In this document: in pieces, positions 1 to 64,000 of the stretch
How the letters are laid out: each line of letters opens with the position of its first letter
Position numbering within the stretch: position 1 is the stretch's first letter
Assembly: GCA_963761335.1 (NCBI GenBank)
Contig: CAVXGR010000025.1
Location: forward strand, 20,366-84,365
DNA: 64,000 nt
Origin: an uncultured delta proteobacterium
GTDB lineage: Bacteria; Desulfobacterota; Binatia; HRBIN30; BPIQ01
Direction: 5' to 3'
The notes under the pieces: generated by a model
Told to the model about the DNA's origin: nothing
What the model saw: only the letters and a program-made list of their open reading frames with translations
Database searches by the model: none
Made by a program: the position numbers and the translations under genes

Positions 1-44
1 TCCCGGGCTTGAACGCGGCCCGCAAAATGGAGATACGAAACCCC

Positions 45-1235
45 ATGTCCCTGCCGCTCGACGGTCTTCGCATCCTCGCCTTCAGCCAGCTCGGCGCCGG
101 TCCGTATGCCATGACCATCCTCGCCGATCTCGGCGCCGAGGTGATCAAGGTGGAGGATCCGCTCACCGGTGGCGACGAGGCGCGCAATGTCCCTCCCTAT
201 GCCGAGGACGGCGACAGCCTCTATTTCCAGTCGCTCAACCGCAACGCCAAGAGCCTGACCCTCAACCTGCGCGTGCTCGAAGGGCAGCAGCTCTTCCACC
301 GTCTGGTCGCCGTGTGCGACGCGGTCTACGCCAACACGCGCGGCGATCTGCCGGAGAAGCTCGGCCTCGACTACGCCAGCCTCGAGCACGTGAACCCTCG
401 CATCGTCTGCTGCGCCCTCTCGGGCTTCGGCAAGACCGGGCCGCTGCGCGCCGACCCCGGGTACGACTACCTGCTGCAGGCGATGGCCGGCTTCATGAGC
501 GTCACCGGCGATCCCGGAGGCCCGCCGACCAAGTCGGGAATTTCCGTGGTCGACTTTTCCGGCGGATTGATGTCGGCAGTCGGCCTGCTCACCGGATTGC
601 TGCGGGCGCGCGCCACCGGTGTGGGCGGCGACGTCGACGTCAGCCTGCTCGACACGGCGATCTCGATGCTGAACTACCTCGCCGTCTGGTCGCTCAACCG
701 CGGCTACAAGATCCGCCGACTCGCCGACTCGGCGCATCAGACGCTGGTGCCGTCGCAGAGCTTCGCCACCCGCGACGGCCACCTGGTGATCATGTGCATG
801 AAGGAGAAGTTCTGGCAGCGGCTCGCCGAGCGCCTCGGCATGCCGGCGCTCGCCGAGGATCCGCGTTTCCGCACCTTCGCCGATCGCATGGCGCATCGCG
901 ACGAGCTCATTCCGGTGCTCAAGGAGGCGATGCGCCGCCGCACCACGGCGGAGTGGCTCGAGGAGCTGCGCGGCGCCGTGCCCTGCGCGCCGGTCTACTC
1001 GGTCGAGGAGGCACTCGAGGCAGAGCAGGTGCTGGCGCGAGAGATGGTGATTTCCTACACCCATCCGCACTTCGGCGTCGTGCGCGAGGTCGGTTGTCCG
1101 ATCAAGCTCGACAATGCGGCGCCGCGCTACGGACCCGCCTCGGCGCTCGGCGCCGACACCGAGGCGCTGCTCGGTGCGCTGCTCGGCACCACCGCCGAAG
1201 AGGTGCAGCGGTTGCGGGCGGCGGGCGCAGTGTAG
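45..1235 (+). CDS. Family III (CaiB/BaiF-type) acyl-CoA transferase
   Basis: ORF 9..1235. The N-terminus MSLPLDGLRILAFSQLGAGPYAMTILADLGAEVIKVEDP is the typical class III CoA-transferase start. The paralogue at 7041 begins the same way. I chose ATG 45 because GGAGA lies about 11 nt upstream. ATG 27 and TTG 9 are also in frame. Confidence 0.85.
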   Translation: MSLPLDGLRILAFSQLGAGPYAMTILADLGAEVIKVEDPLTGGDEARNVPPYAEDGDSLYFQSLNRNAKSLTLNLRVLEGQQLFHRLVAVCDAVYANTRGDLPEKLGLDYASLEHVNPRIVCCALSGFGKTGPLRADPGYDYLLQAMAGFMSVTGDPGGPPTKSGISVVDFSGGLMSAVGLLTGLLRARATGVGGDVDVSLLDTAISMLNYLAVWSLNRGYKIRRLADSAHQTLVPSQSFATRDGHLVIMCMKEKFWQRLAERLGMPALAEDPRFRTFADRMAHRDELIPVLKEAMRRRTTAEWLEELRGAVPCAPVYSVEEALEAEQVLAREMVISYTHPHFGVVREVGCPIKLDNAAPRYGPASALGADTEALLGALLGTTAEEVQRLRAAGAV

Positions 1236-1245
1236 CGGCGCCCGC

Positions 1246-2406
1246 ATGGATTTCTCCTACTCTCGCGCCGAAGAGCAGTTCCGCGCCGAGCTGCGCCGCT
1301 GGCTCGACGAGTACGAGCCGCGCGGGCCGCGTGTCTTCGCCTCGCTGGAGGAGGAGGCGGCGTTCCTCACCGCCTGGCAGCGCGCCCTGCACGCCGGCGG
1401 CTGGGCCGCCGTGCACTGGCCTACCGAGTACGGCGGCCGCGGCGCCTCGTTGACCGAGCAGGCGATTTTCAACGAGGAGATGGCGCGCGCCCGCGCCCCG
1501 CAGATGATGAACCGCGTCGGCATCAATCTGGTCGGGCCGACGCTGATCGCCCACGGCAGCGAGGCGCAGCGGCGTCGCTACCTTCCGGCGATTCTGAGCT
1601 GCGAGGAGATCTGGTGCCAGCTCTTCTCGGAGCCCAACGCCGGCTCCGATCTGGCCTCGCTGCGCACCCGCGCCGAGCCCGATGGCGACGGCTTCCGGGT
1701 GAGCGGACAGAAGGTGTGGACCAGCTACGCCCAGTTCGCCCGCTGGGGCATTCTCCTGGCGCGCACCAGCGCCGAGGCGCCCAAGCACAAGGGGCTGAGC
1801 TATCTGATCGTCGACATGCGGTCTCCCGGGGTGAGCATCCGGCCGCTGCGACAGCTCACCGGGAGCGCCGAGTTCAGCGAGACCTTCTTCGACGCCGTCT
1901 GGGTGCCGCGCGCCAACCTGATCGGCGCTGAGAACCGCGGCTGGGAGATCGCCCAGACGACGCTGGCACACGAGCGCGGTACGGCCTTTCCCTTCAAGGA
2001 GCAGGTGATCCACAAGATCGCCGTCGACGAGCTGGCGGAGCTGCTGCGGAGGCAGGGCGGCCGCGGAGAGCTGCGCCAGCGTCTGGCGGCGCTGTTCACC
2101 GAGGTCGAGATCATGCGCCTGCACAACTGCCGTATGATGACCAAGCTCGGCCGCGGCGAGATGCCGGGAGCGGAGAGCTCGATCGTGAAGCTCTTCTGGG
2201 CCGATCTCTCGCAGTCGCTCTTCGAAACGGCGCTGGCCGCCCTCGGCCCCGGCGCGCAGCTGGTCCACGGCGATTCGCGCGCCGCGGGGGCAGGGCGCTG
2301 GGCGCAGGGATTTCTCTGGTCGCGCTGCGCCAGCATCGCCGGCGGCACCTCGGAGATCCAGCGCACCATCATCGCCCAGCGCCTGCTCGGCCTGCCGCGC
2401 GCCTGA
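1246..2406 (+). CDS. Acyl-CoA dehydrogenase
   Basis: Frame of ORF 1114..2406. ATG 1246 (MDFSYSRAEEQFRAELRRWL) lies 10 nt after the upstream stop. ACAD motifs present: WPTEYGGRGAS, EIWCQLFSEPNAGSDLASLRT, SGQKVWTS and C-terminal GGTSEIQRTIIAQRLLGLP. Confidence 0.9.
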   Translation: MDFSYSRAEEQFRAELRRWLDEYEPRGPRVFASLEEEAAFLTAWQRALHAGGWAAVHWPTEYGGRGASLTEQAIFNEEMARARAPQMMNRVGINLVGPTLIAHGSEAQRRRYLPAILSCEEIWCQLFSEPNAGSDLASLRTRAEPDGDGFRVSGQKVWTSYAQFARWGILLARTSAEAPKHKGLSYLIVDMRSPGVSIRPLRQLTGSAEFSETFFDAVWVPRANLIGAENRGWEIAQTTLAHERGTAFPFKEQVIHKIAVDELAELLRRQGGRGELRQRLAALFTEVEIMRLHNCRMMTKLGRGEMPGAESSIVKLFWADLSQSLFETALAALGPGAQLVHGDSRAAGAGRWAQGFLWSRCASIAGGTSEIQRTIIAQRLLGLPRA

Positions 2407-2413
2407 GACAGAT

Positions 2414-3598
2414 ATGGATCTGGCCTTCACCGCTGAGGAGGAGAAGTTTCGCGCCGACATCCGCACCTGGCTGGCGGCGAACCTGCCGGCGGGGTGGGGC
2501 ACCGAGTCGTTTCCGGAGCCGCAATCGCTCGAGGAGGAGGTGCGGTTTCTCCGCGAATGGCAGCGGCGCCTGCACGCGGCTCGGCTGGTGGGGGTGCACT
2601 GGCCGGCGGCCTACGGCGGCCGCGGCGCCTCCGTGGTCGAGAACTTCATCCTCCAGGAAGAGATGGCGCGCGCTCGCGCCCCGGAGCTGATCGGCCGCAT
2701 CGGCATCAACCTCGTCGGGCCGACGTTGATCGCCTGCGGCAGCGAGGAGCAGAAGCAGCTCCTGCCGCGCATCCTCGCGGCGGAGGACATCTGGTGCCAG
2801 CTCTTCTCCGAGCCCAACGCCGGCTCGGATCTCACGGCGCTGCGCTGCCGCGCCGAGGCCGACGGCGACGACTTCGTCGTCAGCGGGCAGAAGACGTGGA
2901 CCAGCTACGCGCAGTTCGCGCGCTGGGGCGTGCTGCTGGCGCGCACCGGCGATCTCGCCTCCCGCGGGCGTGGCATCAGCTTCTTTCTGCTCGACATGCA
3001 GAGCTCGGGGATCACCATCCGGCCGCTGCGGCAGATGACCGGCTCGGAGGAGTTCAACGAGGTGTTTCTCGACCGCGTGCGCGTGCCGCGCCGCTATCTG
3101 GTCGGCGAGATCAACCGCGGCTGGGAGATCGCCCAGACCACGCTCAGTCACGAGCGCGGCACCAATCCGCGGCAGATGGTCATTCACCGGATCCTGCTCG
3201 CCGAGCTGCTGGCGATGGCGCAGCGGCGGCACCGCGGCACCGAGATCGCCGCCAGAGATCCGCAGCTGCGCCAGAAGCTGGCGCAGGCGGCCATCGAGGT
3301 GCAGCTGATCACGCTCCACAACTGGCGGACCCTGACGCAGGTGCGCCGCCATGGTCGCCCGGGCCCGGAGAGCTCGCTGGTGAAGCTCTTCTGGAGCGAG
3401 GCGAGCCAGCGCCTGCACGACACCGCCATGGAGGTCCTGCACACCTACGCGCCCCTCGCCCCCGGCGAGCCCCGCGCCGAGGCCCGCGGCCGCTGGGCCC
3501 GCTCCTACATGTACTACCGCGCCGGAACCATTTTCGCCGGCACCTCGGAGATTCAGAGGAACATCATTGCGCAGCGCGTCCTCGGCCTGCCGAAGTGA
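2414..3598 (+). CDS. Acyl-CoA dehydrogenase (paralogue of the upstream gene)
   Basis: ORF 2414..3598, with ATG 7 nt after the previous stop. Motifs: WPAAYGGRGAS, DIWCQLFSEPNAGSDLTALR, SGQKTWTS, AGTSEIQRNIIAQRVLGLPK. Confidence 0.9.
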   Translation: MDLAFTAEEEKFRADIRTWLAANLPAGWGTESFPEPQSLEEEVRFLREWQRRLHAARLVGVHWPAAYGGRGASVVENFILQEEMARARAPELIGRIGINLVGPTLIACGSEEQKQLLPRILAAEDIWCQLFSEPNAGSDLTALRCRAEADGDDFVVSGQKTWTSYAQFARWGVLLARTGDLASRGRGISFFLLDMQSSGITIRPLRQMTGSEEFNEVFLDRVRVPRRYLVGEINRGWEIAQTTLSHERGTNPRQMVIHRILLAELLAMAQRRHRGTEIAARDPQLRQKLAQAAIEVQLITLHNWRTLTQVRRHGRPGPESSLVKLFWSEASQRLHDTAMEVLHTYAPLAPGEPRAEARGRWARSYMYYRAGTIFAGTSEIQRNIIAQRVLGLPK

Positions 3599-3616
3599 GG
3601 CAGTCGTCAAGGAAGA

Positions 3617-3712
3617 GGTGTTGGGTGTTGAGGTGTTGGGTGTTGGGGGGAAGAGGTCGCGTCTTAGTTAGTTTGCCCGTCCCAACAGCCAACACCTCAA
3701 CACCCCAACACC
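3617..3712. repeat. Intergenic imperfect palindrome with heptamer-repeat arms (element A)
   Basis: The left arm 3617-3650 is (GGTGTTG)x4 with one extra A. The right arm 3681-3712, cccaacagccaacacctcaacaccccaacacc, is its near reverse complement. The loop is about 30 nt and AT-richer. GGAAGAGGT occurs at 3611 and at 3649. Confidence 0.9.
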
Positions 3713-3795
3713 TTGTCTCCAGGCGGTGCTGGACTCGCGCCGGGGAGAGACTACCCTGAGAGGCGCGTTATGGAGCTTTCCGCGCGGAGAATCCG

Positions 3796-6700
3796 ATGAG
3801 TTGGGTGTCCAGCTGGCGCGCGCGCCTGTGGCCTTGGCGGCGCTGGCTCGTCGTGCTCCTGGTGCTGCTCGTCGTGCGGGTGGCCCTGCCGGAGGTGTTG
3901 CGCAGGGTGCTGATCTCGCAGGCGTCGCAGGCGCTGCGCGCGCGCGTCGAGGTCGGTGACCTCGATCTGTCCCTGCTGCGCGGCGGCGTCGCCCTCGAGG
4001 ACGTTGCGATTTTTGCCCCTGCCACCCCGACCGGGGGCGAGCAGCCGCTGATCGCCTGGAAGCGCCTTGCCGTCGAGCTGCACTGGCTGCCGCTGTTCCG
4101 GAAGACAGTTCAGCTCCGCGAGTTGGTGCTGGACACTCCGCATGTGGCGCTCGATCGCCTGGCAGATGGTCAGATCAATTTGATGGCCCTGGTTCCAGTG
4201 AGCGAGGCGCCGGCCGCTCCGACTCCGGCCCCGGCGACGGCGAAAGCCGCATGGAGCTTCGGCGTCGACCGCTTGGTTCTGCGCCGCGGCGGGCTGCTCT
4301 TTCGCGACTTCGAGGTCAAGGATACCGAGCCCCTGGAGATGAGCTTCGAGGAAATCCAGGTGCGCGACATCGCGCTCAGACCGGGGCTCTACGGCCAGCC
4401 GGCCACGGTGCATCTGGAGCTCGCCTTCGACCAGGCATCGCTGCGGCTCGATGCCCGCTTGACCATGCTGGATCAAGGTTTCGATCTGGACGCCGACCTC
4501 GAGGCCCACGCTTTGCCGCTGCGCCGCTCGCGCCTCTACATCCCCAGCGTCGGTTGGAGCGCGCTGCAGGGAGAGGTCGACGCGACGCTCAACTATCGGC
4601 TCGAGACCGACAAGCGGAACGAGGTGCGCGGCACGGTGAGCTTGCGTGACGTGGCGGTCCGGGTATCGGCGCTCGAAGAGCCGGCGCTGGCGTGGAAGGA
4701 CCTCACGGTGAAGGTCGATCCGCTGGATCTGATCGCGCACCGAGCCGCGGTCGCCGACGTCACTCTTGACGGCGCCTCACTTCTGGTGCGGCCGCAGGGA
4801 GGCGATCTGCTTCCCTTCCTGGCCGCCAGCACCAGCAAGGCGGTGCATGCTGTCGCAGCGGCGACTCCCGCGGCCGGGTCGGAGGCGCCGGCGGCGCCGG
4901 CGACGGAAAAGGCAGAGGCGGCGACGAAGGTCGAGGCGAATCCCTGGCACTGGTCAGTTGCCTCGCTGCACCTCGGCGATTCGCGGGTGCGCCTTCTCGG
5001 CGACGCCGAGCCCCTCGATGTCGGCATCGGCGCATCGGCCGGCGGCATTGCCGACAGCGGCGAGCAGCCCGGGACCGCCGAGGTGACTCTCACCGTCGGC
5101 GAAGGGCAGGTGGCGCTGAAGGGATCCGTGAAAGTCGCCCCGCCCGCCTTCGGAGGCTCGCTGAAGATCTCGGATCTCTCCCTGCCGGAGCTGGCGCGCG
5201 CCGCCGCGGCCGTGCCTCCCGGGCTCTTGCAGTCGGCACGGCTGAGCTCCGATCTCACCGTCGAAGCCGGTCTCGCCGCGGCCGAGGACGGCACGGCGCC
5301 GGCGGCGGGCGACGTGCGCGTTCGCGGCAAGCTCTCTCTCGGCGATCTGCATGTGACCGGCGTCACACCGCAGGACTTCTCCCTGACGGCGAAGTCGATC
5401 GATCTCGGCATCAATGAGCTCGATGTGCCCGGGGCCCTGCCGTCCTCCGCTGGCGCCGCGGCGTCCGACGTGCGTTTCAAGGGCCAGCTGGCGCTCGGCG
5501 ACTGGATGCTGAGCGGACCCGACCCGAAGACGTTCTCGGTCGGCGCCCACGCCTTTGAGGTTCCGATCACGGCCATCAGCGCACCGGATATCTTCTCGAC
5601 GGAGGAGAAAACGGCGGGTGCCGCTCCGATTGGCGTGACGCTTGGAGACGTGCGCTTGGAGAAACCGACCGTGCAGGTGACACGGACCGCGGAAGGCTTC
5701 GCTCTGCCAAATTTCTCGGGGCCGCCGACGAAGGCCGAAGCGTCGCCGCCCCCGAAGGGCACGCCGCACGCAATCGAGGTCACCTTGGCATCGCTTCGCC
5801 TCGACGGGGGCACCGTCGACATGAGCGATCGCACGATGAAGCCCTTCTTCAACGGACGACTTTCGGCGGTCGACGCCGATCTCGAGCAGGTGCGTTGGCC
5901 CGGGCCATCGGTGGGCAGCCTGAAGCTCTCGGCCGTCGGCAGCGAGCAGGGCAAGCTCGACATCTACGGTGCCCTCTCCGAAGGCAGCGGTTGGTTCCAG
6001 GTCGACGTCGACAAGCTGGCGCTGCCGCCGTTCAATCCCTACGCCACCGGCTTCTCCAGCTACAGCATCGGCAGCGGCAAGCTCTCGTTGTCCAGCAAGG
6101 CGTCGTTCGCCAAGGGCAACTACTACGCGGACAACTGGATCACGCTGCACGACCTCGACGTGCAGAGCGGCGCGGGCGATTCGCTCTTCCAGCAACAGTT
6201 CGGGATTCCGCTGTCGATGGCGCTGGCGCTGTTGCGCGACATGAACGGAAACATCGATCTCGGCATTCCCGTCTCCGGCGGCACCGAGGGAACGAAGATC
6301 GGTCTGTTCACCGTGATTCGCAGCGCCTTGCAGCACGCCATCGTCAATGCGCTGGCCTCGCCACTGAAGCTGGTGGGAGCCGTGTTCGGGGGGAAGGGGA
6401 AAGCCGCATCGCTGGCTCCCGCGCCGATCTCGTTTCTGCGCGGCCGGGCCGAGCCGGCAGCCGAGGGAGCCGCACAGGTGGCGCAGCTGGGCCAGCTGCT
6501 CGCCAGCCGGCCGGCCATCGGGGTGACGCTCGAGACCGCGGTGAGCGAAGACGACGTGCGTTGGCTGCGCGAGCAGGACCTGTTGAAGACGTGGCAGAGC
6601 GAAGGCCTGATCGCCAGGCTGGGGGCGCTGATCCAGAAGGGCAGGCGCGATCGCGTGCGCGACGCGCTCGAGGCGCGCGCCAAGGACAAGCCCGGCACGC

Positions 6701-6924
6701 TGTCGCCCGAGGATAGCAAGGCGCTGGATGACTGGCTCGCCGAGCAGCCGGCGATTCCTGCGGCGCAGCTGCGCGAGCTCGCCGAGGCGCGTCTGCAGCG
6801 GGTGCAGAAGCTGCTGCAGGAGGGCAGCGGTGTCGGCAGCAACCGCATCGGGCTGGCGGAACCCCGGGCGCAGCTCACTCGAGGGGCGCCGGTGGTGAGC
6901 GTGAACCTGGGGGCGAGGCAATGA
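3796..6924 (+). CDS. DUF748 / AsmA-like large envelope protein
   Basis: 1042-aa ORF. ATG 3796 follows GGAGA. It has an N-terminal membrane anchor (WRRWLVVLLVLLVV) and then VEVGDLDLSLLRGGVALEDVAI-type repeats. The C-terminal FGIPLSMALALLRDMNGNIDLGIPVSG is as I recall for DUF748 proteins. Confidence 0.7.
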   Translation: MSWVSSWRARLWPWRRWLVVLLVLLVVRVALPEVLRRVLISQASQALRARVEVGDLDLSLLRGGVALEDVAIFAPATPTGGEQPLIAWKRLAVELHWLPLFRKTVQLRELVLDTPHVALDRLADGQINLMALVPVSEAPAAPTPAPATAKAAWSFGVDRLVLRRGGLLFRDFEVKDTEPLEMSFEEIQVRDIALRPGLYGQPATVHLELAFDQASLRLDARLTMLDQGFDLDADLEAHALPLRRSRLYIPSVGWSALQGEVDATLNYRLETDKRNEVRGTVSLRDVAVRVSALEEPALAWKDLTVKVDPLDLIAHRAAVADVTLDGASLLVRPQGGDLLPFLAASTSKAVHAVAAATPAAGSEAPAAPATEKAEAATKVEANPWHWSVASLHLGDSRVRLLGDAEPLDVGIGASAGGIADSGEQPGTAEVTLTVGEGQVALKGSVKVAPPAFGGSLKISDLSLPELARAAAAVPPGLLQSARLSSDLTVEAGLAAAEDGTAPAAGDVRVRGKLSLGDLHVTGVTPQDFSLTAKSIDLGINELDVPGALPSSAGAAASDVRFKGQLALGDWMLSGPDPKTFSVGAHAFEVPITAISAPDIFSTEEKTAGAAPIGVTLGDVRLEKPTVQVTRTAEGFALPNFSGPPTKAEASPPPKGTPHAIEVTLASLRLDGGTVDMSDRTMKPFFNGRLSAVDADLEQVRWPGPSVGSLKLSAVGSEQGKLDIYGALSEGSGWFQVDVDKLALPPFNPYATGFSSYSIGSGKLSLSSKASFAKGNYYADNWITLHDLDVQSGAGDSLFQQQFGIPLSMALALLRDMNGNIDLGIPVSGGTEGTKIGLFTVIRSALQHAIVNALASPLKLVGAVFGGKGKAASLAPAPISFLRGRAEPAAEGAAQVAQLGQLLASRPAIGVTLETAVSEDDVRWLREQDLLKTWQSEGLIARLGALIQKGRRDRVRDALEARAKDKPGTLSPEDSKALDDWLAEQPAIPAAQLRELAEARLQRVQKLLQEGSGVGSNRIGLAEPRAQLTRGAPVVSVNLGARQ

Positions 6925-6960
6925 GTATCTCGGAAGAGCAGCCCCATGCTGGCTCGCGCG

Positions 6961-7033
6961 CCCCAACAGCCAACACCTCAACTCCTTCAACACCTTGATC
7001 CTCGGCACCCAACAACGTAACAACCAGCAACCC
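6961..7033. repeat. Solo arms of element families A and E (element B)
   Basis: 6961-6997 (ccccaacagccaacacctcaactccttcaacaccttg) matches the right arm of element A at about 31 of 36 positions in the same orientation. 7006-7033 (cacccaacaacgtaacaaccagcaacc) resembles the right arm of element E at 34468-34492. I saw no partner arm nearby. Confidence 0.8.
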
Positions 7034-7040
7034 CCTCCCC

Positions 7041-8228
7041 ATGCCGCTAAAAGGAATACGCGTCCTCGACATCGGCACCCGCATCGCCGCGCCGTTCGCG
7101 GCGACGTTGCTCGCCGACTTCGGGGCGGAGGTGATCAAGGTCGAGCTGCCGGGGCAGGGGGATTTTCTGCGCTCCATCGGGCCGTTCGAAGATGGCTACT
7201 CGCTTTTCTGGGCGGTGGAGGGGCGCAATCGCAAGTCGGTCACGCTCGATCTCCGCAAGCCGCGCGGCCAGGAGCTGTTCAAGCGGCTGGTCGCGGTGTC
7301 CGACGTCGTCGTGGAGAACTTCCGTCCGGGGACACTCGAGGGCTGGGGTCTGGGCTACGATGTCCTCGAGCCGATCCGCCCCGGTCTGGTCCTCAGCCGC
7401 GCCTCCGTCTACGGGCAGACCGGGCCGTATCGCCAGCGCCCGGGTCTCGACCGCAACGGCATCGCCTTCGGTGGCCTTCTCTATCTCACCGGCTACGCCG
7501 ATCGGCCGCCGGTGCGTCCCGGCCTGCTGGTCTCCGACTATCTCACCGGGGTCTTCAACGCCTTTGCGATCGTCATGTCGCTCTATCACCGCGACCTCCG
7601 CGGTGGCGGCGGCCAGTGCATCGACGTGTCGCTGTACGAATCGGTCTTCCGCATCATGGAGCACACGGTGGCCGCGTACGACCGTCTCGGCGCGGTGCGC
7701 GAGCGCGAGGGGAATCGCCTGCGCAACTCGGCGCCGCTCGACAACTGGCAGACGAAGGACGGCAAGTGGCTGTGCATCGTCGCCGCGGGCGACGGGCTCT
7801 TCCCGCGCCTGGTGCGCGCCATGGGGCGCGAGGATCTCCTGCGCGACCCGCGCTTCGCGACACTGGCGCAGCGCGCCGCCCACGGGGACGAGATCAACGG
7901 TATCGTCGGCGAATGGGTGGCGGCCCACACCGCCGAGGAGATCGAGGGGATGCTGCTGCCCGCCGAGGTTCCCGTGAGTCGCGCCTACAGCATCGCCGAC
8001 ATCTTTGCCGATCCGCACTACGCGGCTCGCGCCGACATCGCCGTGGTCGACGATCCGACGATCGGACCGGTGCGCATGCAGGGGGTGTATCCGCGACTGT
8101 CGGCAACCCCGGGCGCCGTGCGCCGCGGCGCCCCGAAGCTCGGCGAGCACAATCGCGAGATCTATCGGGATCTCCTCGGCCTCTCCGCAAGCGAGATTGA
8201 AGAGCTCGCCGCGGCGCGGGTCATCTGA
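7041..8228 (+). CDS. Family III (CaiB/BaiF-type) acyl-CoA transferase
   Basis: ORF 7041..8228. MPLKGIRVLDIGTRIAAPFAATLLADFGAEVIKVE. Paralogue of the first gene in the window. Confidence 0.88.
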   Translation: MPLKGIRVLDIGTRIAAPFAATLLADFGAEVIKVELPGQGDFLRSIGPFEDGYSLFWAVEGRNRKSVTLDLRKPRGQELFKRLVAVSDVVVENFRPGTLEGWGLGYDVLEPIRPGLVLSRASVYGQTGPYRQRPGLDRNGIAFGGLLYLTGYADRPPVRPGLLVSDYLTGVFNAFAIVMSLYHRDLRGGGGQCIDVSLYESVFRIMEHTVAAYDRLGAVREREGNRLRNSAPLDNWQTKDGKWLCIVAAGDGLFPRLVRAMGREDLLRDPRFATLAQRAAHGDEINGIVGEWVAAHTAEEIEGMLLPAEVPVSRAYSIADIFADPHYAARADIAVVDDPTIGPVRMQGVYPRLSATPGAVRRGAPKLGEHNREIYRDLLGLSASEIEELAAARVI

Positions 8229-8238
8229 GGGGGCGCGC

Positions 8239-9852
8239 ATGAGCCCGACGCGGCGTCGCGCCCGCTTCGCCGAGCTGTGGGCTCCGTACTGGCCCGGAAA
8301 GTCCCTGGCCGCGTTTTTCGAGGCGACCGCCGCCGCCCGGCCCGGGGCGCTCGCCATCGCCGACGGCTCTCTGCGACTGAGCTTCGCGCAGCTGCAGGAG
8401 GCGGCGGCCCGCGTCGCTGGCGGCCTGGGGCGGCTCGGGATCCGTCCGGGCGATACCGTCGCCTATCAATTGCCGAACTGGTGGGAGGCGATCGCCTTCT
8501 TCCTCGGTGCGGCGCGCGCCGGTGCGGTCGTCAACCCGCTCCTGCCGCTGTTTCGCGAGCCCGAGCTGCTGTTCACCCTGCAGCAGTCGCAGGCGAGTCT
8601 GGTGCTCGTCGCTGAAGAGCACCGCGGCATCGGGCACCGCGCCATCGTCGAAGGGCTTCGGGATCGACTGCCGTCGCTGCGGCACGTCGTCGCCTGCCGC
8701 GGCGCTCCGGGCAGCGGGAGTTTCGAGGAGATGCTGGGGAGCGGATCGAGCGCCGCCGCGGCAGAGCTTCCGGGCGATGCCGTGCTGCTGCTCATGTACA
8801 CCTCGGGGACGACGGCGGAACCCAAAGGGGTGCTGCACACCCACGACACGCTGGCGGCGGAGGTCTTGTCGCTGGCGCGCGTGCACGGTCTCGGCCCCGG
8901 CGACGTGACTCTGCTTCCCTCGCCGCTGACGCACATCTCCGGGGTCCTTCACGGCATCCTCGTGCCGGCGATCCTGGGGACCGCCGCCGTGCTGATGGAG
9001 CGCTGGGATGTACGGCGCGCTCTCGAGCTGGTCGAAGCGGAGGAGGTGACCTACATGGTGGGGGCGCCGACGTTCCTGCGCGACCTGATCGCCGGCGCCG
9101 GCGGCGAAGGCCGCGAGCTGGGCTCGCTGCGCCTCTTCTCCTGCGGCGGCGCCGACGTATCCGGCGAGCTGATCCGCAGGGCGCGGGCACGCCTGCCCGG
9201 CTGCGTCGCCAAGCGCGTCTACGGCTCGACCGAGTTTCCGACGATCAGCACCACCGGCGCCGATGACGCCGAGCAGCGGGGCGCTGATTCCGAAGGGCGC
9301 CCCATCGCTCCAGTGGAGGTGCGCATCGTCGACGAGTCCGGTGGCTCGCTGGCCGGAGGCGGCGTCGGCGAGGTGCAGGCGCGTGGGCCGGAGTGCTTCG
9401 TGGGCTATGCCGACGCGGCGCTCGACGACGAGGCATTCACCGCCGACGGGTGGTTTCGCAGCGGCGATCTCGGCTCTTTGGATGCGGATGGATACCTGAC
9501 GATCGCGGGACGGATGAAGGAGATCGTGGTCCGCAAGGGCGAGAAGATCAGCGTGCGGCAGCTGGAGGAGCTGATCGCCGCCCATCCGGCCGTCGCCGAG
9601 GTCTCGGTGGTCGCCTTGCCCGACGCCGACACCGGCGAGCGCGCCTGCGCGGCGGTGCGGCTGAAGCCAGAAGCGAGGCTCGATCTCGAGTCGCTGTGTC
9701 GGTTCCTCGGCGAGCGCGGACTGGCCAGGCAGAAGCACCCGGAGCAGCTCGAACTCCTGGAGGCCTTGCCGCGCACCGAGAGCGGCAAGGTGCAGCGCCC
9801 GGCGCTGCACCGCCTGCTCGAGGCGCGGCCGTTTGCGCGCCGATCTCGCTAG
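8239..9852 (+). CDS. AMP-dependent acyl-CoA synthetase/ligase
   Basis: Frame of ORF 8005..9852. ATG 8239 lies 10 nt after the upstream stop. AMP-binding motif LMYTSGTTAEPKGV, then GYLTIAGRMKEIVVRKGEKIS and the C-terminal ESGKVQR. Confidence 0.88.
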   Translation: MSPTRRRARFAELWAPYWPGKSLAAFFEATAAARPGALAIADGSLRLSFAQLQEAAARVAGGLGRLGIRPGDTVAYQLPNWWEAIAFFLGAARAGAVVNPLLPLFREPELLFTLQQSQASLVLVAEEHRGIGHRAIVEGLRDRLPSLRHVVACRGAPGSGSFEEMLGSGSSAAAAELPGDAVLLLMYTSGTTAEPKGVLHTHDTLAAEVLSLARVHGLGPGDVTLLPSPLTHISGVLHGILVPAILGTAAVLMERWDVRRALELVEAEEVTYMVGAPTFLRDLIAGAGGEGRELGSLRLFSCGGADVSGELIRRARARLPGCVAKRVYGSTEFPTISTTGADDAEQRGADSEGRPIAPVEVRIVDESGGSLAGGGVGEVQARGPECFVGYADAALDDEAFTADGWFRSGDLGSLDADGYLTIAGRMKEIVVRKGEKISVRQLEELIAAHPAVAEVSVVALPDADTGERACAAVRLKPEARLDLESLCRFLGERGLARQKHPEQLELLEALPRTESGKVQRPALHRLLEARPFARRSR

Positions 9853-9884
9853 CGGTTCTTGTCTCCGCTCTTCATTCCCTGTTC

Positions 9885-10033
9885 TCATTCCCTGTTCTCA
9901 TTCCCGGTTCTCATGCCGTCGTTTTCCATGGTTCTGCGGGTCGCGTGAGATCCCGGCCGGCTGTGAGTTATCGCGGCTCTCAGAGCGAATGGAAAACGAC
10001 GGCATGAGAACCGCTGATGAGAATCGGGAATGA
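9885..10033. repeat. Long intergenic inverted repeat with 13-bp periodic arms (element C)
   Basis: The arms are 9885-9929 and 9989-10033. The inner 25 bp are perfect (cggttctcatgccgtcgttttccat / atggaaaacgacggcatgagaaccg). The outer 20 nt match at 15 of 20. The left arm carries GTTCTCATTCCCK-type 13-mers. The loop is 59 nt. It sits between the convergent stops at 9852 and 10105. Confidence 0.9.
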
Positions 10034-10104
10034 CTGAATAGGTGCGCCCCATTTGAGGGAAGCCGGCGAGAGGGAGGGGGTGGACTCCCGCTCGCCGGTG
10101 ACTG

Positions 10105-10428
10105 TCACGAAGACGGCTTTCCCTTTGCCGTCCCTCCGCCGGCGCCGCCGACGGTGATCTGGTCGCGGAAGGTCGACAGGCGCTTCTCGCCGATGCCGCT
10201 CACCGCCACCAGATCCTCGACCGACTTGAAGGGGCCGTGCTCCTGGCGGTGGGCGACGATCGCCTTTGCCGTCACCTCGCCGATGCCGTGCAGCGTCATC
10301 AACTGCTCGACGCTGGCGGTGTTGATGTTGAGCTTCTGGTCGTCGCCGGCCCACGCGCTGCGCAGGCCGATTGCGGTCAGACAGAGCGCCAGAAGCAGTG
10401 CCAGATACCTCGTTCGCTGGTAAGCCAT
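10105..10428 (-). CDS. comEA: ComEA-family helix-hairpin-helix DNA-binding protein
   Basis: Start at ATG 10428, with AAGGAGG 6 nt upstream. Signal/anchor MAYQRTRYLALLLALCLTAIG. Then LNINTASVEQLMTLHGIGEVTAKAIVAHRQEHGPFKSVEDLVAVSGIGEKRL, a tandem HhH as in ComEA. Confidence 0.85.
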   Translation of the reverse strand: MAYQRTRYLALLLALCLTAIGLRSAWAGDDQKLNINTASVEQLMTLHGIGEVTAKAIVAHRQEHGPFKSVEDLVAVSGIGEKRLSTFRDQITVGGAGGGTAKGKPSS

Positions 10429-10536
10429 CCATAGCCTCCTTGGTAGTAGGGTTGGTTGAAGTCCGCGCCCCCACCCCTGGAACGCGCGATTTTCATAGCA
10501 TGGCGTGACGGGGGCGAATAGTGGGTATTTTCGGTA

Positions 10537-10892
10537 GTGGGGGATTTTGAATTGAGTTGAACCTGACTTCCCCAGGTTGCATCTGGGGGCGGGAGCGCAG
10601 AGATCATTCGCCCCGAAGGGGCGCAGGCGTGTAGCCCCGGGGCTCCGACCCGGGGATTCCGAAGTCGACGTCGGCTGGCGCCCCGCCAGGGGCGCGGGCG
10701 CGGTTTTGACACAGGCCTCTGCACCCGAGGTTGCACGCCTGCGCCCCTGGCGGGGCGCATCGGGGAAGGCAGACCCGGGACCCCCGGGGCTCCGACCCGG
10801 GGATCCCCGGGTCTCCGACCCGGGGCTACATGCCTGCGCCGCTTCGCGGCGCGATCCCCCAGCCCAAGTTGGGTCGTGGGGGATTTTAATTG
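10537..10892. repeat. Mosaic of GC-rich hairpin elements bracketed by an 18-bp direct repeat
   Basis: GTGGGGGATTTT(G)AATTG occurs at 10537-10554 and at 10876-10892. Between them lie family R1 in inverted orientation (10607-10642) and direct orientation (10820-10854), and a family R2 hairpin pair (10678-10695 gcgccccgccaggggcgc and 10741-10758 gcgcccctggcggggcgc, exact reverse complements). CCCGGGG-CTCCGA-CCCGGGG modules lie at 10635-10655, 10783-10802 and 10806-10825. Confidence 0.85.
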
Positions 10893-10952
10893 GTAAGGGA
10901 ATTTTGAAACGAAACGCGCTTGATCTCAAGATTCACCGCTACTGTATTTTCT

Positions 10953-11055
10953 CCGTGCCCGTGCCCGTGCCCGTGCCCATGCCCGTCGTCTTCCGCGCCG
11001 ATGTTCCTTCTCCGCTCTGCTCAGAGACGGGCGCGGGCACGGGCACGGACACGGG
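10953..11055. repeat. Hairpin made of inverted hexanucleotide microsatellites (element F)
   Basis: The left arm 10953-10987 is (GTGCCC)n. The right arm 11026-11055 is (GGGCAC)n-like. About 27 of 30 positions are complementary and the loop is 38 nt. It lies upstream of the Ycf48-like gene. Confidence 0.88.
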
Positions 11056-11116
11056 ACTGGTGGGAAATCTTCCTTGAATCTCCATCGCGGCAGTGCCTAG
11101 TGTGCTCTCGTTTGAC

Positions 11117-12184
11117 ATGCAGGCGAGGCTTAACCTATGGGAAGCACCATTTGCGACGGCGAGGCTTGTGGTCGATAGAACGTCAGGCGGGGGGACCTGG
11201 AGGGACTGGTGTGCGTGGGTTGCGGCTCTGCTGCTCTGTTTCGCAGCGATGGCCCGCGCCTCGATCAATGAGGTCGCCAATATCCCCGACAACCTCTACG
11301 ACGTCGACTTCATTTCGCCGCAAGAGGGATGGGTCGTCGGCGCCTTCGGAACCATCGGCCACACCACCGACGGCGGCAAGACCTGGCAACGGCAGGCGAG
11401 CACCACCGAGGAGCGCCTGTTCGGAGTCTCCTTCGCCGATGCCCAGCACGGCTGGGCGGTCGGTCGCGTCGGCACCATCGTGCACACGGCCGACGGCGTC
11501 ACCTGGCAGTCGCAGTCCGGAGTCACCGAGAAGCACCTCTTCAAGATAAAGGCGCTCTCCGCCAACGAGGCGTGGGCAATCGGCGACTGGGGCGTGATCG
11601 TTTACACCGCCGATGGAGGCGCCCACTGGCGGGACCGCTCTCTGACGCAGGACGTGATTCTCAACGATCTCAGCTTCGTCGACGACCAGCACGGCTGGAT
11701 CGTCGGTGAGGCCGGCGCCGTGTTCGCAACCGCCGACGGCGGTGCGACCTGGACGCGCCAGGACTCCGGCACGCAGAAGAGCCTCTTCGGGACCTGGTTC
11801 ATCGACCGGCAGCGCGGCTGGGCCGTCGGCCTCGATGGCCTGCTGATCCGCACCACCGACGGCGGCGCCACCTGGAAGGTCCAGCATGGGGACCCGTCGG
11901 TCGGCTCGCTCGAAGATATGGGTCTCTCCGAGGCGTTCAAGAATCCCAGCCTCTACGCGATCGAACTGAAAGGAAGCTTCGGCATGGCCGTCGGTGACAG
12001 GGGAACCATCTTGACCAGCGGCGACGCCGGCGCCACCTGGAAGGAGCAGCAGGTGCCTTCGGATTGGCGGCTGCGCTGGCTCCGCAGCGTCTCTCTGGTG
12101 GCCAACGCGGACGGCATGGCGGTCGGCGCCGGCGGTCTCATCATTCCGGTGGTCGACGGTACCATCGAGCTTGCGAGTCACTGA
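11117..12184 (+). CDS. Ycf48/HCF136-like Asp-box (BNR) beta-propeller protein
   Basis: ORF 11093..12184. Six SxDxGxTW-like repeats: TTDGGKTWQ, TADGVTWQ, TADGGAHWR, TADGGATWT, TTDGGATWK, SGDAGATWK. A hydrophobic signal-like segment WVAALLLCFAAMA is present. The start is ambiguous between ATG 11117 and GTG 11093. Confidence 0.75.
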   Translation: MQARLNLWEAPFATARLVVDRTSGGGTWRDWCAWVAALLLCFAAMARASINEVANIPDNLYDVDFISPQEGWVVGAFGTIGHTTDGGKTWQRQASTTEERLFGVSFADAQHGWAVGRVGTIVHTADGVTWQSQSGVTEKHLFKIKALSANEAWAIGDWGVIVYTADGGAHWRDRSLTQDVILNDLSFVDDQHGWIVGEAGAVFATADGGATWTRQDSGTQKSLFGTWFIDRQRGWAVGLDGLLIRTTDGGATWKVQHGDPSVGSLEDMGLSEAFKNPSLYAIELKGSFGMAVGDRGTILTSGDAGATWKEQQVPSDWRLRWLRSVSLVANADGMAVGAGGLIIPVVDGTIELASH

Positions 12185-12186
12185 CG

Positions 12187-14565
12187 ATGCTGTCGCGTCG
12201 CCTGATCGAGGGCTATCTCGACTTTCTCCTGCGGCGCCGTTTGCTCGTCGGCGCGCTGATCACCGGCGGCACCGCCTTCTTCGTCTGGTTCATGGTGTTC
12301 CACTTGGCGGTGTATCCGAACTTCTTCGACCTCTACCCGCCGAAGCACCCGTATATCCGCCTGTACCAGAAGTACCGCAGCATGTTCGGCACTGCCAACA
12401 TGCTGGCGATCGTGGTCGAGGTGAAGAAGGGTACCATCTTCGACGACCCCGCGACGGTGCAGAAGGTGGACCGCATCACCCTCGACCTGCTCCACGAGGT
12501 GCCCGGGGTGAACGGCGAGCAGGTTCTGTCGATCACCCACCCGAAGCTGAAGACGACACTGGCCTCCGGCTCCGGCATCAAGGTCGTACCGCTGATCTAT
12601 CCCCGCATTCCGCGCGACAAGGATGATCTCGATTTCCTGCGCCAGAAGGTCTACGCCACCGAGGGCGTGCGCGGCTTCTTCGTCTCCAAGGACGACAAGG
12701 CGACGATGATCACCGCCGGCTTCTGGGAGGAGCACTTCGATCTTCTCGGCATGTGGAACAAGCTGCAGGAGATCAAGAAGCGCGAGCAGGACGCCAATAC
12801 CAACATCTACATCACTGGCCCGCCGATTCTCTATGCCTACGTGGTGCGGGCGCTGCCGAAGATGATCTGGGTCTTCGCGGCGACCGGCGCGGCGATGGTG
12901 CTGCTGCTGTGGCTCTACTTTCGCACCGCCCAGGGCGTGCTCATCCCCGCATTCTCGGGTCTGATGAGCGCCGTCTGGGGGCTCGGCTTCGCCGGCTTGT
13001 GCGGCTTCTCTCTCGACCCGCTGGTGCTGGTCGTCTTCGTCCTGATCACGGCGCGGGCCCTGAGCCACTCCGTGCAGTCGATGGAGCGCTATCACGAGGA
13101 GTACTTCCGGCTCCACGACAAGGAGGCGGCGATCCGCAAATCCTATGTCGAGATCTACAGCCCGGCGATGGTCTCCATCATCTCCGACGGCCTGGCGATT
13201 CTGACCATCGCCGTCGCCAGCATCCCGCTCATGCAGAAGCTCGCCTTCGTCGCCAGCTTCTGGATCATCAGCATCTTCCTCAGCGTCGTCACCCTGCACC
13301 CCATCATTCTCATGTACGTGCGGCCGCCGCGGGAGATCCCCAACGAGGGCTGGGCGGACGGCATCTACCGGCGCATCTGCAGCTTTCTGATTCTCATCAG
13401 CCGCGGCAACGCGCGCTGGGTGGTGGCCAGCGTCTCGGGCGTGGTGATGCTGGTGGCCCTCTTCATGGCGCACAACCTGCGGGTCGGCGACACCACCATG
13501 GGCTCGGCTCTCTTCTACCCGGACCATCCGGTGAACCAGGCCTTCCGCAAGGTCAATGAAGACTTCGTCGGCGCCAGCCAGCTGGTGATCATCGCCGAGG
13601 GCAAGAAGAAGGGCGCCCTCAAGGACGCGCACACGCTCTCCGAGCTGTCGCGCTTCCAGCGCTACATGGAGCAAGGGGAGGGGGCCGGCGGCTCGCTCAC
13701 GGCGACGACGCTGCTGAAGAAGATCTTCCGCACCTTTCACGAGGGCGACCCGAAGTGGGAGATGCTCCCGGTGCGCGACGATCACATCAGCCAGCTCTTC
13801 TTCTTCCTCATCTCGGGCACCGGGCGTGGCGAGATGGACCGCTTCTTCGACCCGACGATGACCAACGCCACCATCAGCGTGTTCTACAAGGACTACAACA
13901 ACGATATCATCCATTCCGCGATCGCCCGCGCCAAGGCCTACATCGCCCAGAACGACGGCGAGAAGTCCTCGGTGCGCTATCTGCTCGCCGGCGGTCTGCT
14001 GGGGATCCTGGCGGCGGTGAACGAGGAGGTGAACTGGTCCTATCGGATCAACATCACCCTGATTCTCTTGACGGTCTTCATCCTCAGCTATGGAACCTAT
14101 CGCTCGGTGATCGGTGCGCTGATCGTGATGACTCCGTCGCTGGTGGCGCAACCGCTCAGTGAGGCGGTAATGTATCTGACGGGCATCGATTTCAACATCA
14201 ACTCGCTGCCGGTGGCCGCCGTCGGTATCGGCATCGGCATCGACTACGGGTACTACGTGCTCAGCCGTATCGTCGAGGAGTACGAGGCGACGGGCGATTT
14301 CGACGAGGCCAACAGCCGCGCCATCGCCACCACCGGCAAGGCGGTAATCTTCACCGGGACGACGCTGATCGCCAGCGTCGCCTTCTGGATCTTTTTCCCC
14401 ATGAAGTTCCAGGCGCAGATGGCGTTGCTGCTGGTGATGATCCTGGTGTTTCACGTCATCGGAGCACTGGTGTTCATTCCGGCGGCCGTGTCGCTGTTGC
14501 GCCCGCGCTTCGCCGTATCGCGCAAGGCTCCGGAGCCGGTGCTCGCCCGCGCGCAGACGGGGTGA
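12187..14565 (+). CDS. RND-superfamily (MMPL/HpnN-like) membrane transporter
   Basis: Frame of ORF 12064..14565. ATG 12187 lies 2 nt after the upstream TGA. 792 aa with two blocks of hydrophobic helices separated by soluble loops, as in MMPL-type exporters. Confidence 0.75.
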   Translation: MLSRRLIEGYLDFLLRRRLLVGALITGGTAFFVWFMVFHLAVYPNFFDLYPPKHPYIRLYQKYRSMFGTANMLAIVVEVKKGTIFDDPATVQKVDRITLDLLHEVPGVNGEQVLSITHPKLKTTLASGSGIKVVPLIYPRIPRDKDDLDFLRQKVYATEGVRGFFVSKDDKATMITAGFWEEHFDLLGMWNKLQEIKKREQDANTNIYITGPPILYAYVVRALPKMIWVFAATGAAMVLLLWLYFRTAQGVLIPAFSGLMSAVWGLGFAGLCGFSLDPLVLVVFVLITARALSHSVQSMERYHEEYFRLHDKEAAIRKSYVEIYSPAMVSIISDGLAILTIAVASIPLMQKLAFVASFWIISIFLSVVTLHPIILMYVRPPREIPNEGWADGIYRRICSFLILISRGNARWVVASVSGVVMLVALFMAHNLRVGDTTMGSALFYPDHPVNQAFRKVNEDFVGASQLVIIAEGKKKGALKDAHTLSELSRFQRYMEQGEGAGGSLTATTLLKKIFRTFHEGDPKWEMLPVRDDHISQLFFFLISGTGRGEMDRFFDPTMTNATISVFYKDYNNDIIHSAIARAKAYIAQNDGEKSSVRYLLAGGLLGILAAVNEEVNWSYRINITLILLTVFILSYGTYRSVIGALIVMTPSLVAQPLSEAVMYLTGIDFNINSLPVAAVGIGIGIDYGYYVLSRIVEEYEATGDFDEANSRAIATTGKAVIFTGTTLIASVAFWIFFPMKFQAQMALLLVMILVFHVIGALVFIPAAVSLLRPRFAVSRKAPEPVLARAQTG

Positions 14566-14606
14566 GCTCGGCCGGCGCCCCCAGAGGCGAGAAAGATGAG
14601 GTCTGC

Positions 14607-15983
14607 ATGATGGTGACGCGGTGGCATTTTCTCTCGTTTGCGGGCGCCTTGCTCGCCGCTTCTCTGCTCCCTGCCGCTCCGCTGCGGGCGCAGACGCCGG
14701 CGCCGGCCGGCGCAACCACTCCGGCGGCGCCGGCGGCGCTCAAGCCGGGCGACGTCCTCGGGCCCGACAACTGGCAGGCGGCCAAGGATCTGCTGCCCCC
14801 GGAAATTCTCGACCACTACCGGAAGGGCGAGTACCGCAACCCGATCGTCGCCTGGCCGGAAGGGAACTACCACTGGGCGCCGCAGTTCGTCGAGGCCACC
14901 AAGCGCAACGCGACGGAGCTGTCGCTCAACGCCGACGGCGCGATCGTCGACAAGACCGGCAAGCAGCCGCCGCTCGTCTACGGCCTGCCGTTCCCGAACA
15001 TCGACGAGGCCGATCCGCAGGCGGGCGAGAAGGTGCTGTGGAACTACTTCTACAGCTACTGGGAGCAGGGCAACAGCTTCAACGTCATCCGCCTCGATTG
15101 GGTGAACCCGACTGGCATCGATCGCGAGTCGGGCCAGAAGGTGTACTTCCTCTACTACGACGGCCAGGCCGTGCCGTATCGGATTCCCAACCCCGACAAC
15201 CTCAGCCAGCAGTCCATCGCCACCACCATCTCGCCGGCCGATCTCCAGGGCACGACGGCACTCACCTGGCGCTACCGCGACTCCGACAAACGCGACTCCG
15301 CCTGGGTGTACGTGCCGGCGCTGCGGCGCGTGCGTGCCGTCAGCCCGGCGAATCGCTCCGACGGCTTTCTCGGCTCCGACATGAGCCAGGACGACGGCCC
15401 CTTCTTCGACGGCAAGCCCGAGGACTTCACCTGGAAGCTGGTGGGAGCGCGGCGGTTCTTCCGGCTCGTGGACCCGAAGAGCATCGCCGGCCAGACGATC
15501 ACCAAGAAGCTCCCCGGCGGCGGGTATCGCGCCGAATGGCCGGCCGGGTTCCGCATCGGCTTTCAGGACCCGAGCTGGAAGGGAATCGCCTGGGCGCCGA
15601 TCGCCGCGGCGCTCGCCGAGCGCCGCACCTGGGTGATCGAAGGTGTCCCCAAGGACAAGTACTATCTGTACGGCAAGCTGCAGCTCTACTTCGACGCGGA
15701 GAACTACCAGGGTGCCTGGAACCGCAAGTTCGGCTGGGACGGCGACCTGCTCAACACGCTGCAGGCGATGGGTTTCCAGAACGTCAAGGTCGGCGAGACC
15801 AAGGGCGTCGAGGACTGGGTGTGGGGCTCGAGCCACGCCTACCAGTGTGCCGAGAACGTCAAGATGAACCGCGCCACCGTCGGCGGTGACAAGCTGGCCG
15901 GCGAAGATGTCCCCACGGACCGGCGGGTGCCGATGGAGCCGAGCTTCTTCGACTTCTCCAACCTGCAGCGATTCGGCAAGTAG
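14607..15983 (+). CDS. DUF1329 (LolA-like outer-membrane lipoprotein-sorting fold) protein
   Basis: ORF 14562..15983. ATG 14607 has GAGG 5 nt upstream. Signal peptide MMVTRWHFLSFAGALLAASLLPAAPLRA. Motifs GLPFPNIDEADPQAGEKVLWNYFYSYW and YRDSDKRDSAWVYVPALRRVRAVSPANRSDGFLGSDMSQDD are as I recall for DUF1329. Confidence 0.7.
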   Translation: MMVTRWHFLSFAGALLAASLLPAAPLRAQTPAPAGATTPAAPAALKPGDVLGPDNWQAAKDLLPPEILDHYRKGEYRNPIVAWPEGNYHWAPQFVEATKRNATELSLNADGAIVDKTGKQPPLVYGLPFPNIDEADPQAGEKVLWNYFYSYWEQGNSFNVIRLDWVNPTGIDRESGQKVYFLYYDGQAVPYRIPNPDNLSQQSIATTISPADLQGTTALTWRYRDSDKRDSAWVYVPALRRVRAVSPANRSDGFLGSDMSQDDGPFFDGKPEDFTWKLVGARRFFRLVDPKSIAGQTITKKLPGGGYRAEWPAGFRIGFQDPSWKGIAWAPIAAALAERRTWVIEGVPKDKYYLYGKLQLYFDAENYQGAWNRKFGWDGDLLNTLQAMGFQNVKVGETKGVEDWVWGSSHAYQCAENVKMNRATVGGDKLAGEDVPTDRRVPMEPSFFDFSNLQRFGK

Positions 15984-16056
15984 CGCCGGGTCATGCAGGG
16001 AAAGGCGAGAATCCTCGGGCGGACGAGGCTCGGCCGAGTCACGCCCCGGAAACCAC

Positions 16057-17241
16057 ATGGACTTCCGCCTCGCTGAAGAAGAGGAGCGCTTTCGCTCCGA
16101 GGTCGAGGATTGGCTGCGCGCCAATCTGCCGGCAGGCTGGGGCACGCCGGCTTTCCGCGAGCCGGAGACCGCGGAGGAGAAGGTCGCCTTCGCCAGAAGC
16201 TGGCAGCGCCGCCTGCGCGACGGCGGCTGGGCGGGACTCTCGTGGCCGCTCGAGTACGGCGGCCGCGCCGCGTCCGTCGTCGAGCAGCTGATCTTCAACG
16301 AGGAGTACGCGCGCCTGCGGGCGCCCGACCTGATCAGCATCAGCGTCGGCCTGTCGCTGGTCGGCCCGACGCTGATCCGCTGGGGCACGCCGGCGCAGAA
16401 GGAGCGCTTTCTGACGCGCATCCTCTCGGGCGACGAGGTCTGGTGCCAGGGGTTCTCCGAGCCCAATGCCGGCTCGGATCTGGCCGCGGTGCGCACCCGC
16501 GCCGAGCGCCGCGGCGACTGGTACGTGGTCTCCGGACAGAAGATCTGGACCAGCTTCGCCCGCCATTCACAGTGGTGCATTCTGGTGGTGCGCACCGATC
16601 CGGAGGCCCCCAAGCACCGGGGCATCTCCTTCCTGATGGTGGACATGTCGAGCCCCGGCATCACCATCCGCCCGTTGCGGGAGATGACCGGCGACGCGTG
16701 GTTCAACGAGGTCTTCTTCGACGAGGTGCGGGTGCCGGCCGAGAACCTGGTCGGCGAGGAGAACCGCGGCTGGGAGGTGGTGATGACGACGCTGGCGCAC
16801 GAGCGCGGCGTCACCGCGCCGCATGTGCGCCTGCAGGCGGAGACCCGACTCCTGGCCCGACTGGCGCGCCAGCGCCGCAGCGACGGCCATCGCGCCAGCG
16901 ACGATCCGCACCACCGGCAGCGGATCGCGCAGCTGGCGATCGAGGCCGAGGTGCTGCGCGTGAGCGCCTATCGCAACATCACGCAGATTCAGCGCACCGG
17001 GCAGCCGGGCGCCAGCGGCTCGATGATGAAGCTCTTCTGGAGCGAGATGGACCAGCGGCTCAAGGACGCCGCTTTCGAGGTTCTCGGCGCCTACGGCATT
17101 CTCGAGGGCAGCACCGCCGTCGATCGCGGCTGGTGGGCCCACGAGCTACTCTGGTCGCGGGCGGCAACCATTTACGCCGGCACCTCGGAGGTGCAGCGCA
17201 ACATCATCGCCCAGCGCGTGCTCGGGCTGCCGCGCCAGTAG
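16057..17241 (+). CDS. Acyl-CoA dehydrogenase
   Basis: Frame of ORF 15886..17241, ATG 16057 (MDFRLAEEEERFRSEVEDWL). Motifs: WPLEYGGRAAS, EVWCQGFSEPNAGSDLAAVRT, SGQKIWTS, YAGTSEVQRNIIAQRVLGLPRQ. Confidence 0.9.
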   Translation: MDFRLAEEEERFRSEVEDWLRANLPAGWGTPAFREPETAEEKVAFARSWQRRLRDGGWAGLSWPLEYGGRAASVVEQLIFNEEYARLRAPDLISISVGLSLVGPTLIRWGTPAQKERFLTRILSGDEVWCQGFSEPNAGSDLAAVRTRAERRGDWYVVSGQKIWTSFARHSQWCILVVRTDPEAPKHRGISFLMVDMSSPGITIRPLREMTGDAWFNEVFFDEVRVPAENLVGEENRGWEVVMTTLAHERGVTAPHVRLQAETRLLARLARQRRSDGHRASDDPHHRQRIAQLAIEAEVLRVSAYRNITQIQRTGQPGASGSMMKLFWSEMDQRLKDAAFEVLGAYGILEGSTAVDRGWWAHELLWSRAATIYAGTSEVQRNIIAQRVLGLPRQ

Positions 17242-17267
17242 GCTGCGAGCGACACAGAGGAGGACGA

Positions 17268-18062
17268 ATGGCCGATTCCCAATCCGTGCAGCTGAGCGTC
17301 GAGGGCGGCGTCGCCTGGATCACTCTCAACCGCCCCGAGGCGCGCAATGCCGTCAACGCGGAGATGCGCGACGAGGTGATCTCGATCTTGACGCGGGCGC
17401 GCACCGACGGCGATATCCGCGCCGTCGTTCTCACCGGAGCCGGCAAGGGGTTCTGCACCGGCGCCGACCTCTCCGGACCCCGAGGGCAGGGTCCCTCCGG
17501 CCCCGGGGCGGCGCGCGAGACGATGCGCAACAGCTCGCAGCGGCTGATTCGCACCGTCTGGGAGCTCGAGAAGCCGGTGATCGCCGCCGTCAACGGTGTC
17601 GCCGCCGGTCTCGGATGTCATCTGGCCTTCGCCTGCGACCTGGTCGTTGCCGCCGCCGAGGCCCGCTTCATCGAGGTGTTCGTGCGGCGCGGCATTGCCA
17701 TCGACGCCGGCGGCGCCTTCCTGCTGCCCCGCCTGATCGGCCTGGCGCGCGCCAAGGAGCTGGTCTTCTTCGGCGACGACCTCAGTGCGGGGCGCGCTTT
17801 GGAGATCGGTCTCATCAACCGCGTCGTTCCCGGAGAGGAGCTGGCACAGGCGGCACGCGAGTGGGCCGAGCGGCTGGCGCGCGGGCCGACGTTCGCCATC
17901 GGCATGTCGAAGCGCCTCCTCAACCGCTCCCTGGAGTCGAGCCTGGAGACCTGCCTCGAAGAGGAGGCCATGGCGCAGTCGCTGGTGACTCAGTCGGAGG
18001 ACACGCGCGAGGGTCTGACGGCGTTCGCCGAGCGGCGCGAGCCGCACTTCAAAGGTCGCTGA
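17268..18062 (+). CDS. Enoyl-CoA hydratase/isomerase (crotonase family)
   Basis: ATG 17268 preceded by GAGGAGG. Motifs: VAWITLNRPEARNAVN, VVLTGAGKGFCTGADL, VIAAVNGVAAGLGCHLAFACD and the C-terminal EGLTAFAERREPHFKGR. Confidence 0.9.
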   Translation: MADSQSVQLSVEGGVAWITLNRPEARNAVNAEMRDEVISILTRARTDGDIRAVVLTGAGKGFCTGADLSGPRGQGPSGPGAARETMRNSSQRLIRTVWELEKPVIAAVNGVAAGLGCHLAFACDLVVAAAEARFIEVFVRRGIAIDAGGAFLLPRLIGLARAKELVFFGDDLSAGRALEIGLINRVVPGEELAQAAREWAERLARGPTFAIGMSKRLLNRSLESSLETCLEEEAMAQSLVTQSEDTREGLTAFAERREPHFKGR

Positions 18063-18143
18063 GGCCCGCGGATCCCTGCCCCAGCGGAAGACGGCCAGGC
18101 GCCCGTATCGCCGCTTCAGGCGAGGGCGGGAGCTGGCGTTTCG

Positions 18144-18172
18144 TTTGACAAGGAGCCTATCGTCGGTGACTA
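18144..18172 (+). promoter_or_regulatory. Candidate sigma70-type promoter
   Basis: Perfect TTGACA at 18144-18149. After a 17-nt spacer comes GACTAT at 18167-18172, which carries A2, A5 and T6 of TATAAT. It lies 146 nt upstream of ATG 18318. The call rests on the sequence pattern only. Confidence 0.25.
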
Positions 18173-18243
18173 TCGACGTCATGGAGGGACGCTTCGCGCT
18201 GACGGAGCGGGTTGGGCCGGCCCTCCATCGCGCCGGCGCGAGC

Positions 18244-18273
18244 GTGGGAGCGGCACTTCGGTGCGGCTCCCAC
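18244..18273 (+). other. Strong stem-loop with cUUCGg tetraloop in the leader of the next gene
   Basis: gtgggagcggcac-ttcg-gtgcggctcccac pairs at 12 of 13 positions. The loop is TTCG closed by C-G. It ends 45 nt upstream of ATG 18318. Confidence 0.6.
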
Positions 18274-18317
18274 GCCGCGTTCGACGCTGTCGACACCGAG
18301 TTTTCCTCCCCGTGGTG

Positions 18318-18995
18318 ATGGAAGGTGCCGTCGCGAATTGGGTGCGCGAGCTCCGGGGATGCGTGAGCGCCGCCGACCTCGATGACCTGCGCCGGGCGAT
18401 CAGCGGCGGGGAATCCCTCTTTCGCGAGGTCAACGGCTTTGCCGGGATGGCGCCGCGCTATCGGGTGATCCACGGCACCGCCGTCCACCGCGCCCTGCCG
18501 CAGGTGGTGAGCTTTGGAGAGCGCCTGGTTCGACCTCTGGTGGAGGCATTTGCGGGAAGGCCCCTGGCGCCGCTGCGAGAGAACGCCTTCGACATTCGCA
18601 TCCAGCTCTTCCGGCGCGGCGGCGACTACTTCCGCTGGCATTTCGACGGCCACACCTACAACGCCCTGGTGACCCTGACCAACACCATCGGCGCCGAGAC
18701 CGAGGTCGTACCCTTTGCCGTCAGCCGTGCGGTGCGCCGCGTCTATATGCCCTTTGCCCTGTTTCCCACTGTCTTCTCAGTCTTGCCGCGCATGCGCTTC
18801 GCCATGGACGCGGGCGACGTCCTGGTGTTGCGCGGCGGGCAGCTCCTGCACCGCGGCGTGTGCCACGGCGCGGAGGGAGAGCGGTTGCTGATCGTCTTCG
18901 GCTACAACGACGCCGACGCCCCGCCGCGCCGGGTCTCGCCGTTTCGCCGCCGTGTCAGCCGCTTGATCAACTACGGCGAGCTGGGCCCCGGGTGA
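18318..18995 (+). CDS. Putative 2OG-Fe(II) oxygenase-superfamily protein
   Basis: Frame of ORF 18261..18995, ATG 18318. HxD in FRWHFDGHTYNALVTLTN. Distal His and Arg in AGDVLVLRGGQLLHRGV....GERLLIVFGY. This pattern fits the jelly-roll 2OG oxygenase layout. The family was not confirmed by search. Confidence 0.45.
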   Translation: MEGAVANWVRELRGCVSAADLDDLRRAISGGESLFREVNGFAGMAPRYRVIHGTAVHRALPQVVSFGERLVRPLVEAFAGRPLAPLRENAFDIRIQLFRRGGDYFRWHFDGHTYNALVTLTNTIGAETEVVPFAVSRAVRRVYMPFALFPTVFSVLPRMRFAMDAGDVLVLRGGQLLHRGVCHGAEGERLLIVFGYNDADAPPRRVSPFRRRVSRLINYGELGPG

Positions 18996-19014
18996 CGGAG
19001 GCTGTCTCAAACAC

Positions 19015-20527
19015 CTGGGCAGGACGATTCCGCCGGCACGCGGGCAAGGGAGAAGCGGCGTCTCGCCGCTTCGAAAGCGCCGGGACGGCGCTTCTACCTG
19101 GGCAGGACGATTCCGCCGGCACGCGGGCCAAGTAGAAGCGGCGTCTCGCCGCTTCGGAAAGCGCGGGACGGCGCTTCTACTGGGCAGGACGATGCCGCCG
19201 GCACGCGGGCAAGGTAGAAGCGGCGTCTCGCCGCTTCGAAAGCGCCGGGACGGCGCTTCTACCTGGGCAGAACGACGCCGCCGGCACGCGGGCAAGGGAG
19301 AAGCGGCGTCTCGCCGCTTCGAAAGCGCCGGGACGGCGCTTCTACCTGGGCAGAACGATTCCGCCGGCACGCGGGCAAGGTAGAAGCGGCGTCTCGCCGC
19401 TTCGAAAAGCGCCGGGACGGCGCTTCTACCTGGGCAGAACGACGCCGTCGATCCGCGGGCCAAGTAGAAGCGGCGTCTCGCCGCTTCGGAAAGCGCCGGG
19501 ACGGCGCTTCTACGTGGGGCAGAACGACGCCGCCGGCACGCGGGCAAGGGAGAAGCGGCGTCTCGCCGCTTCGAAAGCGCCGGGGCGGCGCTTCTACGTG
19601 GGCAGAACGATGCCGCCGGCACGCGGACCAAGTAGAAGCGGCGTCTCGCCGCTTCGAAAAGCGCCGGGACGGCGCTTCGGCGCTTCTACCTGGGCAGAAC
19701 GACGCCGCCGGCACGCGGACCAAGTAGAAGCGGCGTCTCGCCGCTTCGAAAAGCGCCGGGACGGCGCTTCTACTGGGCAGGACGATGCCGCCGGCACGCG
19801 GGCAAGGTAGAAGCGGCGTCTCGCCGCTTCGGAAAGCGCCGGGACGGCGCTTCTACGTGGGCAGGACGATTCCGCCGGCACGCGGACCAAGTAGAAGCGG
19901 CGTCTCGCCGCTTCGAAAAGCGCCGGGACGCCGCTTCTACGTGGGCAGAACGATGCCGCCGGCACGCGGACCAAGTAGAAGCGGCGTCTCGCCGCTTCGA
20001 AAAGCGCCGGGACGCCGCTTCTACGTGGGCAGAACGATGCCGCCGGCACGCGGACCAAGTAGAAGCGGCGTCTCGCCGCTTCGAAAAGCGCCGGGACGGC
20101 GCTTCTACTGGGCAGGACGATGCCGCCGGCACGCGGACCAAGTAGAAGCGGCGTCTCGCCGCTTCGAAAAGCGCCGGGACGGCGCTTCTACCTGGGCAGA
20201 ACGACGCCGCCGGCACGCGGACCAAGTAGAAGCGGCGTCTCGCCGCTTCGGAAAGCGCCGGGACGGCGCTTCTACCTGGGCAGAACGACGCCGTCGGCAC
20301 GCGGGCAAGGGAGAAGCGGCGTCTCGCCGCTTCGGAAAGCGCCGGGACGGCGCTTCTACGTGGGGCAGAACGATGCCGCCGGCACGCGGACCAAGTAGAA
20401 GCGGCGTCTCGCCGCTTCGAAAAGCGCCGGGACGGCGCTTCTACTGGGCAGGACGATTCCGCCGGCACGCGGGCAAGGGAGAAGCGGCGTCTCGCCGCTT
20501 CGAAAAGCGCCGGGACGGCGCTTCTAC
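19015..20527. repeat. Tandem array of 18 units of 83-84 bp (linker L plus double-hairpin module S)
   Basis: The TGGGCAG motif recurs at 19016, 19099, 19181, 19264, 19347, 19431, 19515, 19599, 19691, 19774, 19858, 19942, 20026, 20109, 20193, 20277, 20361 and 20445. The unit is CTGGGCAGRACGAYKCCGCCGGCACGCGGRCMAR followed by GTAGAAGCGGCGTCTCGCCGCTTCGRAAAGCGCCGGGACGGCGCTTCTAC. Periods are 82 to 84 bp, with one of 92. Confidence 0.95.
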
Positions 20528-20531
20528 TTTT
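20478..20531 (+). terminator. Possible intrinsic terminator formed by the last array unit
   Basis: The last S module ends in CGCTTCTAC, which pairs with GAGAAGCG at its 5' end. The inner hairpin is AAGCGCC-GGGAC-GGCGCTT. TTTT follows directly at 20528-20531. It lies downstream of the + strand gene ending at 18995, with 1.5 kb of repeats in between. Confidence 0.3.
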
Positions 20532-20596
20532 GTGAAGCCTCCGAAGATCGGCGGCCGCAGGTACAACTGCGCGCCCGTAGCTGTTAGGCTGGACTG

Positions 20597-22000
20597 GTGC
20601 CGCACTACGATCTGATCGTTCTGGGCAGCGGTCCCGCCGGGCAGAAGGCCGCCATTCAGGCCGCCAAGCTGCGCCGGCAGGTCGCTATCGTCGAGCGCCG
20701 TGATCTCGGCGGCGTCTGCATCAACACCGGCACCATCCCCAGCAAGACCCTGCGCGAGGCGGTGCTCTATCTCTGGGGCTACCGGCAGCGCACCTTCTAC
20801 GGGAGCAGCTACCGGGTGAAGGAGGACATCGGCATTCAGGACCTGCTGATGCGCGCCCACCACGTCACCCAGGTCGAGCACGACGTCATCCGCGACCAGA
20901 TGACGCGCAACTTCGTGCACATGATCTCCGGGCTGGCGAGCTTCAAGGATGCGCACACGATTCGCGTCGAGCGGCTCGACGGCGCCGAGGAGCTGAGCGG
21001 CGACGTCATCATCGTGGCAACCGGGACGCTGCCGGCGCGGCCGCCATCGGTGGCCTTCGATCGCCGCTACATCATCGACTCCGACGGCCTGCTCGATCTG
21101 CCCTCGCTCCCCCGCTCCATGATCGTGGTTGGCGGCGGCGTCATCGGCGCCGAGTACGCCACCATTTTTGCGCAGGCCGGCGTGCGCGTCACTCTCATCG
21201 AGCGGCGGCCGACGATTCTCGACTTCGTCGACTCGGAGATTACCGAGATCCTCAAGTATCACATTCGACAAGCTGGCGTAACCTTGCGGTTCGGAGATGA
21301 AGTCGTTGCCGTCGACAAGCCGGAGGAGGCCGGCGGCATGGCCACTGCTCACCTCAAGAGCGGCAAGCGGGTCTCGGCCGAGACGCTGCTCTTCTCCGCC
21401 GGCAGACGCGGCGCCACTGACGGCCTCAACCTGCGGGGGGCGGGGGTGGAGACCGACAGTCGCGGCCGCATTCGCGCCGACGAGTTCTTTCGCACCGGGG
21501 TGCCGCACATCTACGCGGTCGGCGACGTCATCGGCTTCCCGAGCCTCGCCTCGACGTCGATGGAGCAGGGGCGCCTGGCCGCTTGCCACGCCTTCGGTGT
21601 GCCGGCGCCGCCGATGCCGAGCCGCTACCCGTTCGGCATCTACACCGTGCCGGAGATCTCGATGATCGGCGAGACCGAGGAGCAGCTCACCGAGAAAGCC
21701 GTTCCCTACGAGGTCGGGCGCGCTCGCTACCGGGAGATCGCCCGCGGCGCCATCATCGGCGACGAGGCGGGCATGGTGAAGCTTCTCTGCCACGCCGACT
21801 CCCGCAAGCTTCTCGGCGTGCACGCCATCGGCGAGGGCGCCACCGAGCTGATCCACATCGGCCAGGCGGTGCTGGCCTTCGACGGGCGACTCGATTACTT
21901 CGTCGAGAACGTCTTCAACTACCCGACCCTGGCGGAGTGCTACAAGGTGGCGGCTCTCGACGCCATGAACAAGCTCGGCGCCGCCATGCCGTCGCGCTAA
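20597..22000 (+). CDS. sthA: Soluble pyridine nucleotide transhydrogenase (SthA/UdhA)
   Basis: GTG 20597. MPHYDLIVLGSGPAGQ. GGVCINTGTIPSK has Thr in place of the second redox Cys of Lpd, as in SthA. VPYEVGRARYREIARG and FNYPTLAECYKVAALD align closely with E. coli SthA as I remember it. Confidence 0.88.
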   Translation: MPHYDLIVLGSGPAGQKAAIQAAKLRRQVAIVERRDLGGVCINTGTIPSKTLREAVLYLWGYRQRTFYGSSYRVKEDIGIQDLLMRAHHVTQVEHDVIRDQMTRNFVHMISGLASFKDAHTIRVERLDGAEELSGDVIIVATGTLPARPPSVAFDRRYIIDSDGLLDLPSLPRSMIVVGGGVIGAEYATIFAQAGVRVTLIERRPTILDFVDSEITEILKYHIRQAGVTLRFGDEVVAVDKPEEAGGMATAHLKSGKRVSAETLLFSAGRRGATDGLNLRGAGVETDSRGRIRADEFFRTGVPHIYAVGDVIGFPSLASTSMEQGRLAACHAFGVPAPPMPSRYPFGIYTVPEISMIGETEEQLTEKAVPYEVGRARYREIARGAIIGDEAGMVKLLCHADSRKLLGVHAIGEGATELIHIGQAVLAFDGRLDYFVENVFNYPTLAECYKVAALDAMNKLGAAMPSR

Positions 22001-22066
22001 CCGGCGGCATTCGAAGATCGCGCCGGAGCCCCGGCCTTGGTTGCGGGCAGACGCCGCGGTGGCCGC

Positions 22067-23755
22067 TCACACCTCGAGCAGCGACTCGCGGCCGCGCGCC
22101 CGGAAGGCGCCGCGGAGCCGCTGGTACGCCGCCTCGTCGAGACGCCGATAGCCCGCGTCCGCCGCCGGGCGCCAGTAGATCGGATCCGCCACCAGCTCGA
22201 GGCGGAACTTCTCGCGGCGCAGCTCGCGCACCAGCGGCTTGTTGGTGGCGGTGCGCGGCAGATCGCGGGCGACGCGGACGTAGGTCGGGATCCACTTGGG
22301 CGAGATGTCGGGCTGCCCGCGCAGAAAACGCAGCAGCTCCTCGGCGTCGAAGGCGGCGTCGTCGGCGAGCACCAGGGTCGCCATCACCCGATCGCCCGCG
22401 TCCACATCGGGCACGCCGTAAACGCTGCAGAGGTACACCTGTGGATGTCGTTGCAGGATGTCCTCGACGGGCTTCGCCAGGAAGTTCTCGCCGTCGACGC
22501 GGATCCAGCTGATGTCGCGCCCGGTGAAGTAGAGAAAGCCGCGCTCGTCGCGGTAGCCGAAGTCGCCGCTCCAGTACATACCGCCGCGGCAGCGCTCACG
22601 GCTCGCCTCCTCGTTCTTGTAGTAGCCCTCGAACTTGCCGACGCCCGCAGTGTTGACGATCTCGCCGATCGCCTCGTCGGGGTTGAGGATGCGGCGGCGC
22701 TCGTCCAGACGCGCCCGCGGGCACTCGACACTGCTGGCGTCGAGCACGCGCACGGCGTCGGGCGACAGGCCGACGCTGCCCACCGGGTCGTCGGGGCGGC
22801 GCACGAAGCCGAAGCCGCCCTCGCTGGCGCCGAAGCCGTCGATCACCTCGCAGCCGAAGCGCGCCGCGAACTCCGCCGTGATGCGCGGCGACCCCTCGTT
22901 GCCGTAGGCGACCCGCAAGGGGTTCTCTGCATCGTCCGTCCGCCGCGGCGTGGTGAGGATGTACGCCAAGGGCTTGCCGGTGTAGTTGAAGTAGGTCACC
23001 CCGTAGCGGCGCACGTCGGCGAGCCATTGGCTCTTCGAGAAGCGGCGGATCATGCCGAGGCGGGCGCCGCGCAGGAGCGCCGGCATGAAGCCGCACTGCT
23101 GGGAGTTGGCGTGGAAGAGGGGCATCGCCAGATAGCCGGTGTCGGCGCCGCTCACGCCCATGAGGCCGCCGACGTACTCGGCCGTCGAGCACATGCGCCG
23201 GTGCGAGATGATCACCGCCTTGGGCGCCCCGGTGGTGCCCGAGGTGAAGACCAGGCAGAGGGGATCGCCCTCGGCAAGCGGCCGCTGCGGATCCGCGTCG
23301 CGGCAACCGTCGAGAGCCGCCTCGAGCGAGACACCGAAGGGCACGGCGCCGCCCCAGCGCGTGGTTACCAGAAGCCGCTCCTCGGAGAACGGGAGCCGGG
23401 CGCGTATCGGCTCGAGAAGACCCAGGTGCGCCGGCTCGCTGAGCAGCAGCGCGCAGTCGCTGTGGGCGATGTCGCGGCGCAGATGCTCGCCGCGCTGCAC
23501 GGGGTTGATGCCGACCACCACGGCGCCGGCGAGAGCCGCGCCGCCGATCGCCAGCAGGTACTCGGGAAGGTTGTCGAGCAGCACGCCGACGTGGAAGGGC
23601 GCCGATCGCGGACGTCGTTCGAGAAAGAGGCGCGCGTAGCGGCAGCTCTCGCGGTAGTACTCCGCGTGGCTCAGCTGGAAATCGTCGAAGAGAATGAAGG
23701 GCCGCTGGCGGTCGGCGCCGCCGCCGTTGCGGCGAATGAGATCGGCGACGGTCAT
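22067..23755 (-). CDS. AMP-dependent (long-chain-type) acyl-CoA synthetase
   Basis: ORF 22067..23761, with ATG at 23755 (MTVADLIRR). AMP-binding motif LVFTSGTTGAPKAV. Then GGMYWSGDFGYRDERGFLYFTGRDISWIRVDGENF and the C-terminal TATNKPLVRELR. Confidence 0.88.
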   Translation of the reverse strand: MTVADLIRRNGGGADRQRPFILFDDFQLSHAEYYRESCRYARLFLERRPRSAPFHVGVLLDNLPEYLLAIGGAALAGAVVVGINPVQRGEHLRRDIAHSDCALLLSEPAHLGLLEPIRARLPFSEERLLVTTRWGGAVPFGVSLEAALDGCRDADPQRPLAEGDPLCLVFTSGTTGAPKAVIISHRRMCSTAEYVGGLMGVSGADTGYLAMPLFHANSQQCGFMPALLRGARLGMIRRFSKSQWLADVRRYGVTYFNYTGKPLAYILTTPRRTDDAENPLRVAYGNEGSPRITAEFAARFGCEVIDGFGASEGGFGFVRRPDDPVGSVGLSPDAVRVLDASSVECPRARLDERRRILNPDEAIGEIVNTAGVGKFEGYYKNEEASRERCRGGMYWSGDFGYRDERGFLYFTGRDISWIRVDGENFLAKPVEDILQRHPQVYLCSVYGVPDVDAGDRVMATLVLADDAAFDAEELLRFLRGQPDISPKWIPTYVRVARDLPRTATNKPLVRELRREKFRLELVADPIYWRPAADAGYRRLDEAAYQRLRGAFRARGRESLLEV

Positions 23756-23756
23756 C

Positions 23757-23817
23757 CTCAATCACTTCTCAATCACTTGATTGACTTCGCATACGCGGAA
23801 GTGCTAGCGCAAGTCAA
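23757..23817. promoter_or_regulatory. Divergent control region with direct repeats and dyads (candidate operator)
   Basis: CTCAATCACTT occurs twice in tandem (23757-23767 and 23768-23778). A perfect dyad TCAATCA-CT-TGATTGA lies at 23769-23784. A second dyad pairs TTGACTT (23781-23787) with AAGTCAA (23811-23817). The segment is an AT-richer island between start codons at 23755 (-) and 23838 (+). Confidence 0.4.
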
Positions 23818-23837
23818 CTTTCGATCGGGAGGGACGC

Positions 23838-24728
23838 ATGTTGTTGCAGGGAAAAGTCGCGGTGGTGACCGGTTCCGGCCGCGGCATCGGCCGGGGAATT
23901 GCCCTGGCGTTGGCGCGCGAAGGCGCGCGCCTGGTGATCAACGACGTCGGCTGCGACGTCAACGGCCGCGGCGGCGCCGAGGATCCGGCGGCACAGGTGG
24001 TCCGCGAGATCGAGACCATCGGCTCGCAGGCGGTTCCCAACTACGACTCCGTCTCCTCCTTCAGCGGCGCCGAGGCGATCATCCGCACGGCGACCGAGAA
24101 GTTCGGGCGCATCGACATCCTGGTGAACAATGCCGGGATCGTGCGCGACCGCTCCATCGCCAAGATGACCGAGGACGACTTCGACGCCGTCCTCGCCGTG
24201 CACCTCAAGGGAAGCTTCAACTGCGGTCGGCATGCCATCCCGATCATGCGCGAGCAGGGCTACGGCCGCATCATCAACATCACCTCGAGCGCCGGCCTGC
24301 GCGGAAACTTCGGACAGTCCAATTACGGCGCCGCCAAGGCCGGGATCATGGGTCTGACGCTGGTGTGGGCCATCGAGCTCGGCAAGTACGGCATCACCGT
24401 GAATGCCATGGCTCCATCGGGAATGACGCGCATGACCGGCACCATCCCCGGCTTGGAGGGCAAGGAGCCGCCGCCGGAGATGAACGCCGAGCTGAACGGG
24501 CCGCTGATCGCCTTCCTGGGCTCGGAGCGAGCCGCGCACGTGAACGGACAGATCTTCGGGCGCCGCGGCTTCGGCTACACCATCTTTCAGCAGCCGCGGC
24601 CGATCGCCATGATGTACAAGCCGGGCGGGCTCAGCGCCGCCGAGGTGGCCGACAACTTCGACGCCGTGTTCGGCGAGCATCTGCAGACGATCGGTATCCC
24701 GCAGCTGCGCCGCGAAGAGAAGAAGTAG
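23838..24728 (+). CDS. Short-chain dehydrogenase/reductase (SDR)
   Basis: GKVAVVTGSGRGIGRGIA (TGxxxGxG), NNAG, and the catalytic YGAAK in SNYGAAKAGIMGLT. It resembles the 3-hydroxyacyl-CoA dehydrogenase-type SDR of multifunctional enzyme 2. Confidence 0.85.
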   Translation: MLLQGKVAVVTGSGRGIGRGIALALAREGARLVINDVGCDVNGRGGAEDPAAQVVREIETIGSQAVPNYDSVSSFSGAEAIIRTATEKFGRIDILVNNAGIVRDRSIAKMTEDDFDAVLAVHLKGSFNCGRHAIPIMREQGYGRIINITSSAGLRGNFGQSNYGAAKAGIMGLTLVWAIELGKYGITVNAMAPSGMTRMTGTIPGLEGKEPPPEMNAELNGPLIAFLGSERAAHVNGQIFGRRGFGYTIFQQPRPIAMMYKPGGLSAAEVADNFDAVFGEHLQTIGIPQLRREEKK

Positions 24729-24764
24729 CCAACCGGCAGCCGCCGGCTGCGCCTCGCCTCTCCC

Positions 24765-26609
24765 ATGCGGATCGCCGTCTGCATCAAGCACGTGCCCGTG
24801 GTCTGGGCGATGAAGTTCGACCCGGACTCGAAGACGCTCAAGCGCGAGGGGGTGCCGGGAGAGATCAGCTCCTTCGACGTGCGCGCTCTGGGCAGAGCCG
24901 TGGAGCTGCGCCAGGCCCACGGCGGTTCGGTCACCGCCCTGACCATGGGACCACCGCCGGCGCGCAAGTCGCTGGAGACCTGCCTGGCCATGGGCGCCGA
25001 TCGCGCCGTGCACCTCTGCGACCCGGTGTTCGCCGGCTCCGACACCCTGGCCACGGCCCGGGCGCTCGCCGCCGGGCTCCGGCACCTCGGCTTCGACCTC
25101 ATCCTCTGCGGGCGCCACAGCGTCGATGCGGAGACCGGGCAGGTGGGACCCGAGGTGGCGGAGCTGCTCGACATCGCGCAGGTGACCGCCGCTCGCCGCA
25201 TCGAGGTGGACGCCGCCGCGAAGGTCCTGCGCATCGAGCGCGAGACCGACGACGGCTACGAGCTGGTGGAGGTCGCGACTCCGGTGCTGATCAGTGCCGC
25301 GGAGGATCTGGCCGAGGAGCCGGCGCCCACCAAGGAGGAGCGCGAGGCCGCCAAGCAGAAGCCGATCGAGACCATCACGGCGGCCGAGCTGGGAATCGAT
25401 GCGGCGCAGGTCGGCCTCTCCGGGTCGCCGACCTGGGTGCAGGGCTTCGAGACCATCGCCAGCAAGCGCCTGGGGAGGACTCTCTCCGGCGAGTCGCTGG
25501 AAGCGGTCGTCGAGGAGCTGGTGGACAGGCTCCTCGAGCACGGCCTGTTCGGCAAATGGCAGGAGCCATCGCCGGCGGGGGCAGGGGACGCCGGGGCCGC
25601 TCCCGAAGCGGTGAGGCGCCGCGGGCCCAGCGACGTCTGGGTGGTCGCCGAGGTCGCCGGCCAGCGCCTTCGCCCGGTCACCCACGAGCTTGTCGGCAAG
25701 GGCGCCGAGCTGGCGCGGCGTCTCGGCTCGTCGCTGGACGTGGTCCTGGCGGGAGACGACGCTGGGCGCCACTGCGCGGCACTCGCCCACAGCGGCGCGC
25801 AACGCGTGCTGCTCGCCGAGCACCCACAGCTGGCGACCTACGACACCGAGCGCTACGCGGCGCTGTTGAGCGACGCCATCCGCAGCCGCCAGCCGGGGAT
25901 CGTGCTTCTGCCCTCGAACGGCTTCGGGCGCGACCTGGCGCCGCGGGTGGCGGCACGGCTGCAGATCGGGCTCACGGGGGACTGCCTCGACCTCGACCTC
26001 GATGCGGAGGGGCGCCTGGTGCAGCTTAAACCCGCCTTCGGTGGCAGCGTCGTTGCCCCCATCCTCTCGCGGACGCTGCCGGAGATGGCGACGGTGCGGC
26101 CCGGACTGCTCGATGCTCCGGTCCCCGACCCGACGCGTCGCGCCATGGTCGAACGCCTGGAGATTGTGGAGGGCGCTGCGCCGCGCGTGCGTCATCTCGG
26201 CCCGCGGGCGAGCGCCGCGCTGGCCAGCGACCTCGACGAGGCCGAGATCGTCGTCGGCATCGGCATGGGGCTCGGCGCCGCCGAGGAGATTGCCGCGGTG
26301 GAGCCGCTGCGCGGCGCCCTCGGCGCGGCGCTGGCGGCGACGCGTGAGGTCACCGACGCCGGATGGTTGCCGAAGCACTCCCAGGTGGGCTTCACCGGCC
26401 GCTCCATCGCGCCGCGGCTCTACATCGCCGTCGGCATTCGCGGCGCCGTCTACCACATGGTCGGTTTGCGGCGCGCCGGCATCATCGTCGCCATCAACAA
26501 CGACCCCAAGGCGGCGGTGTTCAAGAATGCCGACTACGGCATCGTCGGCGACTACCGCGAGGTCCTCCCCCTGCTGGTGCGCCGGCTGGAGGCGGCAAAG
26601 GCGCGGTAG
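24765..26609 (+). CDS. Fused electron transfer flavoprotein, beta-alpha (EtfB-EtfA) in one polypeptide
   Basis: 614 aa. The N-terminal half is EtfB-like (MRIAVCIKHVPV..., LTMGPPPARKSLETCLAMGADRAVHL, GRHSVDAETGQVGP, GSPTWV). The C-terminal half is EtfA-like (VWVVAEV..., FGRDLAPRVAARL, PRLYIAVGIRGAVYHMVGLRRAGIIVAINNDPKAAVFKNADYGIVGDY). Confidence 0.85.
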   Translation: MRIAVCIKHVPVVWAMKFDPDSKTLKREGVPGEISSFDVRALGRAVELRQAHGGSVTALTMGPPPARKSLETCLAMGADRAVHLCDPVFAGSDTLATARALAAGLRHLGFDLILCGRHSVDAETGQVGPEVAELLDIAQVTAARRIEVDAAAKVLRIERETDDGYELVEVATPVLISAAEDLAEEPAPTKEEREAAKQKPIETITAAELGIDAAQVGLSGSPTWVQGFETIASKRLGRTLSGESLEAVVEELVDRLLEHGLFGKWQEPSPAGAGDAGAAPEAVRRRGPSDVWVVAEVAGQRLRPVTHELVGKGAELARRLGSSLDVVLAGDDAGRHCAALAHSGAQRVLLAEHPQLATYDTERYAALLSDAIRSRQPGIVLLPSNGFGRDLAPRVAARLQIGLTGDCLDLDLDAEGRLVQLKPAFGGSVVAPILSRTLPEMATVRPGLLDAPVPDPTRRAMVERLEIVEGAAPRVRHLGPRASAALASDLDEAEIVVGIGMGLGAAEEIAAVEPLRGALGAALAATREVTDAGWLPKHSQVGFTGRSIAPRLYIAVGIRGAVYHMVGLRRAGIIVAINNDPKAAVFKNADYGIVGDYREVLPLLVRRLEAAKAR

Positions 26610-26613
26610 GACA

Positions 26614-26730
26614 GAAGAGAATGTAAAATGGAGAACCGGTGACCGGTGATGGAGAACCGGCGATCGGCGGCCGAACCCGTTGTCCGGTTCTGAATCACCG
26701 GTCACCGGTTCTCCATTTTACATTCTCTTC
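26614..26730. repeat. 117-nt near-perfect palindrome (element D)
   Basis: 26614-26650 (gaagagaatgtaaaatggagaaccggtgaccggtgat) is the exact reverse complement of 26694-26730, giving 37 of 37 pairs. After a 2-nt mismatch, a further 8 bp pair (26653-26660 with 26684-26691). The terminal loop is 23 nt. The element starts 5 nt after the etf stop and ends 59 nt before the tkt start. Confidence 0.95.
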
Positions 26731-26789
26731 CTTATCTGTCGGGCGTGCTTCCTCTATGCTGGAGGCATTCCGCAGCGAAGGAGGGCTTC

Positions 26790-28865
<2,076 letters not shown>

Positions 28866-28935
28866 GCCTTCAATTGCCGCTGCCGGCGGGGGATAATGGC
28901 AATCGTGCAGCACCAGCCGAGAAGAAGAGAAGAGG

Positions 28936-30324
28936 ATGGCGACCGCCAAGTTGATTGAGTCGATCAACCCCGCAAACGAGGAAGTTCTCGCCCGCTTCGA
29001 GGCCACGCCGCCCGAGGAGGTCGAGCGGGCGCTGCAGCAGGCAGACGATGCCTTTCGCTCGTACCGGACCACGAGCTTCGGATACCGCGCCGAGCTCATG
29101 CGCGGCGTGGCGCGCTATCTGCGCGAGCACGCGCCGCGCCTCGCCGGGCTGATGACCGCGGAGATGGGCAAGCCGATCGTCGAGGCCGAGGCGGAGGTCG
29201 AGAAATGCGCCTGGACCTGCGACTACTTCGCCGAGCACGGCGAGGACTTCCTCGCCGCCGAGCCGCATCCGTCGAGCGCCAGCGAGAGCTACGTGGAGTT
29301 TGCACCGCTCGGCTGTGTGCTGGCGATCATGCCGTGGAACTTCCCCTTCTGGCAGCTGATGCGCTTCGCGGCGCCGGGGCTGATGGCGGGAAATACGGCT
29401 ATTCTCAAGCATGCGTCCAACGTCCCGCAGTGCGCTCTGGCGATCGAGGAGATCTTCCGCGAGTGCGAATATCCGCCCGGCGTGTTCCGAACCCTTCTGC
29501 TCTCCGGATCCGCGGCGACCCGCCTGCTCGCCGACCGCCGCATTGCCGCGGTGACGCTCACCGGCAGCGACGCCGCCGGGGCCGCGGTCGCCGAGGCCGC
29601 CGGTCGCGAGCTCAAGAAGGCCGTCCTCGAGCTGGGCGGCTCCGATCCATTCATCGTTCTCGAGGACGCCGACCTCGAGGCGGCAGTGCAGACGGGGGTG
29701 CGCGCCCGCTTCCAGAATACCGGCCAGAGCTGCATCGCCGCCAAGCGTTTCATTGTCGTCGATGCCGTCTTCGAAGAGTACCAGGACCGTTTCGCCGCGG
29801 CGGCGCAGGCGCTTCGCCTCGGCAATCCCGCCGAGCGCACGGTTCAGGTCGGACCGCTGGCGCGCGGCGACCTGCGCGACGATCTCGAGGATCAGGTGAC
29901 GCGCTCGGTCGGCGCCGGCGCCCGTCTGCTCACCGGGGGCAGGCGTCGCCCGGGAAAGGGTTACTTCTTCGATCCCACCGTGCTCGCCGAGGTGCCGCGC
30001 CAAGCGGCCGCGGCGCGGGAGGAGGTGTTCGGTCCGGTGGCGGCGTTGATGCGGGTGCGAGACGCCGCCGAAGCAGTCGAGGTCGCCAACGACTCACCCT
30101 TCGGCCTGGGAGCGAGTCTGTGGAGCGCCGACCTGAGCCGCGCCAAGCGGCTGGCGCCGCAGATCGAGACGGGACAAGTGTTCATCAACGGCATGGTTGC
30201 ATCTGACGCGCGGCTGCCATTCGGAGGTGTGAAGAGATCGGGCTACGGCCGCGAGCTCTCGGAGTTCGGCATTCGCGAGTTCGTCAACATACAGACGGTG
30301 TGGATCGGGCCGAAGGTCTCCTGA
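28936..30324 (+). CDS. NAD(P)-dependent aldehyde dehydrogenase (succinate-semialdehyde dehydrogenase-like)
   Basis: 462 aa. Motifs: PWNFPFWQ, the catalytic-Glu region [15 protein letters not shown], the Cys region [14 protein letters not shown], and EEVFGPV. Confidence 0.85.
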
Positions 30325-30362
30325 AGAGACTCCTCGGAGAAGCACACCGCGTGGGAGGCCCC

Positions 30363-30794
30363 ATGAAGGTACCAATCGAAATCACCTATCTCGAGATGAA
30401 GCGAAGCGACAACATCGATGGGCTGGTGCGCCGGCAGGCGGCCAAGCTGGAGAAGTTCTGCAACCACATCTCCAGCTGCCGCGTCGCCATCTCCAAGCCG
30501 CATGTGCGCCAGCGGGCCGGGAATCGCTACCGGGTACGGCTCGACGTCACCGTGCCGCCGAGTCACGAGCTCGCCGTCGTCGAAGGCGATACCAAGGACT
30601 ACATGCACGACGACCTGCGCACCGTCGTCCGCCGCAGCTTTCGGGCGATGCGGCGCCAAGTGCAGGAGCTGGCGGAACGGCAGCGAAAGGAAGTGAAGAG
30701 GCACGGGGAGCCGACGGAGGGGCGCCCAAGGCGGGCGGGCGATCTTACATCGCCATTGGAAAGTCCTGCCCCGGCGGCGGAAGCTTCTTCCTGA
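30363..30794 (+). CDS. HPF/RaiA-family (ribosome-associated, sigma54-modulation-protein-like) protein
   Basis: ATG 30363 preceded by GGGAGG. MKVPIEITYLEMKRSDNIDGLVRRQAAKLEKF....RVAISKP....YRVRLDVTVPP.ELAV....DLRTVVRRSFRAMRRQVQEL follows the beta-alpha-beta-beta-beta-alpha layout of RaiA-like proteins. The tail is basic and Pro/Ala-rich. Confidence 0.5.
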   Translation: MKVPIEITYLEMKRSDNIDGLVRRQAAKLEKFCNHISSCRVAISKPHVRQRAGNRYRVRLDVTVPPSHELAVVEGDTKDYMHDDLRTVVRRSFRAMRRQVQELAERQRKEVKRHGEPTEGRPRRAGDLTSPLESPAPAAEASS

Positions 30795-30931
30795 GCGCCG
30801 CCGTCCCTGGGGATTTGCGCGTCCTGGTACCATCCTTGCCTCACCGGCAGACGAGGCTCATCTGTCTGGCGAACGTCTGCTGCTCCGCTTCCCGAGGCCC
30901 CCGAAGAGGCGTCCGCCGAAAGGAGGTCCTG

Positions 30932-31327
30932 ATGTTCTTCTGGGACATCGTCATCGCCTTCGTGGTGTCGCTGCTGATGACCGCGATCTTCAGCGTCGGC
31001 TTCGGCCGGCGCGGCCCGTGGGCCAGCGTGCCGCTGTTCCTCTTCATCATCTTTCTCGCGGCGTGGGCAGCGGGCGTATGGCTGCAGCCCACGGGCGTGG
31101 TGCTCTGGGGCACCTACTGGCTGCCGTTCCTGGTCGTCGGACTGATCATGGCGCTGCTCTTGGCGCTGGCGGCCCCGGCGCCACCTGGCCGGCTCGAGCA
31201 CCAGCCGCCGCCGCAGGTGCCCGCCTCCGGGTCGGAGGACGTTGCCCTCGCCGTCGAAGCGTTCCTGTGGGTGTTCTTCGCAATCCTGGTTTCCGCCATC
31301 GTCATCCACTACCTGTTCGCTTACTGA
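30932..31327 (+). CDS. Small integral membrane protein (4 predicted helices), unknown function
   Basis: ATG 30932 preceded by AGGAGG. MFFWDIVIAFVVSLLMTAIFSV..., LFLFIIFLAAWAAGVWL, WLPFLVVGLIMALLLALAA, FLWVFFAILVSAIVIHYLF. Confidence 0.6.
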   Translation: MFFWDIVIAFVVSLLMTAIFSVGFGRRGPWASVPLFLFIIFLAAWAAGVWLQPTGVVLWGTYWLPFLVVGLIMALLLALAAPAPPGRLEHQPPPQVPASGSEDVALAVEAFLWVFFAILVSAIVIHYLFAY

Positions 31328-31372
31328 GGCGGCGGCGGTCGCCTCTGGCGCCGCGCCGCGGATTCGGCGAAG

Positions 31373-32203
31373 ATGGACGCGATGGACGTGCGCCGGCGGG
31401 TCCCTCGCGCCCTCGAACATCTCGAGGAGATTGCCCAGCAGCGGCGAAACCGACGTCTGGCGGTCTTCCTCGACTACGACGGTACGTTGACGCCGATCGT
31501 CGATCGCCCCGAGCTCGCGGTTCTGTCCGCCGAGATGAGAGACACGCTGAGTCGTCTGGCGCGGGTCTGCACGGTGGCCGTGGTCAGCGGCAGGGACCGC
31601 GCCGACGTGGAGAGACTCGTGGGCCTCGATTCGATCTACTACGCCGGCAGTCACGGCTTCGACATCGGCGGTCCCTCGGGTCGCGAGATTCAGTACCAGC
31701 CGGGGCAGCAGTTCACCGGCCCATTGCGCCGCGCCGAGTCGGAGCTGCGCGCCCGGCTTGGGCCGATCCCGGGTGTGCTGGTTGAGGGAAAACGCTACGC
31801 CGTGGCCGTGCACTTCCGTCTGGTGGCCCCGCGGGAGGTGCCCGGCGTGCAGGAGGCGTTCGAAGAGGTGGCCGGTGCCCATCCCGAGCTGCGCCAGACC
31901 GGAGGCAAGATGGTCCTCGAGCTGCGCCCGAAGCTCGACTGGGACAAGGGCAAGGCCATGCTGTGGCTGCTCGAGACCCTCGAGCTTCGGGGCGATACCA
32001 CCTTGGCGCTGTACATCGGCGATGACGAGACCGACGAGGACGCCTTCGGCGCCATCGAGCCGGTGGGGATCGGCATCTTGGTCGCCGAGGAGGACGACCG
32101 TCCTACGGCGGCGCGCTACCGCCTGGGAACTCCCGGGGACGTGCGGGTGTTTCTCGGCCATCTGATCGAGGGTGTCGCCGGAGGCGCCAAGGGGAGGAGG
32201 TGA
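31373..32203 (+). CDS. otsB: Trehalose-6-phosphate phosphatase (HAD family)
   Basis: HAD motif I in LAVFLDYDGTLTPIV. Then VAVVSGRDRADV, KRYAVAVHFR, LELRPKLDWDKGKAMLWLL and motif IV in YIGDDETDEDAF. Confidence 0.85.
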   Translation: MDAMDVRRRVPRALEHLEEIAQQRRNRRLAVFLDYDGTLTPIVDRPELAVLSAEMRDTLSRLARVCTVAVVSGRDRADVERLVGLDSIYYAGSHGFDIGGPSGREIQYQPGQQFTGPLRRAESELRARLGPIPGVLVEGKRYAVAVHFRLVAPREVPGVQEAFEEVAGAHPELRQTGGKMVLELRPKLDWDKGKAMLWLLETLELRGDTTLALYIGDDETDEDAFGAIEPVGIGILVAEEDDRPTAARYRLGTPGDVRVFLGHLIEGVAGGAKGRR

Positions 32204-32863
32204 ATGACACGGCGGGCGGAAGAGAGGCACAGCGAGGTGCGCATTCCCTCCGACGGGGTCCAACTGCAGGGGGAGCTGCGGCTGGCCGACGGAGCCCGCT
32301 CGGTGGTGCTGTTTGCGCACGGCAGCGGCAGCAGTCGCCACAGCCCGCGGAACCAGCACGTCGCCGAGATCATCCGTCACGCCGGCATCGGCACGCTGCT
32401 CTTCGATCTGCTGACCCCCGAAGAGGAGACCCTCGACATGCGCACCGGGCACCTGCGATTCGACATCGGCTTGCTGGAGCGCCGCCTGATCGATGCCACC
32501 CGATGGCTCGATACCGGCGCCGGCCTGGCCGATGCCGCTGTCGGCTACTTCGGTGCCAGCACCGGTGGTGGCGCCGCGCTGGTGGCCGCCGCTGAGCTCG
32601 ATGAACGCGTCGGCGCCGTGGTCTCGCGCGGCGGTCGCCCCGATCTCGCGGGAGCCGCTCTGGCGCGCGTCTCCGCCCCGACCCTGTTGATCGTCGGCGG
32701 CCTGGACAACGTCGTCATTGGCCTCAATCGCGAGGCATACGAGCGCCTCTCGTGTCGCAAGGAGCTCCGCATCGTTGCCGGGGCCACGCATCTGTTCGAA
32801 GAGCCCGGCACCCTCGACGAGGTCGCCCGCCTGGCGCGGGTCTGGTTCGAGCGCTGGCTTTAG
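32204..32863 (+). CDS. Dienelactone-hydrolase-type alpha/beta hydrolase
   Basis: The ATG abuts the otsB stop (TGAATG). VVLFAHGSGSSRHSPRN, nucleophile elbow GASTGG, and LLIVGGLDNVV...ATHLFEEPG. Confidence 0.7.
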   Translation: MTRRAEERHSEVRIPSDGVQLQGELRLADGARSVVLFAHGSGSSRHSPRNQHVAEIIRHAGIGTLLFDLLTPEEETLDMRTGHLRFDIGLLERRLIDATRWLDTGAGLADAAVGYFGASTGGGAALVAAAELDERVGAVVSRGGRPDLAGAALARVSAPTLLIVGGLDNVVIGLNREAYERLSCRKELRIVAGATHLFEEPGTLDEVARLARVWFERWL

Positions 32864-32950
32864 GGATCTCCCTCGCTGGCGGGCGTGTAAGACTTCCAAT
32901 TCCTGAGAATCAGCGCGCCGATAAGCCGCGCCGACCCTGTCGCCGCGGAG

Positions 32951-32965
32951 TGGCACGAGGGTGGC
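32951..32965 (+). promoter_or_regulatory. Candidate sigma54 (-24/-12) promoter
   Basis: TGGCACG-aggg-TGGC has GG-N10-GC spacing exactly as in the consensus TGGCACG-N4-TTGC. The GC lies about 27 nt upstream of GTG 32992. Confidence 0.4.
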
Positions 32966-32991
32966 TCGACACTCGGCGGGAGGAGCTTGCC

Positions 32992-33330
32992 GTGGATACC
33001 CAAACGCGAATGGAACTGGAGCGGGAGCTACGCCGGCGGCGCGACGAGCTTCTGCGGGACGTGAGCGGGGTTTCCGCCGACCTGCGCATCATTGAAGAGG
33101 ATCGCGAGTCGGAGCTCGAGGAGCGGGCTCAGGAGCAGCAGCAGGCGCGGTCGCTCGACAGCCTCGAGGAGCACGACCGACGAGAGATCGAGGAGATCGA
33201 CAGGGCTCTGCGCCGTATGGCGGATGGCTCGTACGGCAACTGCGCCGAATGCGGCGAGCCGATCGAGATCGAGCGCCTGCGCGCCGTGCCGACGGCTCTG
33301 CGCTGTATCGAATGCGTTCGCGGGAAGTGA
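32992..33330 (+). CDS. DksA/TraR-family C4 zinc-finger protein
   Basis: Frame of ORF 32752..33330. GTG 32992 lies 6 nt after GGGAGGAG. ATG 33010 is an alternative start. The body is a coiled coil rich in E and R. The zinc finger is CAECGEPIEIERLRAVPTALRCIEC. Confidence 0.75.
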   Translation: MDTQTRMELERELRRRRDELLRDVSGVSADLRIIEEDRESELEERAQEQQQARSLDSLEEHDRREIEEIDRALRRMADGSYGNCAECGEPIEIERLRAVPTALRCIECVRGK

Positions 33331-33345
33331 TCGGCGACAAGAGTC

Positions 33346-33388
33346 GAAGCGGCGTCCCGCGGCGTCGAAAGCGCCGGGACGCCGCTTC
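33346..33388. repeat. Solo, single-long-hairpin variant of the array S module
   Basis: gaagcggcgtcccg (33346-33359) and cgggacgccgcttc (33375-33388) form a perfect 14-bp stem with a 15-nt loop. It shares GAAGCGGCGTC...GAAAGCGCCGGGACGCCGCTTC with array units. It sits between the convergent stops at 33330 and 33412. Confidence 0.85.
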
Positions 33389-33411
33389 TGCTCCGAAGCG
33401 CGGCGGTACGC

Positions 33412-33960
33412 CTACTTCATTCCCTTCTCGATGACGCCGCAGGCAATGCGGTCGCCGGCGTTCCCGGCCGGATCGCTCTTGTAGTCATCCGCACCGGCGT
33501 GCACCACCAGCGCCGAGCCGTCCTTGTCGAAGACGCTGTTCTTGCCCTGCAGGGTTGCGTGCGGATCGAAGATGTCGACCTTCAGCTTGCCGGAATCGGG
33601 GACGTCGATGTTGGGGAGGTCGCCGGCGTGATAGCCCGCTGCCTCCTCGAACCCGTGGTGCTTCTTCATCGGGTTGAAATGTCCGCCTGCCGACTTGAAG
33701 GGGGGCTCGCACTTGCCGGTCTCGTGAATGTGAAAGGCGTGCGTGCCGGGAGGAAGGTTGGTGAAATCGGCGTGAATGAGCACGCCGTTCGGTGTGCCTT
33801 CGAGGGTCGCCTCGCCGACCACTTTGCCCTCGGCGTTCTTCAGGGTTGCGTGCGCCGTCTCCATCTTGCCCTTGCTGGCCATGGGCTCCTCGGCCCATGC
33901 GGCGCCGATCAACCCCAGTACTGCCAACCCACAAGCCACTGTTGCGATGCGCTTCATCAT
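33412..33960 (-). CDS. sodC: Periplasmic Cu,Zn superoxide dismutase
   Basis: Signal peptide MMKRIATVACGLAVLGLIGAAWA. Motifs: HAFHIHETGKCE, GGHFNP, HAGDLPN, ALVVHAGADDYKSDPAGNAGDRIACGVI. Confidence 0.92.
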   Translation of the reverse strand: MMKRIATVACGLAVLGLIGAAWAEEPMASKGKMETAHATLKNAEGKVVGEATLEGTPNGVLIHADFTNLPPGTHAFHIHETGKCEPPFKSAGGHFNPMKKHHGFEEAAGYHAGDLPNIDVPDSGKLKVDIFDPHATLQGKNSVFDKDGSALVVHAGADDYKSDPAGNAGDRIACGVIEKGMK

Positions 33961-34050
33961 GCGTCCCTCCTTTTCCGCGCGGTCACGCTGCGTTGAACAG
34001 CCGCGGATTCTGCCACAGTAAAGCCGCGGAGTCGACCATGCGGGGAAAGA

Positions 34051-34389
34051 TCAGGCGGCGCGCTTGGATCTGGTGCGCCGCTTCGCCGGTTTCGATTCCG
34101 CCGTCTTCGCTGACTTCGCGGCCGTTCGCCTCTCGCCCTTGCTCCCCTGCAGACTGCGGCGCAGGCGTTCCATCAGGTCTACCACCTCGCCGCCCCGCGC
34201 CGGCTCTTCGGTCTCCAGCTTGGGCTTCTTCCCCTTCCTCTTCGCCTTGATCACGCGCAGCAGGTTCTCCTGGTACTCGTCCGCGTACTTCTCGGGGGAC
34301 CACGGCCCGGCGAGGCTCTCGATCAGGACCGCGTAGCCTCGCTCGCCTCCCTTCCCGGGAACCAGGTAGTACGAGGTGGCTTTGCCCAA
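34051..34389 (-). pseudogene. Remnant of a Ku (NHEJ) gene: N-terminus missing, apparent internal deletion
   Basis: The 112-aa ORF has SYYLVPGKGGERGYAVL (compare the Ku core YFLEPD..S.K.Y.LL) joined directly to LIESLAGPWSPEKYADEYQENLLRVIKAKRKG....VVDLMERLRRSL (compare the Ku C-terminal region). Bacterial Ku is about 270-300 aa. I found no Ku-like N-terminal sequence in any frame upstream. Confidence 0.5.
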
Positions 34390-34418
34390 CGAATCGAGCC
34401 CACGGGGCCGCCGCCGAA

Positions 34419-34492
34419 GGTTGTTAGGTTTTTACGTTGTTGGTTGTTGGTAAGAAGGGGCGATTGACCTAACAACGTAGCAGCCAACAACC
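34419..34492. repeat. Imperfect palindrome with GGTTGTT-type arms (element E)
   Basis: The left arm 34419-34450 is ggttgttaggtttttacgttgttggttgttgg. The right arm 34468-34492 is cctaacaacgtagcagccaacaacc. The ACGTTGTT/AACAACGT cores are complementary. The right arm resembles 7006-7033. Confidence 0.75.
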
Positions 34493-34678
34493 CGCCCGCA
34501 GCCGGGTGTTGACCCGGCAACAGCGACGGATGCCGCGTCGTTCGGGTAACGCGCATGCCGGCGCAGAACCGTATGACCTGTGAACGGAGAGCAGGATGGA
34601 GCTGCAAGACCTACACGGAAGCGGAGCATGCACGGCTCCTTGCCCTTCGGCCAGATGCGGGGGCGTGCGGCGCCGAGT

Positions 34679-34693
34679 TGGCACGCCATATGC
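34679..34693 (+). promoter_or_regulatory. Candidate sigma54 (-24/-12) promoter
   Basis: TGGCACG-ccat-ATGC has exact GG-N10-GC spacing and the same GAGT(T)GGCACG context as the site at 32951. The GC lies about 43 nt upstream of ATG 34736. Confidence 0.45.
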
Positions 34694-34735
34694 GGCAGGC
34701 ACAAATTGAAAGTTCTCTTCGGAGGAGGTGACCGA

Positions 34736-35035
34736 ATGCCTTCAGCGTGGACAGCAAAAGAGGAGCGCCAGTACGAGCACATCAAGAAGAGCGCCCGGAA
34801 GCGCGGCCGCTCAGCCAGCCGGGCCAAGGAGATCGCCGCCCGTACGGTGAACAGGGAGCGGCGGCAGCGAGGCGAGACGCCCAACAAGAAGACCCAGGGT
34901 ACCGGCAATCCGAACACATCCCTGGGCGAGCGGACAGTGAGGGAGCTGCGCAATCGCGCCTCGGGGCTCGACATCGAAGGGCGGAGCAAGATGAACAAGG
35001 CGGAGCTGGTTCGCGCCATTCGCCGTCACAGCTGA
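34736..35035 (+). CDS. Small basic protein with C-terminal Rho-N/SAP-like helix motif
   Basis: ATG 34736 preceded by GGAGGAGG. MPSAWTAKEERQYEHIKKSARKRGRS...AARTVNRERRQRGE. The C-terminal TVRELRNRASGLDIEGRSKMNKAELVRAIRR resembles the Rho N-terminal helix-extended-helix motif. Confidence 0.5.
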   Translation: MPSAWTAKEERQYEHIKKSARKRGRSASRAKEIAARTVNRERRQRGETPNKKTQGTGNPNTSLGERTVRELRNRASGLDIEGRSKMNKAELVRAIRRHS

Positions 35036-35083
35036 GGCGATTGGCGAAGTGCGTATCGGCGGCTATCCACGCAGTGTCCTCAC

Positions 35084-36043
35084 ATGAACGACCGCGCTAA
35101 TGGTCAGCCGTTCGGCGGCGCATTCAACGCGAACCGTCGATCCCACACGGCATCGCCGACGGCGGGTTCGCGCTCCTCCGCCGACGGCTCGCGGCTGCAT
35201 CCGCATGCCCGTCGCTTCTTCCGGCGGATTCTTTCCACCATCAATTCCTCCGGGGTTCCGACGCTGGTCGGCGGCGATTTTGCTCTCGAGTGCTTTACCA
35301 GCATCAGCCACCGAAGCAAGAATCTGGAACTTTTCGTTCGGCCGGGCGATCGGCACCAGCTCCTGGACGTCCTCGCGGATGCCGGCTTCGAGACGCAGAT
35401 GGCGCATCCGCACTGGCTGGCGAAAGTGTTCCGCGGCGACGACGTCGTCGATCTCGTCTTCAACTCCGGAAACGGGGCGGTTCCCGTCGACGACGACTGG
35501 TTCGAGTGCGCCGTGCCAAGCGACATCGTGGGCGTGCCGGTGATGCTCTGTCCGATCGAGGAGACGATCTGGTCGAAGGCATACGTGATGGAGCGCGAGC
35601 GCTACGACGGTGCCGACGTTGCCCATCTCTTGCTCTGCCACGGGGCGAAGCTCGACTGGCGGCGGCTGCTGCGTCGCTTCGGGCCGCACTGGCAGCTGCT
35701 GCTGACGCACTTGGTGCTCTTCTCTTTCATCTACCCGGAAGAGAGCAGGCATCTGCCGGCCTGGCTCGTCGAGGAGCTGCTCTCGCGCCTGCGCACCCAG
35801 CAAGAAGAGGGCGACGCCAAGGTCTGCCGGGGCGGCCTGCTGTCGCGCGCCCAGTACATCGTCGATTTCGAGCGCTGGCGTTACCTCGATGCTCGTCTGT
35901 ATCCCCACGGCATGATGTCAGCCGCGGAGATCGCCGAATCGACGCGGACGATCGACGAGCCCCATTCGCCCACGGAGGAGCGGCACGCCTTTGCGGAGCG
36001 CATGGAGGCCGAGGCGGAGCGGCGGGGAGAGAACAAGGGATGA
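35084..36043 (+). CDS. Nucleotidyltransferase-fold-like protein, uncharacterised
   Basis: ORF 35084..36043. LVGGDFALECFTSISHRSKNLELFV occupies the position of the pol-beta-type hG[GS]x9-15DhDh motif. The rest has an uncharacterised-NTase-like layout. The N-terminal 45 aa are low complexity, so the start is uncertain. Confidence 0.4.
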   Translation: MNDRANGQPFGGAFNANRRSHTASPTAGSRSSADGSRLHPHARRFFRRILSTINSSGVPTLVGGDFALECFTSISHRSKNLELFVRPGDRHQLLDVLADAGFETQMAHPHWLAKVFRGDDVVDLVFNSGNGAVPVDDDWFECAVPSDIVGVPVMLCPIEETIWSKAYVMERERYDGADVAHLLLCHGAKLDWRRLLRRFGPHWQLLLTHLVLFSFIYPEESRHLPAWLVEELLSRLRTQQEEGDAKVCRGGLLSRAQYIVDFERWRYLDARLYPHGMMSAAEIAESTRTIDEPHSPTEERHAFAERMEAEAERRGENKG

Positions 36044-36067
36044 CGGAAGGCGGGGAGCTACCGGAGC

Positions 36068-37075
36068 TCACGCGATTTCCCAGATACCGCCGGCGAGGGC
36101 GACCGCGGCGGCGCCGACCAGGGCCAGGATATTTCGGTGCTTGCTCAGCCACAGCTGCGAAGATCGGTAAGAGGCGCGATCGTCGAATCTTCCATGGGCG
36201 CCGTGATCTCCGGGAACGGGCGTCCATAGATTGTCTGGCCGGGCCGGGTCGCGCGGCTGATCCGTCTGCTGAGACTCGAACCCGGTTCGCGCCAGGTAGT
36301 GATCGGCGACCGCGGGCGCCAGCTTGTTGCCGATCACGGTCATCACGGTAGGCCAGCCGACGAAGAACTCCCGCCGGGGATGGTGCGCGGCGTAGAAGAT
36401 GGCGTCGGCAGGAACCTCGGGCTGGTAGATCGGCGGTACTGGTTGTCCTTCCTTCGGCAGCCGGCTCTTCACCCAGCCGAACTGCGGCGTGTTCACCGCC
36501 GGCAGGTTGACGACGGTGACTCGTACGTGAGAGCGGTCGTGCATCAGCTCGGCGCGCAGCGATTCGGTGAATCCGATGATCGCGTGCTTGGCCGCGCAGT
36601 AGGACGATTGCAGCGGTATGCCGCGATAGGCCAGGGCCGAGCCCACCTGGACGATCACGCCGCGATCGCGAGGAAGCATGCGCTTGAGCGCTGCCAGGGT
36701 TCCGTGAACCACGCCGAGATAGGTCACCTCGGTGACTCGCCGATACTCGTCCGGCTGCATCTCCTTGACCTCGGAGAACACCGAGGTCATGGCGTTGTTC
36801 ACCCAGATGTCGATGGGTCCGAAGCGCTCCTCGACGGCGCCGGCGGCGCGCTCTACGGCCTCGGCGTCGGCGACGTCGGCGGGAAGGACGATGGCCTCGC
36901 CGCCCAGCTCCTCTACCTCTCGCTGCGCCGCCCGCAGGCCCTCTTCGCCGCGCGCCATCAGCCCGATGCGCGCCCCCCGGCGCGCAAACCGGCGGGCCGT
37001 AGCGCGCCCGACACCGGCGGAAGCGCCGGTGATCACTACGATCTCTCTGCAGTTCTGCACGGGGGTGGTCAGCAT
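36068..37075 (-). CDS. SDR-family oxidoreductase with C-terminal membrane anchor
   Basis: ATG at 37075 (MLTTPVQNCREIVVITGASAGVGRATARRFA). NNAM and the catalytic YCAAK. The C-terminal hydrophobic segment is ILALVGAAAVALAGGIW. Confidence 0.85.
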   Translation of the reverse strand: MLTTPVQNCREIVVITGASAGVGRATARRFARRGARIGLMARGEEGLRAAQREVEELGGEAIVLPADVADAEAVERAAGAVEERFGPIDIWVNNAMTSVFSEVKEMQPDEYRRVTEVTYLGVVHGTLAALKRMLPRDRGVIVQVGSALAYRGIPLQSSYCAAKHAIIGFTESLRAELMHDRSHVRVTVVNLPAVNTPQFGWVKSRLPKEGQPVPPIYQPEVPADAIFYAAHHPRREFFVGWPTVMTVIGNKLAPAVADHYLARTGFESQQTDQPRDPARPDNLWTPVPGDHGAHGRFDDRASYRSSQLWLSKHRNILALVGAAAVALAGGIWEIA

Positions 37076-37390
37076 CAATACTCGTGCCGGGTGGACCCTT
37101 CGATGCGGAGCATTGCTGACTCGGGCTCGCCGTGGCGGCGCGGCGCAGGAGTTCGACAAACGAACGGAAGGAATTACATTCGCGGATTCTCGATACGTGC
37201 CCCCGCACACGCCTGTGGCGCGCCAGCCTCCGCCCCCGCCGCCACGCCACCGCGGGCCCGGCGAAATTTCCTGTTAACGAAGGCGCTTCTGCTTGCTACT
37301 CTCCGGCGCCGCCAAAACGTTCCGCGGGTGGAGGTTGGGGATGGTTGCAGAAGAGAATGGGGGGCGAAACGTGCCCTTTGCGAAGGGAAC

Positions 37391-39118
37391 ATGAAGGTCT
37401 GGCTGCTGCTGCTGGCACTTCTGTGCGGGGCGTTCGCCCTGAGCGCGCCGGTGCGCGCCGAGGTCGTCGTCACGGTCAACGGGGGCAGCGGCGCACCCGG
37501 CGATTCCGTGAAGGTCGATCTCTTGCTTCGCGCCGACGGAGGCGAAACGATCTCCGCGATCGACACGACTCTCCACTTCGACCCCAAGGCCATCCCAGCC
37601 GGCGTGAAGGGCACAGGGCGGCCCGCATGCCAAGGGGGGATGGTGGGGACATTCGCCGCCAGCGCCTTCGGACCCCTCGGCTGCGACCCCTCCCGCCACC
37701 AGTGTACCTCAGTGCGCATCGTCATCCTCGGGATCGAGGCGCCGCAGGCCATCGCCGAGGGCGTCCTCGCCTACTCGTGCACGATGCAAATTCTGCGCAG
37801 TACCGGGCCGGGCCGCTACGCGCTCACACTGAGCGGCGCCGAGTACGCCACGCCCGCTGGGGAAGCTTACCCGGCGACCGTCGTCGATGGCAGCATCGAG
37901 GTGCTGCCCCCCGGCGGCGACCCGACCCCGACCCCACAGGGGGCGCGCACTCCAGCATGCACCGGTGACTGCGACGGCAGCGGCTCCGTCTCCGCCGACG
38001 ATCTCACCGCTTTCAGCCGCGCCCTCTTCGATGCCGATGCGGTGAGCGGCTGCACGGTCGACGATCCGCCGCAGCCGCTTTCGGTGGCCCGTCTGGTGGC
38101 GGCGGTGAAGAACGCCGCCGGCACCTGCCACAGGCTGCCGACGCCGTCGTCGACCGCAACGCTCGAGCCCACGGCGCCGCCGCCGACGGCATCGCCGAGC
38201 CCACGTCCGACGAACAGCCCGACGCCCACCATGACGCCGCGGCGCGCTTCGACCCGCACCCCGACGGCGCCGAAGCCGGCGACCTCGAGCCCAACCGGCA
38301 CGCGCACGGCGACTCCGAGCCGCACCCGGTCGGAAACGCGTACGCCGACGCGGACGCGCTCGGCGACCCGCACCCGCACGCCGACGCGGACGCGCACGTC
38401 AACCAAGTCGTCGACGCCGACGCCGTCGCTGACACCGAGGCGCACTCCCACGGCCTCGGCCTCCCCGAGCGCAACGCCGATGGTGACGCCGACAGCGACT
38501 GGTGCCGGCGAGCTGGCTGCCAGCCCGACGCCGACACCCAGCCCGGATGGCTTCATTGGCCCGGAGATCACCTTCATGGGCCTGGCCCAGGCAGACAACG
38601 CCCTGCTGCAGCCGCTCGGCGCAGACGGCTCGGGAGTGCCGGTCTACGGCGGCCTCTTCGGCTTCGGGTTCCGACTGCTTGTCGAGGGTCGCCCGGGCCC
38701 CTCGCTGCAGGCCGTCGGCACTCGCAGTCGCGCCGCGAGCGACGACGAGCTCCCCGATCTGCTGATCGAGGTCGATCGCCCGCTCGGGGACGGCGATCCG
38801 CGGCCATGTCGCAACGGTGTGCCGGCCATCGATCCGCCGGGCTTTTCTCCGGCAGACGCCAACGCCTTCAACGATCTCGGCTGCCGTTTCATCGACGGCA
38901 GCGGTCTGCCGCGCGGCCGGGCTCTGTCGAGTGGCTGCGTCTTGCTGGCCCAGGGCGGCTATGGCTTCGCCTCGAGTGCCTCCGCGATTCAGTTCTGTGC
39001 GCAGATTCCGTCCTCGCTCTCCTTCCCGCGGGGAGACACGCTGGTCACCGCCCGCCTTCGCGACCGCGACGGCAACCTCGGAAGCGCGGCGCAGATCATC
39101 GTCCGTGTTCCCCTGTGA
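37391..39118 (+). CDS. Secreted multidomain protein: cohesin-like domain, dockerin/EF-hand-like loop, Thr/Pro/Arg-rich linker, unknown C-terminal domain
   Basis: ATG 37391 in the frame of ORF 36299..39118. Signal peptide MKVWLLLLALLCGAFALSAPVRA. VTVNGGSGAPGDSVKVDLLLRADGGETISAIDTTLHFDP is cohesin-like. CTGDCDGSGSVSADDL is a dockerin-like calcium loop. A linker of about 150 aa (TRTPTRTRSATRTRTPTRTRTS...) lies roughly at nt 38140-38560. Confidence 0.6.
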   Translation: MKVWLLLLALLCGAFALSAPVRAEVVVTVNGGSGAPGDSVKVDLLLRADGGETISAIDTTLHFDPKAIPAGVKGTGRPACQGGMVGTFAASAFGPLGCDPSRHQCTSVRIVILGIEAPQAIAEGVLAYSCTMQILRSTGPGRYALTLSGAEYATPAGEAYPATVVDGSIEVLPPGGDPTPTPQGARTPACTGDCDGSGSVSADDLTAFSRALFDADAVSGCTVDDPPQPLSVARLVAAVKNAAGTCHRLPTPSSTATLEPTAPPPTASPSPRPTNSPTPTMTPRRASTRTPTAPKPATSSPTGTRTATPSRTRSETRTPTRTRSATRTRTPTRTRTSTKSSTPTPSLTPRRTPTASASPSATPMVTPTATGAGELAASPTPTPSPDGFIGPEITFMGLAQADNALLQPLGADGSGVPVYGGLFGFGFRLLVEGRPGPSLQAVGTRSRAASDDELPDLLIEVDRPLGDGDPRPCRNGVPAIDPPGFSPADANAFNDLGCRFIDGSGLPRGRALSSGCVLLAQGGYGFASSASAIQFCAQIPSSLSFPRGDTLVTARLRDRDGNLGSAAQIIVRVPL

Positions 39119-39177
39119 GGCGACGCTGGCGGCACACTGTCGCCAGTGACATAAGGAGGGGGGCGAGGGGACGCAGG

Positions 39178-39504
39178 GTGGGCGATTGGAGCGAGCTACT
39201 CAATGGACCGCTGGCGGGCCTCGGCTTCGGGGGTGCGGCGGGTGCGGTGGTCGGCTATGCCGCCAAGAAGATGACCAAGCTGGTGGCGATTCTGCTCGGC
39301 GTTCTCTTCATCCTCATCCAGGCGCTCGTCTATCTCGGCTGGATCACCGTCCACTGGGAGGCCGTGCAGACGGCGGCGGAGGGCGTCTGGAGGGGCCCCC
39401 AGGGGGTCACCCTGGCGCAGCGCGCCATCGACGTGATCACCTTCAACCTGCCCTTTGGCGGCGGTTTTCTCGTCGGCTTTGCAATCGGCTTCAAGCTCGG
39501 CTGA
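39178..39504 (+). CDS. FUN14-family membrane protein
   Basis: GTG 39178 in the frame of ORF 38806..39504. GAAGAVVGYAAKKMTKLVAILLGVLFILIQALVYLGWITVHWEAV matches the FUN14 pattern as I recall it. Confidence 0.6.
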   Translation: MGDWSELLNGPLAGLGFGGAAGAVVGYAAKKMTKLVAILLGVLFILIQALVYLGWITVHWEAVQTAAEGVWRGPQGVTLAQRAIDVITFNLPFGGGFLVGFAIGFKLG

Positions 39505-39532
39505 ACTGCCGCTGCGGGCTAGCCGCTGCGGG

Positions 39533-42208
39533 CTAGCGACCGCCGCCGGGGCGGCCCCAGCGGGCCGCGAGCTGGCGATCGGGAAGTCGCCAGAGGCTGG
39601 CGTGCAGGCGCTGTACGAGCTCGGCGTCGGAAAGGACGATCTGGCGCTCCCGCAAGCCGAGACTTGCCGGACCTTCGGCGATCGCCCGCCGCAGCAGAGC
39701 CTGGCGCTGTTCGCGGATGCGTGGCCGCAGCCGGCGAGGGGGGCCCAGGAGCGCCTGATGCAGGGCGTTGACGTAGGGATCGACCGCGGCGCGCACGAAG
39801 CCGTCGAGCTCGGCATGCGGCAGCGCCTCGGAGTGCTGCTGCGCCCGCTGCAGATTCACTTCCAGGTCGCGCAGCTCCAGGGGCGGCTCGGTCTCCTCCG
39901 GAATGAGAAACAGGCCCCAAGCGCGGGCGCGCTCGCCGAGGCTCACGCGACTGGCGAGGACGGAGAGCGGGATCGACAGGATCAGCGCCCCGATGATCGG
40001 CGTCACCCACCAGAAGTAGTCCGGGTTGAGAAGGTAGAGCGTGGTTCCCCAGGCGGTCGCGAAGACGGTGTCGAGGCCGTGGTGGCGAATGGCCTCGAGC
40101 CATCCGGTCTCGGCGTCCCCCCGCCCCTGTGAACGCCAGCTGACGGTGCGCCCGAGGAGATTCTGGATGACGAACTTGCTGTGGAACAGCATGCGGATCG
40201 GGGCGAACAGGCTGGAGAGCAGCACCTCCAGGAAGGCGCTCAGCGACAGGCGGATCGCGCCTCCGTAAGCGCGCGCGTTGCGGCCTTTGAAGACGATCAG
40301 CAGCACGCTCAAGATCTTCGGCACGAAGAGAATCATGCCGGTGACGGCGAGCAGTGCCAGAGCCCAGTCGGGGCGCCACACCGGCCACAGCGGGAAGAGG
40401 CGGTGGGCCGTCGGAAAGTACTCCGGGGGTCGGAGGGCGTTGATGATGGCCTCGGCGGTGCTGAGAATCAGAAAGCAGAGCCAGAGGAGAGCGGAGACGT
40501 AGGACATAATCCCGTTGAGGAAAAGGGCGCGGTGCGCCCCAAAGAAGCCTTCGGTCGGCACCAGCCGCAGGTGCTGCAGGTTCCCCTGGCACCAGCGCCG
40601 ATCGCGCTTCATCTCCTCCAGCAACGTCGAGGGAGTCTCCTCGTAGCTGCCCGGCAGATGGTAGGCGAGCCAGAGAGTCCAGCCGGCGCGGCCGAGCAGG
40701 GCGGCCTCGACGAAGTCGTGGCTGAGGATCTCGCCGCCCAGCGGGGGCTTGCCCGGCAGCGGCGCCAGACCGCAGTGGTCGGCAAACGGCTTGATGCGAA
40801 TGATGGCGTTGTGGCCCCAGTACTGCCCCTCGCCGAGCTGCCAGAAGTGCAGGCCGGCGGCGAACATCGGGCTGTAGATCCGGCCGGCAAACTGCTGCAC
40901 GCGGGCGAACAGGGAGCGGCGGTTGACGGAGATCGGCGCCGTCTGGATCATGCCGACGCCGGCGTGCTTCTCCATCAGCTGCGCCAGCCGCACGATGCAG
41001 TCGCCGCTCATCACGCTGTCGGCGTCGAGCATGACCATGTAGCGATACCGTGGGCCCCAGCGCCGGCAGAAGTCCGCGACGTTGCCGCTCTTGCGCTTCA
41101 GGCGGACCTTGCGGCGGCGGTAGAAGATCCGCTCGAAGCCGCCGACGTCCCGGCACCAGTCGGCCCACGCTTCCTCCTCCCGGATCCATACGGCCGGATC
41201 GCCGGTGTCGCTGAGGACGAAGAAGTCGAAATGCTCGAGCTGGCCGGTGCGCCGCAGCGATTCGTATATGGCTCGCAGGCCGGCGAAGACGCGGTCCACC
41301 GGCTCCTGCGCGATCGGCATGACGATCGCCGTGCGCGCCTCCGGCCCCAGCTCACCGACCTCCTCGCCGTCGAGATGGGTGATGGCGAAGCGATCGGGCC
41401 TGCCGATCAGCAGGAAGAAGCCCATCAGCGCCGTCCAAAAGCCGATCGATATCCAGCCGAAGAGCGCCGCAAAAAAGAGGGCGATGACGATCTCCAGGGC
41501 ACTGTTCCCCTTCTGCGGCAATACCTCGATCATGAACTGGCTGGCGATGATGCTGGGGATGAGCACCAGAAAGCCGAGAAGCAGCCGACGGCGCCGCGCC
41601 ACCCGCGCCCATGGCTGCCCACTCCGCCCGCGCCGCAGCGGCAGCTCGTCCGCGACCGAGGCGGCGACGCGGCTGCCGAGCAGGCGGCGTAGAAGGCGGC
41701 GAAAAACGCGGCGTTCGACGCGTGCCGGAACCATGGAGCGGCGATTCAGTGGCGGCACCGCGCAGAGCTGCGCCCCGTCGCGTACCGGCAGGGGCGCCGC
41801 CGCACCGCGTGAAGTGCCGCCGTTGGCGAATTGGCCGCTGAGCTTGCCCCAGAGCCGCCACCCGAGAAACTCGTCCTCGGTGGCGGGCGCCGCCTCAGGA
41901 GGGGGCGGATACTGGCGCGGCAGCAGGCGACGCAGTGCCGCGAAGGTCTCGGCAACCGCATCGCTGTCGCCGCTCCAGGAGTCGCTCGCGAGCGCCGATT
42001 CGACCGCCTGCGCGGCAAGCTCCTCCTGCTTTTCGGGCGGTACCCGCAGGGCGTCCAGGTAGGCGACGGCGCGCGCCTGCGCCTCCTTCCAGTTCTGCAG
42101 AAGACGCGCCGACGGCACCGCCAGGGACGGAGCCGCGGACGTCTGCGACTTGCCGCTGGTGTCGGCAGACTCGGCCGGTTCCCCGGCCACGACTGGTTTC
42201 TCGCTCAC
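39533..42208 (-). CDS. opgH: Glucans biosynthesis glucosyltransferase H (OpgH/MdoH, GT2)
   Basis: ORF 39533..42322. Motifs: YRRRKVRLKRKSGNVADFCRRWG..YRYMVMLDADSVM, IQTAP, YWGHNAIIR, ILSHDFVEAAL, RDRRWCQGNLQH. I chose GTG 42208 because it overlaps the opgG stop as GTGA. The longer N-terminus would overlap opgG by 118 nt. Confidence 0.9.
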   Translation of the reverse strand: MSEKPVVAGEPAESADTSGKSQTSAAPSLAVPSARLLQNWKEAQARAVAYLDALRVPPEKQEELAAQAVESALASDSWSGDSDAVAETFAALRRLLPRQYPPPPEAAPATEDEFLGWRLWGKLSGQFANGGTSRGAAAPLPVRDGAQLCAVPPLNRRSMVPARVERRVFRRLLRRLLGSRVAASVADELPLRRGRSGQPWARVARRRRLLLGFLVLIPSIIASQFMIEVLPQKGNSALEIVIALFFAALFGWISIGFWTALMGFFLLIGRPDRFAITHLDGEEVGELGPEARTAIVMPIAQEPVDRVFAGLRAIYESLRRTGQLEHFDFFVLSDTGDPAVWIREEEAWADWCRDVGGFERIFYRRRKVRLKRKSGNVADFCRRWGPRYRYMVMLDADSVMSGDCIVRLAQLMEKHAGVGMIQTAPISVNRRSLFARVQQFAGRIYSPMFAAGLHFWQLGEGQYWGHNAIIRIKPFADHCGLAPLPGKPPLGGEILSHDFVEAALLGRAGWTLWLAYHLPGSYEETPSTLLEEMKRDRRWCQGNLQHLRLVPTEGFFGAHRALFLNGIMSYVSALLWLCFLILSTAEAIINALRPPEYFPTAHRLFPLWPVWRPDWALALLAVTGMILFVPKILSVLLIVFKGRNARAYGGAIRLSLSAFLEVLLSSLFAPIRMLFHSKFVIQNLLGRTVSWRSQGRGDAETGWLEAIRHHGLDTVFATAWGTTLYLLNPDYFWWVTPIIGALILSIPLSVLASRVSLGERARAWGLFLIPEETEPPLELRDLEVNLQRAQQHSEALPHAELDGFVRAAVDPYVNALHQALLGPPRRLRPRIREQRQALLRRAIAEGPASLGLRERQIVLSDAELVQRLHASLWRLPDRQLAARWGRPGGGR

Positions 42209-43773
42209 GGCAGAAGCAGATACGACCACGTCTCGGTCAAGGCGTTGCCTCCCTGCTCGAGAAAGGCCCGCAGCTCGACGGGGTTGTCGGTCTTCGGTCG
42301 GACCTGAAAGACCAGTCGCCAACCGCCGGTCTCGGTGTTCTTCACCACGTGCTGCTCCAACAGCTCGGCGGCGCTGTCGCTGCCGATCACCGTGACCACG
42401 GCTCGCAGCACCGTGTCCTCGGGTATTCGCGTCAGCTTTTGGCCGCTGAAGTCGATGACGAAGCGGTCGACCCCCTTGGCCGGAGAGTCGCGGCGGGTCG
42501 CCACCGCCACCCCGGCGGCCGGCTCCATGACGTCGGCATCGCCGTCGTCCCAGTAGGTCTTGTAGGCGAAGGAGAGCGGCTCCCCGAGTGCCGGCAGCGA
42601 CGCCGGCACCCAGTAGGCGACGACGTTGTCGTTGGTCTCGTCTTTGGTCGGGATCTCCACCAGCTCGACGCGCCCGTCGCCCCAGTCGCCTTCGGGGACG
42701 ACCCAGGCGCTGGGGCGTCGCTCATAGTGGCTCTCCAGATCCTGATAGTCCTCGAAGTTTCGGTCGCGCTGCAGCAGGCCAAAGCCCCGCGGGTTCGATG
42801 TCTGGAAGCTGCTCACCTGGAGGCTGCTCGGGTTCTCCAGCGGCCGCCACAACCACTCGCCGCTGGCCAGATCCAGCTGTAGGCCGTCGGAGTCGTGAAC
42901 CTCGGGGCGAAAGTTGTCGAAGTAGCGCACGCCGTTCTCGCCGAAGAAGAACATGCTCGTCAGTGGCGCGATCCCCAGCTTCTCGACATCCTTGCGGCGG
43001 AAGAGACGCTCGTCGACCTCGACCCGCGTCGGCGCGCCGGGACGCACCACGAATTGATAGGCGCCGCTCAGGCTGGGGCTGTCGAGAAGCGCATAGATGG
43101 CCATCTCCTTGGCGCCGGGCGCCGGACGCACCAGCCAGAACTCCTTGAAGAAGGGGAACTCCTCTCCAGAGCTCAGCGCCGTGTCGATCGCCACCCCGCG
43201 CGCCGAGAGCCCGAAGCCGTTGTTCCGGCCGACGGCGCGGAAATAGCTCGCGCCGAGGAAGACGATCACCTCGTCGTAGTACTTCGGCGTCTTCAGCGGA
43301 TAGTGGAGCCGGAGGCCGGCATAGCCGAGGTTCTGCGGCACCTTGCTGGCGAAGTTGTTCTTCCCGTAGTCGAACTGGCTGGGCGAGAACGGCACCGGAT
43401 GGACGCCGCTGGAGTTCACCACGTTGATGGCGACGACCCGGTCGTAGTAGAGCCCCGGGTGGAAGAACTGCACCTGAAACGGTGAGCGGCTGTCGCGCCA
43501 GAGGGCGTCTTCCGGACGGAAACGGATGTCCCGCCACTGGTCGTAGGTGATGTCGAGGAGCCAGCGGGGGACAGCGGGCGGGGGCGCCTGGAAGGGCTCC
43601 TGTGCCAGCTTGCGGGCGCGGGCGATGACGTCGTCGAATCCGAAGGCAGCATGGGCGCGCCCGGGGGCGAGGACGGGGAGCAGAGCCCCAATTGCGCCCA
43701 CCAGCACCAGTCGCTGCCAGAAGGCGATACCCCGCGTCGCCGGCGTCTGCCTGGTCCCCTTTGCCCCCAACAT
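42205..43773 (-). CDS. opgG: Periplasmic glucans biosynthesis protein OpgG/OpgD family
   Basis: ATG 43773 with AGGAGG 5 nt upstream. The signal region contains RQTPATRGIAFWQRLVLVGAIGALL. Motifs: FQVQFFHPGLYYDRVVAINVV, FDYGKN, YDEVIVFLGASYFRAVG, FFGENG. Confidence 0.88.
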   Translation of the reverse strand: MLGAKGTRQTPATRGIAFWQRLVLVGAIGALLPVLAPGRAHAAFGFDDVIARARKLAQEPFQAPPPAVPRWLLDITYDQWRDIRFRPEDALWRDSRSPFQVQFFHPGLYYDRVVAINVVNSSGVHPVPFSPSQFDYGKNNFASKVPQNLGYAGLRLHYPLKTPKYYDEVIVFLGASYFRAVGRNNGFGLSARGVAIDTALSSGEEFPFFKEFWLVRPAPGAKEMAIYALLDSPSLSGAYQFVVRPGAPTRVEVDERLFRRKDVEKLGIAPLTSMFFFGENGVRYFDNFRPEVHDSDGLQLDLASGEWLWRPLENPSSLQVSSFQTSNPRGFGLLQRDRNFEDYQDLESHYERRPSAWVVPEGDWGDGRVELVEIPTKDETNDNVVAYWVPASLPALGEPLSFAYKTYWDDGDADVMEPAAGVAVATRRDSPAKGVDRFVIDFSGQKLTRIPEDTVLRAVVTVIGSDSAAELLEQHVVKNTETGGWRLVFQVRPKTDNPVELRAFLEQGGNALTETWSYLLLP

Positions 43774-43921
43774 CTGTTCCTCCTGGTCACGGTAGCACGA
43801 TCCAATCCGATCACCACATCATGCAGCCAGCCGTCAACTCCTAGCAGCCCGCCAGCACCGCTGCACATTTCCCCTTTTCCCATCGCTTCGCTAGAGTTCG
43901 CCGGCTGGAAGTCTTCGCATT

Positions 43922-45289
43922 TTGCCGCCGACGCCTGCAAACCCCTCTGGAGCGCTGCCGCACTCCGGCTGCCACCGGAAGAGTGCCCTGGCGGCCGCGC
44001 CGCTGGCGGTGGTCGTCCTTCTCTCGTGCGCCGCATGCTCTCGTCCCCAGGGGCGCGAGCAGCTCGTCGAGCTCTGGGCTCTGGGGCGCGAGGGCGAGGT
44101 GGTACAACGACTGATTCCCGAGTTCGAGCGGCGCAACCCCGCGATCCGCGTCCGTGTCCAACAGATCCCCTGGAGCGCTGCGCACGAGAAGCTGTTGACC
44201 GCATTCGTCGGCGAATCCATGCCGGATGTCTTTCAGGTGGGCAATACCTGGATCCCCGAGTTTGCCGCTCTCGATGCCGTCGAGCCGCTCGATGCCCGTA
44301 TCGCCGCCTCCGCCGCGGTGACGCCCGGAGACTACTTCGCCGGCATCCTGGCGACCAACACCATCGGCGGCACCACCTACGCGCTTCCCTGGTACGTCGA
44401 CACCCGCCTCCTCTTCTATCGCAGCGACATACTGGCCGCCGCCGGCTACCCGGCAGCGCCGCGTTCGTGGGCCGATTGGCTCCAGGCGATGCGCCAAATC
44501 AAGGAACGCGGCGGCGGCAACGGCTACGCGATTCTGCTGCCGATCCAGGAGTGGGAGGCGCCGGTGATTCTGGCGATGCAGCTCGGCGCACATCTGCTGC
44601 GAGAGGGAGGGCGCTATGGCAACTTCCGCAGCCCGGCGTTCCGGCGCGCCTTCGCCTTCTACCTCGACCTCTTCCGCCAGGGGCTGGCGCCACAGGCGGG
44701 AGCCGCCCAGGTCGCCAACGTCTATCAGGAGTTCGCCCGCGGTTACTTCGGCTTCTATCTGAGCGGTCCCTGGAACATCGGCGAGTTTCGCCGCCGGCTG
44801 CCCCCGGAGATGAACGGCAAGTGGGCGACGGCGCCGATGCCGTCACCCGACGCGGCGTATCCCGGGACGTCTCTGGCCGGCGGCGCCAGCCTGGCGCTGT
44901 CCCGGACCTCGCGGCAGAAGGACGCCGCCTGGCGCCTGATCGAGTATCTCGCCGACCCGGCCCGGCAGGCGGAGTTCTACCGCCTGACCGGCGATCTCCC
45001 CTCGCGCCAGAGCGCCTGGGCAGCCGACGACCTGGCCCATCAGCCCTACACGGCGGCCTTCTGGGAGCAGCTGCACGCCGTGCAGCCGGCGCCGCAGGTT
45101 CCGGAATGGGAGCAGATCGCCAGCAAGGTGGCCGAACACTCCGAAGCCGCCGTCCGCGGCAGCGTCGGCATCGACGCCGCTCTGCACGACCTCGATCACG
45201 ACGTCGATCAGATTCTCGAGAAGCGCCGCTGGATGCTGCGCCGCTCGGAAGGCGAAGGGGCAACCCCGGCGGCCGCGGAGGAGGACTGA
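43922..45289 (+). CDS. Sugar ABC transporter substrate-binding lipoprotein (family 1 SBP)
   Basis: ORF 43922..45289 begins at TTG, so the start is uncertain. Lipobox-like VVLLSCAAC. Motifs: LIPEFERRNPAIRVRVQQIPWSAAHEKLLTAFVGESMPDVFQVGNTWIPEFA, GGTTYALPWYVDTRLLFYR. Confidence 0.8.
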   Translation: MPPTPANPSGALPHSGCHRKSALAAAPLAVVVLLSCAACSRPQGREQLVELWALGREGEVVQRLIPEFERRNPAIRVRVQQIPWSAAHEKLLTAFVGESMPDVFQVGNTWIPEFAALDAVEPLDARIAASAAVTPGDYFAGILATNTIGGTTYALPWYVDTRLLFYRSDILAAAGYPAAPRSWADWLQAMRQIKERGGGNGYAILLPIQEWEAPVILAMQLGAHLLREGGRYGNFRSPAFRRAFAFYLDLFRQGLAPQAGAAQVANVYQEFARGYFGFYLSGPWNIGEFRRRLPPEMNGKWATAPMPSPDAAYPGTSLAGGASLALSRTSRQKDAAWRLIEYLADPARQAEFYRLTGDLPSRQSAWAADDLAHQPYTAAFWEQLHAVQPAPQVPEWEQIASKVAEHSEAAVRGSVGIDAALHDLDHDVDQILEKRRWMLRRSEGEGATPAAAEED

Positions 45290-45292
45290 GCC

Positions 45293-46258
45293 GTGGCCCC
45301 GGAAGCTGCCGGCAGCCTCATGCGGCGCCGTTTCCCAGCGCGCCTTCACCCGGCCGTGTGGTTCCTCGCCCCGGCGCTGCTGGCGATCTTCGTCTTCTTC
45401 TTCGTGCCGGTTGTCGCCTCGCTGCTGCTGAGCTTTACCGACTTCGACATCTACGCCGCCGGCAACCCCGCCAATCTGCGCCTCGTCGGCACCAGCAACT
45501 ACACTCGCCTGATGCGCGATCCGCTCTTTTGGGTGGCGCTCCGCAATACCTTCTACTTCGTGGTCGTCGGTGGGCCGCTCTCGGTGGGCGTCTCGCTGTT
45601 GGCGGCATTGCTCCTCGAGGCCAAGGCGGTGCGCCTGCGCGGCTTCTTCCGGACCGCCTTCTTCCTGCCGGTGGTGACCACGCTGGTGGCCACGGCGGTC
45701 GTCTGGCGGTACCTCTACCATCCGCGCTACGGCCTGCTGAATGCCGCCCTCGGCTTCTTCGGCATCGGCGCCATCGACTGGCTCGGCGACCCGCGCTGGG
45801 CGATGCCGGCGATCATTCTCATGGCGGTGTGGAAGAACTTCGGGTTCAACATGATCATCTTCATCGCCGGGCTGCAGAGCATTCCCGAGCGCCTGTACGA
45901 GGCCGCCCGCATCGACGGCGCCGGGCGCTGGCAGCAGTTTCGCGGCGTCACCCTGCCGATGCTGGCACCGACCTTCCTCTTCGTCGCCATCATCACCATG
46001 ATCGGCTACTTCCAGCTGTTCGCCGAGCCCTATGTGATGACTCAGGGGGGGCCGGCGAACAGCACCCTCAGCGTCGTCCTTCTCATGTACGAGGAGGGCT
46101 TCCGCTGGTGGAACATGGGATACGCCGCCGCCATTGCCTTCGTGCTCTTCGCCATCATCCTCGCCTTCACCGCCCTGCAGCTCGTCGTGCAACGGCGGCG
46201 CAGCGCCGCGCCCGGCCCCGCGCTCGGGCAAACGGCCGGTGCCGGGGGTGTCCGGTGA
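45293..46258 (+). CDS. Sugar ABC transporter permease (MalF/UgpA-like)
   Basis: GTG 45293 preceded by GGAGGAGGA. The EAA-type loop is LQSIPERLYEAARIDGAGRWQQFRGVTLPML. Six hydrophobic segments. Confidence 0.85.
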   Translation: MAPEAAGSLMRRRFPARLHPAVWFLAPALLAIFVFFFVPVVASLLLSFTDFDIYAAGNPANLRLVGTSNYTRLMRDPLFWVALRNTFYFVVVGGPLSVGVSLLAALLLEAKAVRLRGFFRTAFFLPVVTTLVATAVVWRYLYHPRYGLLNAALGFFGIGAIDWLGDPRWAMPAIILMAVWKNFGFNMIIFIAGLQSIPERLYEAARIDGAGRWQQFRGVTLPMLAPTFLFVAIITMIGYFQLFAEPYVMTQGGPANSTLSVVLLMYEEGFRWWNMGYAAAIAFVLFAIILAFTALQLVVQRRRSAAPGPALGQTAGAGGVR

Positions 46259-47076
46259 AGCGCCGCCTGCAGTCCGTCGCCCTCCACCTGGGTCTCGCGG
46301 CCGCGGCCCTGGTCACGGCGCTGCCGCTGCTGTGGATGCTCTCCGCCTCACTGATGCCGACGGGACAAGCCACGGCGCTGCCGCCCCGGCTCTTGCCTTC
46401 TCCCCCGACGTTGGAGCACTACCGCGCCCTGTTCACCCGGCTCGACCTCGGACGCAACGCTCTCAACAGCGCCCTGATCGCCACCGCCGCCACCCTCATC
46501 TCGCTGCTCTTCAACTCCATGGCCGGCTACGCCTTTGCCAAGTTCCACTTCCGCGGCCGCGACCGTCTCTTCAGCGGGCTGCTGGCCGCCATGGTGATCC
46601 CGGCACAGGTGTCGATGCTGCCGCTGTTTCTCATGCTCAAGAACATGGGCCTGGTGAACACCTACTGGGGGGTGATCATCCCCAGCATGGCCAGCATCTT
46701 CGGAATATTCCTGGTGCGGCAGTACGCGCAGTCGATCCCCGACAGCATTCTCGACGCGGCGCGCATCGACGGCGCCGGCGAGCTGCGCATCTATTGGTCC
46801 CTGGTTCTGCCCGCCTGCCGCCCGATCCTGGTCACCCTGGCCATCTTCACCTTCATGGGCACGTGGAACGATTTCATGTGGCCCCTGATCGTGCTGACAA
46901 ACAGCGATATGTACACCTTGCCGGTCGCCCTGGCGAACCTCCTCGGCGAGCATGCCCAGGACACGGAGCTGATGATGGCGGGCGCCGTGCTGACGGTCCT
47001 GCCGGTGATGGTGCTGTTTATCGCGCTGCAGAAATACTACATTGCGGGGATCATGGCCGGCGCGGTGAAGGACTAG
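46255..47076 (+). CDS. Sugar ABC transporter permease (MalG/UgpE-like)
   Basis: GTG 46255 overlaps the upstream stop as GTGA. Motifs: YAQSIPDSILDAARIDGAGELRIYWSLVLPACRP and the C-terminal ALQKYYIAGIMAGAVKD. Confidence 0.85.
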   Translation: MKRRLQSVALHLGLAAAALVTALPLLWMLSASLMPTGQATALPPRLLPSPPTLEHYRALFTRLDLGRNALNSALIATAATLISLLFNSMAGYAFAKFHFRGRDRLFSGLLAAMVIPAQVSMLPLFLMLKNMGLVNTYWGVIIPSMASIFGIFLVRQYAQSIPDSILDAARIDGAGELRIYWSLVLPACRPILVTLAIFTFMGTWNDFMWPLIVLTNSDMYTLPVALANLLGEHAQDTELMMAGAVLTVLPVMVLFIALQKYYIAGIMAGAVKD

Positions 47077-50000
47077 TGGGGACCCAACTCTTCGGCGGCG
47101 CTCGGCGCCGTCTCCCGGTGCGCCGCTATGACTTCATTCTGGCGATTCTCGTCGCTGCGGCGATACAGGCACCGTCGGTCCGTGGCGCCGAGCCGCAGAT
47201 TCTCGACGCCTTCGATGATCTCAGTGGGTGGACTGCTGCCGCCTCCCAGGGCGCCAGCATCGAGATCGCCCAGGACCGCGGCACCGACGGCATGGGCCTG
47301 CGCATCGATTTCGACTTCCACGGGGGTGCCGGGTACGTCCTGGTGCACAAGGCACTGCCTCTGGCGTTGCCCGAGAACTATGCCTTCTCGTTCGACATCC
47401 GCGGCGAGGCGCCGCGCAACGACTTCGAGTTCAAGCTGGTGGACCGTTCGGGAAAGAGCGTGTGGTGGCGCCGCCTGCGCGATTTCGCCTTCCCATCCAG
47501 CTGGGAGCACCAGGTCATTCGCAAGCCGCGGATCGAGTTCGCGTGGGGGCCGGCGCACGGGGGAGAGCTGAAGCAGGTGGGTGCCATCGAGTTCGGCATC
47601 TCCGCGGGATCGGGCGGCGGCAAGGGATCGGTGTGGATCGACACCCTGGCCTTCGAGCAGAGAGAGCCGGCCAGCGCCTACAATCACACGGCGACGGTGC
47701 TCGCCTCCACGTCGCTGCCGGGGCACGAGCCGGAGCTGATCCTGGACCAGGACCCGGCAACCAGCTGGCACAGCGGCACCGTCGCTCCCGGGCAGTGGGT
47801 GATCATCGATTTCGGCAAGACCCGCGAGTACGGCGGTCTGGTGATCGACTGGGACGAAAGCGATTTCGCCATCGCCTACGAGGTGCAGGTCTCGGACGAT
47901 CAGCAGAGCTGGACGACGGCGTACACCAGCACCGCGGGAAACGGCGGACGCGACTACATTTACATGCCCGATGCGGAGTCGCGTTACGTACGCCTCAAGC
48001 TGCAGCAGAGCAGCATTGGCTCGGGCTACGGGATCCGCGACGTGACCGTGAAGCCGTTCGAGTTCTCGGCGTCGCCGAACCAGTTCTTCCGCACCATCGC
48101 CCAGGAGGGCAAGCCGGGTCTCTACCCGAAGTACTTCTACGACCGGCAGACGTACTGGACGGTGGTCGGCGTCAACGGCGATTCCAAGGAGGCGCTGCTC
48201 AACGAGGAAGGCATGCTCGAGGTGGAGAAGGGGGGCTTCTCGATCGAGCCTTTTCTGTATGCAGACGGGCACCTGGTGGGCTGGAGTGACGTACAGACGT
48301 CTCAAGAGCTCGATGCCGGCTACCTGCCCATCCCCTCCGTCATCTGGCGGAGCGATCAGCTGTCGCTGCGAATCACCGTCTTCGCCTCCGGACCCGCCGA
48401 GCAATCGGTCCTCTATGCCCGCTACCATCTGGAGAACGCCGGGGCCGAGTTCGCCCACGTGGCGCTCTTCCTCGCCATCCGCCCGTTTCAGGTGGTCCCG
48501 CCCTGGCAGTCGCTCAACATGGTCGGCGGCGTGTCGCTCATTCACTCCATCACCCTCGATGGCCGCATCGCCTGGGTGAACCACGACAAGCCGATCATCT
48601 CGCTGACGGCGCCCGAGCGTTCCGGCACCTCGATTTTCGAACGGGGTCCGGTGGTCGACTTCCTCGCCGGCGGCCGGGTGCCGCCGCAGGCCGAGTCCGA
48701 GGACCCCTTCGGCTTCGCGTCCGGCGCGTTCCAGTACGGTCTGGATCTACAGCCCGGAGGAGTCGCCGACGTCGATATCGCCATTCCCTTCCATGAGGTA
48801 CCTTCCGCGCTCGCACCCGGGGTCACTGCAGTCACCGGCGAGATCGCCGGGCTCGACGTCCAGCTGCAGAAGACCGAGGATTACTGGCGCAGCGCCCTCG
48901 ACCGCGTCGACTACGAGCTTCCGCCGGCAGCCGTCGACATCTCACGGACGGCCAAGACGACCCTCGCCTACATTCTCATCAACCGCGACGGCGCCGCCAT
49001 CCAGCCCGGCTCGCGCAGCTATGCGCGCTCCTGGATTCGCGACGGCGCCTTGACCTCCGCCTCGCTTCTCGAGCTGGGGTTCACCGAGGAGGTGCGCGAG
49101 TTTCTGCGCTGGTACTCCGGCTATCAGTACCACGACGGCAAGATCCCGTGCTGCGTCGATTACCGCGGTGCCGATCCGACTCCGGAGTACGACTCGAATG
49201 GGGAGTTCATCTTTGCGGTGATGGATTACTACCGCTTCACGCGCGACGTGGGCTTTCTGAGCGAGATGTGGCCGCACGTGATCAAGGCCGTGGACTACCT
49301 CGAGCGGCTCCGCCAGCAGACCATGACGGACGCCTACACCAACCCGGACAAGCAGGCCTTCTACGGGCTCCTGCCGGAGTCCATCAGTCACGAGGGCTAC
49401 GCCTCGCACCCGGTGCATTCGTATTGGGACGACTTCTTCGCGCTGCGCGGGCTCAAGGATGCGGCGCGCATGGCGGTGATCGTTGGCGACACCCATCGCG
49501 CCGCACAATTCGCCGCCCTGCGCGACGCCTTTCGCAAGGATCTCTACAGCTCGATCGACCGCGTGGTGCAGGAGCATCATCTCGACTACGTCCCGGCGTC
49601 CGCCGATCTCGGCGACTTCGATCCCAACGCCACCGCCATCGCCCTGATCCCGGGGGGCGAGTACGAGAACATGCCTCCGGCGCTGCTGGAGCACACCTTC
49701 GATCGCTACTTCGACGCCTTCGAGAAACGCGCCCACGGCGAGGGCGGCTGGGATTCCTATACGCCCTACGAGCTGCGCAACGTCGCTGCCCTGGTGCTGA
49801 TGGGAGAGCGCGACCGCGCCGTGGAGGTGCTGCGCGCCCTGATGGCGGATCGCCATCCGACCGCCTGGAACGAGTGGCCGGAGATCGTCTGGCGAGACCG
49901 CGCCGCCCCGCGCTTCATCGGCGACATGCCGCACACCTGGGTTGGCTCGGCGTTCCTGCGCTCCTTGCGCACCCTCTTCGCCTTCGAGCGCGAGGCGGAC

Positions 50001-50303
50001 GGCTCTCTGGTGATCGGCGCCGGGCTCCCCTGGGAATGGGTCAGCAGCGAAACGGGAGTCTCCGTGGAGAGAATGCCGACGCAGTACGGAGTTCTGCATC
50101 TGGCCATTCGCAGTGAGTCGGCGGGCTCGGTTACCGTCCGCCTGTCCGGGGACCTGACCATGCCTCCGGGAGGAATCATCGTGCAGCCGCCACTGCCGGA
50201 GCCGCTCAAGTCGGTGCACGTGAATGGCATTCCGATCGGCTCCTTCGGGCCCGATCAGGCTCTGGTGCGTTCCTTTCCCGCGGAGGTGGTGCTGGAGTAC
50301 TGA
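47076..50303 (+). CDS. Exported discoidin (F5/8 type C) domain protein with GH15-like (alpha/alpha)6 C-terminal region
   Basis: GTG 47076 overlaps the upstream TAG by 1 nt. The signal-like segment is RRYDFILAILVAAAIQAPSVRGA. An N-terminal CBM-like domain is present. The discoidin domain is DQDPATSWHSGTVAPGQWVIIDFGKTREYGGLVIDW...YVRLKL. YARSWIRDGALTSASLL resembles GH15 conserved region 1. Confidence 0.65.
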   Translation: MGTQLFGGARRRLPVRRYDFILAILVAAAIQAPSVRGAEPQILDAFDDLSGWTAAASQGASIEIAQDRGTDGMGLRIDFDFHGGAGYVLVHKALPLALPENYAFSFDIRGEAPRNDFEFKLVDRSGKSVWWRRLRDFAFPSSWEHQVIRKPRIEFAWGPAHGGELKQVGAIEFGISAGSGGGKGSVWIDTLAFEQREPASAYNHTATVLASTSLPGHEPELILDQDPATSWHSGTVAPGQWVIIDFGKTREYGGLVIDWDESDFAIAYEVQVSDDQQSWTTAYTSTAGNGGRDYIYMPDAESRYVRLKLQQSSIGSGYGIRDVTVKPFEFSASPNQFFRTIAQEGKPGLYPKYFYDRQTYWTVVGVNGDSKEALLNEEGMLEVEKGGFSIEPFLYADGHLVGWSDVQTSQELDAGYLPIPSVIWRSDQLSLRITVFASGPAEQSVLYARYHLENAGAEFAHVALFLAIRPFQVVPPWQSLNMVGGVSLIHSITLDGRIAWVNHDKPIISLTAPERSGTSIFERGPVVDFLAGGRVPPQAESEDPFGFASGAFQYGLDLQPGGVADVDIAIPFHEVPSALAPGVTAVTGEIAGLDVQLQKTEDYWRSALDRVDYELPPAAVDISRTAKTTLAYILINRDGAAIQPGSRSYARSWIRDGALTSASLLELGFTEEVREFLRWYSGYQYHDGKIPCCVDYRGADPTPEYDSNGEFIFAVMDYYRFTRDVGFLSEMWPHVIKAVDYLERLRQQTMTDAYTNPDKQAFYGLLPESISHEGYASHPVHSYWDDFFALRGLKDAARMAVIVGDTHRAAQFAALRDAFRKDLYSSIDRVVQEHHLDYVPASADLGDFDPNATAIALIPGGEYENMPPALLEHTFDRYFDAFEKRAHGEGGWDSYTPYELRNVAALVLMGERDRAVEVLRALMADRHPTAWNEWPEIVWRDRAAPRFIGDMPHTWVGSAFLRSLRTLFAFEREADGSLVIGAGLPWEWVSSETGVSVERMPTQYGVLHLAIRSESAGSVTVRLSGDLTMPPGGIIVQPPLPEPLKSVHVNGIPIGSFGPDQALVRSFPAEVVLEY

Positions 50304-50308
50304 GCGAC

Positions 50309-53300
50309 ATGCGCGCCGCCGCCCATCTGCCTCGTCTCGATCGTCTGGACGACGCCGCACCGCATGCGCGTCTGCTCTCGAATGGCTCCTATACGGTGCT
50401 CATCAGCAGCGCGGGCACCGGCCTCTCCACCTGGGGGGATACGGCGCTGACCGCCTGGAGCGGTGACCGCACCGAGGATGGCGACGGCGTCTTCCTCTAC
50501 ATACGCGATCTCGACGACGGACGCTTCTGGTCGGCAACGGTACAGCCGGTGACCGCGGGTTTCGACTCGCACGGCGCCGCGTATGCCGACGGATGCATGC
50601 GTCTGAGCCGGACCCAGTGCGGCGTCGAGACGCAGGTCGATATCGCCGTGGCACCGCACGCGCCGCTGGAGGTGCGGCGGCTGCGACTGCGCAATCTCGG
50701 CGACCGGCCGCGCCGCCTCGAGGTCACCACCTACGCCGAGGTCGTCCTTCAGCAACGGGCAGCGCACGCTGCACACCCGGCGTTCTCGAAGCTCTTCGTC
50801 GAGACCTTCTTCGAGCCCGCAAGCGAGCTGCTGTTGGCGAGTCGCCGGCCGCGCAGCGACGGCGAGCCGCGGCGTTGGATGGCGCAGGCGCTGCTCGGCC
50901 CCGGAAGCGCGCAGTGGGAGTCGGACCGCGGCCGCTTTCTCGGACGGGGACGAACCCCGACAGATCCGCTGGCCCTGAGCGGAGACCTCTCCGGAAGCAG
51001 CGGCCGCGTCCTCGACCCCGTGCTGGCCATGCGCCGCCGCGTCTCCCTGGCCGCGGGTGAAGCCGCCGAGCTCGCCGCCATCATCGCCGCGGGAGACTCG
51101 CGTTCCGGCGTGCGAGCGGCGATCGCCCCGCTGCGGTCCGACCCGGCCGGGGTCGGCGCGACCTTCGCGGCGGCGGCCGCCGCCGAAGGCGCCGTGCGCA
51201 GCCGCCTGCAGCTCGACGAACGGGATGCCGCCTATCTCCAGGAGCTGGCGGGCGCCATGCTCTACGGTCGCGCCGCGCTGCGCGCCGCCGTCAGGGCGCG
51301 GCGCGCCCCCGGCACTCTCGATCGCAGCATCTACGGCTTGCGCTCCGAAGCGCTGCTGGTGCTGGCCGAGATCGGCGCCGCCGATGCGGAGACCCTCGTC
51401 CCCGAGATCGCTGCGGCGCGCGCCTACTGGGGCGCTCGCGGCGTCCGCATCGAGCTGATCGTCCTCTGTGATGATCCCGGGTTGGCGGCGACCCGACTGC
51501 AGGCGTGCTGGCAGTCCGTGGCCGAGATTCTCCCCGGCGCGACACCGGGAAATATCGCCGTTCACGGCGCTGCCGAGGTCGGCGCGGAGGCGCGGGCGAA
51601 GATGCGCGCCGCCGCCGACCTGGCGATTCGCCACAGCTTTCCAATCCTCAGGGAACCGAGGCGGAACCGCGCCCGCGGAGGGCAAGCCTCCGGCGTGCCA
51701 TTGTCTTCAGCGGCGGCTGGGGGTGTCTCGCCGCAGGCGCGCCCTCGCGAGGATCTCCTCTTCGACAACGGCCACGGGGGCTTCACCGCCGACGGGCGCG
51801 AGTACGTCATTCACCTCGATCCGCGAGCCCCCGGCGGCAGCCGGCCGCCGATGCCGTGGATCAATGTCGTCGCCAACGAGCAGTTCGGCTCCCTGCTGAG
51901 CGAGAGCGGCGCCCGCTACACCTGGAGTGGCAACAGCCGCGAGAACCGACTGACGCCGTGGTACAACGACCCGGTGAGCGACCCGTACGGCGAGGCGCTC
52001 TATCTTCGGGACGAGGAGAGCGGCGCGCTGTGGTCGCCCCTGCCGGGGCCGTCGTCGGCGGCGACGGCCGCCGAGGTGCGCCATGGATTCGGCTATTCGA
52101 AGTGGCGACAACGCTGCAGCGACCTGGACCAAGAGGTCACCATCTTCGTGCCGCGGGCCGATCCGCTGCAGATTGTCCATTTGCATCTCACCAATCTCGG
52201 GGAGGGACCGCGACGCCTGTCGGCCTTCTCCTATCACCGGCTGGTTCTCGGGCCGCAGCAGTCGCAGAGCGTGCGCACCGAGATCGATTCCGAGGCGCTC
52301 CTGCTGCTCGCCGTGAACCCGATGAACGGCGCCTTCAGCGACCGGGTCGCCTTTGCTGCCGCGGCGCTCTCGGAGGGCGCACGCTGCTTCCTGAGCGGTG
52401 ATCGCGCCTCTTTCATCGGCCGCAATCGCCGTCCGGCCAACGCCGCGCTCCCGAGCAGCGGGGCGGACCTCGACGGCCGCAGCGGCGCCGATCTGGATCC
52501 GTGCGCGGCGCTGCAGGTAAAGCTCGAGCTGCTGCCGGCTGCCTCGGTGGACGTCTTCTTTCTCTTCGGCCAGACCGAGAGCGCTGCGGCGGCGCGGACC
52601 CTGGTGGAGCGCTACCGCCGACCCGGTGTCGCGGCGGAGGCGCTCGCCGGGGTGCGGCGCTTCTGGCAGGAGACGCTCTCGGCGATCTCCGTGGAGACGC
52701 CGGTACGATCGCTCGACCTGATGCTCAACGGCTGGCTTCTCTATCAGGCGCTCGCCTGTCGATTGTGGGCGCGCTCGGCATTCTATCAGTCGGGCGGCGC
52801 CTTCGGCTTCCGCGACCAGCTACAGGACTCGGCGGCGCTGGTCTACGCGCGCCCGGCGCTGATGCGCGCTCAGATCGCCCTGCACGCCGCGCATCAGTTC
52901 ACCGAGGGGGACGTGCTGCACTGGTGGCATCCACCCGACGATCGCGGCACGCGCACGCGCTTCGCCGACGACCTCCTGTGGATGCCGTATCTGGCCGCCT
53001 TCTACGCCCGCAGCACGGGCGACTGGGGAATATTCGACGAGACCGCGGCATACGTCAGCGCGCGGCGGCTCGAGCCGGGAGAGGACGAGGCATATCTGCG
53101 CTCGTCGCCCTCCACCGAGACCTCGGACATCTACGAGCACTGCTGCCGGGCGATCGACCGCTCTCTTGCCCTCGGCGCGCATGGCCTGCCGCTCATGGGA
53201 ACCGGAGACTGGAACGACGGCATGAACCGCGTCGGCCGCGAGGGGCGCGGCGAGAGCGTGTGGATGGCGTTCTTCCTCCACGACGTCCTCGTCCAGTTCG

Positions 53301-54190
53301 AGCCGGTTTGCGAGCGCCGCGGCGACGACCAGCGCCTGCGGCGCTATCGCCAGCACCGCCTCCGGCTGCAGGCGGCGATCGACGGATCGGCGTGGGATGG
53401 CCGTTGGTATCGCCGGGCCTACTACGACGACGGCACGCCTCTCGGCTCGGCCGAGAACGACGAGTGCCGCATCGACGCTCTGGCGCAGGCCTGGGCCGTG
53501 ATCTCCGGCACCGCGCCTGCGGATCGAGCCCGGACGGCTCTCGACGCCGTCGAGGAGCTTCTCGTCTCCGAAGAGGCAGGCATCATTCGACTTCTCACGC
53601 CGCCGTTCGACACGACCGCGCACGACCCCGGCTACATCAAAGGATATCTGCCCGGCATCCGCGAGAACGGGGGCCAGTACACACACGCCGCCGTGTGGGT
53701 GGTGCGCGCCATGGCGGAGATCGGCCGGCGCGACCGAGCCGCGGAGCTCCTCGAACGCCTCGGCCCCGTGTGGCACGGCCGCAGCCGCGCCGCGGTCGCC
53801 GCATATCAGGTGGAGCCCTACGTGGTGGCGGCCGATATCTACGGCCTCGCGCCGCACCTCGGCCGCGGCGGCTGGACCTGGTACACCGGCTCGGCCGCGT
53901 GGATGTACCGCGTCGCCCTCGAGTCGATCCTCGGGCTGACCCTGGAGGAGGGCAGGGCGCTGCGCCTGCGCCCGCGTTTTCCCGACTCCTGGCCGCGGGC
54001 GCGGCTGTCCTACACGCTCCCGGAGCAGACGACGAGATACGAGATCGAGCTGCTCAACCCGAGCGGCAACGCCGGCGACGTGCGGTCGGCCACCATCGAC
54101 GGGGAGCCTGCGGAAATCGCCGCCGGCGTGGCGATCGTGCCGTTCCGCAGCGACGGTCAGGTGCACCGCGTCACCGTCGTCCTCGGGTAG
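50309..54190 (+). CDS. GH94-family glycoside phosphorylase-like protein (as in the C-terminal part of cyclic beta-1,2-glucan synthase)
   Basis: 1293 aa with no signal peptide. It has two GH94 N-terminal-type modules (LSNGSYTVLISSAGTGLSTW... and YTWSGNSRENRLTPWYNDPVSDPYGEALYLRDEESGALWSP). The catalytic region shows YQSGGAFGFRDQLQD, HQFTEGDVLHWWHP and MGTGDWNDGMNRVGREGRGESVWMAFF. Confidence 0.8.
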   Translation: MRAAAHLPRLDRLDDAAPHARLLSNGSYTVLISSAGTGLSTWGDTALTAWSGDRTEDGDGVFLYIRDLDDGRFWSATVQPVTAGFDSHGAAYADGCMRLSRTQCGVETQVDIAVAPHAPLEVRRLRLRNLGDRPRRLEVTTYAEVVLQQRAAHAAHPAFSKLFVETFFEPASELLLASRRPRSDGEPRRWMAQALLGPGSAQWESDRGRFLGRGRTPTDPLALSGDLSGSSGRVLDPVLAMRRRVSLAAGEAAELAAIIAAGDSRSGVRAAIAPLRSDPAGVGATFAAAAAAEGAVRSRLQLDERDAAYLQELAGAMLYGRAALRAAVRARRAPGTLDRSIYGLRSEALLVLAEIGAADAETLVPEIAAARAYWGARGVRIELIVLCDDPGLAATRLQACWQSVAEILPGATPGNIAVHGAAEVGAEARAKMRAAADLAIRHSFPILREPRRNRARGGQASGVPLSSAAAGGVSPQARPREDLLFDNGHGGFTADGREYVIHLDPRAPGGSRPPMPWINVVANEQFGSLLSESGARYTWSGNSRENRLTPWYNDPVSDPYGEALYLRDEESGALWSPLPGPSSAATAAEVRHGFGYSKWRQRCSDLDQEVTIFVPRADPLQIVHLHLTNLGEGPRRLSAFSYHRLVLGPQQSQSVRTEIDSEALLLLAVNPMNGAFSDRVAFAAAALSEGARCFLSGDRASFIGRNRRPANAALPSSGADLDGRSGADLDPCAALQVKLELLPAASVDVFFLFGQTESAAAARTLVERYRRPGVAAEALAGVRRFWQETLSAISVETPVRSLDLMLNGWLLYQALACRLWARSAFYQSGGAFGFRDQLQDSAALVYARPALMRAQIALHAAHQFTEGDVLHWWHPPDDRGTRTRFADDLLWMPYLAAFYARSTGDWGIFDETAAYVSARRLEPGEDEAYLRSSPSTETSDIYEHCCRAIDRSLALGAHGLPLMGTGDWNDGMNRVGREGRGESVWMAFFLHDVLVQFEPVCERRGDDQRLRRYRQHRLRLQAAIDGSAWDGRWYRRAYYDDGTPLGSAENDECRIDALAQAWAVISGTAPADRARTALDAVEELLVSEEAGIIRLLTPPFDTTAHDPGYIKGYLPGIRENGGQYTHAAVWVVRAMAEIGRRDRAAELLERLGPVWHGRSRAAVAAYQVEPYVVAADIYGLAPHLGRGGWTWYTGSAAWMYRVALESILGLTLEEGRALRLRPRFPDSWPRARLSYTLPEQTTRYEIELLNPSGNAGDVRSATIDGEPAEIAAGVAIVPFRSDGQVHRVTVVLG

Positions 54191-54240
54191 AGGGCGTCTC
54201 GGGGCAGCTCTTCGAAGCGTCGGCGTTGGTTGGGCCGCGG

Positions 54241-55335
<1,095 letters not shown>

Positions 55336-55384
55336 TGACGTCAGGGGCGATCCGGAGCTTCGGCTCCGGAGGCTCTCTCGAGAC

Positions 55385-55467
55385 CTGGGCAAACCAGTTC
55401 CGCCGGTCCGTGGGCCACGTAGAAGCGGCTCTCGCCGCTTCGGAAAGCGCCGGGACGGCGCTTCTAC
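55385..55467. repeat. Solo full-length (L+S) copy of the 83-bp array unit
   Basis: ctgggcaaaccagttccgccggtccgtgggccac + gtagaagcggctctcgccgcttcggaaagcgccgggacggcgcttctac aligns end to end with array unit 2 (19098-19180) at roughly 88 percent identity by eye. It is followed by tggggaagatcc, a decayed start of another L. Confidence 0.85.
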
Positions 55468-55496
55468 TGGGGAAGATCCGATGATGTCCTACGCTC

Positions 55497-55544
55497 CGCC
55501 CCGTCAGGGGCGCCGGCACATGTCCCCGCGCCCCTGACGGGGCG
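55497..55544. repeat. Inverted pair of R2 hairpins
   Basis: cgccccgtcaggggcg (55497-55512) and cgcccctgacggggcg (55529-55544) are exact reverse complements and each is itself a hairpin. The architecture is the same as 10678-10695 and 10741-10758. Confidence 0.85.
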
Positions 55545-55596
55545 CGCCTTGCGGCGTCGTCCGATCTTCCCCGGGTTACACCCGGGGCTACACGCC

Positions 55597-55840
55597 GGCG
55601 CCCCCTTCGGGGGCGAAGACATTCGGATCGCCGGGTTCCGACCGGGGTTGGATACCGGCGCCCCCTTCGGGGGCGAAGACATTCGGATCGCCGGGTTCCG
55701 ACCGGGGTTGGATACCTGCGCCCCCTTCGGGGGCGAAGACATTCGGATCGCCGGGTTCCGACCGGGGTTGGATACCTGCGCCCCCTTCGGGGGCAAGGAC
55801 ATTCGCACCGCCCTGTTTCGAGCGGGGCTGCAGGCCTGCG
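55597..55840. repeat. 60-bp tandem repeat, three near-identical units plus one decayed
   Basis: Units start at 55597, 55657, 55717 and 55777. The unit is GGCGCCCCCTTCGGGGGCGAAGACATTCGGATCGCCGGGTTCCGACCGGGGTTGGATACC. Each has the hairpin CGCCCCC-TTC-GGGGGCG. 55561-55596 is a partial leading unit. The array ends 5 nt from the stop codon at 55846. Confidence 0.93.
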
Positions 55841-55845
55841 GTTTC

Positions 55846-57897
55846 TCATTCGAAGAAGTTCTCTTCGCCGATGAGCGGCAGAGCCGCGGCGGCGATCGGG
55901 TCGGCGGCGAAGTACTTCTGGATGCAGCCGTCGCGCAGATAGTTGGCGGCGGAAATCAGGACCATCGACTGGTCGAGGGCTATGTATTCGAAGGCGACCT
56001 CTCCGGTGAGCGGATTCACGGCGTCATAGAAACCATAGTCGCCGTAGATGTCATAGAGCTCGAGCATGCGCCGCAGATCGGCGACTGCCGCCTCCGGGGT
56101 GACGTTCAGGGCAAGGGCGGCGGCGTAGGGCGCCACCGCCCCGGCCCCGTAGCCGAGGGAACCGAGGACCTTCACCCCGTACTCGCCGTAGCCGTGGCCG
56201 CTGGGCGTGGCGCTGGGCGACATTCCCCACACCTCGTAGCCAAGCTCCTCGAGCGCGTAGCGTTTCTGCACCTCGGCGTGCACGCGGTCGTTGATGCCCA
56301 GGCTCTGTGGAGCGTAGCGCTGCTCGTCGAGGACCAGGAGCGGCATCAGTGCCTCGAACATGCTCCCTCCCCAGGAGGGCACGAAGTCGATCCCCTTCCA
56401 CCGGTAGTAGCCACCGGTGAGGCGATAGCCGTTGATGCTCTTCGCGTGGCGATGCACAGGGGTCATGGTCTGCCAGCTGCGTTGCGGCGGAAAGGTGCGC
56501 ACCAGATGGAACCAGTGCTCCGGCGGCACGTCGCCCTTGCCGATGGCGATCAGACTGCCGATGCGCGCCTCGGTGTAGAGGGCGCCGTAATGATACTCCG
56601 AGCGCGTCGGCACGTTGATGTAGTACCCGTGCGACATCTGCTCCTGCACCTCGTCGTAGAAGAAGCCGTAGTTGCCGCGCGCGATCAATGTGGAGCACGC
56701 CGGCGCCACCTCGGGAAAGGCGGAGCGCGCCACCAGCAGGCCGGCGGTGAGCCAGGAGGAGTCGACGAACGACAGGAAGTTGCTGGTCCGCTCGAGAGTG
56801 GTGGTGTCGTAGTAGTTGAAGAAGAAGCCGGCGAAGGTCTCCATCTGCCCGAGGGTGCGCAGTGTCCTCTCGAGGCGAGTCACCGCTTCCGGCCGCGGGA
56901 TGAAGCCGAGCTCGTACGCCGAGACCACCGCCATCAGGTGCAGGCCGATGTTGGTGACGTTGGTGTAGTCGCCGATCTCCGACTGCGCCGGGTCGAGAGA
57001 GGTCGCCAGCCGCAGGTGGTCGATCGGCAAGCCGTTGTCCCGGTGCGTGAGGGCGTCGAGTCCCCTCCAGGTGTCGCGCGCCATGCGCAGCAGAAGCTCG
57101 CGATCGTCCGCCGGCATCTCCGCCTGTGGGGTCAGCAGCCGCGAGGGCCAGCCGGAGAGTGAGGCGCGGATCCGCGCGCCAGCCGCCGCCGCGCCGCCGA
57201 GCGTCTGCTCCCACTCCTGCTTGCGCGCCGCGACGACGCGATCGCCGATCCTCGGGCTCGGACGCCCGGTTCTCCACAGCTCGATGTCGTCGATCAGGTA
57301 CGTTCCCCGGCGCGTCGTGACTCGCCGCGGCTCGAAGCTGAAGAAGAAGTCGCTGAGGTGCGTCCATTCGGCGATGCCGCTCATACGGTTCAGCGGCACC
57401 ACCACCTGCTGCCATTCCGAGGATACGCCGGTCACCACGGCGCTGCCGGTCTCGATCAGGTCCCGCGTGCCGGGCTGCGGCCGCCGAAAGCCAACCTTGA
57501 AGCGGGGGCTGAAGCCGTCCTCGGCATCGCCTTTCACCCAGAAGGCGAGATGGTCGTAACCCGAGGCGTCGAGGTCATCGAGGAGGATGCGCAGCCCGAT
57601 CGCCTCGGTTGTCTGCGGCCCGAGGACATAGTGGAGGCGCAGCGAGCTCCCCGCCGTTCCCGGCCGGGTTCCCGGATCCATGCGGATCTCGATGCGGGAA
57701 TCGGGAGTCTCGGCACGATCGGCGGGAATACTGCGGTAGCGATCCGGTGACTCCATGCCGTGCACCTCGAAGTCGTCGAGCACCAGGCGCTGCAGAACCG
57801 CGTTCGGAGTGGACAGGGGAGTGGGTTCATCGGCGCCCGCCGCCGCGGCGCACAGCGCCGCCAGCAGCAAGCAGGCCAACAACGTGGAGCGACTCAC
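55846..57897 (-). CDS. Exported beta-1,2-glucanase-like (alpha/alpha)6 protein (DUF3131 / GH144-related type) with N-terminal CBM-like domain
   Basis: GTG 57897 lies 4 nt after GGAGG, in the frame of ORF 55846..58338. Signal peptide VSRSTLLACLLLAALCAAAAGA. DYTNVTNIGLHLMAV and GFFFNYYDTTTLERTSNFLSFVDSSWLTAGLL parallel the TSPTNIGL and YNWYDT...VDSGNLAG motifs of the glucan-processing domain of cyclic glucan synthases as I recall them. Confidence 0.6.
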   Translation of the reverse strand: MSRSTLLACLLLAALCAAAAGADEPTPLSTPNAVLQRLVLDDFEVHGMESPDRYRSIPADRAETPDSRIEIRMDPGTRPGTAGSSLRLHYVLGPQTTEAIGLRILLDDLDASGYDHLAFWVKGDAEDGFSPRFKVGFRRPQPGTRDLIETGSAVVTGVSSEWQQVVVPLNRMSGIAEWTHLSDFFFSFEPRRVTTRRGTYLIDDIELWRTGRPSPRIGDRVVAARKQEWEQTLGGAAAAGARIRASLSGWPSRLLTPQAEMPADDRELLLRMARDTWRGLDALTHRDNGLPIDHLRLATSLDPAQSEIGDYTNVTNIGLHLMAVVSAYELGFIPRPEAVTRLERTLRTLGQMETFAGFFFNYYDTTTLERTSNFLSFVDSSWLTAGLLVARSAFPEVAPACSTLIARGNYGFFYDEVQEQMSHGYYINVPTRSEYHYGALYTEARIGSLIAIGKGDVPPEHWFHLVRTFPPQRSWQTMTPVHRHAKSINGYRLTGGYYRWKGIDFVPSWGGSMFEALMPLLVLDEQRYAPQSLGINDRVHAEVQKRYALEELGYEVWGMSPSATPSGHGYGEYGVKVLGSLGYGAGAVAPYAAALALNVTPEAAVADLRRMLELYDIYGDYGFYDAVNPLTGEVAFEYIALDQSMVLISAANYLRDGCIQKYFAADPIAAAALPLIGEENFFE

Positions 57898-57922
57898 GAT
57901 ACCTCCGGCGGATTCCCGCGGC

Positions 57923-59476
57923 TCATGTGAAGCGCTTGATCTGCCGCCACGCGTCGGGAAGCGGCAGCCGCAGATCGCGGCAGACGTACACGGGCAGGTT
58001 GGTTTCGAGGGGCATCGCCCACGGCGACTCGACGACTGCCGCCTTCTCGACCGATCGGAAGTACCGCTCGAGGTCCTCTCGCGGTATGCCCACGGCGATC
58101 GCCAGCGAGCCGTCGGTGCCCCCCGGTCCCCAGAGCCAGTAGTTGTTGTGCGGTGAGATGGCCCGGGGCAAGCCGTCGCCTGCCCCGAAGAAATCGATGG
58201 CGCCCGCCTCGCCGTAGTTGCCGGCGAGAATCGCGGCGCGGGAGCGCTCGGGCGGCGGCAGAGAGGCATAGACGCCGGCCACGACTTCCACCAGGTGCGG
58301 CCAGCCGAAGCGGTCGGCGAAGATCTGCGGCAGCGCACCGAGCGGGCTGCGCTCCTCCCGGGGAGGACCGATGCCGATGAAGCGCAGATACCCCGCCAGC
58401 GCCCGGGGCGGCAGCACGGGCAGGGCGAGCGGGGCCACGGCGATGCCGCCGATGCTCAACCAGAGGGCCGCGGCGGCCGGCAACCAGCGCCAACGGCGCG
58501 CGGCCAGGCGCTCGACCAGGACACCTCCCGCTGCCAGCAGCGGCGGGTAGGCGGGAAAGAGATAGTAGGGCTTGCCGTGCTGCGCCATGAGCAGTGCCAG
58601 GACGAAGAGATAGGCAAGCCCGAGGGCGCGATAGGGCCGCAGCGCTGCCGAGAAGAGCAGGGCGCCGAGCCCGGCGATCCACAGCGGCGCCACCAGCGGG
58701 TTGCTGTCGATCAGCTGCGCCCCGATGAAGGTGCCCGGCGACATCGGCATATTCTTGTACAGCATGGCGTTGTGCATGAACTCGAGCGTGGGAAAGCCAT
58801 GGGCCGCCTGCCACAGCAGATGGGGTAGGAAGAGCAGGGCGGCGAGCGCCCCGCCGGCGACGAGCCAGCGACTCCACAGAAGCCGCCGCTGCGGTGTGAG
58901 CAGCAGGCCGGCGAGCAAGCCGGTCGAAAAGAAAGCGACGCTGATCTTGTTGAGCAGCCCGAGGCCCATGAGCGCCCCGAACGCCAGCCACAGGCGATCG
59001 TCGCCGGTGCAGAGCATGCGCGCGGCCAGCAGTGCCCCGGCGACCCAGAAGAGCATGTCGAAGGCGTTCATCGAGAAGAAGCTGAAGATCGCCAGCGTCG
59101 CCGCGGTGAACAGCCAGCCGAGAGCCGCGAGCCACTGCGCCGCCCGCCCCCCACCCATCTGGCGCGCCAGCAGACCGGTGAGAAACACACAGGCGCCGGC
59201 GGCGAGCGCCACCGGAAGGCGGATGGCCGAGATCGAATCCCCGAGCAGAGCCCGCGTCAGCGCCAGCACCGCGATCGACAGGGGTGGGTGGTCGACGTAG
59301 CCCCACGCCAGATGGTCGCTGCAAGCGATGTAGTAGAGCTCGTCGCGGAAGTAGCCGTAGGTGCCGTTGGTGAGCAGGTGGACGGCGACCGCGGCGAGCG
59401 CCAGCAGCAGCAGGCCGCCGGTGGGGCTCTGCCATCGGGGCCGCGCGCGCTCGGGCACGGCGGAGGCGGCAGGCAC
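57923..59476 (-). CDS. GT39/GT83-type (ArnT/PMT-like) membrane glycosyltransferase
   Basis: GTG 59476. Motifs: TNGTYGYFRDELYYIACSDHLAWGYVDHPPLS and many transmembrane segments. The C-terminal soluble domain is typical of dolichyl/undecaprenyl-phosphate-sugar-dependent transferases. Confidence 0.8.
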   Translation of the reverse strand: MPAASAVPERARPRWQSPTGGLLLLALAAVAVHLLTNGTYGYFRDELYYIACSDHLAWGYVDHPPLSIAVLALTRALLGDSISAIRLPVALAAGACVFLTGLLARQMGGGRAAQWLAALGWLFTAATLAIFSFFSMNAFDMLFWVAGALLAARMLCTGDDRLWLAFGALMGLGLLNKISVAFFSTGLLAGLLLTPQRRLLWSRWLVAGGALAALLFLPHLLWQAAHGFPTLEFMHNAMLYKNMPMSPGTFIGAQLIDSNPLVAPLWIAGLGALLFSAALRPYRALGLAYLFVLALLMAQHGKPYYLFPAYPPLLAAGGVLVERLAARRWRWLPAAAALWLSIGGIAVAPLALPVLPPRALAGYLRFIGIGPPREERSPLGALPQIFADRFGWPHLVEVVAGVYASLPPPERSRAAILAGNYGEAGAIDFFGAGDGLPRAISPHNNYWLWGPGGTDGSLAIAVGIPREDLERYFRSVEKAAVVESPWAMPLETNLPVYVCRDLRLPLPDAWRQIKRFT

Positions 59477-59482
59477 GCGAGC

Positions 59483-60850
59483 TCAGGCCCCGACGCTGGG
59501 AAGGCCGGCGAGCGCCATCGCCACCTCGGCGTCCGGATACTCGTAATTGCGCAGCTTGCCGGCGAAGAAGTCCATGTACGCCTGCATATCGAAATGGCCG
59601 TGGCCGCAGAGGTTGAAGAGAATGGCGCGGCTCACGCCTTCCTCCTTGCAGCGCACGGCCTCGCGCAGGGCGCCGGCGACGGCGTGATTGGCCTCCGGCG
59701 CCGGCAGGATGCCCTCGGCGCGGGCGAAGGCGACCCCGGCCTCGAAGGCCTCGAGCTGCTGCACCGCCGTGGGCTCCACCTGGCCGAGTGCCGTGACATG
59801 GCTCACCAACGGCGCCATGCCGTGGTAGCGCAGACCGCCGGAGTGGATGCTCGGCGGCACGAAGCGGCTGCCGAGGGTATGCATCTTCATGAGCGGCGTC
59901 AGGTGCGCCGTGTCGCCGAAATCGTACGCGTAGCGCCCGCGCGTCAGGCTGGGACAGGCGGCCGGCTCGACGGCGACCACGCGCACTGCGGACTCGCCGC
60001 GCAGCTTGCGGCCGAGAAAGGGGAAGGCGAGACCGGCGAAGTTCGAGCCGCCGCCGGTGCAGGCGACGATGACGTCGGGCTCGTCCTCCGCCATCTCCAT
60101 CTGCTTTTGCGCCTCGAGGCCGATCACCGTCTGATGCAGCAGAACGTGGTTGAGAACGCTTCCGAGACTGTACTTGGTGCGCTCGTCCTGGGCGGCGACC
60201 TCCACCGCCTCGGAGATGGCCATGCCGAGCGATCCGCTGCATTCCGGATCCTCGCCGAGAATCGCCCGCCCCGCCGCCGTGGTCGGGCTCGGGCTGGCGA
60301 TCACCTCGGCGCCGTAGGTTTCGATCAGGGCGCGGCGATAGGGCTTCTGGTCGTAGCTGACGCGCACCATGAAGACGGTGCACTCCAGACCGAAGAAGCC
60401 ACAGGCCATCGCCAGCGCCGAGCCCCACTGGCCGGCGCCGGTCTCGGTGGCCAGGCGGGTGATGCCCTCGCACTTGTTGTAGTAGGCCTGCGGCACCGAG
60501 GTGTTGGGCTTGTGCGAGCCGACCGGGCTGACACCCTCGTACTTGTAGTAGATGCGCGCCGGGGTATCGAGCCATTGCTCGAGTCGGCGGGCGCGGAAGA
60601 GCGGTGTCGGCCGCCACATGCGGTAGATATTGCGCACCTCGCCGGGAATCTCGACGTCGCGGGCAACACTGGCCTCCTGATGGATCAGCGCCTGCGGAAA
60701 GAGCGGCGCCAGGTCGGCCGGACCGATGGGCGCACCCGTACCCGGATGAAGAACCGGCGGCGGCGCCTCCGGGAGATCCGCCGCGATGTTGTACCAGGTC
60801 TGCGGAATGTCGTCCTCTCCGAGGAGGAACTTGGTTCGCTCGCGCGCCAT
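59483..60850 (-). CDS. TrpB2-type tryptophan synthase beta-like PLP enzyme
   Basis: ATG 60850 ([27 protein letters not shown]). Motifs: [24 protein letters not shown] (PLP lysine), [24 protein letters not shown]. Confidence 0.85.
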
Positions 60851-60995
60851 GGGCAGCTCCTGGGCCTGAGTAGCAGATCGCTGCCGCAAGCGGAAATCAC
60901 CGCTCCGGTTGCGCGGCGGCCGAAGAGATCGGTCCCCTCAGCCTGGCCCTCTTCAGGCAATGCGGGAGAGGGGACCCGAGCTCGCGGCGCCGCTC

Positions 60996-61877
60996 TCACT
61001 GCTCCAGGAAGCGGTAGGCGTCGAGATTTCCGAGGGTCAGGTCCGTGGCCATCGGGGTGATGCTGGCGAAGCCGTTCTGCAACGCCTGGACATCGTTGGA
61101 CGGGTCGGCGAGCGTCGAGGTGCAGTCGGTGGACAGTACGCTGGAGCTCTCCACCACCGGCAGATAGGTGGACGTCGTGCCGCTCTCCGAGGTCAGGGTA
61201 TAGTCGACGATCTGCGAGGAGCGGCCGATCGGCACCACGCGAATGCCGCGCATGGAGCCGGAGCTGCAGCTGGGAAAGTTGACGTTCAGCACCACGGCCT
61301 GGCCGGGGCGGCTGCCGGCGCTCATCGCCTGCTGAAAGCTGCCGTCGGTGCGCAGCCGCTCCACCGTGTCGGCGGTGAAGCGCGCCGCCGGACCGTAGTC
61401 GTTTGGGATCAGGCCGAGACTGACGGCGATGGCCGGGATGCCAAGGCGAGCGGCCCAGAGCGCCGCGCCCACCGTCCCGGAGATGTCGATCAGCTCGCCG
61501 ATGTTTTGGCCGGCGTTGATCCCGGAGACGACGACGTCAGGGCGTGAGGGAAGCCCTTTGAGAACGCCGAAGAGGACGCAGTCCGCCGGGAACCCGGAAA
61601 GGGCGGTGGCCTCGAAGCCGGCGGCCGTCTCCGCCATGGTCGCGTCGATAGAGTTCTGCGTCGTCTGCTGGCCCGAGCCGCTGCGGTTCTGCGCCGGGGC
61701 GATGACCGACACCTCCAGCTGCGGGTTCTTGGCCAGCTCCTCGACCACGGCCGAGATGCCGGGAGCCCCGACACCGTCGTCGTTGGTCACCAGCACCCGC
61801 AGGGTCGGCTCCGCATGGCCGCCGTCGCAGGCGGCGAGAACGAAAATCATCAGGGCAAACGGCGCAAGTCGTCTCAT
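60996..61877 (-). CDS. surE: SurE-family 5'/3'-nucleotidase with lipoprotein signal peptide
   Basis: MRRLAPFALMIFVLAAC (lipobox) followed by LRVLVTNDDGVGAPGI, IAPAQNRSGSG, SGINAGQNIG, GTVGAALWAARLGIPAIAVS. Confidence 0.8.
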   Translation of the reverse strand: MRRLAPFALMIFVLAACDGGHAEPTLRVLVTNDDGVGAPGISAVVEELAKNPQLEVSVIAPAQNRSGSGQQTTQNSIDATMAETAAGFEATALSGFPADCVLFGVLKGLPSRPDVVVSGINAGQNIGELIDISGTVGAALWAARLGIPAIAVSLGLIPNDYGPAARFTADTVERLRTDGSFQQAMSAGSRPGQAVVLNVNFPSCSSGSMRGIRVVPIGRSSQIVDYTLTSESGTTSTYLPVVESSSVLSTDCTSTLADPSNDVQALQNGFASITPMATDLTLGNLDAYRFLEQ

Positions 61878-61931
61878 TATCGCACCCCCTCGGAGAGAAT
61901 GACGCAGGCCTACGGCCTGTGGCCGCCGCCG

Positions 61932-63131
61932 TCAAGACGAGATTGCGTTTGCCGCGGTGTACAGCGGTCGTGGAAAGCGAAAGAGCAGGGCGGCGAGGAC
62001 GATCATGGTGGCCGCCGCGGCGGCATAGAAGGCCATGCCTGCAATCACTCCGGCCGCATCGCTCACCGCGGACATCGTCCACGGGATGGCAATGCCGCCG
62101 ACGCCGGCACCGGCCACCAGCAAGCTGGTGGCGCGCGCCGCGTTGTGCGGGTGATGCCGGCCTCCGAGAGCGATGGTGGCCGGGAAGATGCCGGAGAGCC
62201 CCGCACCGGCGATCGCGAAGATGACGGTCGCGCTTGCGGCACTTCCGGCGAGAAGCGTTCCCGCCAGAGACGCCGTGGCCGCGATCGTCAGGACGAGCAG
62301 CAGCGTCTCCTCGCGAATTCGATGCGCGAAGACGCTGAGGGCGAGGCGTCCCGCAGCGAGCCCGAGCCAGTAGAGCGACAGCGCCGTGCCGGCGGATGCC
62401 AGCGTGGCTCCGCGCGCCGTCACCAGATACTTGGTCAGCCAGGTGCCGACACCGACCTCCACGCCCACGTATACGCCCAGCAACATCGCCAGGACGGTCA
62501 CCGGGGCAGGCCGCAGGCGGGCCTCGCCGGCCGCCGCCGCAGGCATGCTTTCGTTGGCGAGCCGCAGCCGCATCCAGCCGGCGCTCACCAGCGCCGTGGC
62601 GCCGCCGGTGAGCAAGAACGGTAGCCGCCACGAGACCCCGGCGGCGACGGCATGGGTGGCCAGGGCCGGGGTCACGAAACAGCCGACCCCGAAGAACAGA
62701 TGGGCGAAGTTCAGCAGGTTGGAGCTGCGGGCGCCGCCAACGCGAATGAGGATGGTGTTGATGCCGACCTCCATGACGCCGAAGCCGATACCACTGACGA
62801 AGAGCATCGCGGCGCCGGCAAACGGGTTGGAGATCAGGCCAAATCCCGCGATGCCGGCAGCGAAGGTGAAGACCGCGGCGCTCAGGACGCGGCGCGGCGG
62901 CAGCTGCTCCAGGAGTCGCCCGGAGCCGAGCACTGCCAGCAAGTAGGCGATCGGCTGAAAGGCGAGCATCGACCCGGCCTCTACCGGGCGCATGCCGAAG
63001 CGTTCCAACAGCAGAGGCAGGAGCGCCCCAGGCAGAGTGCTGGCGGCGCCGATGGCAGCGAAGGAGGCAGAAGCCAGTCCGACGGCGAGCGCCGTGCTCG
63101 ACACCGGAGCTCCGGAGTCCGGCGTGCTCAC
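61932..63131 (-). CDS. MFS transporter
   Basis: 399 aa, GTG 63131. About 12 hydrophobic helices in a 6+6 layout. The substrate is not assignable. Confidence 0.75.
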   Translation of the reverse strand: MSTPDSGAPVSSTALAVGLASASFAAIGAASTLPGALLPLLLERFGMRPVEAGSMLAFQPIAYLLAVLGSGRLLEQLPPRRVLSAAVFTFAAGIAGFGLISNPFAGAAMLFVSGIGFGVMEVGINTILIRVGGARSSNLLNFAHLFFGVGCFVTPALATHAVAAGVSWRLPFLLTGGATALVSAGWMRLRLANESMPAAAAGEARLRPAPVTVLAMLLGVYVGVEVGVGTWLTKYLVTARGATLASAGTALSLYWLGLAAGRLALSVFAHRIREETLLLVLTIAATASLAGTLLAGSAASATVIFAIAGAGLSGIFPATIALGGRHHPHNAARATSLLVAGAGVGGIAIPWTMSAVSDAAGVIAGMAFYAAAAATMIVLAALLFRFPRPLYTAANAISS

Positions 63132-63141
63132 CGCCGGCTGC

Positions 63142-64000
63142 TCATTCCTCCCACCGCTTCAGCACCAGCGAGGCGTTGGCGCCGCCGAAGCCGAACGAGT
63201 TGGTGAGCGCCAGGCGTACGTTCGCCTGCCGCGTCCGGTGCGGCACGTAGTCGAGATCACACTCCGGATCCGGGTGATCGAGGTTGATGGTCGGCGTGAT
63301 GATGCCGGTCTCCAGGGTCTTGGCGGTGACCAGCGTCTCGAGCGCCCCCGAGGCGCCAATCATGTGACCGGTCATCGATTTGGTGGCGCTCACCGCCAAG
63401 CGGTGGGCGTGGGCGCCGAAAACCAGCTTGATCCCCTGAGTCTCGTTCAGGTCGCCCATCGGCGTCGAGGTGGCGTGTGCGTTGATATAATCGATCTCCT
63501 CCGGCTGCACAGCAGCGCTCTCCAGGGCCGCTTGCATGCAGGCGGCGACGCCGACGCCGTCGGGCAGGGGTGCGGCGATGTGGAAGGCCTCGTTTCCGGT
63601 GGCGTAGCCGACGATCTCGGCATAGATGTGCGCGCCGCGACTCTGCGCCGCCTCCAGGGATTCGACCACCAGGATGGCGGCGCCCTCGGAGAGGACGAAG
63701 CCGTCGCGATCGCGGTCGAACGGGCAGCTGGCGCGCTGCGGCTCGTCGTTGCGCAGGGTCACGGCGCGCGAGTTTGCGAAGCCGGCGATCTCGGTGGGAT
63801 CGATGAGCGCGTCGACGCCGCCGGCCAGCACCGCGTCGCAGGTCCCGTCGCGCACATAGCGCCAGGCCTCGCCGACGCCGTTGAGCCCCGAGGCGCAGGC
63901 GTTGCCGATGGTGAAGTTGGGGCCGCGCACGCCGAGGCGGATGGCCACCTGAGCGGCACCGAGACTGGTGGTGATCGCGGTGATGTAGAACGGAGAGACG
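63142..64000 (-). CDS. Beta-ketoacyl-ACP synthase II-like (KAS II), 5' end beyond the window
   Basis: The frame stays open to the window edge. Cys-His-His triad contexts: NACASG, INAHATSTP, KSMTGHMIGASG. The C-terminus is NSFGFGGANASLVLKRW. The stop is at 63142. Confidence 0.85.
   Translation of the reverse strand, partial: VSPFYITAITTSLGAAQVAIRLGVRGPNFTIGNACASGLNGVGEAWRYVRDGTCDAVLAGGVDALIDPTEIAGFANSRAVTLRNDEPQRASCPFDRDRDGFVLSEGAAILVVESLEAAQSRGAHIYAEIVGYATGNEAFHIAAPLPDGVGVAACMQAALESAAVQPEEIDYINAHATSTPMGDLNETQGIKLVFGAHAHRLAVSATKSMTGHMIGASGALETLVTAKTLETGIITPTINLDHPDPECDLDYVPHRTRQANVRLALTNSFGFGGANASLVLKRWEE

What the first reader, a model, noticed from the sequence alone, without database searches (positions are those of the whole stretch)
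19015..20531. 1.5-kb array of 18 tandem 83-84 bp hairpin-rich units, the largest noncoding block in the window
Each unit has a 34-nt linker, CTGGGCAGRACGAYKCCGCCGGCACGCGGRCMAR. It is followed by a 49-nt module, GTAGAAGCGGCGTCTCGCCGCTTCGRAAAGCGCCGGGACGGCGCTTCTAC. The module holds two adjacent hairpins: GAAGCGGCG-TCT-CGCCGCTTC and AAGCGCC-GGGAC-GGCGCTT. The linker carries a third, weaker dyad (GCCGC-CGGCAC-GCGGGC) with the same CCGG-N-ACG core, so the 84-bp unit looks like three related subunits of about 28 bp.

Substitutions cluster in the linker and in the junction between the hairpins (TTCGAAAG, TTCGGAAAG, TTCGAAAAG), whereas the stems are nearly invariant. Periods of 82, 83, 84 and 92 bp shift every reading frame, so the long ORFs predicted on both strands are not conserved as protein. 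The array starts 19 nt after the stop of the oxygenase-like gene, ends in TTTT and stops 69 nt before sthA. Other intergenic gaps in this window are mostly under 200 nt.

Three explanations seem possible. It could be an expanded REP/BIME-type element. It could be a tandem array of small structured RNAs or terminators, as with the tandem NsiR1 sRNA repeats of Nostoc. It could be a protein-binding array comparable to the 12 x 43 bp sopC centromere of F plasmid. I cannot distinguish these from sequence alone.
Basis: partly seen in the sequence, partly recalled or inferred. Interest (0 to 1): 0.8.

Follow-up and report, generated by a model that had tools for sequence, protein, structure and literature searches.

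The report
Giant tandem array of REP doublets
This is an unusually long (18 copies, 1.5 kb) tandem pile-up of a known kind of small palindromic bacterial repeat, the REP/REPIN elements handled by RayT transposases, lying between two ordinary genes; it is a large example of a familiar thing, not a new kind of system.

Summary
The array is real: 18 head-to-tail units of 82-92 bp at 19015-20527, all 18 different in sequence. It folds best as a single long hairpin (-35 vs -27.8 kcal/mol). The window holds two further solo copies (55386-55467, 33342-33390).

The same 23-mer occurs in at least 120 metagenome contigs. In 12 of 14 loci that encode a RayT-type Y1 transposase it lies within about 110 nt of that gene. 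In a Kiritimatiellae MAG the REP beside RayT matches the window's REP1 at 24 of 24 positions. The stem covaries (7 complementary variants).

Tandem reiteration of REP doublets together with flanking DNA is already described (E. coli BIME-2, Pseudomonas REPIN clusters). This one is larger than the SBW25 figures I read (4 REPINs; 12 REPs).

I found no support for the sRNA, terminator-array or centromere readings. The linker is not demonstrably a third REP. No RayT lies in the window, and the copy number is not independently sized.

Verdict: an expanded REP/BIME-type cluster, a new member of a known kind, of modest interest.

The parts
19015..20527 (+). Tandem array of 18 units. Each unit is a 33-35-nt linker followed by a 49-50-nt REP doublet (57 nt in unit 8, which carries an 8-nt internal duplication).
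   Evidence: All 18 units differ in sequence; 13 remain distinct after homopolymer compression.
20025..20058 (+). Linker of a representative unit (unit 13): GTGGGCAGAACGATGCCGCCGGCACGCGGACCAA. This is the variable part of the unit.
   Evidence: It holds 14 of the 28 variable columns. It forms only weak hairpins, and its similarity to the REP is not significant.
20059..20082 (+). REP in forward orientation: GTAG tag, 8-bp stem AAGCGGCG/CGCCGCTT, loop TCT.
   Evidence: Invariant in all 18 units apart from GTAG changed to GGAG in 5 units. It matches 24 of 24 positions of the REP beside RayT in L135.
20084..20108 (+). Inverted REP (iREP): AAAGCGCCG-GGA-CGGCGCTT-CTAC. Its reverse complement is GTAGAAGCGCCGTCCCGGCGCTTT.
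   Evidence: The two stem S positions are swapped in a compensating way relative to the forward REP, so the pair is a heterodimer.
20478..20531 (+). Last doublet followed by TTTT. This is the only terminator-like site in 18000-21000.
   Evidence: one site found, which is fewer than the 2.3 expected from shuffles.
55386..55467 (+). Solo full-length unit (linker plus doublet), followed by a partial second linker. It lies between two minus-strand genes.
   Evidence: nhmmer E 2.6e-18 over HMM positions 2-84. Sequence shown.
33342..33390 (+). Solo divergent doublet without linker, lying between convergent genes next to sodC. It keeps the long hairpin but not the first small hairpin.
   Evidence: nhmmer E 1.2e-8. 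It folds at -37.7 kcal/mol as a single hairpin.
18261..18995 (+). Upstream flanking gene, a HalD-like (Fe/2OG-type) hypothetical protein. The database calls it as 225 aa (P0001).
   Evidence: No Pfam hit for the window protein itself. PF23169 is precomputed for many homologs, and labels it PF23169:HalD, marked weak. The nearest homolog is 55% identical.
20597..22000 (+). Downstream flanking gene sthA (soluble pyridine nucleotide transhydrogenase).
   Evidence: Pfam Pyr_redox_2 and Pyr_redox_dim. Homologs are named Si-specific NAD(P)(+) transhydrogenase.

Best explanation
The array is a locally amplified cluster of REPINs, that is, inverted doublets of a GTAG-tagged repetitive extragenic palindrome (REP). 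REPs are the DNA substrates of RayT/TnpA-REP Y1 (HUH) transposases.

Shown here:
- Each 49-50-nt module is REP (GTAG-AAGCGGCG-TCT-CGCCGCTT), a 3-5-nt spacer, then an inverted REP (...CTAC). The GTAG ends face outward, and the module folds as one long hairpin.
- The same REP flanks RayT genes in other genomes.
- The unit also occurs as solo copies in this window.

Inferred:
- A single linker-REPIN unit inserted downstream of the HalD-like gene and was then reiterated in tandem together with its flanking linker.
- The reiteration came either from RayT cleavage and strand transfer on single-stranded DNA (the BIME amplification model of Ton-Hoang et al. 2012) or from unequal recombination or slippage between direct repeats.
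- Point changes and gene conversion then produced today's mosaic of 18 non-identical units.

Likely consequences, also inferred, by analogy with what the REP literature reports (PMC3333891, PMC3733652):
- If the array is transcribed with the upstream gene, 18 very stable hairpins would protect that mRNA's 3' end and impede read-through into sthA. The last hairpin plus U4 would act as a weak terminator.
- At the DNA level it could bind gyrase or similar proteins, as reported for E. coli REPs.
- No host function is required to explain its existence.
For: - The array and its unit anatomy are confirmed.
- The module is two inverted copies of one 23-24-nt sequence with GTAG/CTAC ends. The long-hairpin fold is -35.0 kcal/mol (z = -6.5), against -27.8 for the two-hairpin form.
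- The divergent solo copy at 33342 keeps only the long hairpin.
- 14 of 127 fetched loci encode a homolog of one Y1 transposase clade, and 12 of those 14 have the REP within about 110 nt, mostly on both sides.
- That clade scores above Pfam's Y1_Tnp cut-off (26.4 vs 23 bits). Its best NCBIfam match is REP_Tyr_transpos (E 4.9e-15), and its best PDB match by profile is E. coli TnpA-REP 4ER8.
- JGI names the clade 'REP element-mobilizing transposase RayT'.
- It keeps the spacing of the GTAG-contacting residues W-Q-x4-D-H-x2-R (compared with PMC6006769).
- In L135 the REP beside RayT matches the window's REP1 at 24 of 24 positions and is itself tandemly reiterated.
- The stem covaries: 7 complementary stem variants, with 187 of 192 instances complementary.
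- 52% of family REPs in the fetched loci sit in GTAG-outside dimers.
- Smaller tandem REPIN clusters that include flanks occur in L029, L027, L095, L098 and L083.
- There is no coding signal, no Rfam family, and a second REP-like tandem array lies in the same window.
Against: - No RayT gene lies in the 64-kb window, and the rest of the source genome could not be read. A cognate transposase in this organism is therefore unproven.
- Only 2 solo copies are visible, so genome-wide dispersal is an extrapolation.
- Five of 18 forward REPs carry GGAG instead of GTAG. By analogy with E. coli mutants this should abolish RayT binding, so at least part of the amplification need not be RayT-driven.
- 18 doublets is far more than in any of the 127 comparison loci (at most about 3 REPIN units) or in the SBW25 figures I read.
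- The nearest relatives' loci (81 kb) have no copy of this REP family.
- Any RNA-level or DNA-level effect is untested.
Confidence: 0.86

Rival explanations
1. The array is a set of tandem small structured RNAs or a multi-terminator/attenuator block. It would have been selected for an RNA-level function (insulating sthA from upstream transcription, or producing unit-length sRNAs as with NsiR1), and its REP ancestry would be incidental.
For: - The array sits 19 nt after a stop codon, on the sense strand of both neighbours.
- Each unit folds about 3 kcal/mol better on the + strand than on the - strand (-44.9 vs -41.6).
- The last hairpin is followed by TTTT.
- The hairpin arms are nearly invariant while the linkers drift.
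Against: - There is no promoter-like site in 18000-21000, and only 1 terminator-like site, fewer than the 2.3 expected from shuffles.
- 17 of 18 hairpins lack a U-tract.
- No Rfam match reaches threshold.
- The solo copy at 55386 is antisense to both of its neighbours, so orientation relative to transcription is not kept.
- Invariant stems inside a young tandem array say nothing about selection.
- Conservation of the element elsewhere tracks RayT genes, not any gene context.
Confidence: 0.07
2. The array is a protein-binding DNA array, either a centromere-like site (as with sopC or parS) or a dedicated nucleoid or gyrase-binding block that organises the chromosome.
For: - The array is regular, with about 84-bp phasing (8 helical turns) and invariant palindromes.
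- REPs are reported to bind IHF, PolI and DNA gyrase (stated in PMC3333891).
Against: - The neighbouring genes I scanned (14562-24728) are metabolic enzymes (acyl-CoA dehydrogenase, HalD-like, SthA, AMP-ligase, SDR), with no partition genes among them.
- The palindrome is the RayT-associated REP found as low-copy scattered elements in many unrelated contigs. That pattern is not how centromere repeats behave.
- Gyrase binding would be a property of a BIME-like cluster, not an alternative to it.
Confidence: 0.04
3. The size of the array is an assembly artefact: a shorter (or longer) REPIN cluster was mis-sized by the assembler.
For: - An independent short-read assembly breaks on entering the array, so short reads cannot size it.
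- Several differences between units are homopolymer-length changes (GAAAG/GAAAAG, GGGC/GGGGC) of the kind long-read errors produce.
Against: - All 18 units are distinct sequences, and 13 remain distinct after homopolymer compression. Looping over identical copies cannot generate this.
- The flank agrees with the short-read contig at 1203 of 1203 positions.
- Mis-sizing would not change what the element is.
Confidence: 0.1

Closest known systems
E. coli BIME-2 (tandem REP/iREP clusters; Bachellier/Gilson nomenclature, summarised in Ton-Hoang et al. 2012, PMC3333891)
   Same: REPs alternate in orientation, with a short linker inside the pair and a longer flanking linker between pairs. The pair-plus-linker is reiterated head to tail. 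The copies at one locus are well conserved, and the REPs carry a GTAG tag.
   Different: The REP sequence is unrelated: a short perfect 8-bp stem with a 3-nt loop, rather than the 30-40-nt imperfect y/z2 palindromes. The inner spacer is only 3-5 nt. There are 36 REPs in one array. The host is a Binatia-like lineage, not an enterobacterium. Gyrase binding is untested.
Tandem REPIN clusters of Pseudomonas fluorescens SBW25 (Bertels & Rainey 2011, PMC3116915)
   Same: The doublets form a long hairpin (a REPIN). [quoted passage not shown] The REPs are associated with RAYT genes.
   Different: The largest ordered SBW25 cluster has 4 REPINs (about 700 bp) and the largest REP cluster has 12 REPs; here there are 18 REPINs (1.5 kb). 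The REP family and RayT subclass are different.
GTAG-tagged REP super-family, head-to-head heterodimers (Di Nocera et al. 2013, PMC3733652)
   Same: A terminal GTAG sits directly at the foot of a 6-13-bp stem with a 2-3-nt loop. The GTAG termini face outward (HH dimer). The two partners differ by compensated stem changes (heterodimer). [quoted passage not shown]
   Different: I could not find this particular consensus (AAGCGSCG-TCY-CGSCGCTT) in the paper's text or its 5 held supplements. Figure 1, which lists the 24 families, is not held, so identity with one of them is not excluded.
REPtron of a Kiritimatiellae MAG (L135, GCA_016929905.1) and other RayT loci (L005, L012, L019, L021, L043, L081, L097)
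   Same: The REP is identical to the window's at 24 of 24 positions in L135, and it flanks a RayT gene. In L135 it is also tandemly reiterated: at least 5 REPs at a 46-50-nt period, then at least 3 iREPs at about 44 nt.
   Different: In those loci the REPs sit beside the transposase, whereas the window array has no RayT within 19 kb upstream or 43 kb downstream. The L135 run is head-to-tail single REPs, not doublets plus a linker.

Membership tests
GTAG-tagged REP (Di Nocera 2013; Quentin 2018 search rules) | A GT[AG]G tetranucleotide lies 0-2 nt 5' of the foot of a hairpin. | tested here: met
   GTAG lies directly at the stem foot in 13 of 18 forward REPs (GGAG in 5). CTAC is present in all 18 inverted REPs.
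GTAG-tagged REP (Di Nocera 2013; Quentin 2018 search rules) | A fully paired basal stem of 7-20 nt with a loop of 2-5 nt. | tested here: met
   The stem is 8 bp (AAGCGGCG/CGCCGCTT) and the loop is TCT or TCC. Stem covariation is seen across loci.
GTAG-tagged REP (Di Nocera 2013; Quentin 2018 search rules) | Many dispersed, mainly extragenic copies in the host genome. | tested here: inconclusive
   Two solo intergenic copies lie in the 62 kb outside the array.
GTAG-tagged REP (Di Nocera 2013; Quentin 2018 search rules) | A cognate RAYT/TnpA-REP gene flanked by the same REP (a REPtron). | tested here: inconclusive
   Met in other genomes: 12 of 14 RayT loci have the REP within about 110 nt, and L135 has an identical REP. 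The window itself holds no Y1 transposase, and the source genome cannot be tested.
REPIN (Bertels & Rainey 2011) | Two REPs in inverted orientation, separated by a short spacer, that together form a hairpin. | tested here: met
   The spacer is 3-5 nt. The MFE structure is a single hairpin at -35.0 kcal/mol with z = -6.5.
REPIN (Bertels & Rainey 2011) | Behaves as a replicative unit (excision or insertion events, population of copies). | not testable with these tools
   This needs read-level data or strain comparisons. Only one short-read contig, ending at the array, was available.
BIME-2-type cluster | REP and iREP alternate with a short inner linker, and the pair plus an outer linker is repeated in tandem. 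| tested here: met
   18 x [33-35-nt linker + REP + 3-5 nt + iREP].
BIME-2-type cluster | Built from E. coli y and z2 REPs, and binds DNA gyrase. | tested here: not met
   The REP sequence is unrelated to the enterobacterial y/z2 REPs (my reading against the description in PMC3333891). Gyrase binding cannot be tested. It therefore works like a BIME-2 but is not a member of the E. coli family.
CRISPR array | Identical repeats separated by unique spacers of similar length. | tested here: not met
   The 'spacers' (linkers) are the same sequence in every unit, differing at only a few positions.
Intrinsic terminator array | Each GC-rich hairpin is followed by a U-tract. | tested here: not met
   Only the last unit qualifies: 1 site found, against 2.3 expected by chance.
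Any curated RNA family (Rfam 15) | A covariance-model match at the gathering score. | tested here: not met
   There are no matches at gathering score in the whole window. Matches listed at E up to 10 in 18500-21000 all fall well below their cut-offs.
Plasmid/chromosome centromere repeats (sopC/parS type) | Adjacent partition genes (ParA/ParB or SopA/SopB), or a plasmid context. | tested here: not met
   The neighbours I scanned are metabolic enzymes. The unit has no match in 72,556 plasmids.

The most novel reading that the evidence does not exclude
The 23-24-nt REP is essentially invariant across hosts labelled as different phyla: the Binatia-like window, Kiritimatiellae, Acidimicrobiia, and metagenome contigs of 44-73% GC. 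The adjacent RayT proteins, by contrast, are only about 38-62% identical to the L005 reference (one near-identical pair aside). This REP/RayT pair may therefore be an unusually constrained or horizontally mobile system, at odds with the usual picture of species-specific REPs and vertically inherited RAYTs. The 18-REPIN array could then be a site of ongoing RayT-driven rolling amplification, or a domesticated insulator in front of sthA, rather than a dead relic.
Probability: 0.25. Interest if true: 0.55.

Novelty: new member of a known kind. Interest (0 to 1): 0.3.

Why it matters
For annotation, this 1.5-kb block should be labelled as a REP/REPIN (BIME-like) cluster. The 150-280-aa ORFs that run through it on both strands should not be called as genes.

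For REP biology it offers three things:
- A very large, perfectly ordered REPIN array, with 36 REPs against the 12 reported as the largest cluster in SBW25.
- A REP family outside the Proteobacteria, tied to the large RayT clade named mostly from PVC and Hydrogenedentes genomes.
- A REP whose sequence is conserved across phylum-level host labels.

Such an array is a natural substrate for testing the amplification models for BIMEs. It is also a likely hotspot for copy-number variation and for short-read assembly breaks. It does not reveal a new kind of system.

Tried and rejected
- Species-representative genomes. Four of them (L001-L003, L007) lack the tag and look like chance or coding matches. 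The source genome is not in that collection, and no second scan was allowed.
- Exact-protein lookups with my own ORF coordinates failed and worked only with the database's own gene call (P0001). The source contig is withheld; only a 1.2-kb Logan contig was returned.
- Relatives' loci for the HalD-like gene and sthA (L129-L134) share no synteny and hold no REP of this family. They say nothing about copy-number dynamics.
- The unit has no match in the plasmid collection. The viral contigs hold no copy of the REP.
- The single-sequence PDB search found nothing. Only the profile reached 4ER8.
- A literal-sequence literature search returned only unrelated primer coincidences. The supplements of PMC3733652 do not contain the stem sequence.
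- A higher-order repeat was rejected. TRF's 335-nt period is not backed by the lag analysis, where mean differences are flat at 6.7-8.5 for lags 1-9. The array is a mosaic, with the closest pairs at lags 6, 7, 12 and 17.
- The linker as a degenerate third REP is not significant.
- A coding repeat protein was rejected on codon-position GC.
- The isolate genome Pirellula sp. SH-Sr6A could not be fetched.
Full report
**Observation**

The region 19015-20527 is a head-to-tail array. TRF reports period 84, 18.0 copies and 92% matches. The anchor GAAGCGGCGTCTCGCCGCTTC occurs exactly 18 times, with spacings of 82-85 nt and one of 92 nt. Matches to the 50-nt module never occur in shuffled sequence.

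Each unit is a 33-35-nt linker followed by a 49-50-nt module. The array starts 19 nt after the stop of the upstream gene (18995), ends in TTTT, and stops 69 nt before sthA. In a GC3-based gene map it fills the largest intergenic gap in the window, 1601 nt. 19 of 28 gaps are under 200 nt, although seven others are 0.5-1.2 kb.

ORFs running through the array have flat GC across codon positions, whereas real genes here show about 0.70/0.47/0.87, so it is non-coding.

**What the module is**

The two halves of the module are inverted copies of one sequence. The forward half is GTAGAAGCGGCGTCTCGCCGCTTC. The reverse complement of the second half is GTAGAAGCGCCGTCCCGGCGCTTTC. They differ mainly by a compensated G/C swap in the stem and by one loop base.

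The module's minimum-energy fold is therefore a single long imperfect hairpin, at -35.0 kcal/mol (z = -6.5).

A GTAG tetranucleotide directly at the foot of an 8-bp stem with a 3-nt loop is the published definition of a GTAG-tagged REP (PMC3733652; search rules in PMC6006769). Two such REPs in inverted orientation forming a hairpin make a REPIN (PMC3116915). With the GTAG ends outside, and partners that differ by compensated stem changes, the module is a head-to-head heterodimer in Di Nocera's terms.

**Dispersed copies**

A profile of the 18 units finds a full-length solo unit at 55386-55467 (E 2.6e-18) and a divergent linker-less doublet at 33342-33390. Both are intergenic.

The 33342 copy has lost the first small hairpin but keeps a near-perfect long hairpin. 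This argues that the doublet hairpin is the conserved entity.

The 55386 copy is followed by a partial second linker (TGGGGAAGATCCGATG against TGGGCAGGACGATG). That fits the published 'flank-REPIN-flank' unit that gets reiterated (PMC3116915, Figure S7 legend).

**Link to RayT transposases**

A first scan of species-representative genomes with an iREP pattern gave few hits. In an Acidimicrobiia MAG (L005), however, the same hairpins flank a Y1/HUH gene. That gene scores above Pfam's Y1_Tnp cut-off (26.4 vs 23 bits), and its best NCBIfam match is REP_Tyr_transpos (E 4.9e-15, below that model's cut-off).

Of the 127 loci held, 14 encode a homolog of that protein, and in 12 of the 14 the REP lies within about 110 nt, usually on both sides.

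Several lines tie this clade to the RayT family:
- A profile of these proteins has E. coli TnpA-REP (4ER8) as its best PDB match, ahead of the IS200/IS605 transposases.
- The motif WQKESFDHIVR reproduces the spacing of the E. coli GTAG-contacting residues W94, Q95, E100 (here D), H101 and R104 (PMC6006769).
- The clade is very large (more than 7,300 proteins at E <= 1e-30). JGI names it 'REP element-mobilizing transposase RayT'. Named hosts are Kiritimatiellae, Planctomycetes, Hydrogenedentes and Verrucomicrobiota.
- In a Kiritimatiellae MAG (L135), the REP just upstream of RayT matches the window's forward REP at 24 of 24 positions. The gene is followed by its own tandem run of at least 5 REPs and at least 3 inverted REPs.

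Across the loci the inner stem occurs in 7 different complementary versions, and 187 of 192 instances are complementary. About half of all REPs in the loci sit in GTAG-outside dimers, with spacers of 2-108 nt.

**Tandem clusters elsewhere**

The same family forms small tandem REPIN clusters that include their flanks: L029 (94-nt period x 2.9), L027, L095, L098 and L083. None approaches 18 units.

The literature already describes this architecture:
[quoted passage not shown] The largest has 4 REPINs, and the largest REP cluster has 12 REPs (PMC3116915).

The window also contains a second, unrelated REP-like tandem array (60 nt x about 4 at 55568-55867). Local amplification of palindromic units therefore recurs in this genome.

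**How it most likely arose and works**

Shown: the array is a tandem reiteration of linker plus REPIN, and the REP is the one found next to RayT genes.

Inferred: a single unit inserted downstream of the HalD-like gene and was then amplified. Two routes are possible. One is RayT cleavage at iREP and linker sites followed by strand transfer; Ton-Hoang et al. showed in vitro that this assembles extra BIME units. The other is unequal recombination or slippage between direct repeats.

The mosaic pattern suggests repeated segmental duplication or conversion. The closest unit pairs are 3/10, 9/15, 4/16 and 1/18, and there is no clean higher-order period. The most polymorphic site is the iREP/linker junction just after CTAC, where four variants occur. 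This is compatible with variable joining points but does not prove them.

Five forward REPs carry GGAG instead of GTAG. In E. coli, mutating GTAG abolishes TnpA-REP binding and cleavage (PMC3333891). Those units are therefore probably inert as RayT substrates, and homologous recombination alone may have copied them.

Functional consequences are inferences from what the REP literature reports: 3'-end mRNA protection, impeded read-through into sthA, a weak terminal terminator, and possible protein binding. None is needed to explain the array.

**Rival explanations**

- *sRNA or terminator array.* There is no promoter-like site. Only one terminator-like site is found, fewer than expected by chance. 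There is no Rfam match. The solo unit at 55386 is antisense to its neighbours.
- *Centromere or other binding array.* The neighbouring genes I scanned are metabolic enzymes, there is no plasmid match, and the element's distribution follows RayT.
- *Mis-sized assembly.* This cannot be excluded, because the only independent assembly is short-read and stops 30 nt into unit 1, where units 1 and 2 diverge. However, all 18 units are different, 13 of them even after homopolymer compression, and the flank matches the short-read contig at 1203 of 1203 positions.
- *Linker as a third REP.* This is not supported (P about 0.09).

**Host and context**

The nearest named relatives of SthA (71% identity), and one HalD-like homolog, come from Candidatus Binatia MAGs. 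The nearest HalD-like homolog overall is only 55% identical. The source is therefore probably a deep-branching Binatia-like lineage. This is an inference from two proteins.

Six loci from these relatives (81 kb) contain no REP of this family, no array and no RayT, and synteny upstream of sthA is not conserved. The element is lineage-specific there.

**Limits**

Genome-wide copy number and the presence of a cognate transposase in this organism remain untested. The taxon labels of the comparison contigs come from MAG binning.

**Verdict**

It is a new, unusually large member of a known kind. Interest is modest (0.3), with some extra interest in the near-invariance of this REP across phylum-level host labels.

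Noticed in passing
window 55568-55867 (also 10730-10760, 10818-10850, 55500-55545): A second, unrelated tandem array: a 60-nt unit repeated about 4-5 times. Each unit carries the hairpin GCGCCCCC-TTCG-GGGGGCG and the element CCGGGTTCCGACCGGGG. Related motifs of the form 'GGGGCTACAYGCCKGCGCC + hairpin' occur at the other sites, so this looks like a second REP-like family. It shares an intergenic region with the solo REPIN at 55386-55467.
   Followed up: partly
window 10940-11050: A run of (CCGTGC)n is followed about 40 nt later by the inverted run (GGCACG)n. This is a long inverted repeat made of hexamer runs, inside the 1.24-kb gap 9853-11092, which has no convincing ORF.
   Followed up: no
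L005 7757-7782; L115; L097 10211-10400; L081; L059 2411-2470: Several RayT genes of this clade carry in-frame insertions of their own REP. The inserted peptides read, for example, GKRRDGAST, EAASRRL and SGVSPL. In L005, L115, L097 and L081 the insertion lies at one site, between 'SFTAK..' and 'WQKESFDH'; in L059 it lies further N-terminal.
   Followed up: partly
L004 230-320: A REP pair of this family appears to lie inside a coding region of a Kiritimatiellia MAG: the reading frame continues through '...GGSGVSPLIQSRDGSATTSKRRDGAST...'. This resembles the intragenic REPs reported for Opitutus terrae in PMC3733652.
   Followed up: no
L135 8635-9001: Downstream of a Kiritimatiellae RayT gene lies a head-to-tail run of at least 5 identical REPs (46-50-nt period), followed by at least 3 inverted REPs (about 44-nt period, each preceded by a G-run). 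The run continues to the end of the contig.
   Followed up: partly
Loci L008-L127 as a whole: The same 23-nt REP occurs on contigs with GC from 44% to 73% (median 61%). Taxon labels are available only for other loci with this REP (Acidimicrobiia L005; Kiritimatiellae L004, L006, L135). The adjacent RayT proteins are only about 38-62% identical to the L005 reference, apart from the near-identical L115. That is an unusually conserved REP for a class of element usually described as species-specific.
   Followed up: partly
window 1114-2406, 2414-3598, 15886-17241: Three paralogous acyl-CoA dehydrogenase genes, 61-79% identical at the DNA level in long blocks. They appear as the largest dispersed direct repeats outside the array.
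   Followed up: no
window 17242-18260: A gap of about 1 kb lies just upstream of the HalD-like gene and has no ORF with a coding-type GC3 pattern. The Logan contig L128 has a 72-aa gene call ending there (window about 17844-18062), with no family assignment.
   Followed up: no
window 19632-19689 (unit 8) and 19891-20024 (units 11-12): Unit 8 carries an 8-nt internal duplication (GGCGCTTC) in the inverted REP. Units 11 and 12 share a G-to-C change that weakens the small second hairpin but removes a mismatch from the long doublet hairpin (-49.3 vs -44.9 kcal/mol per unit).
   Followed up: partly
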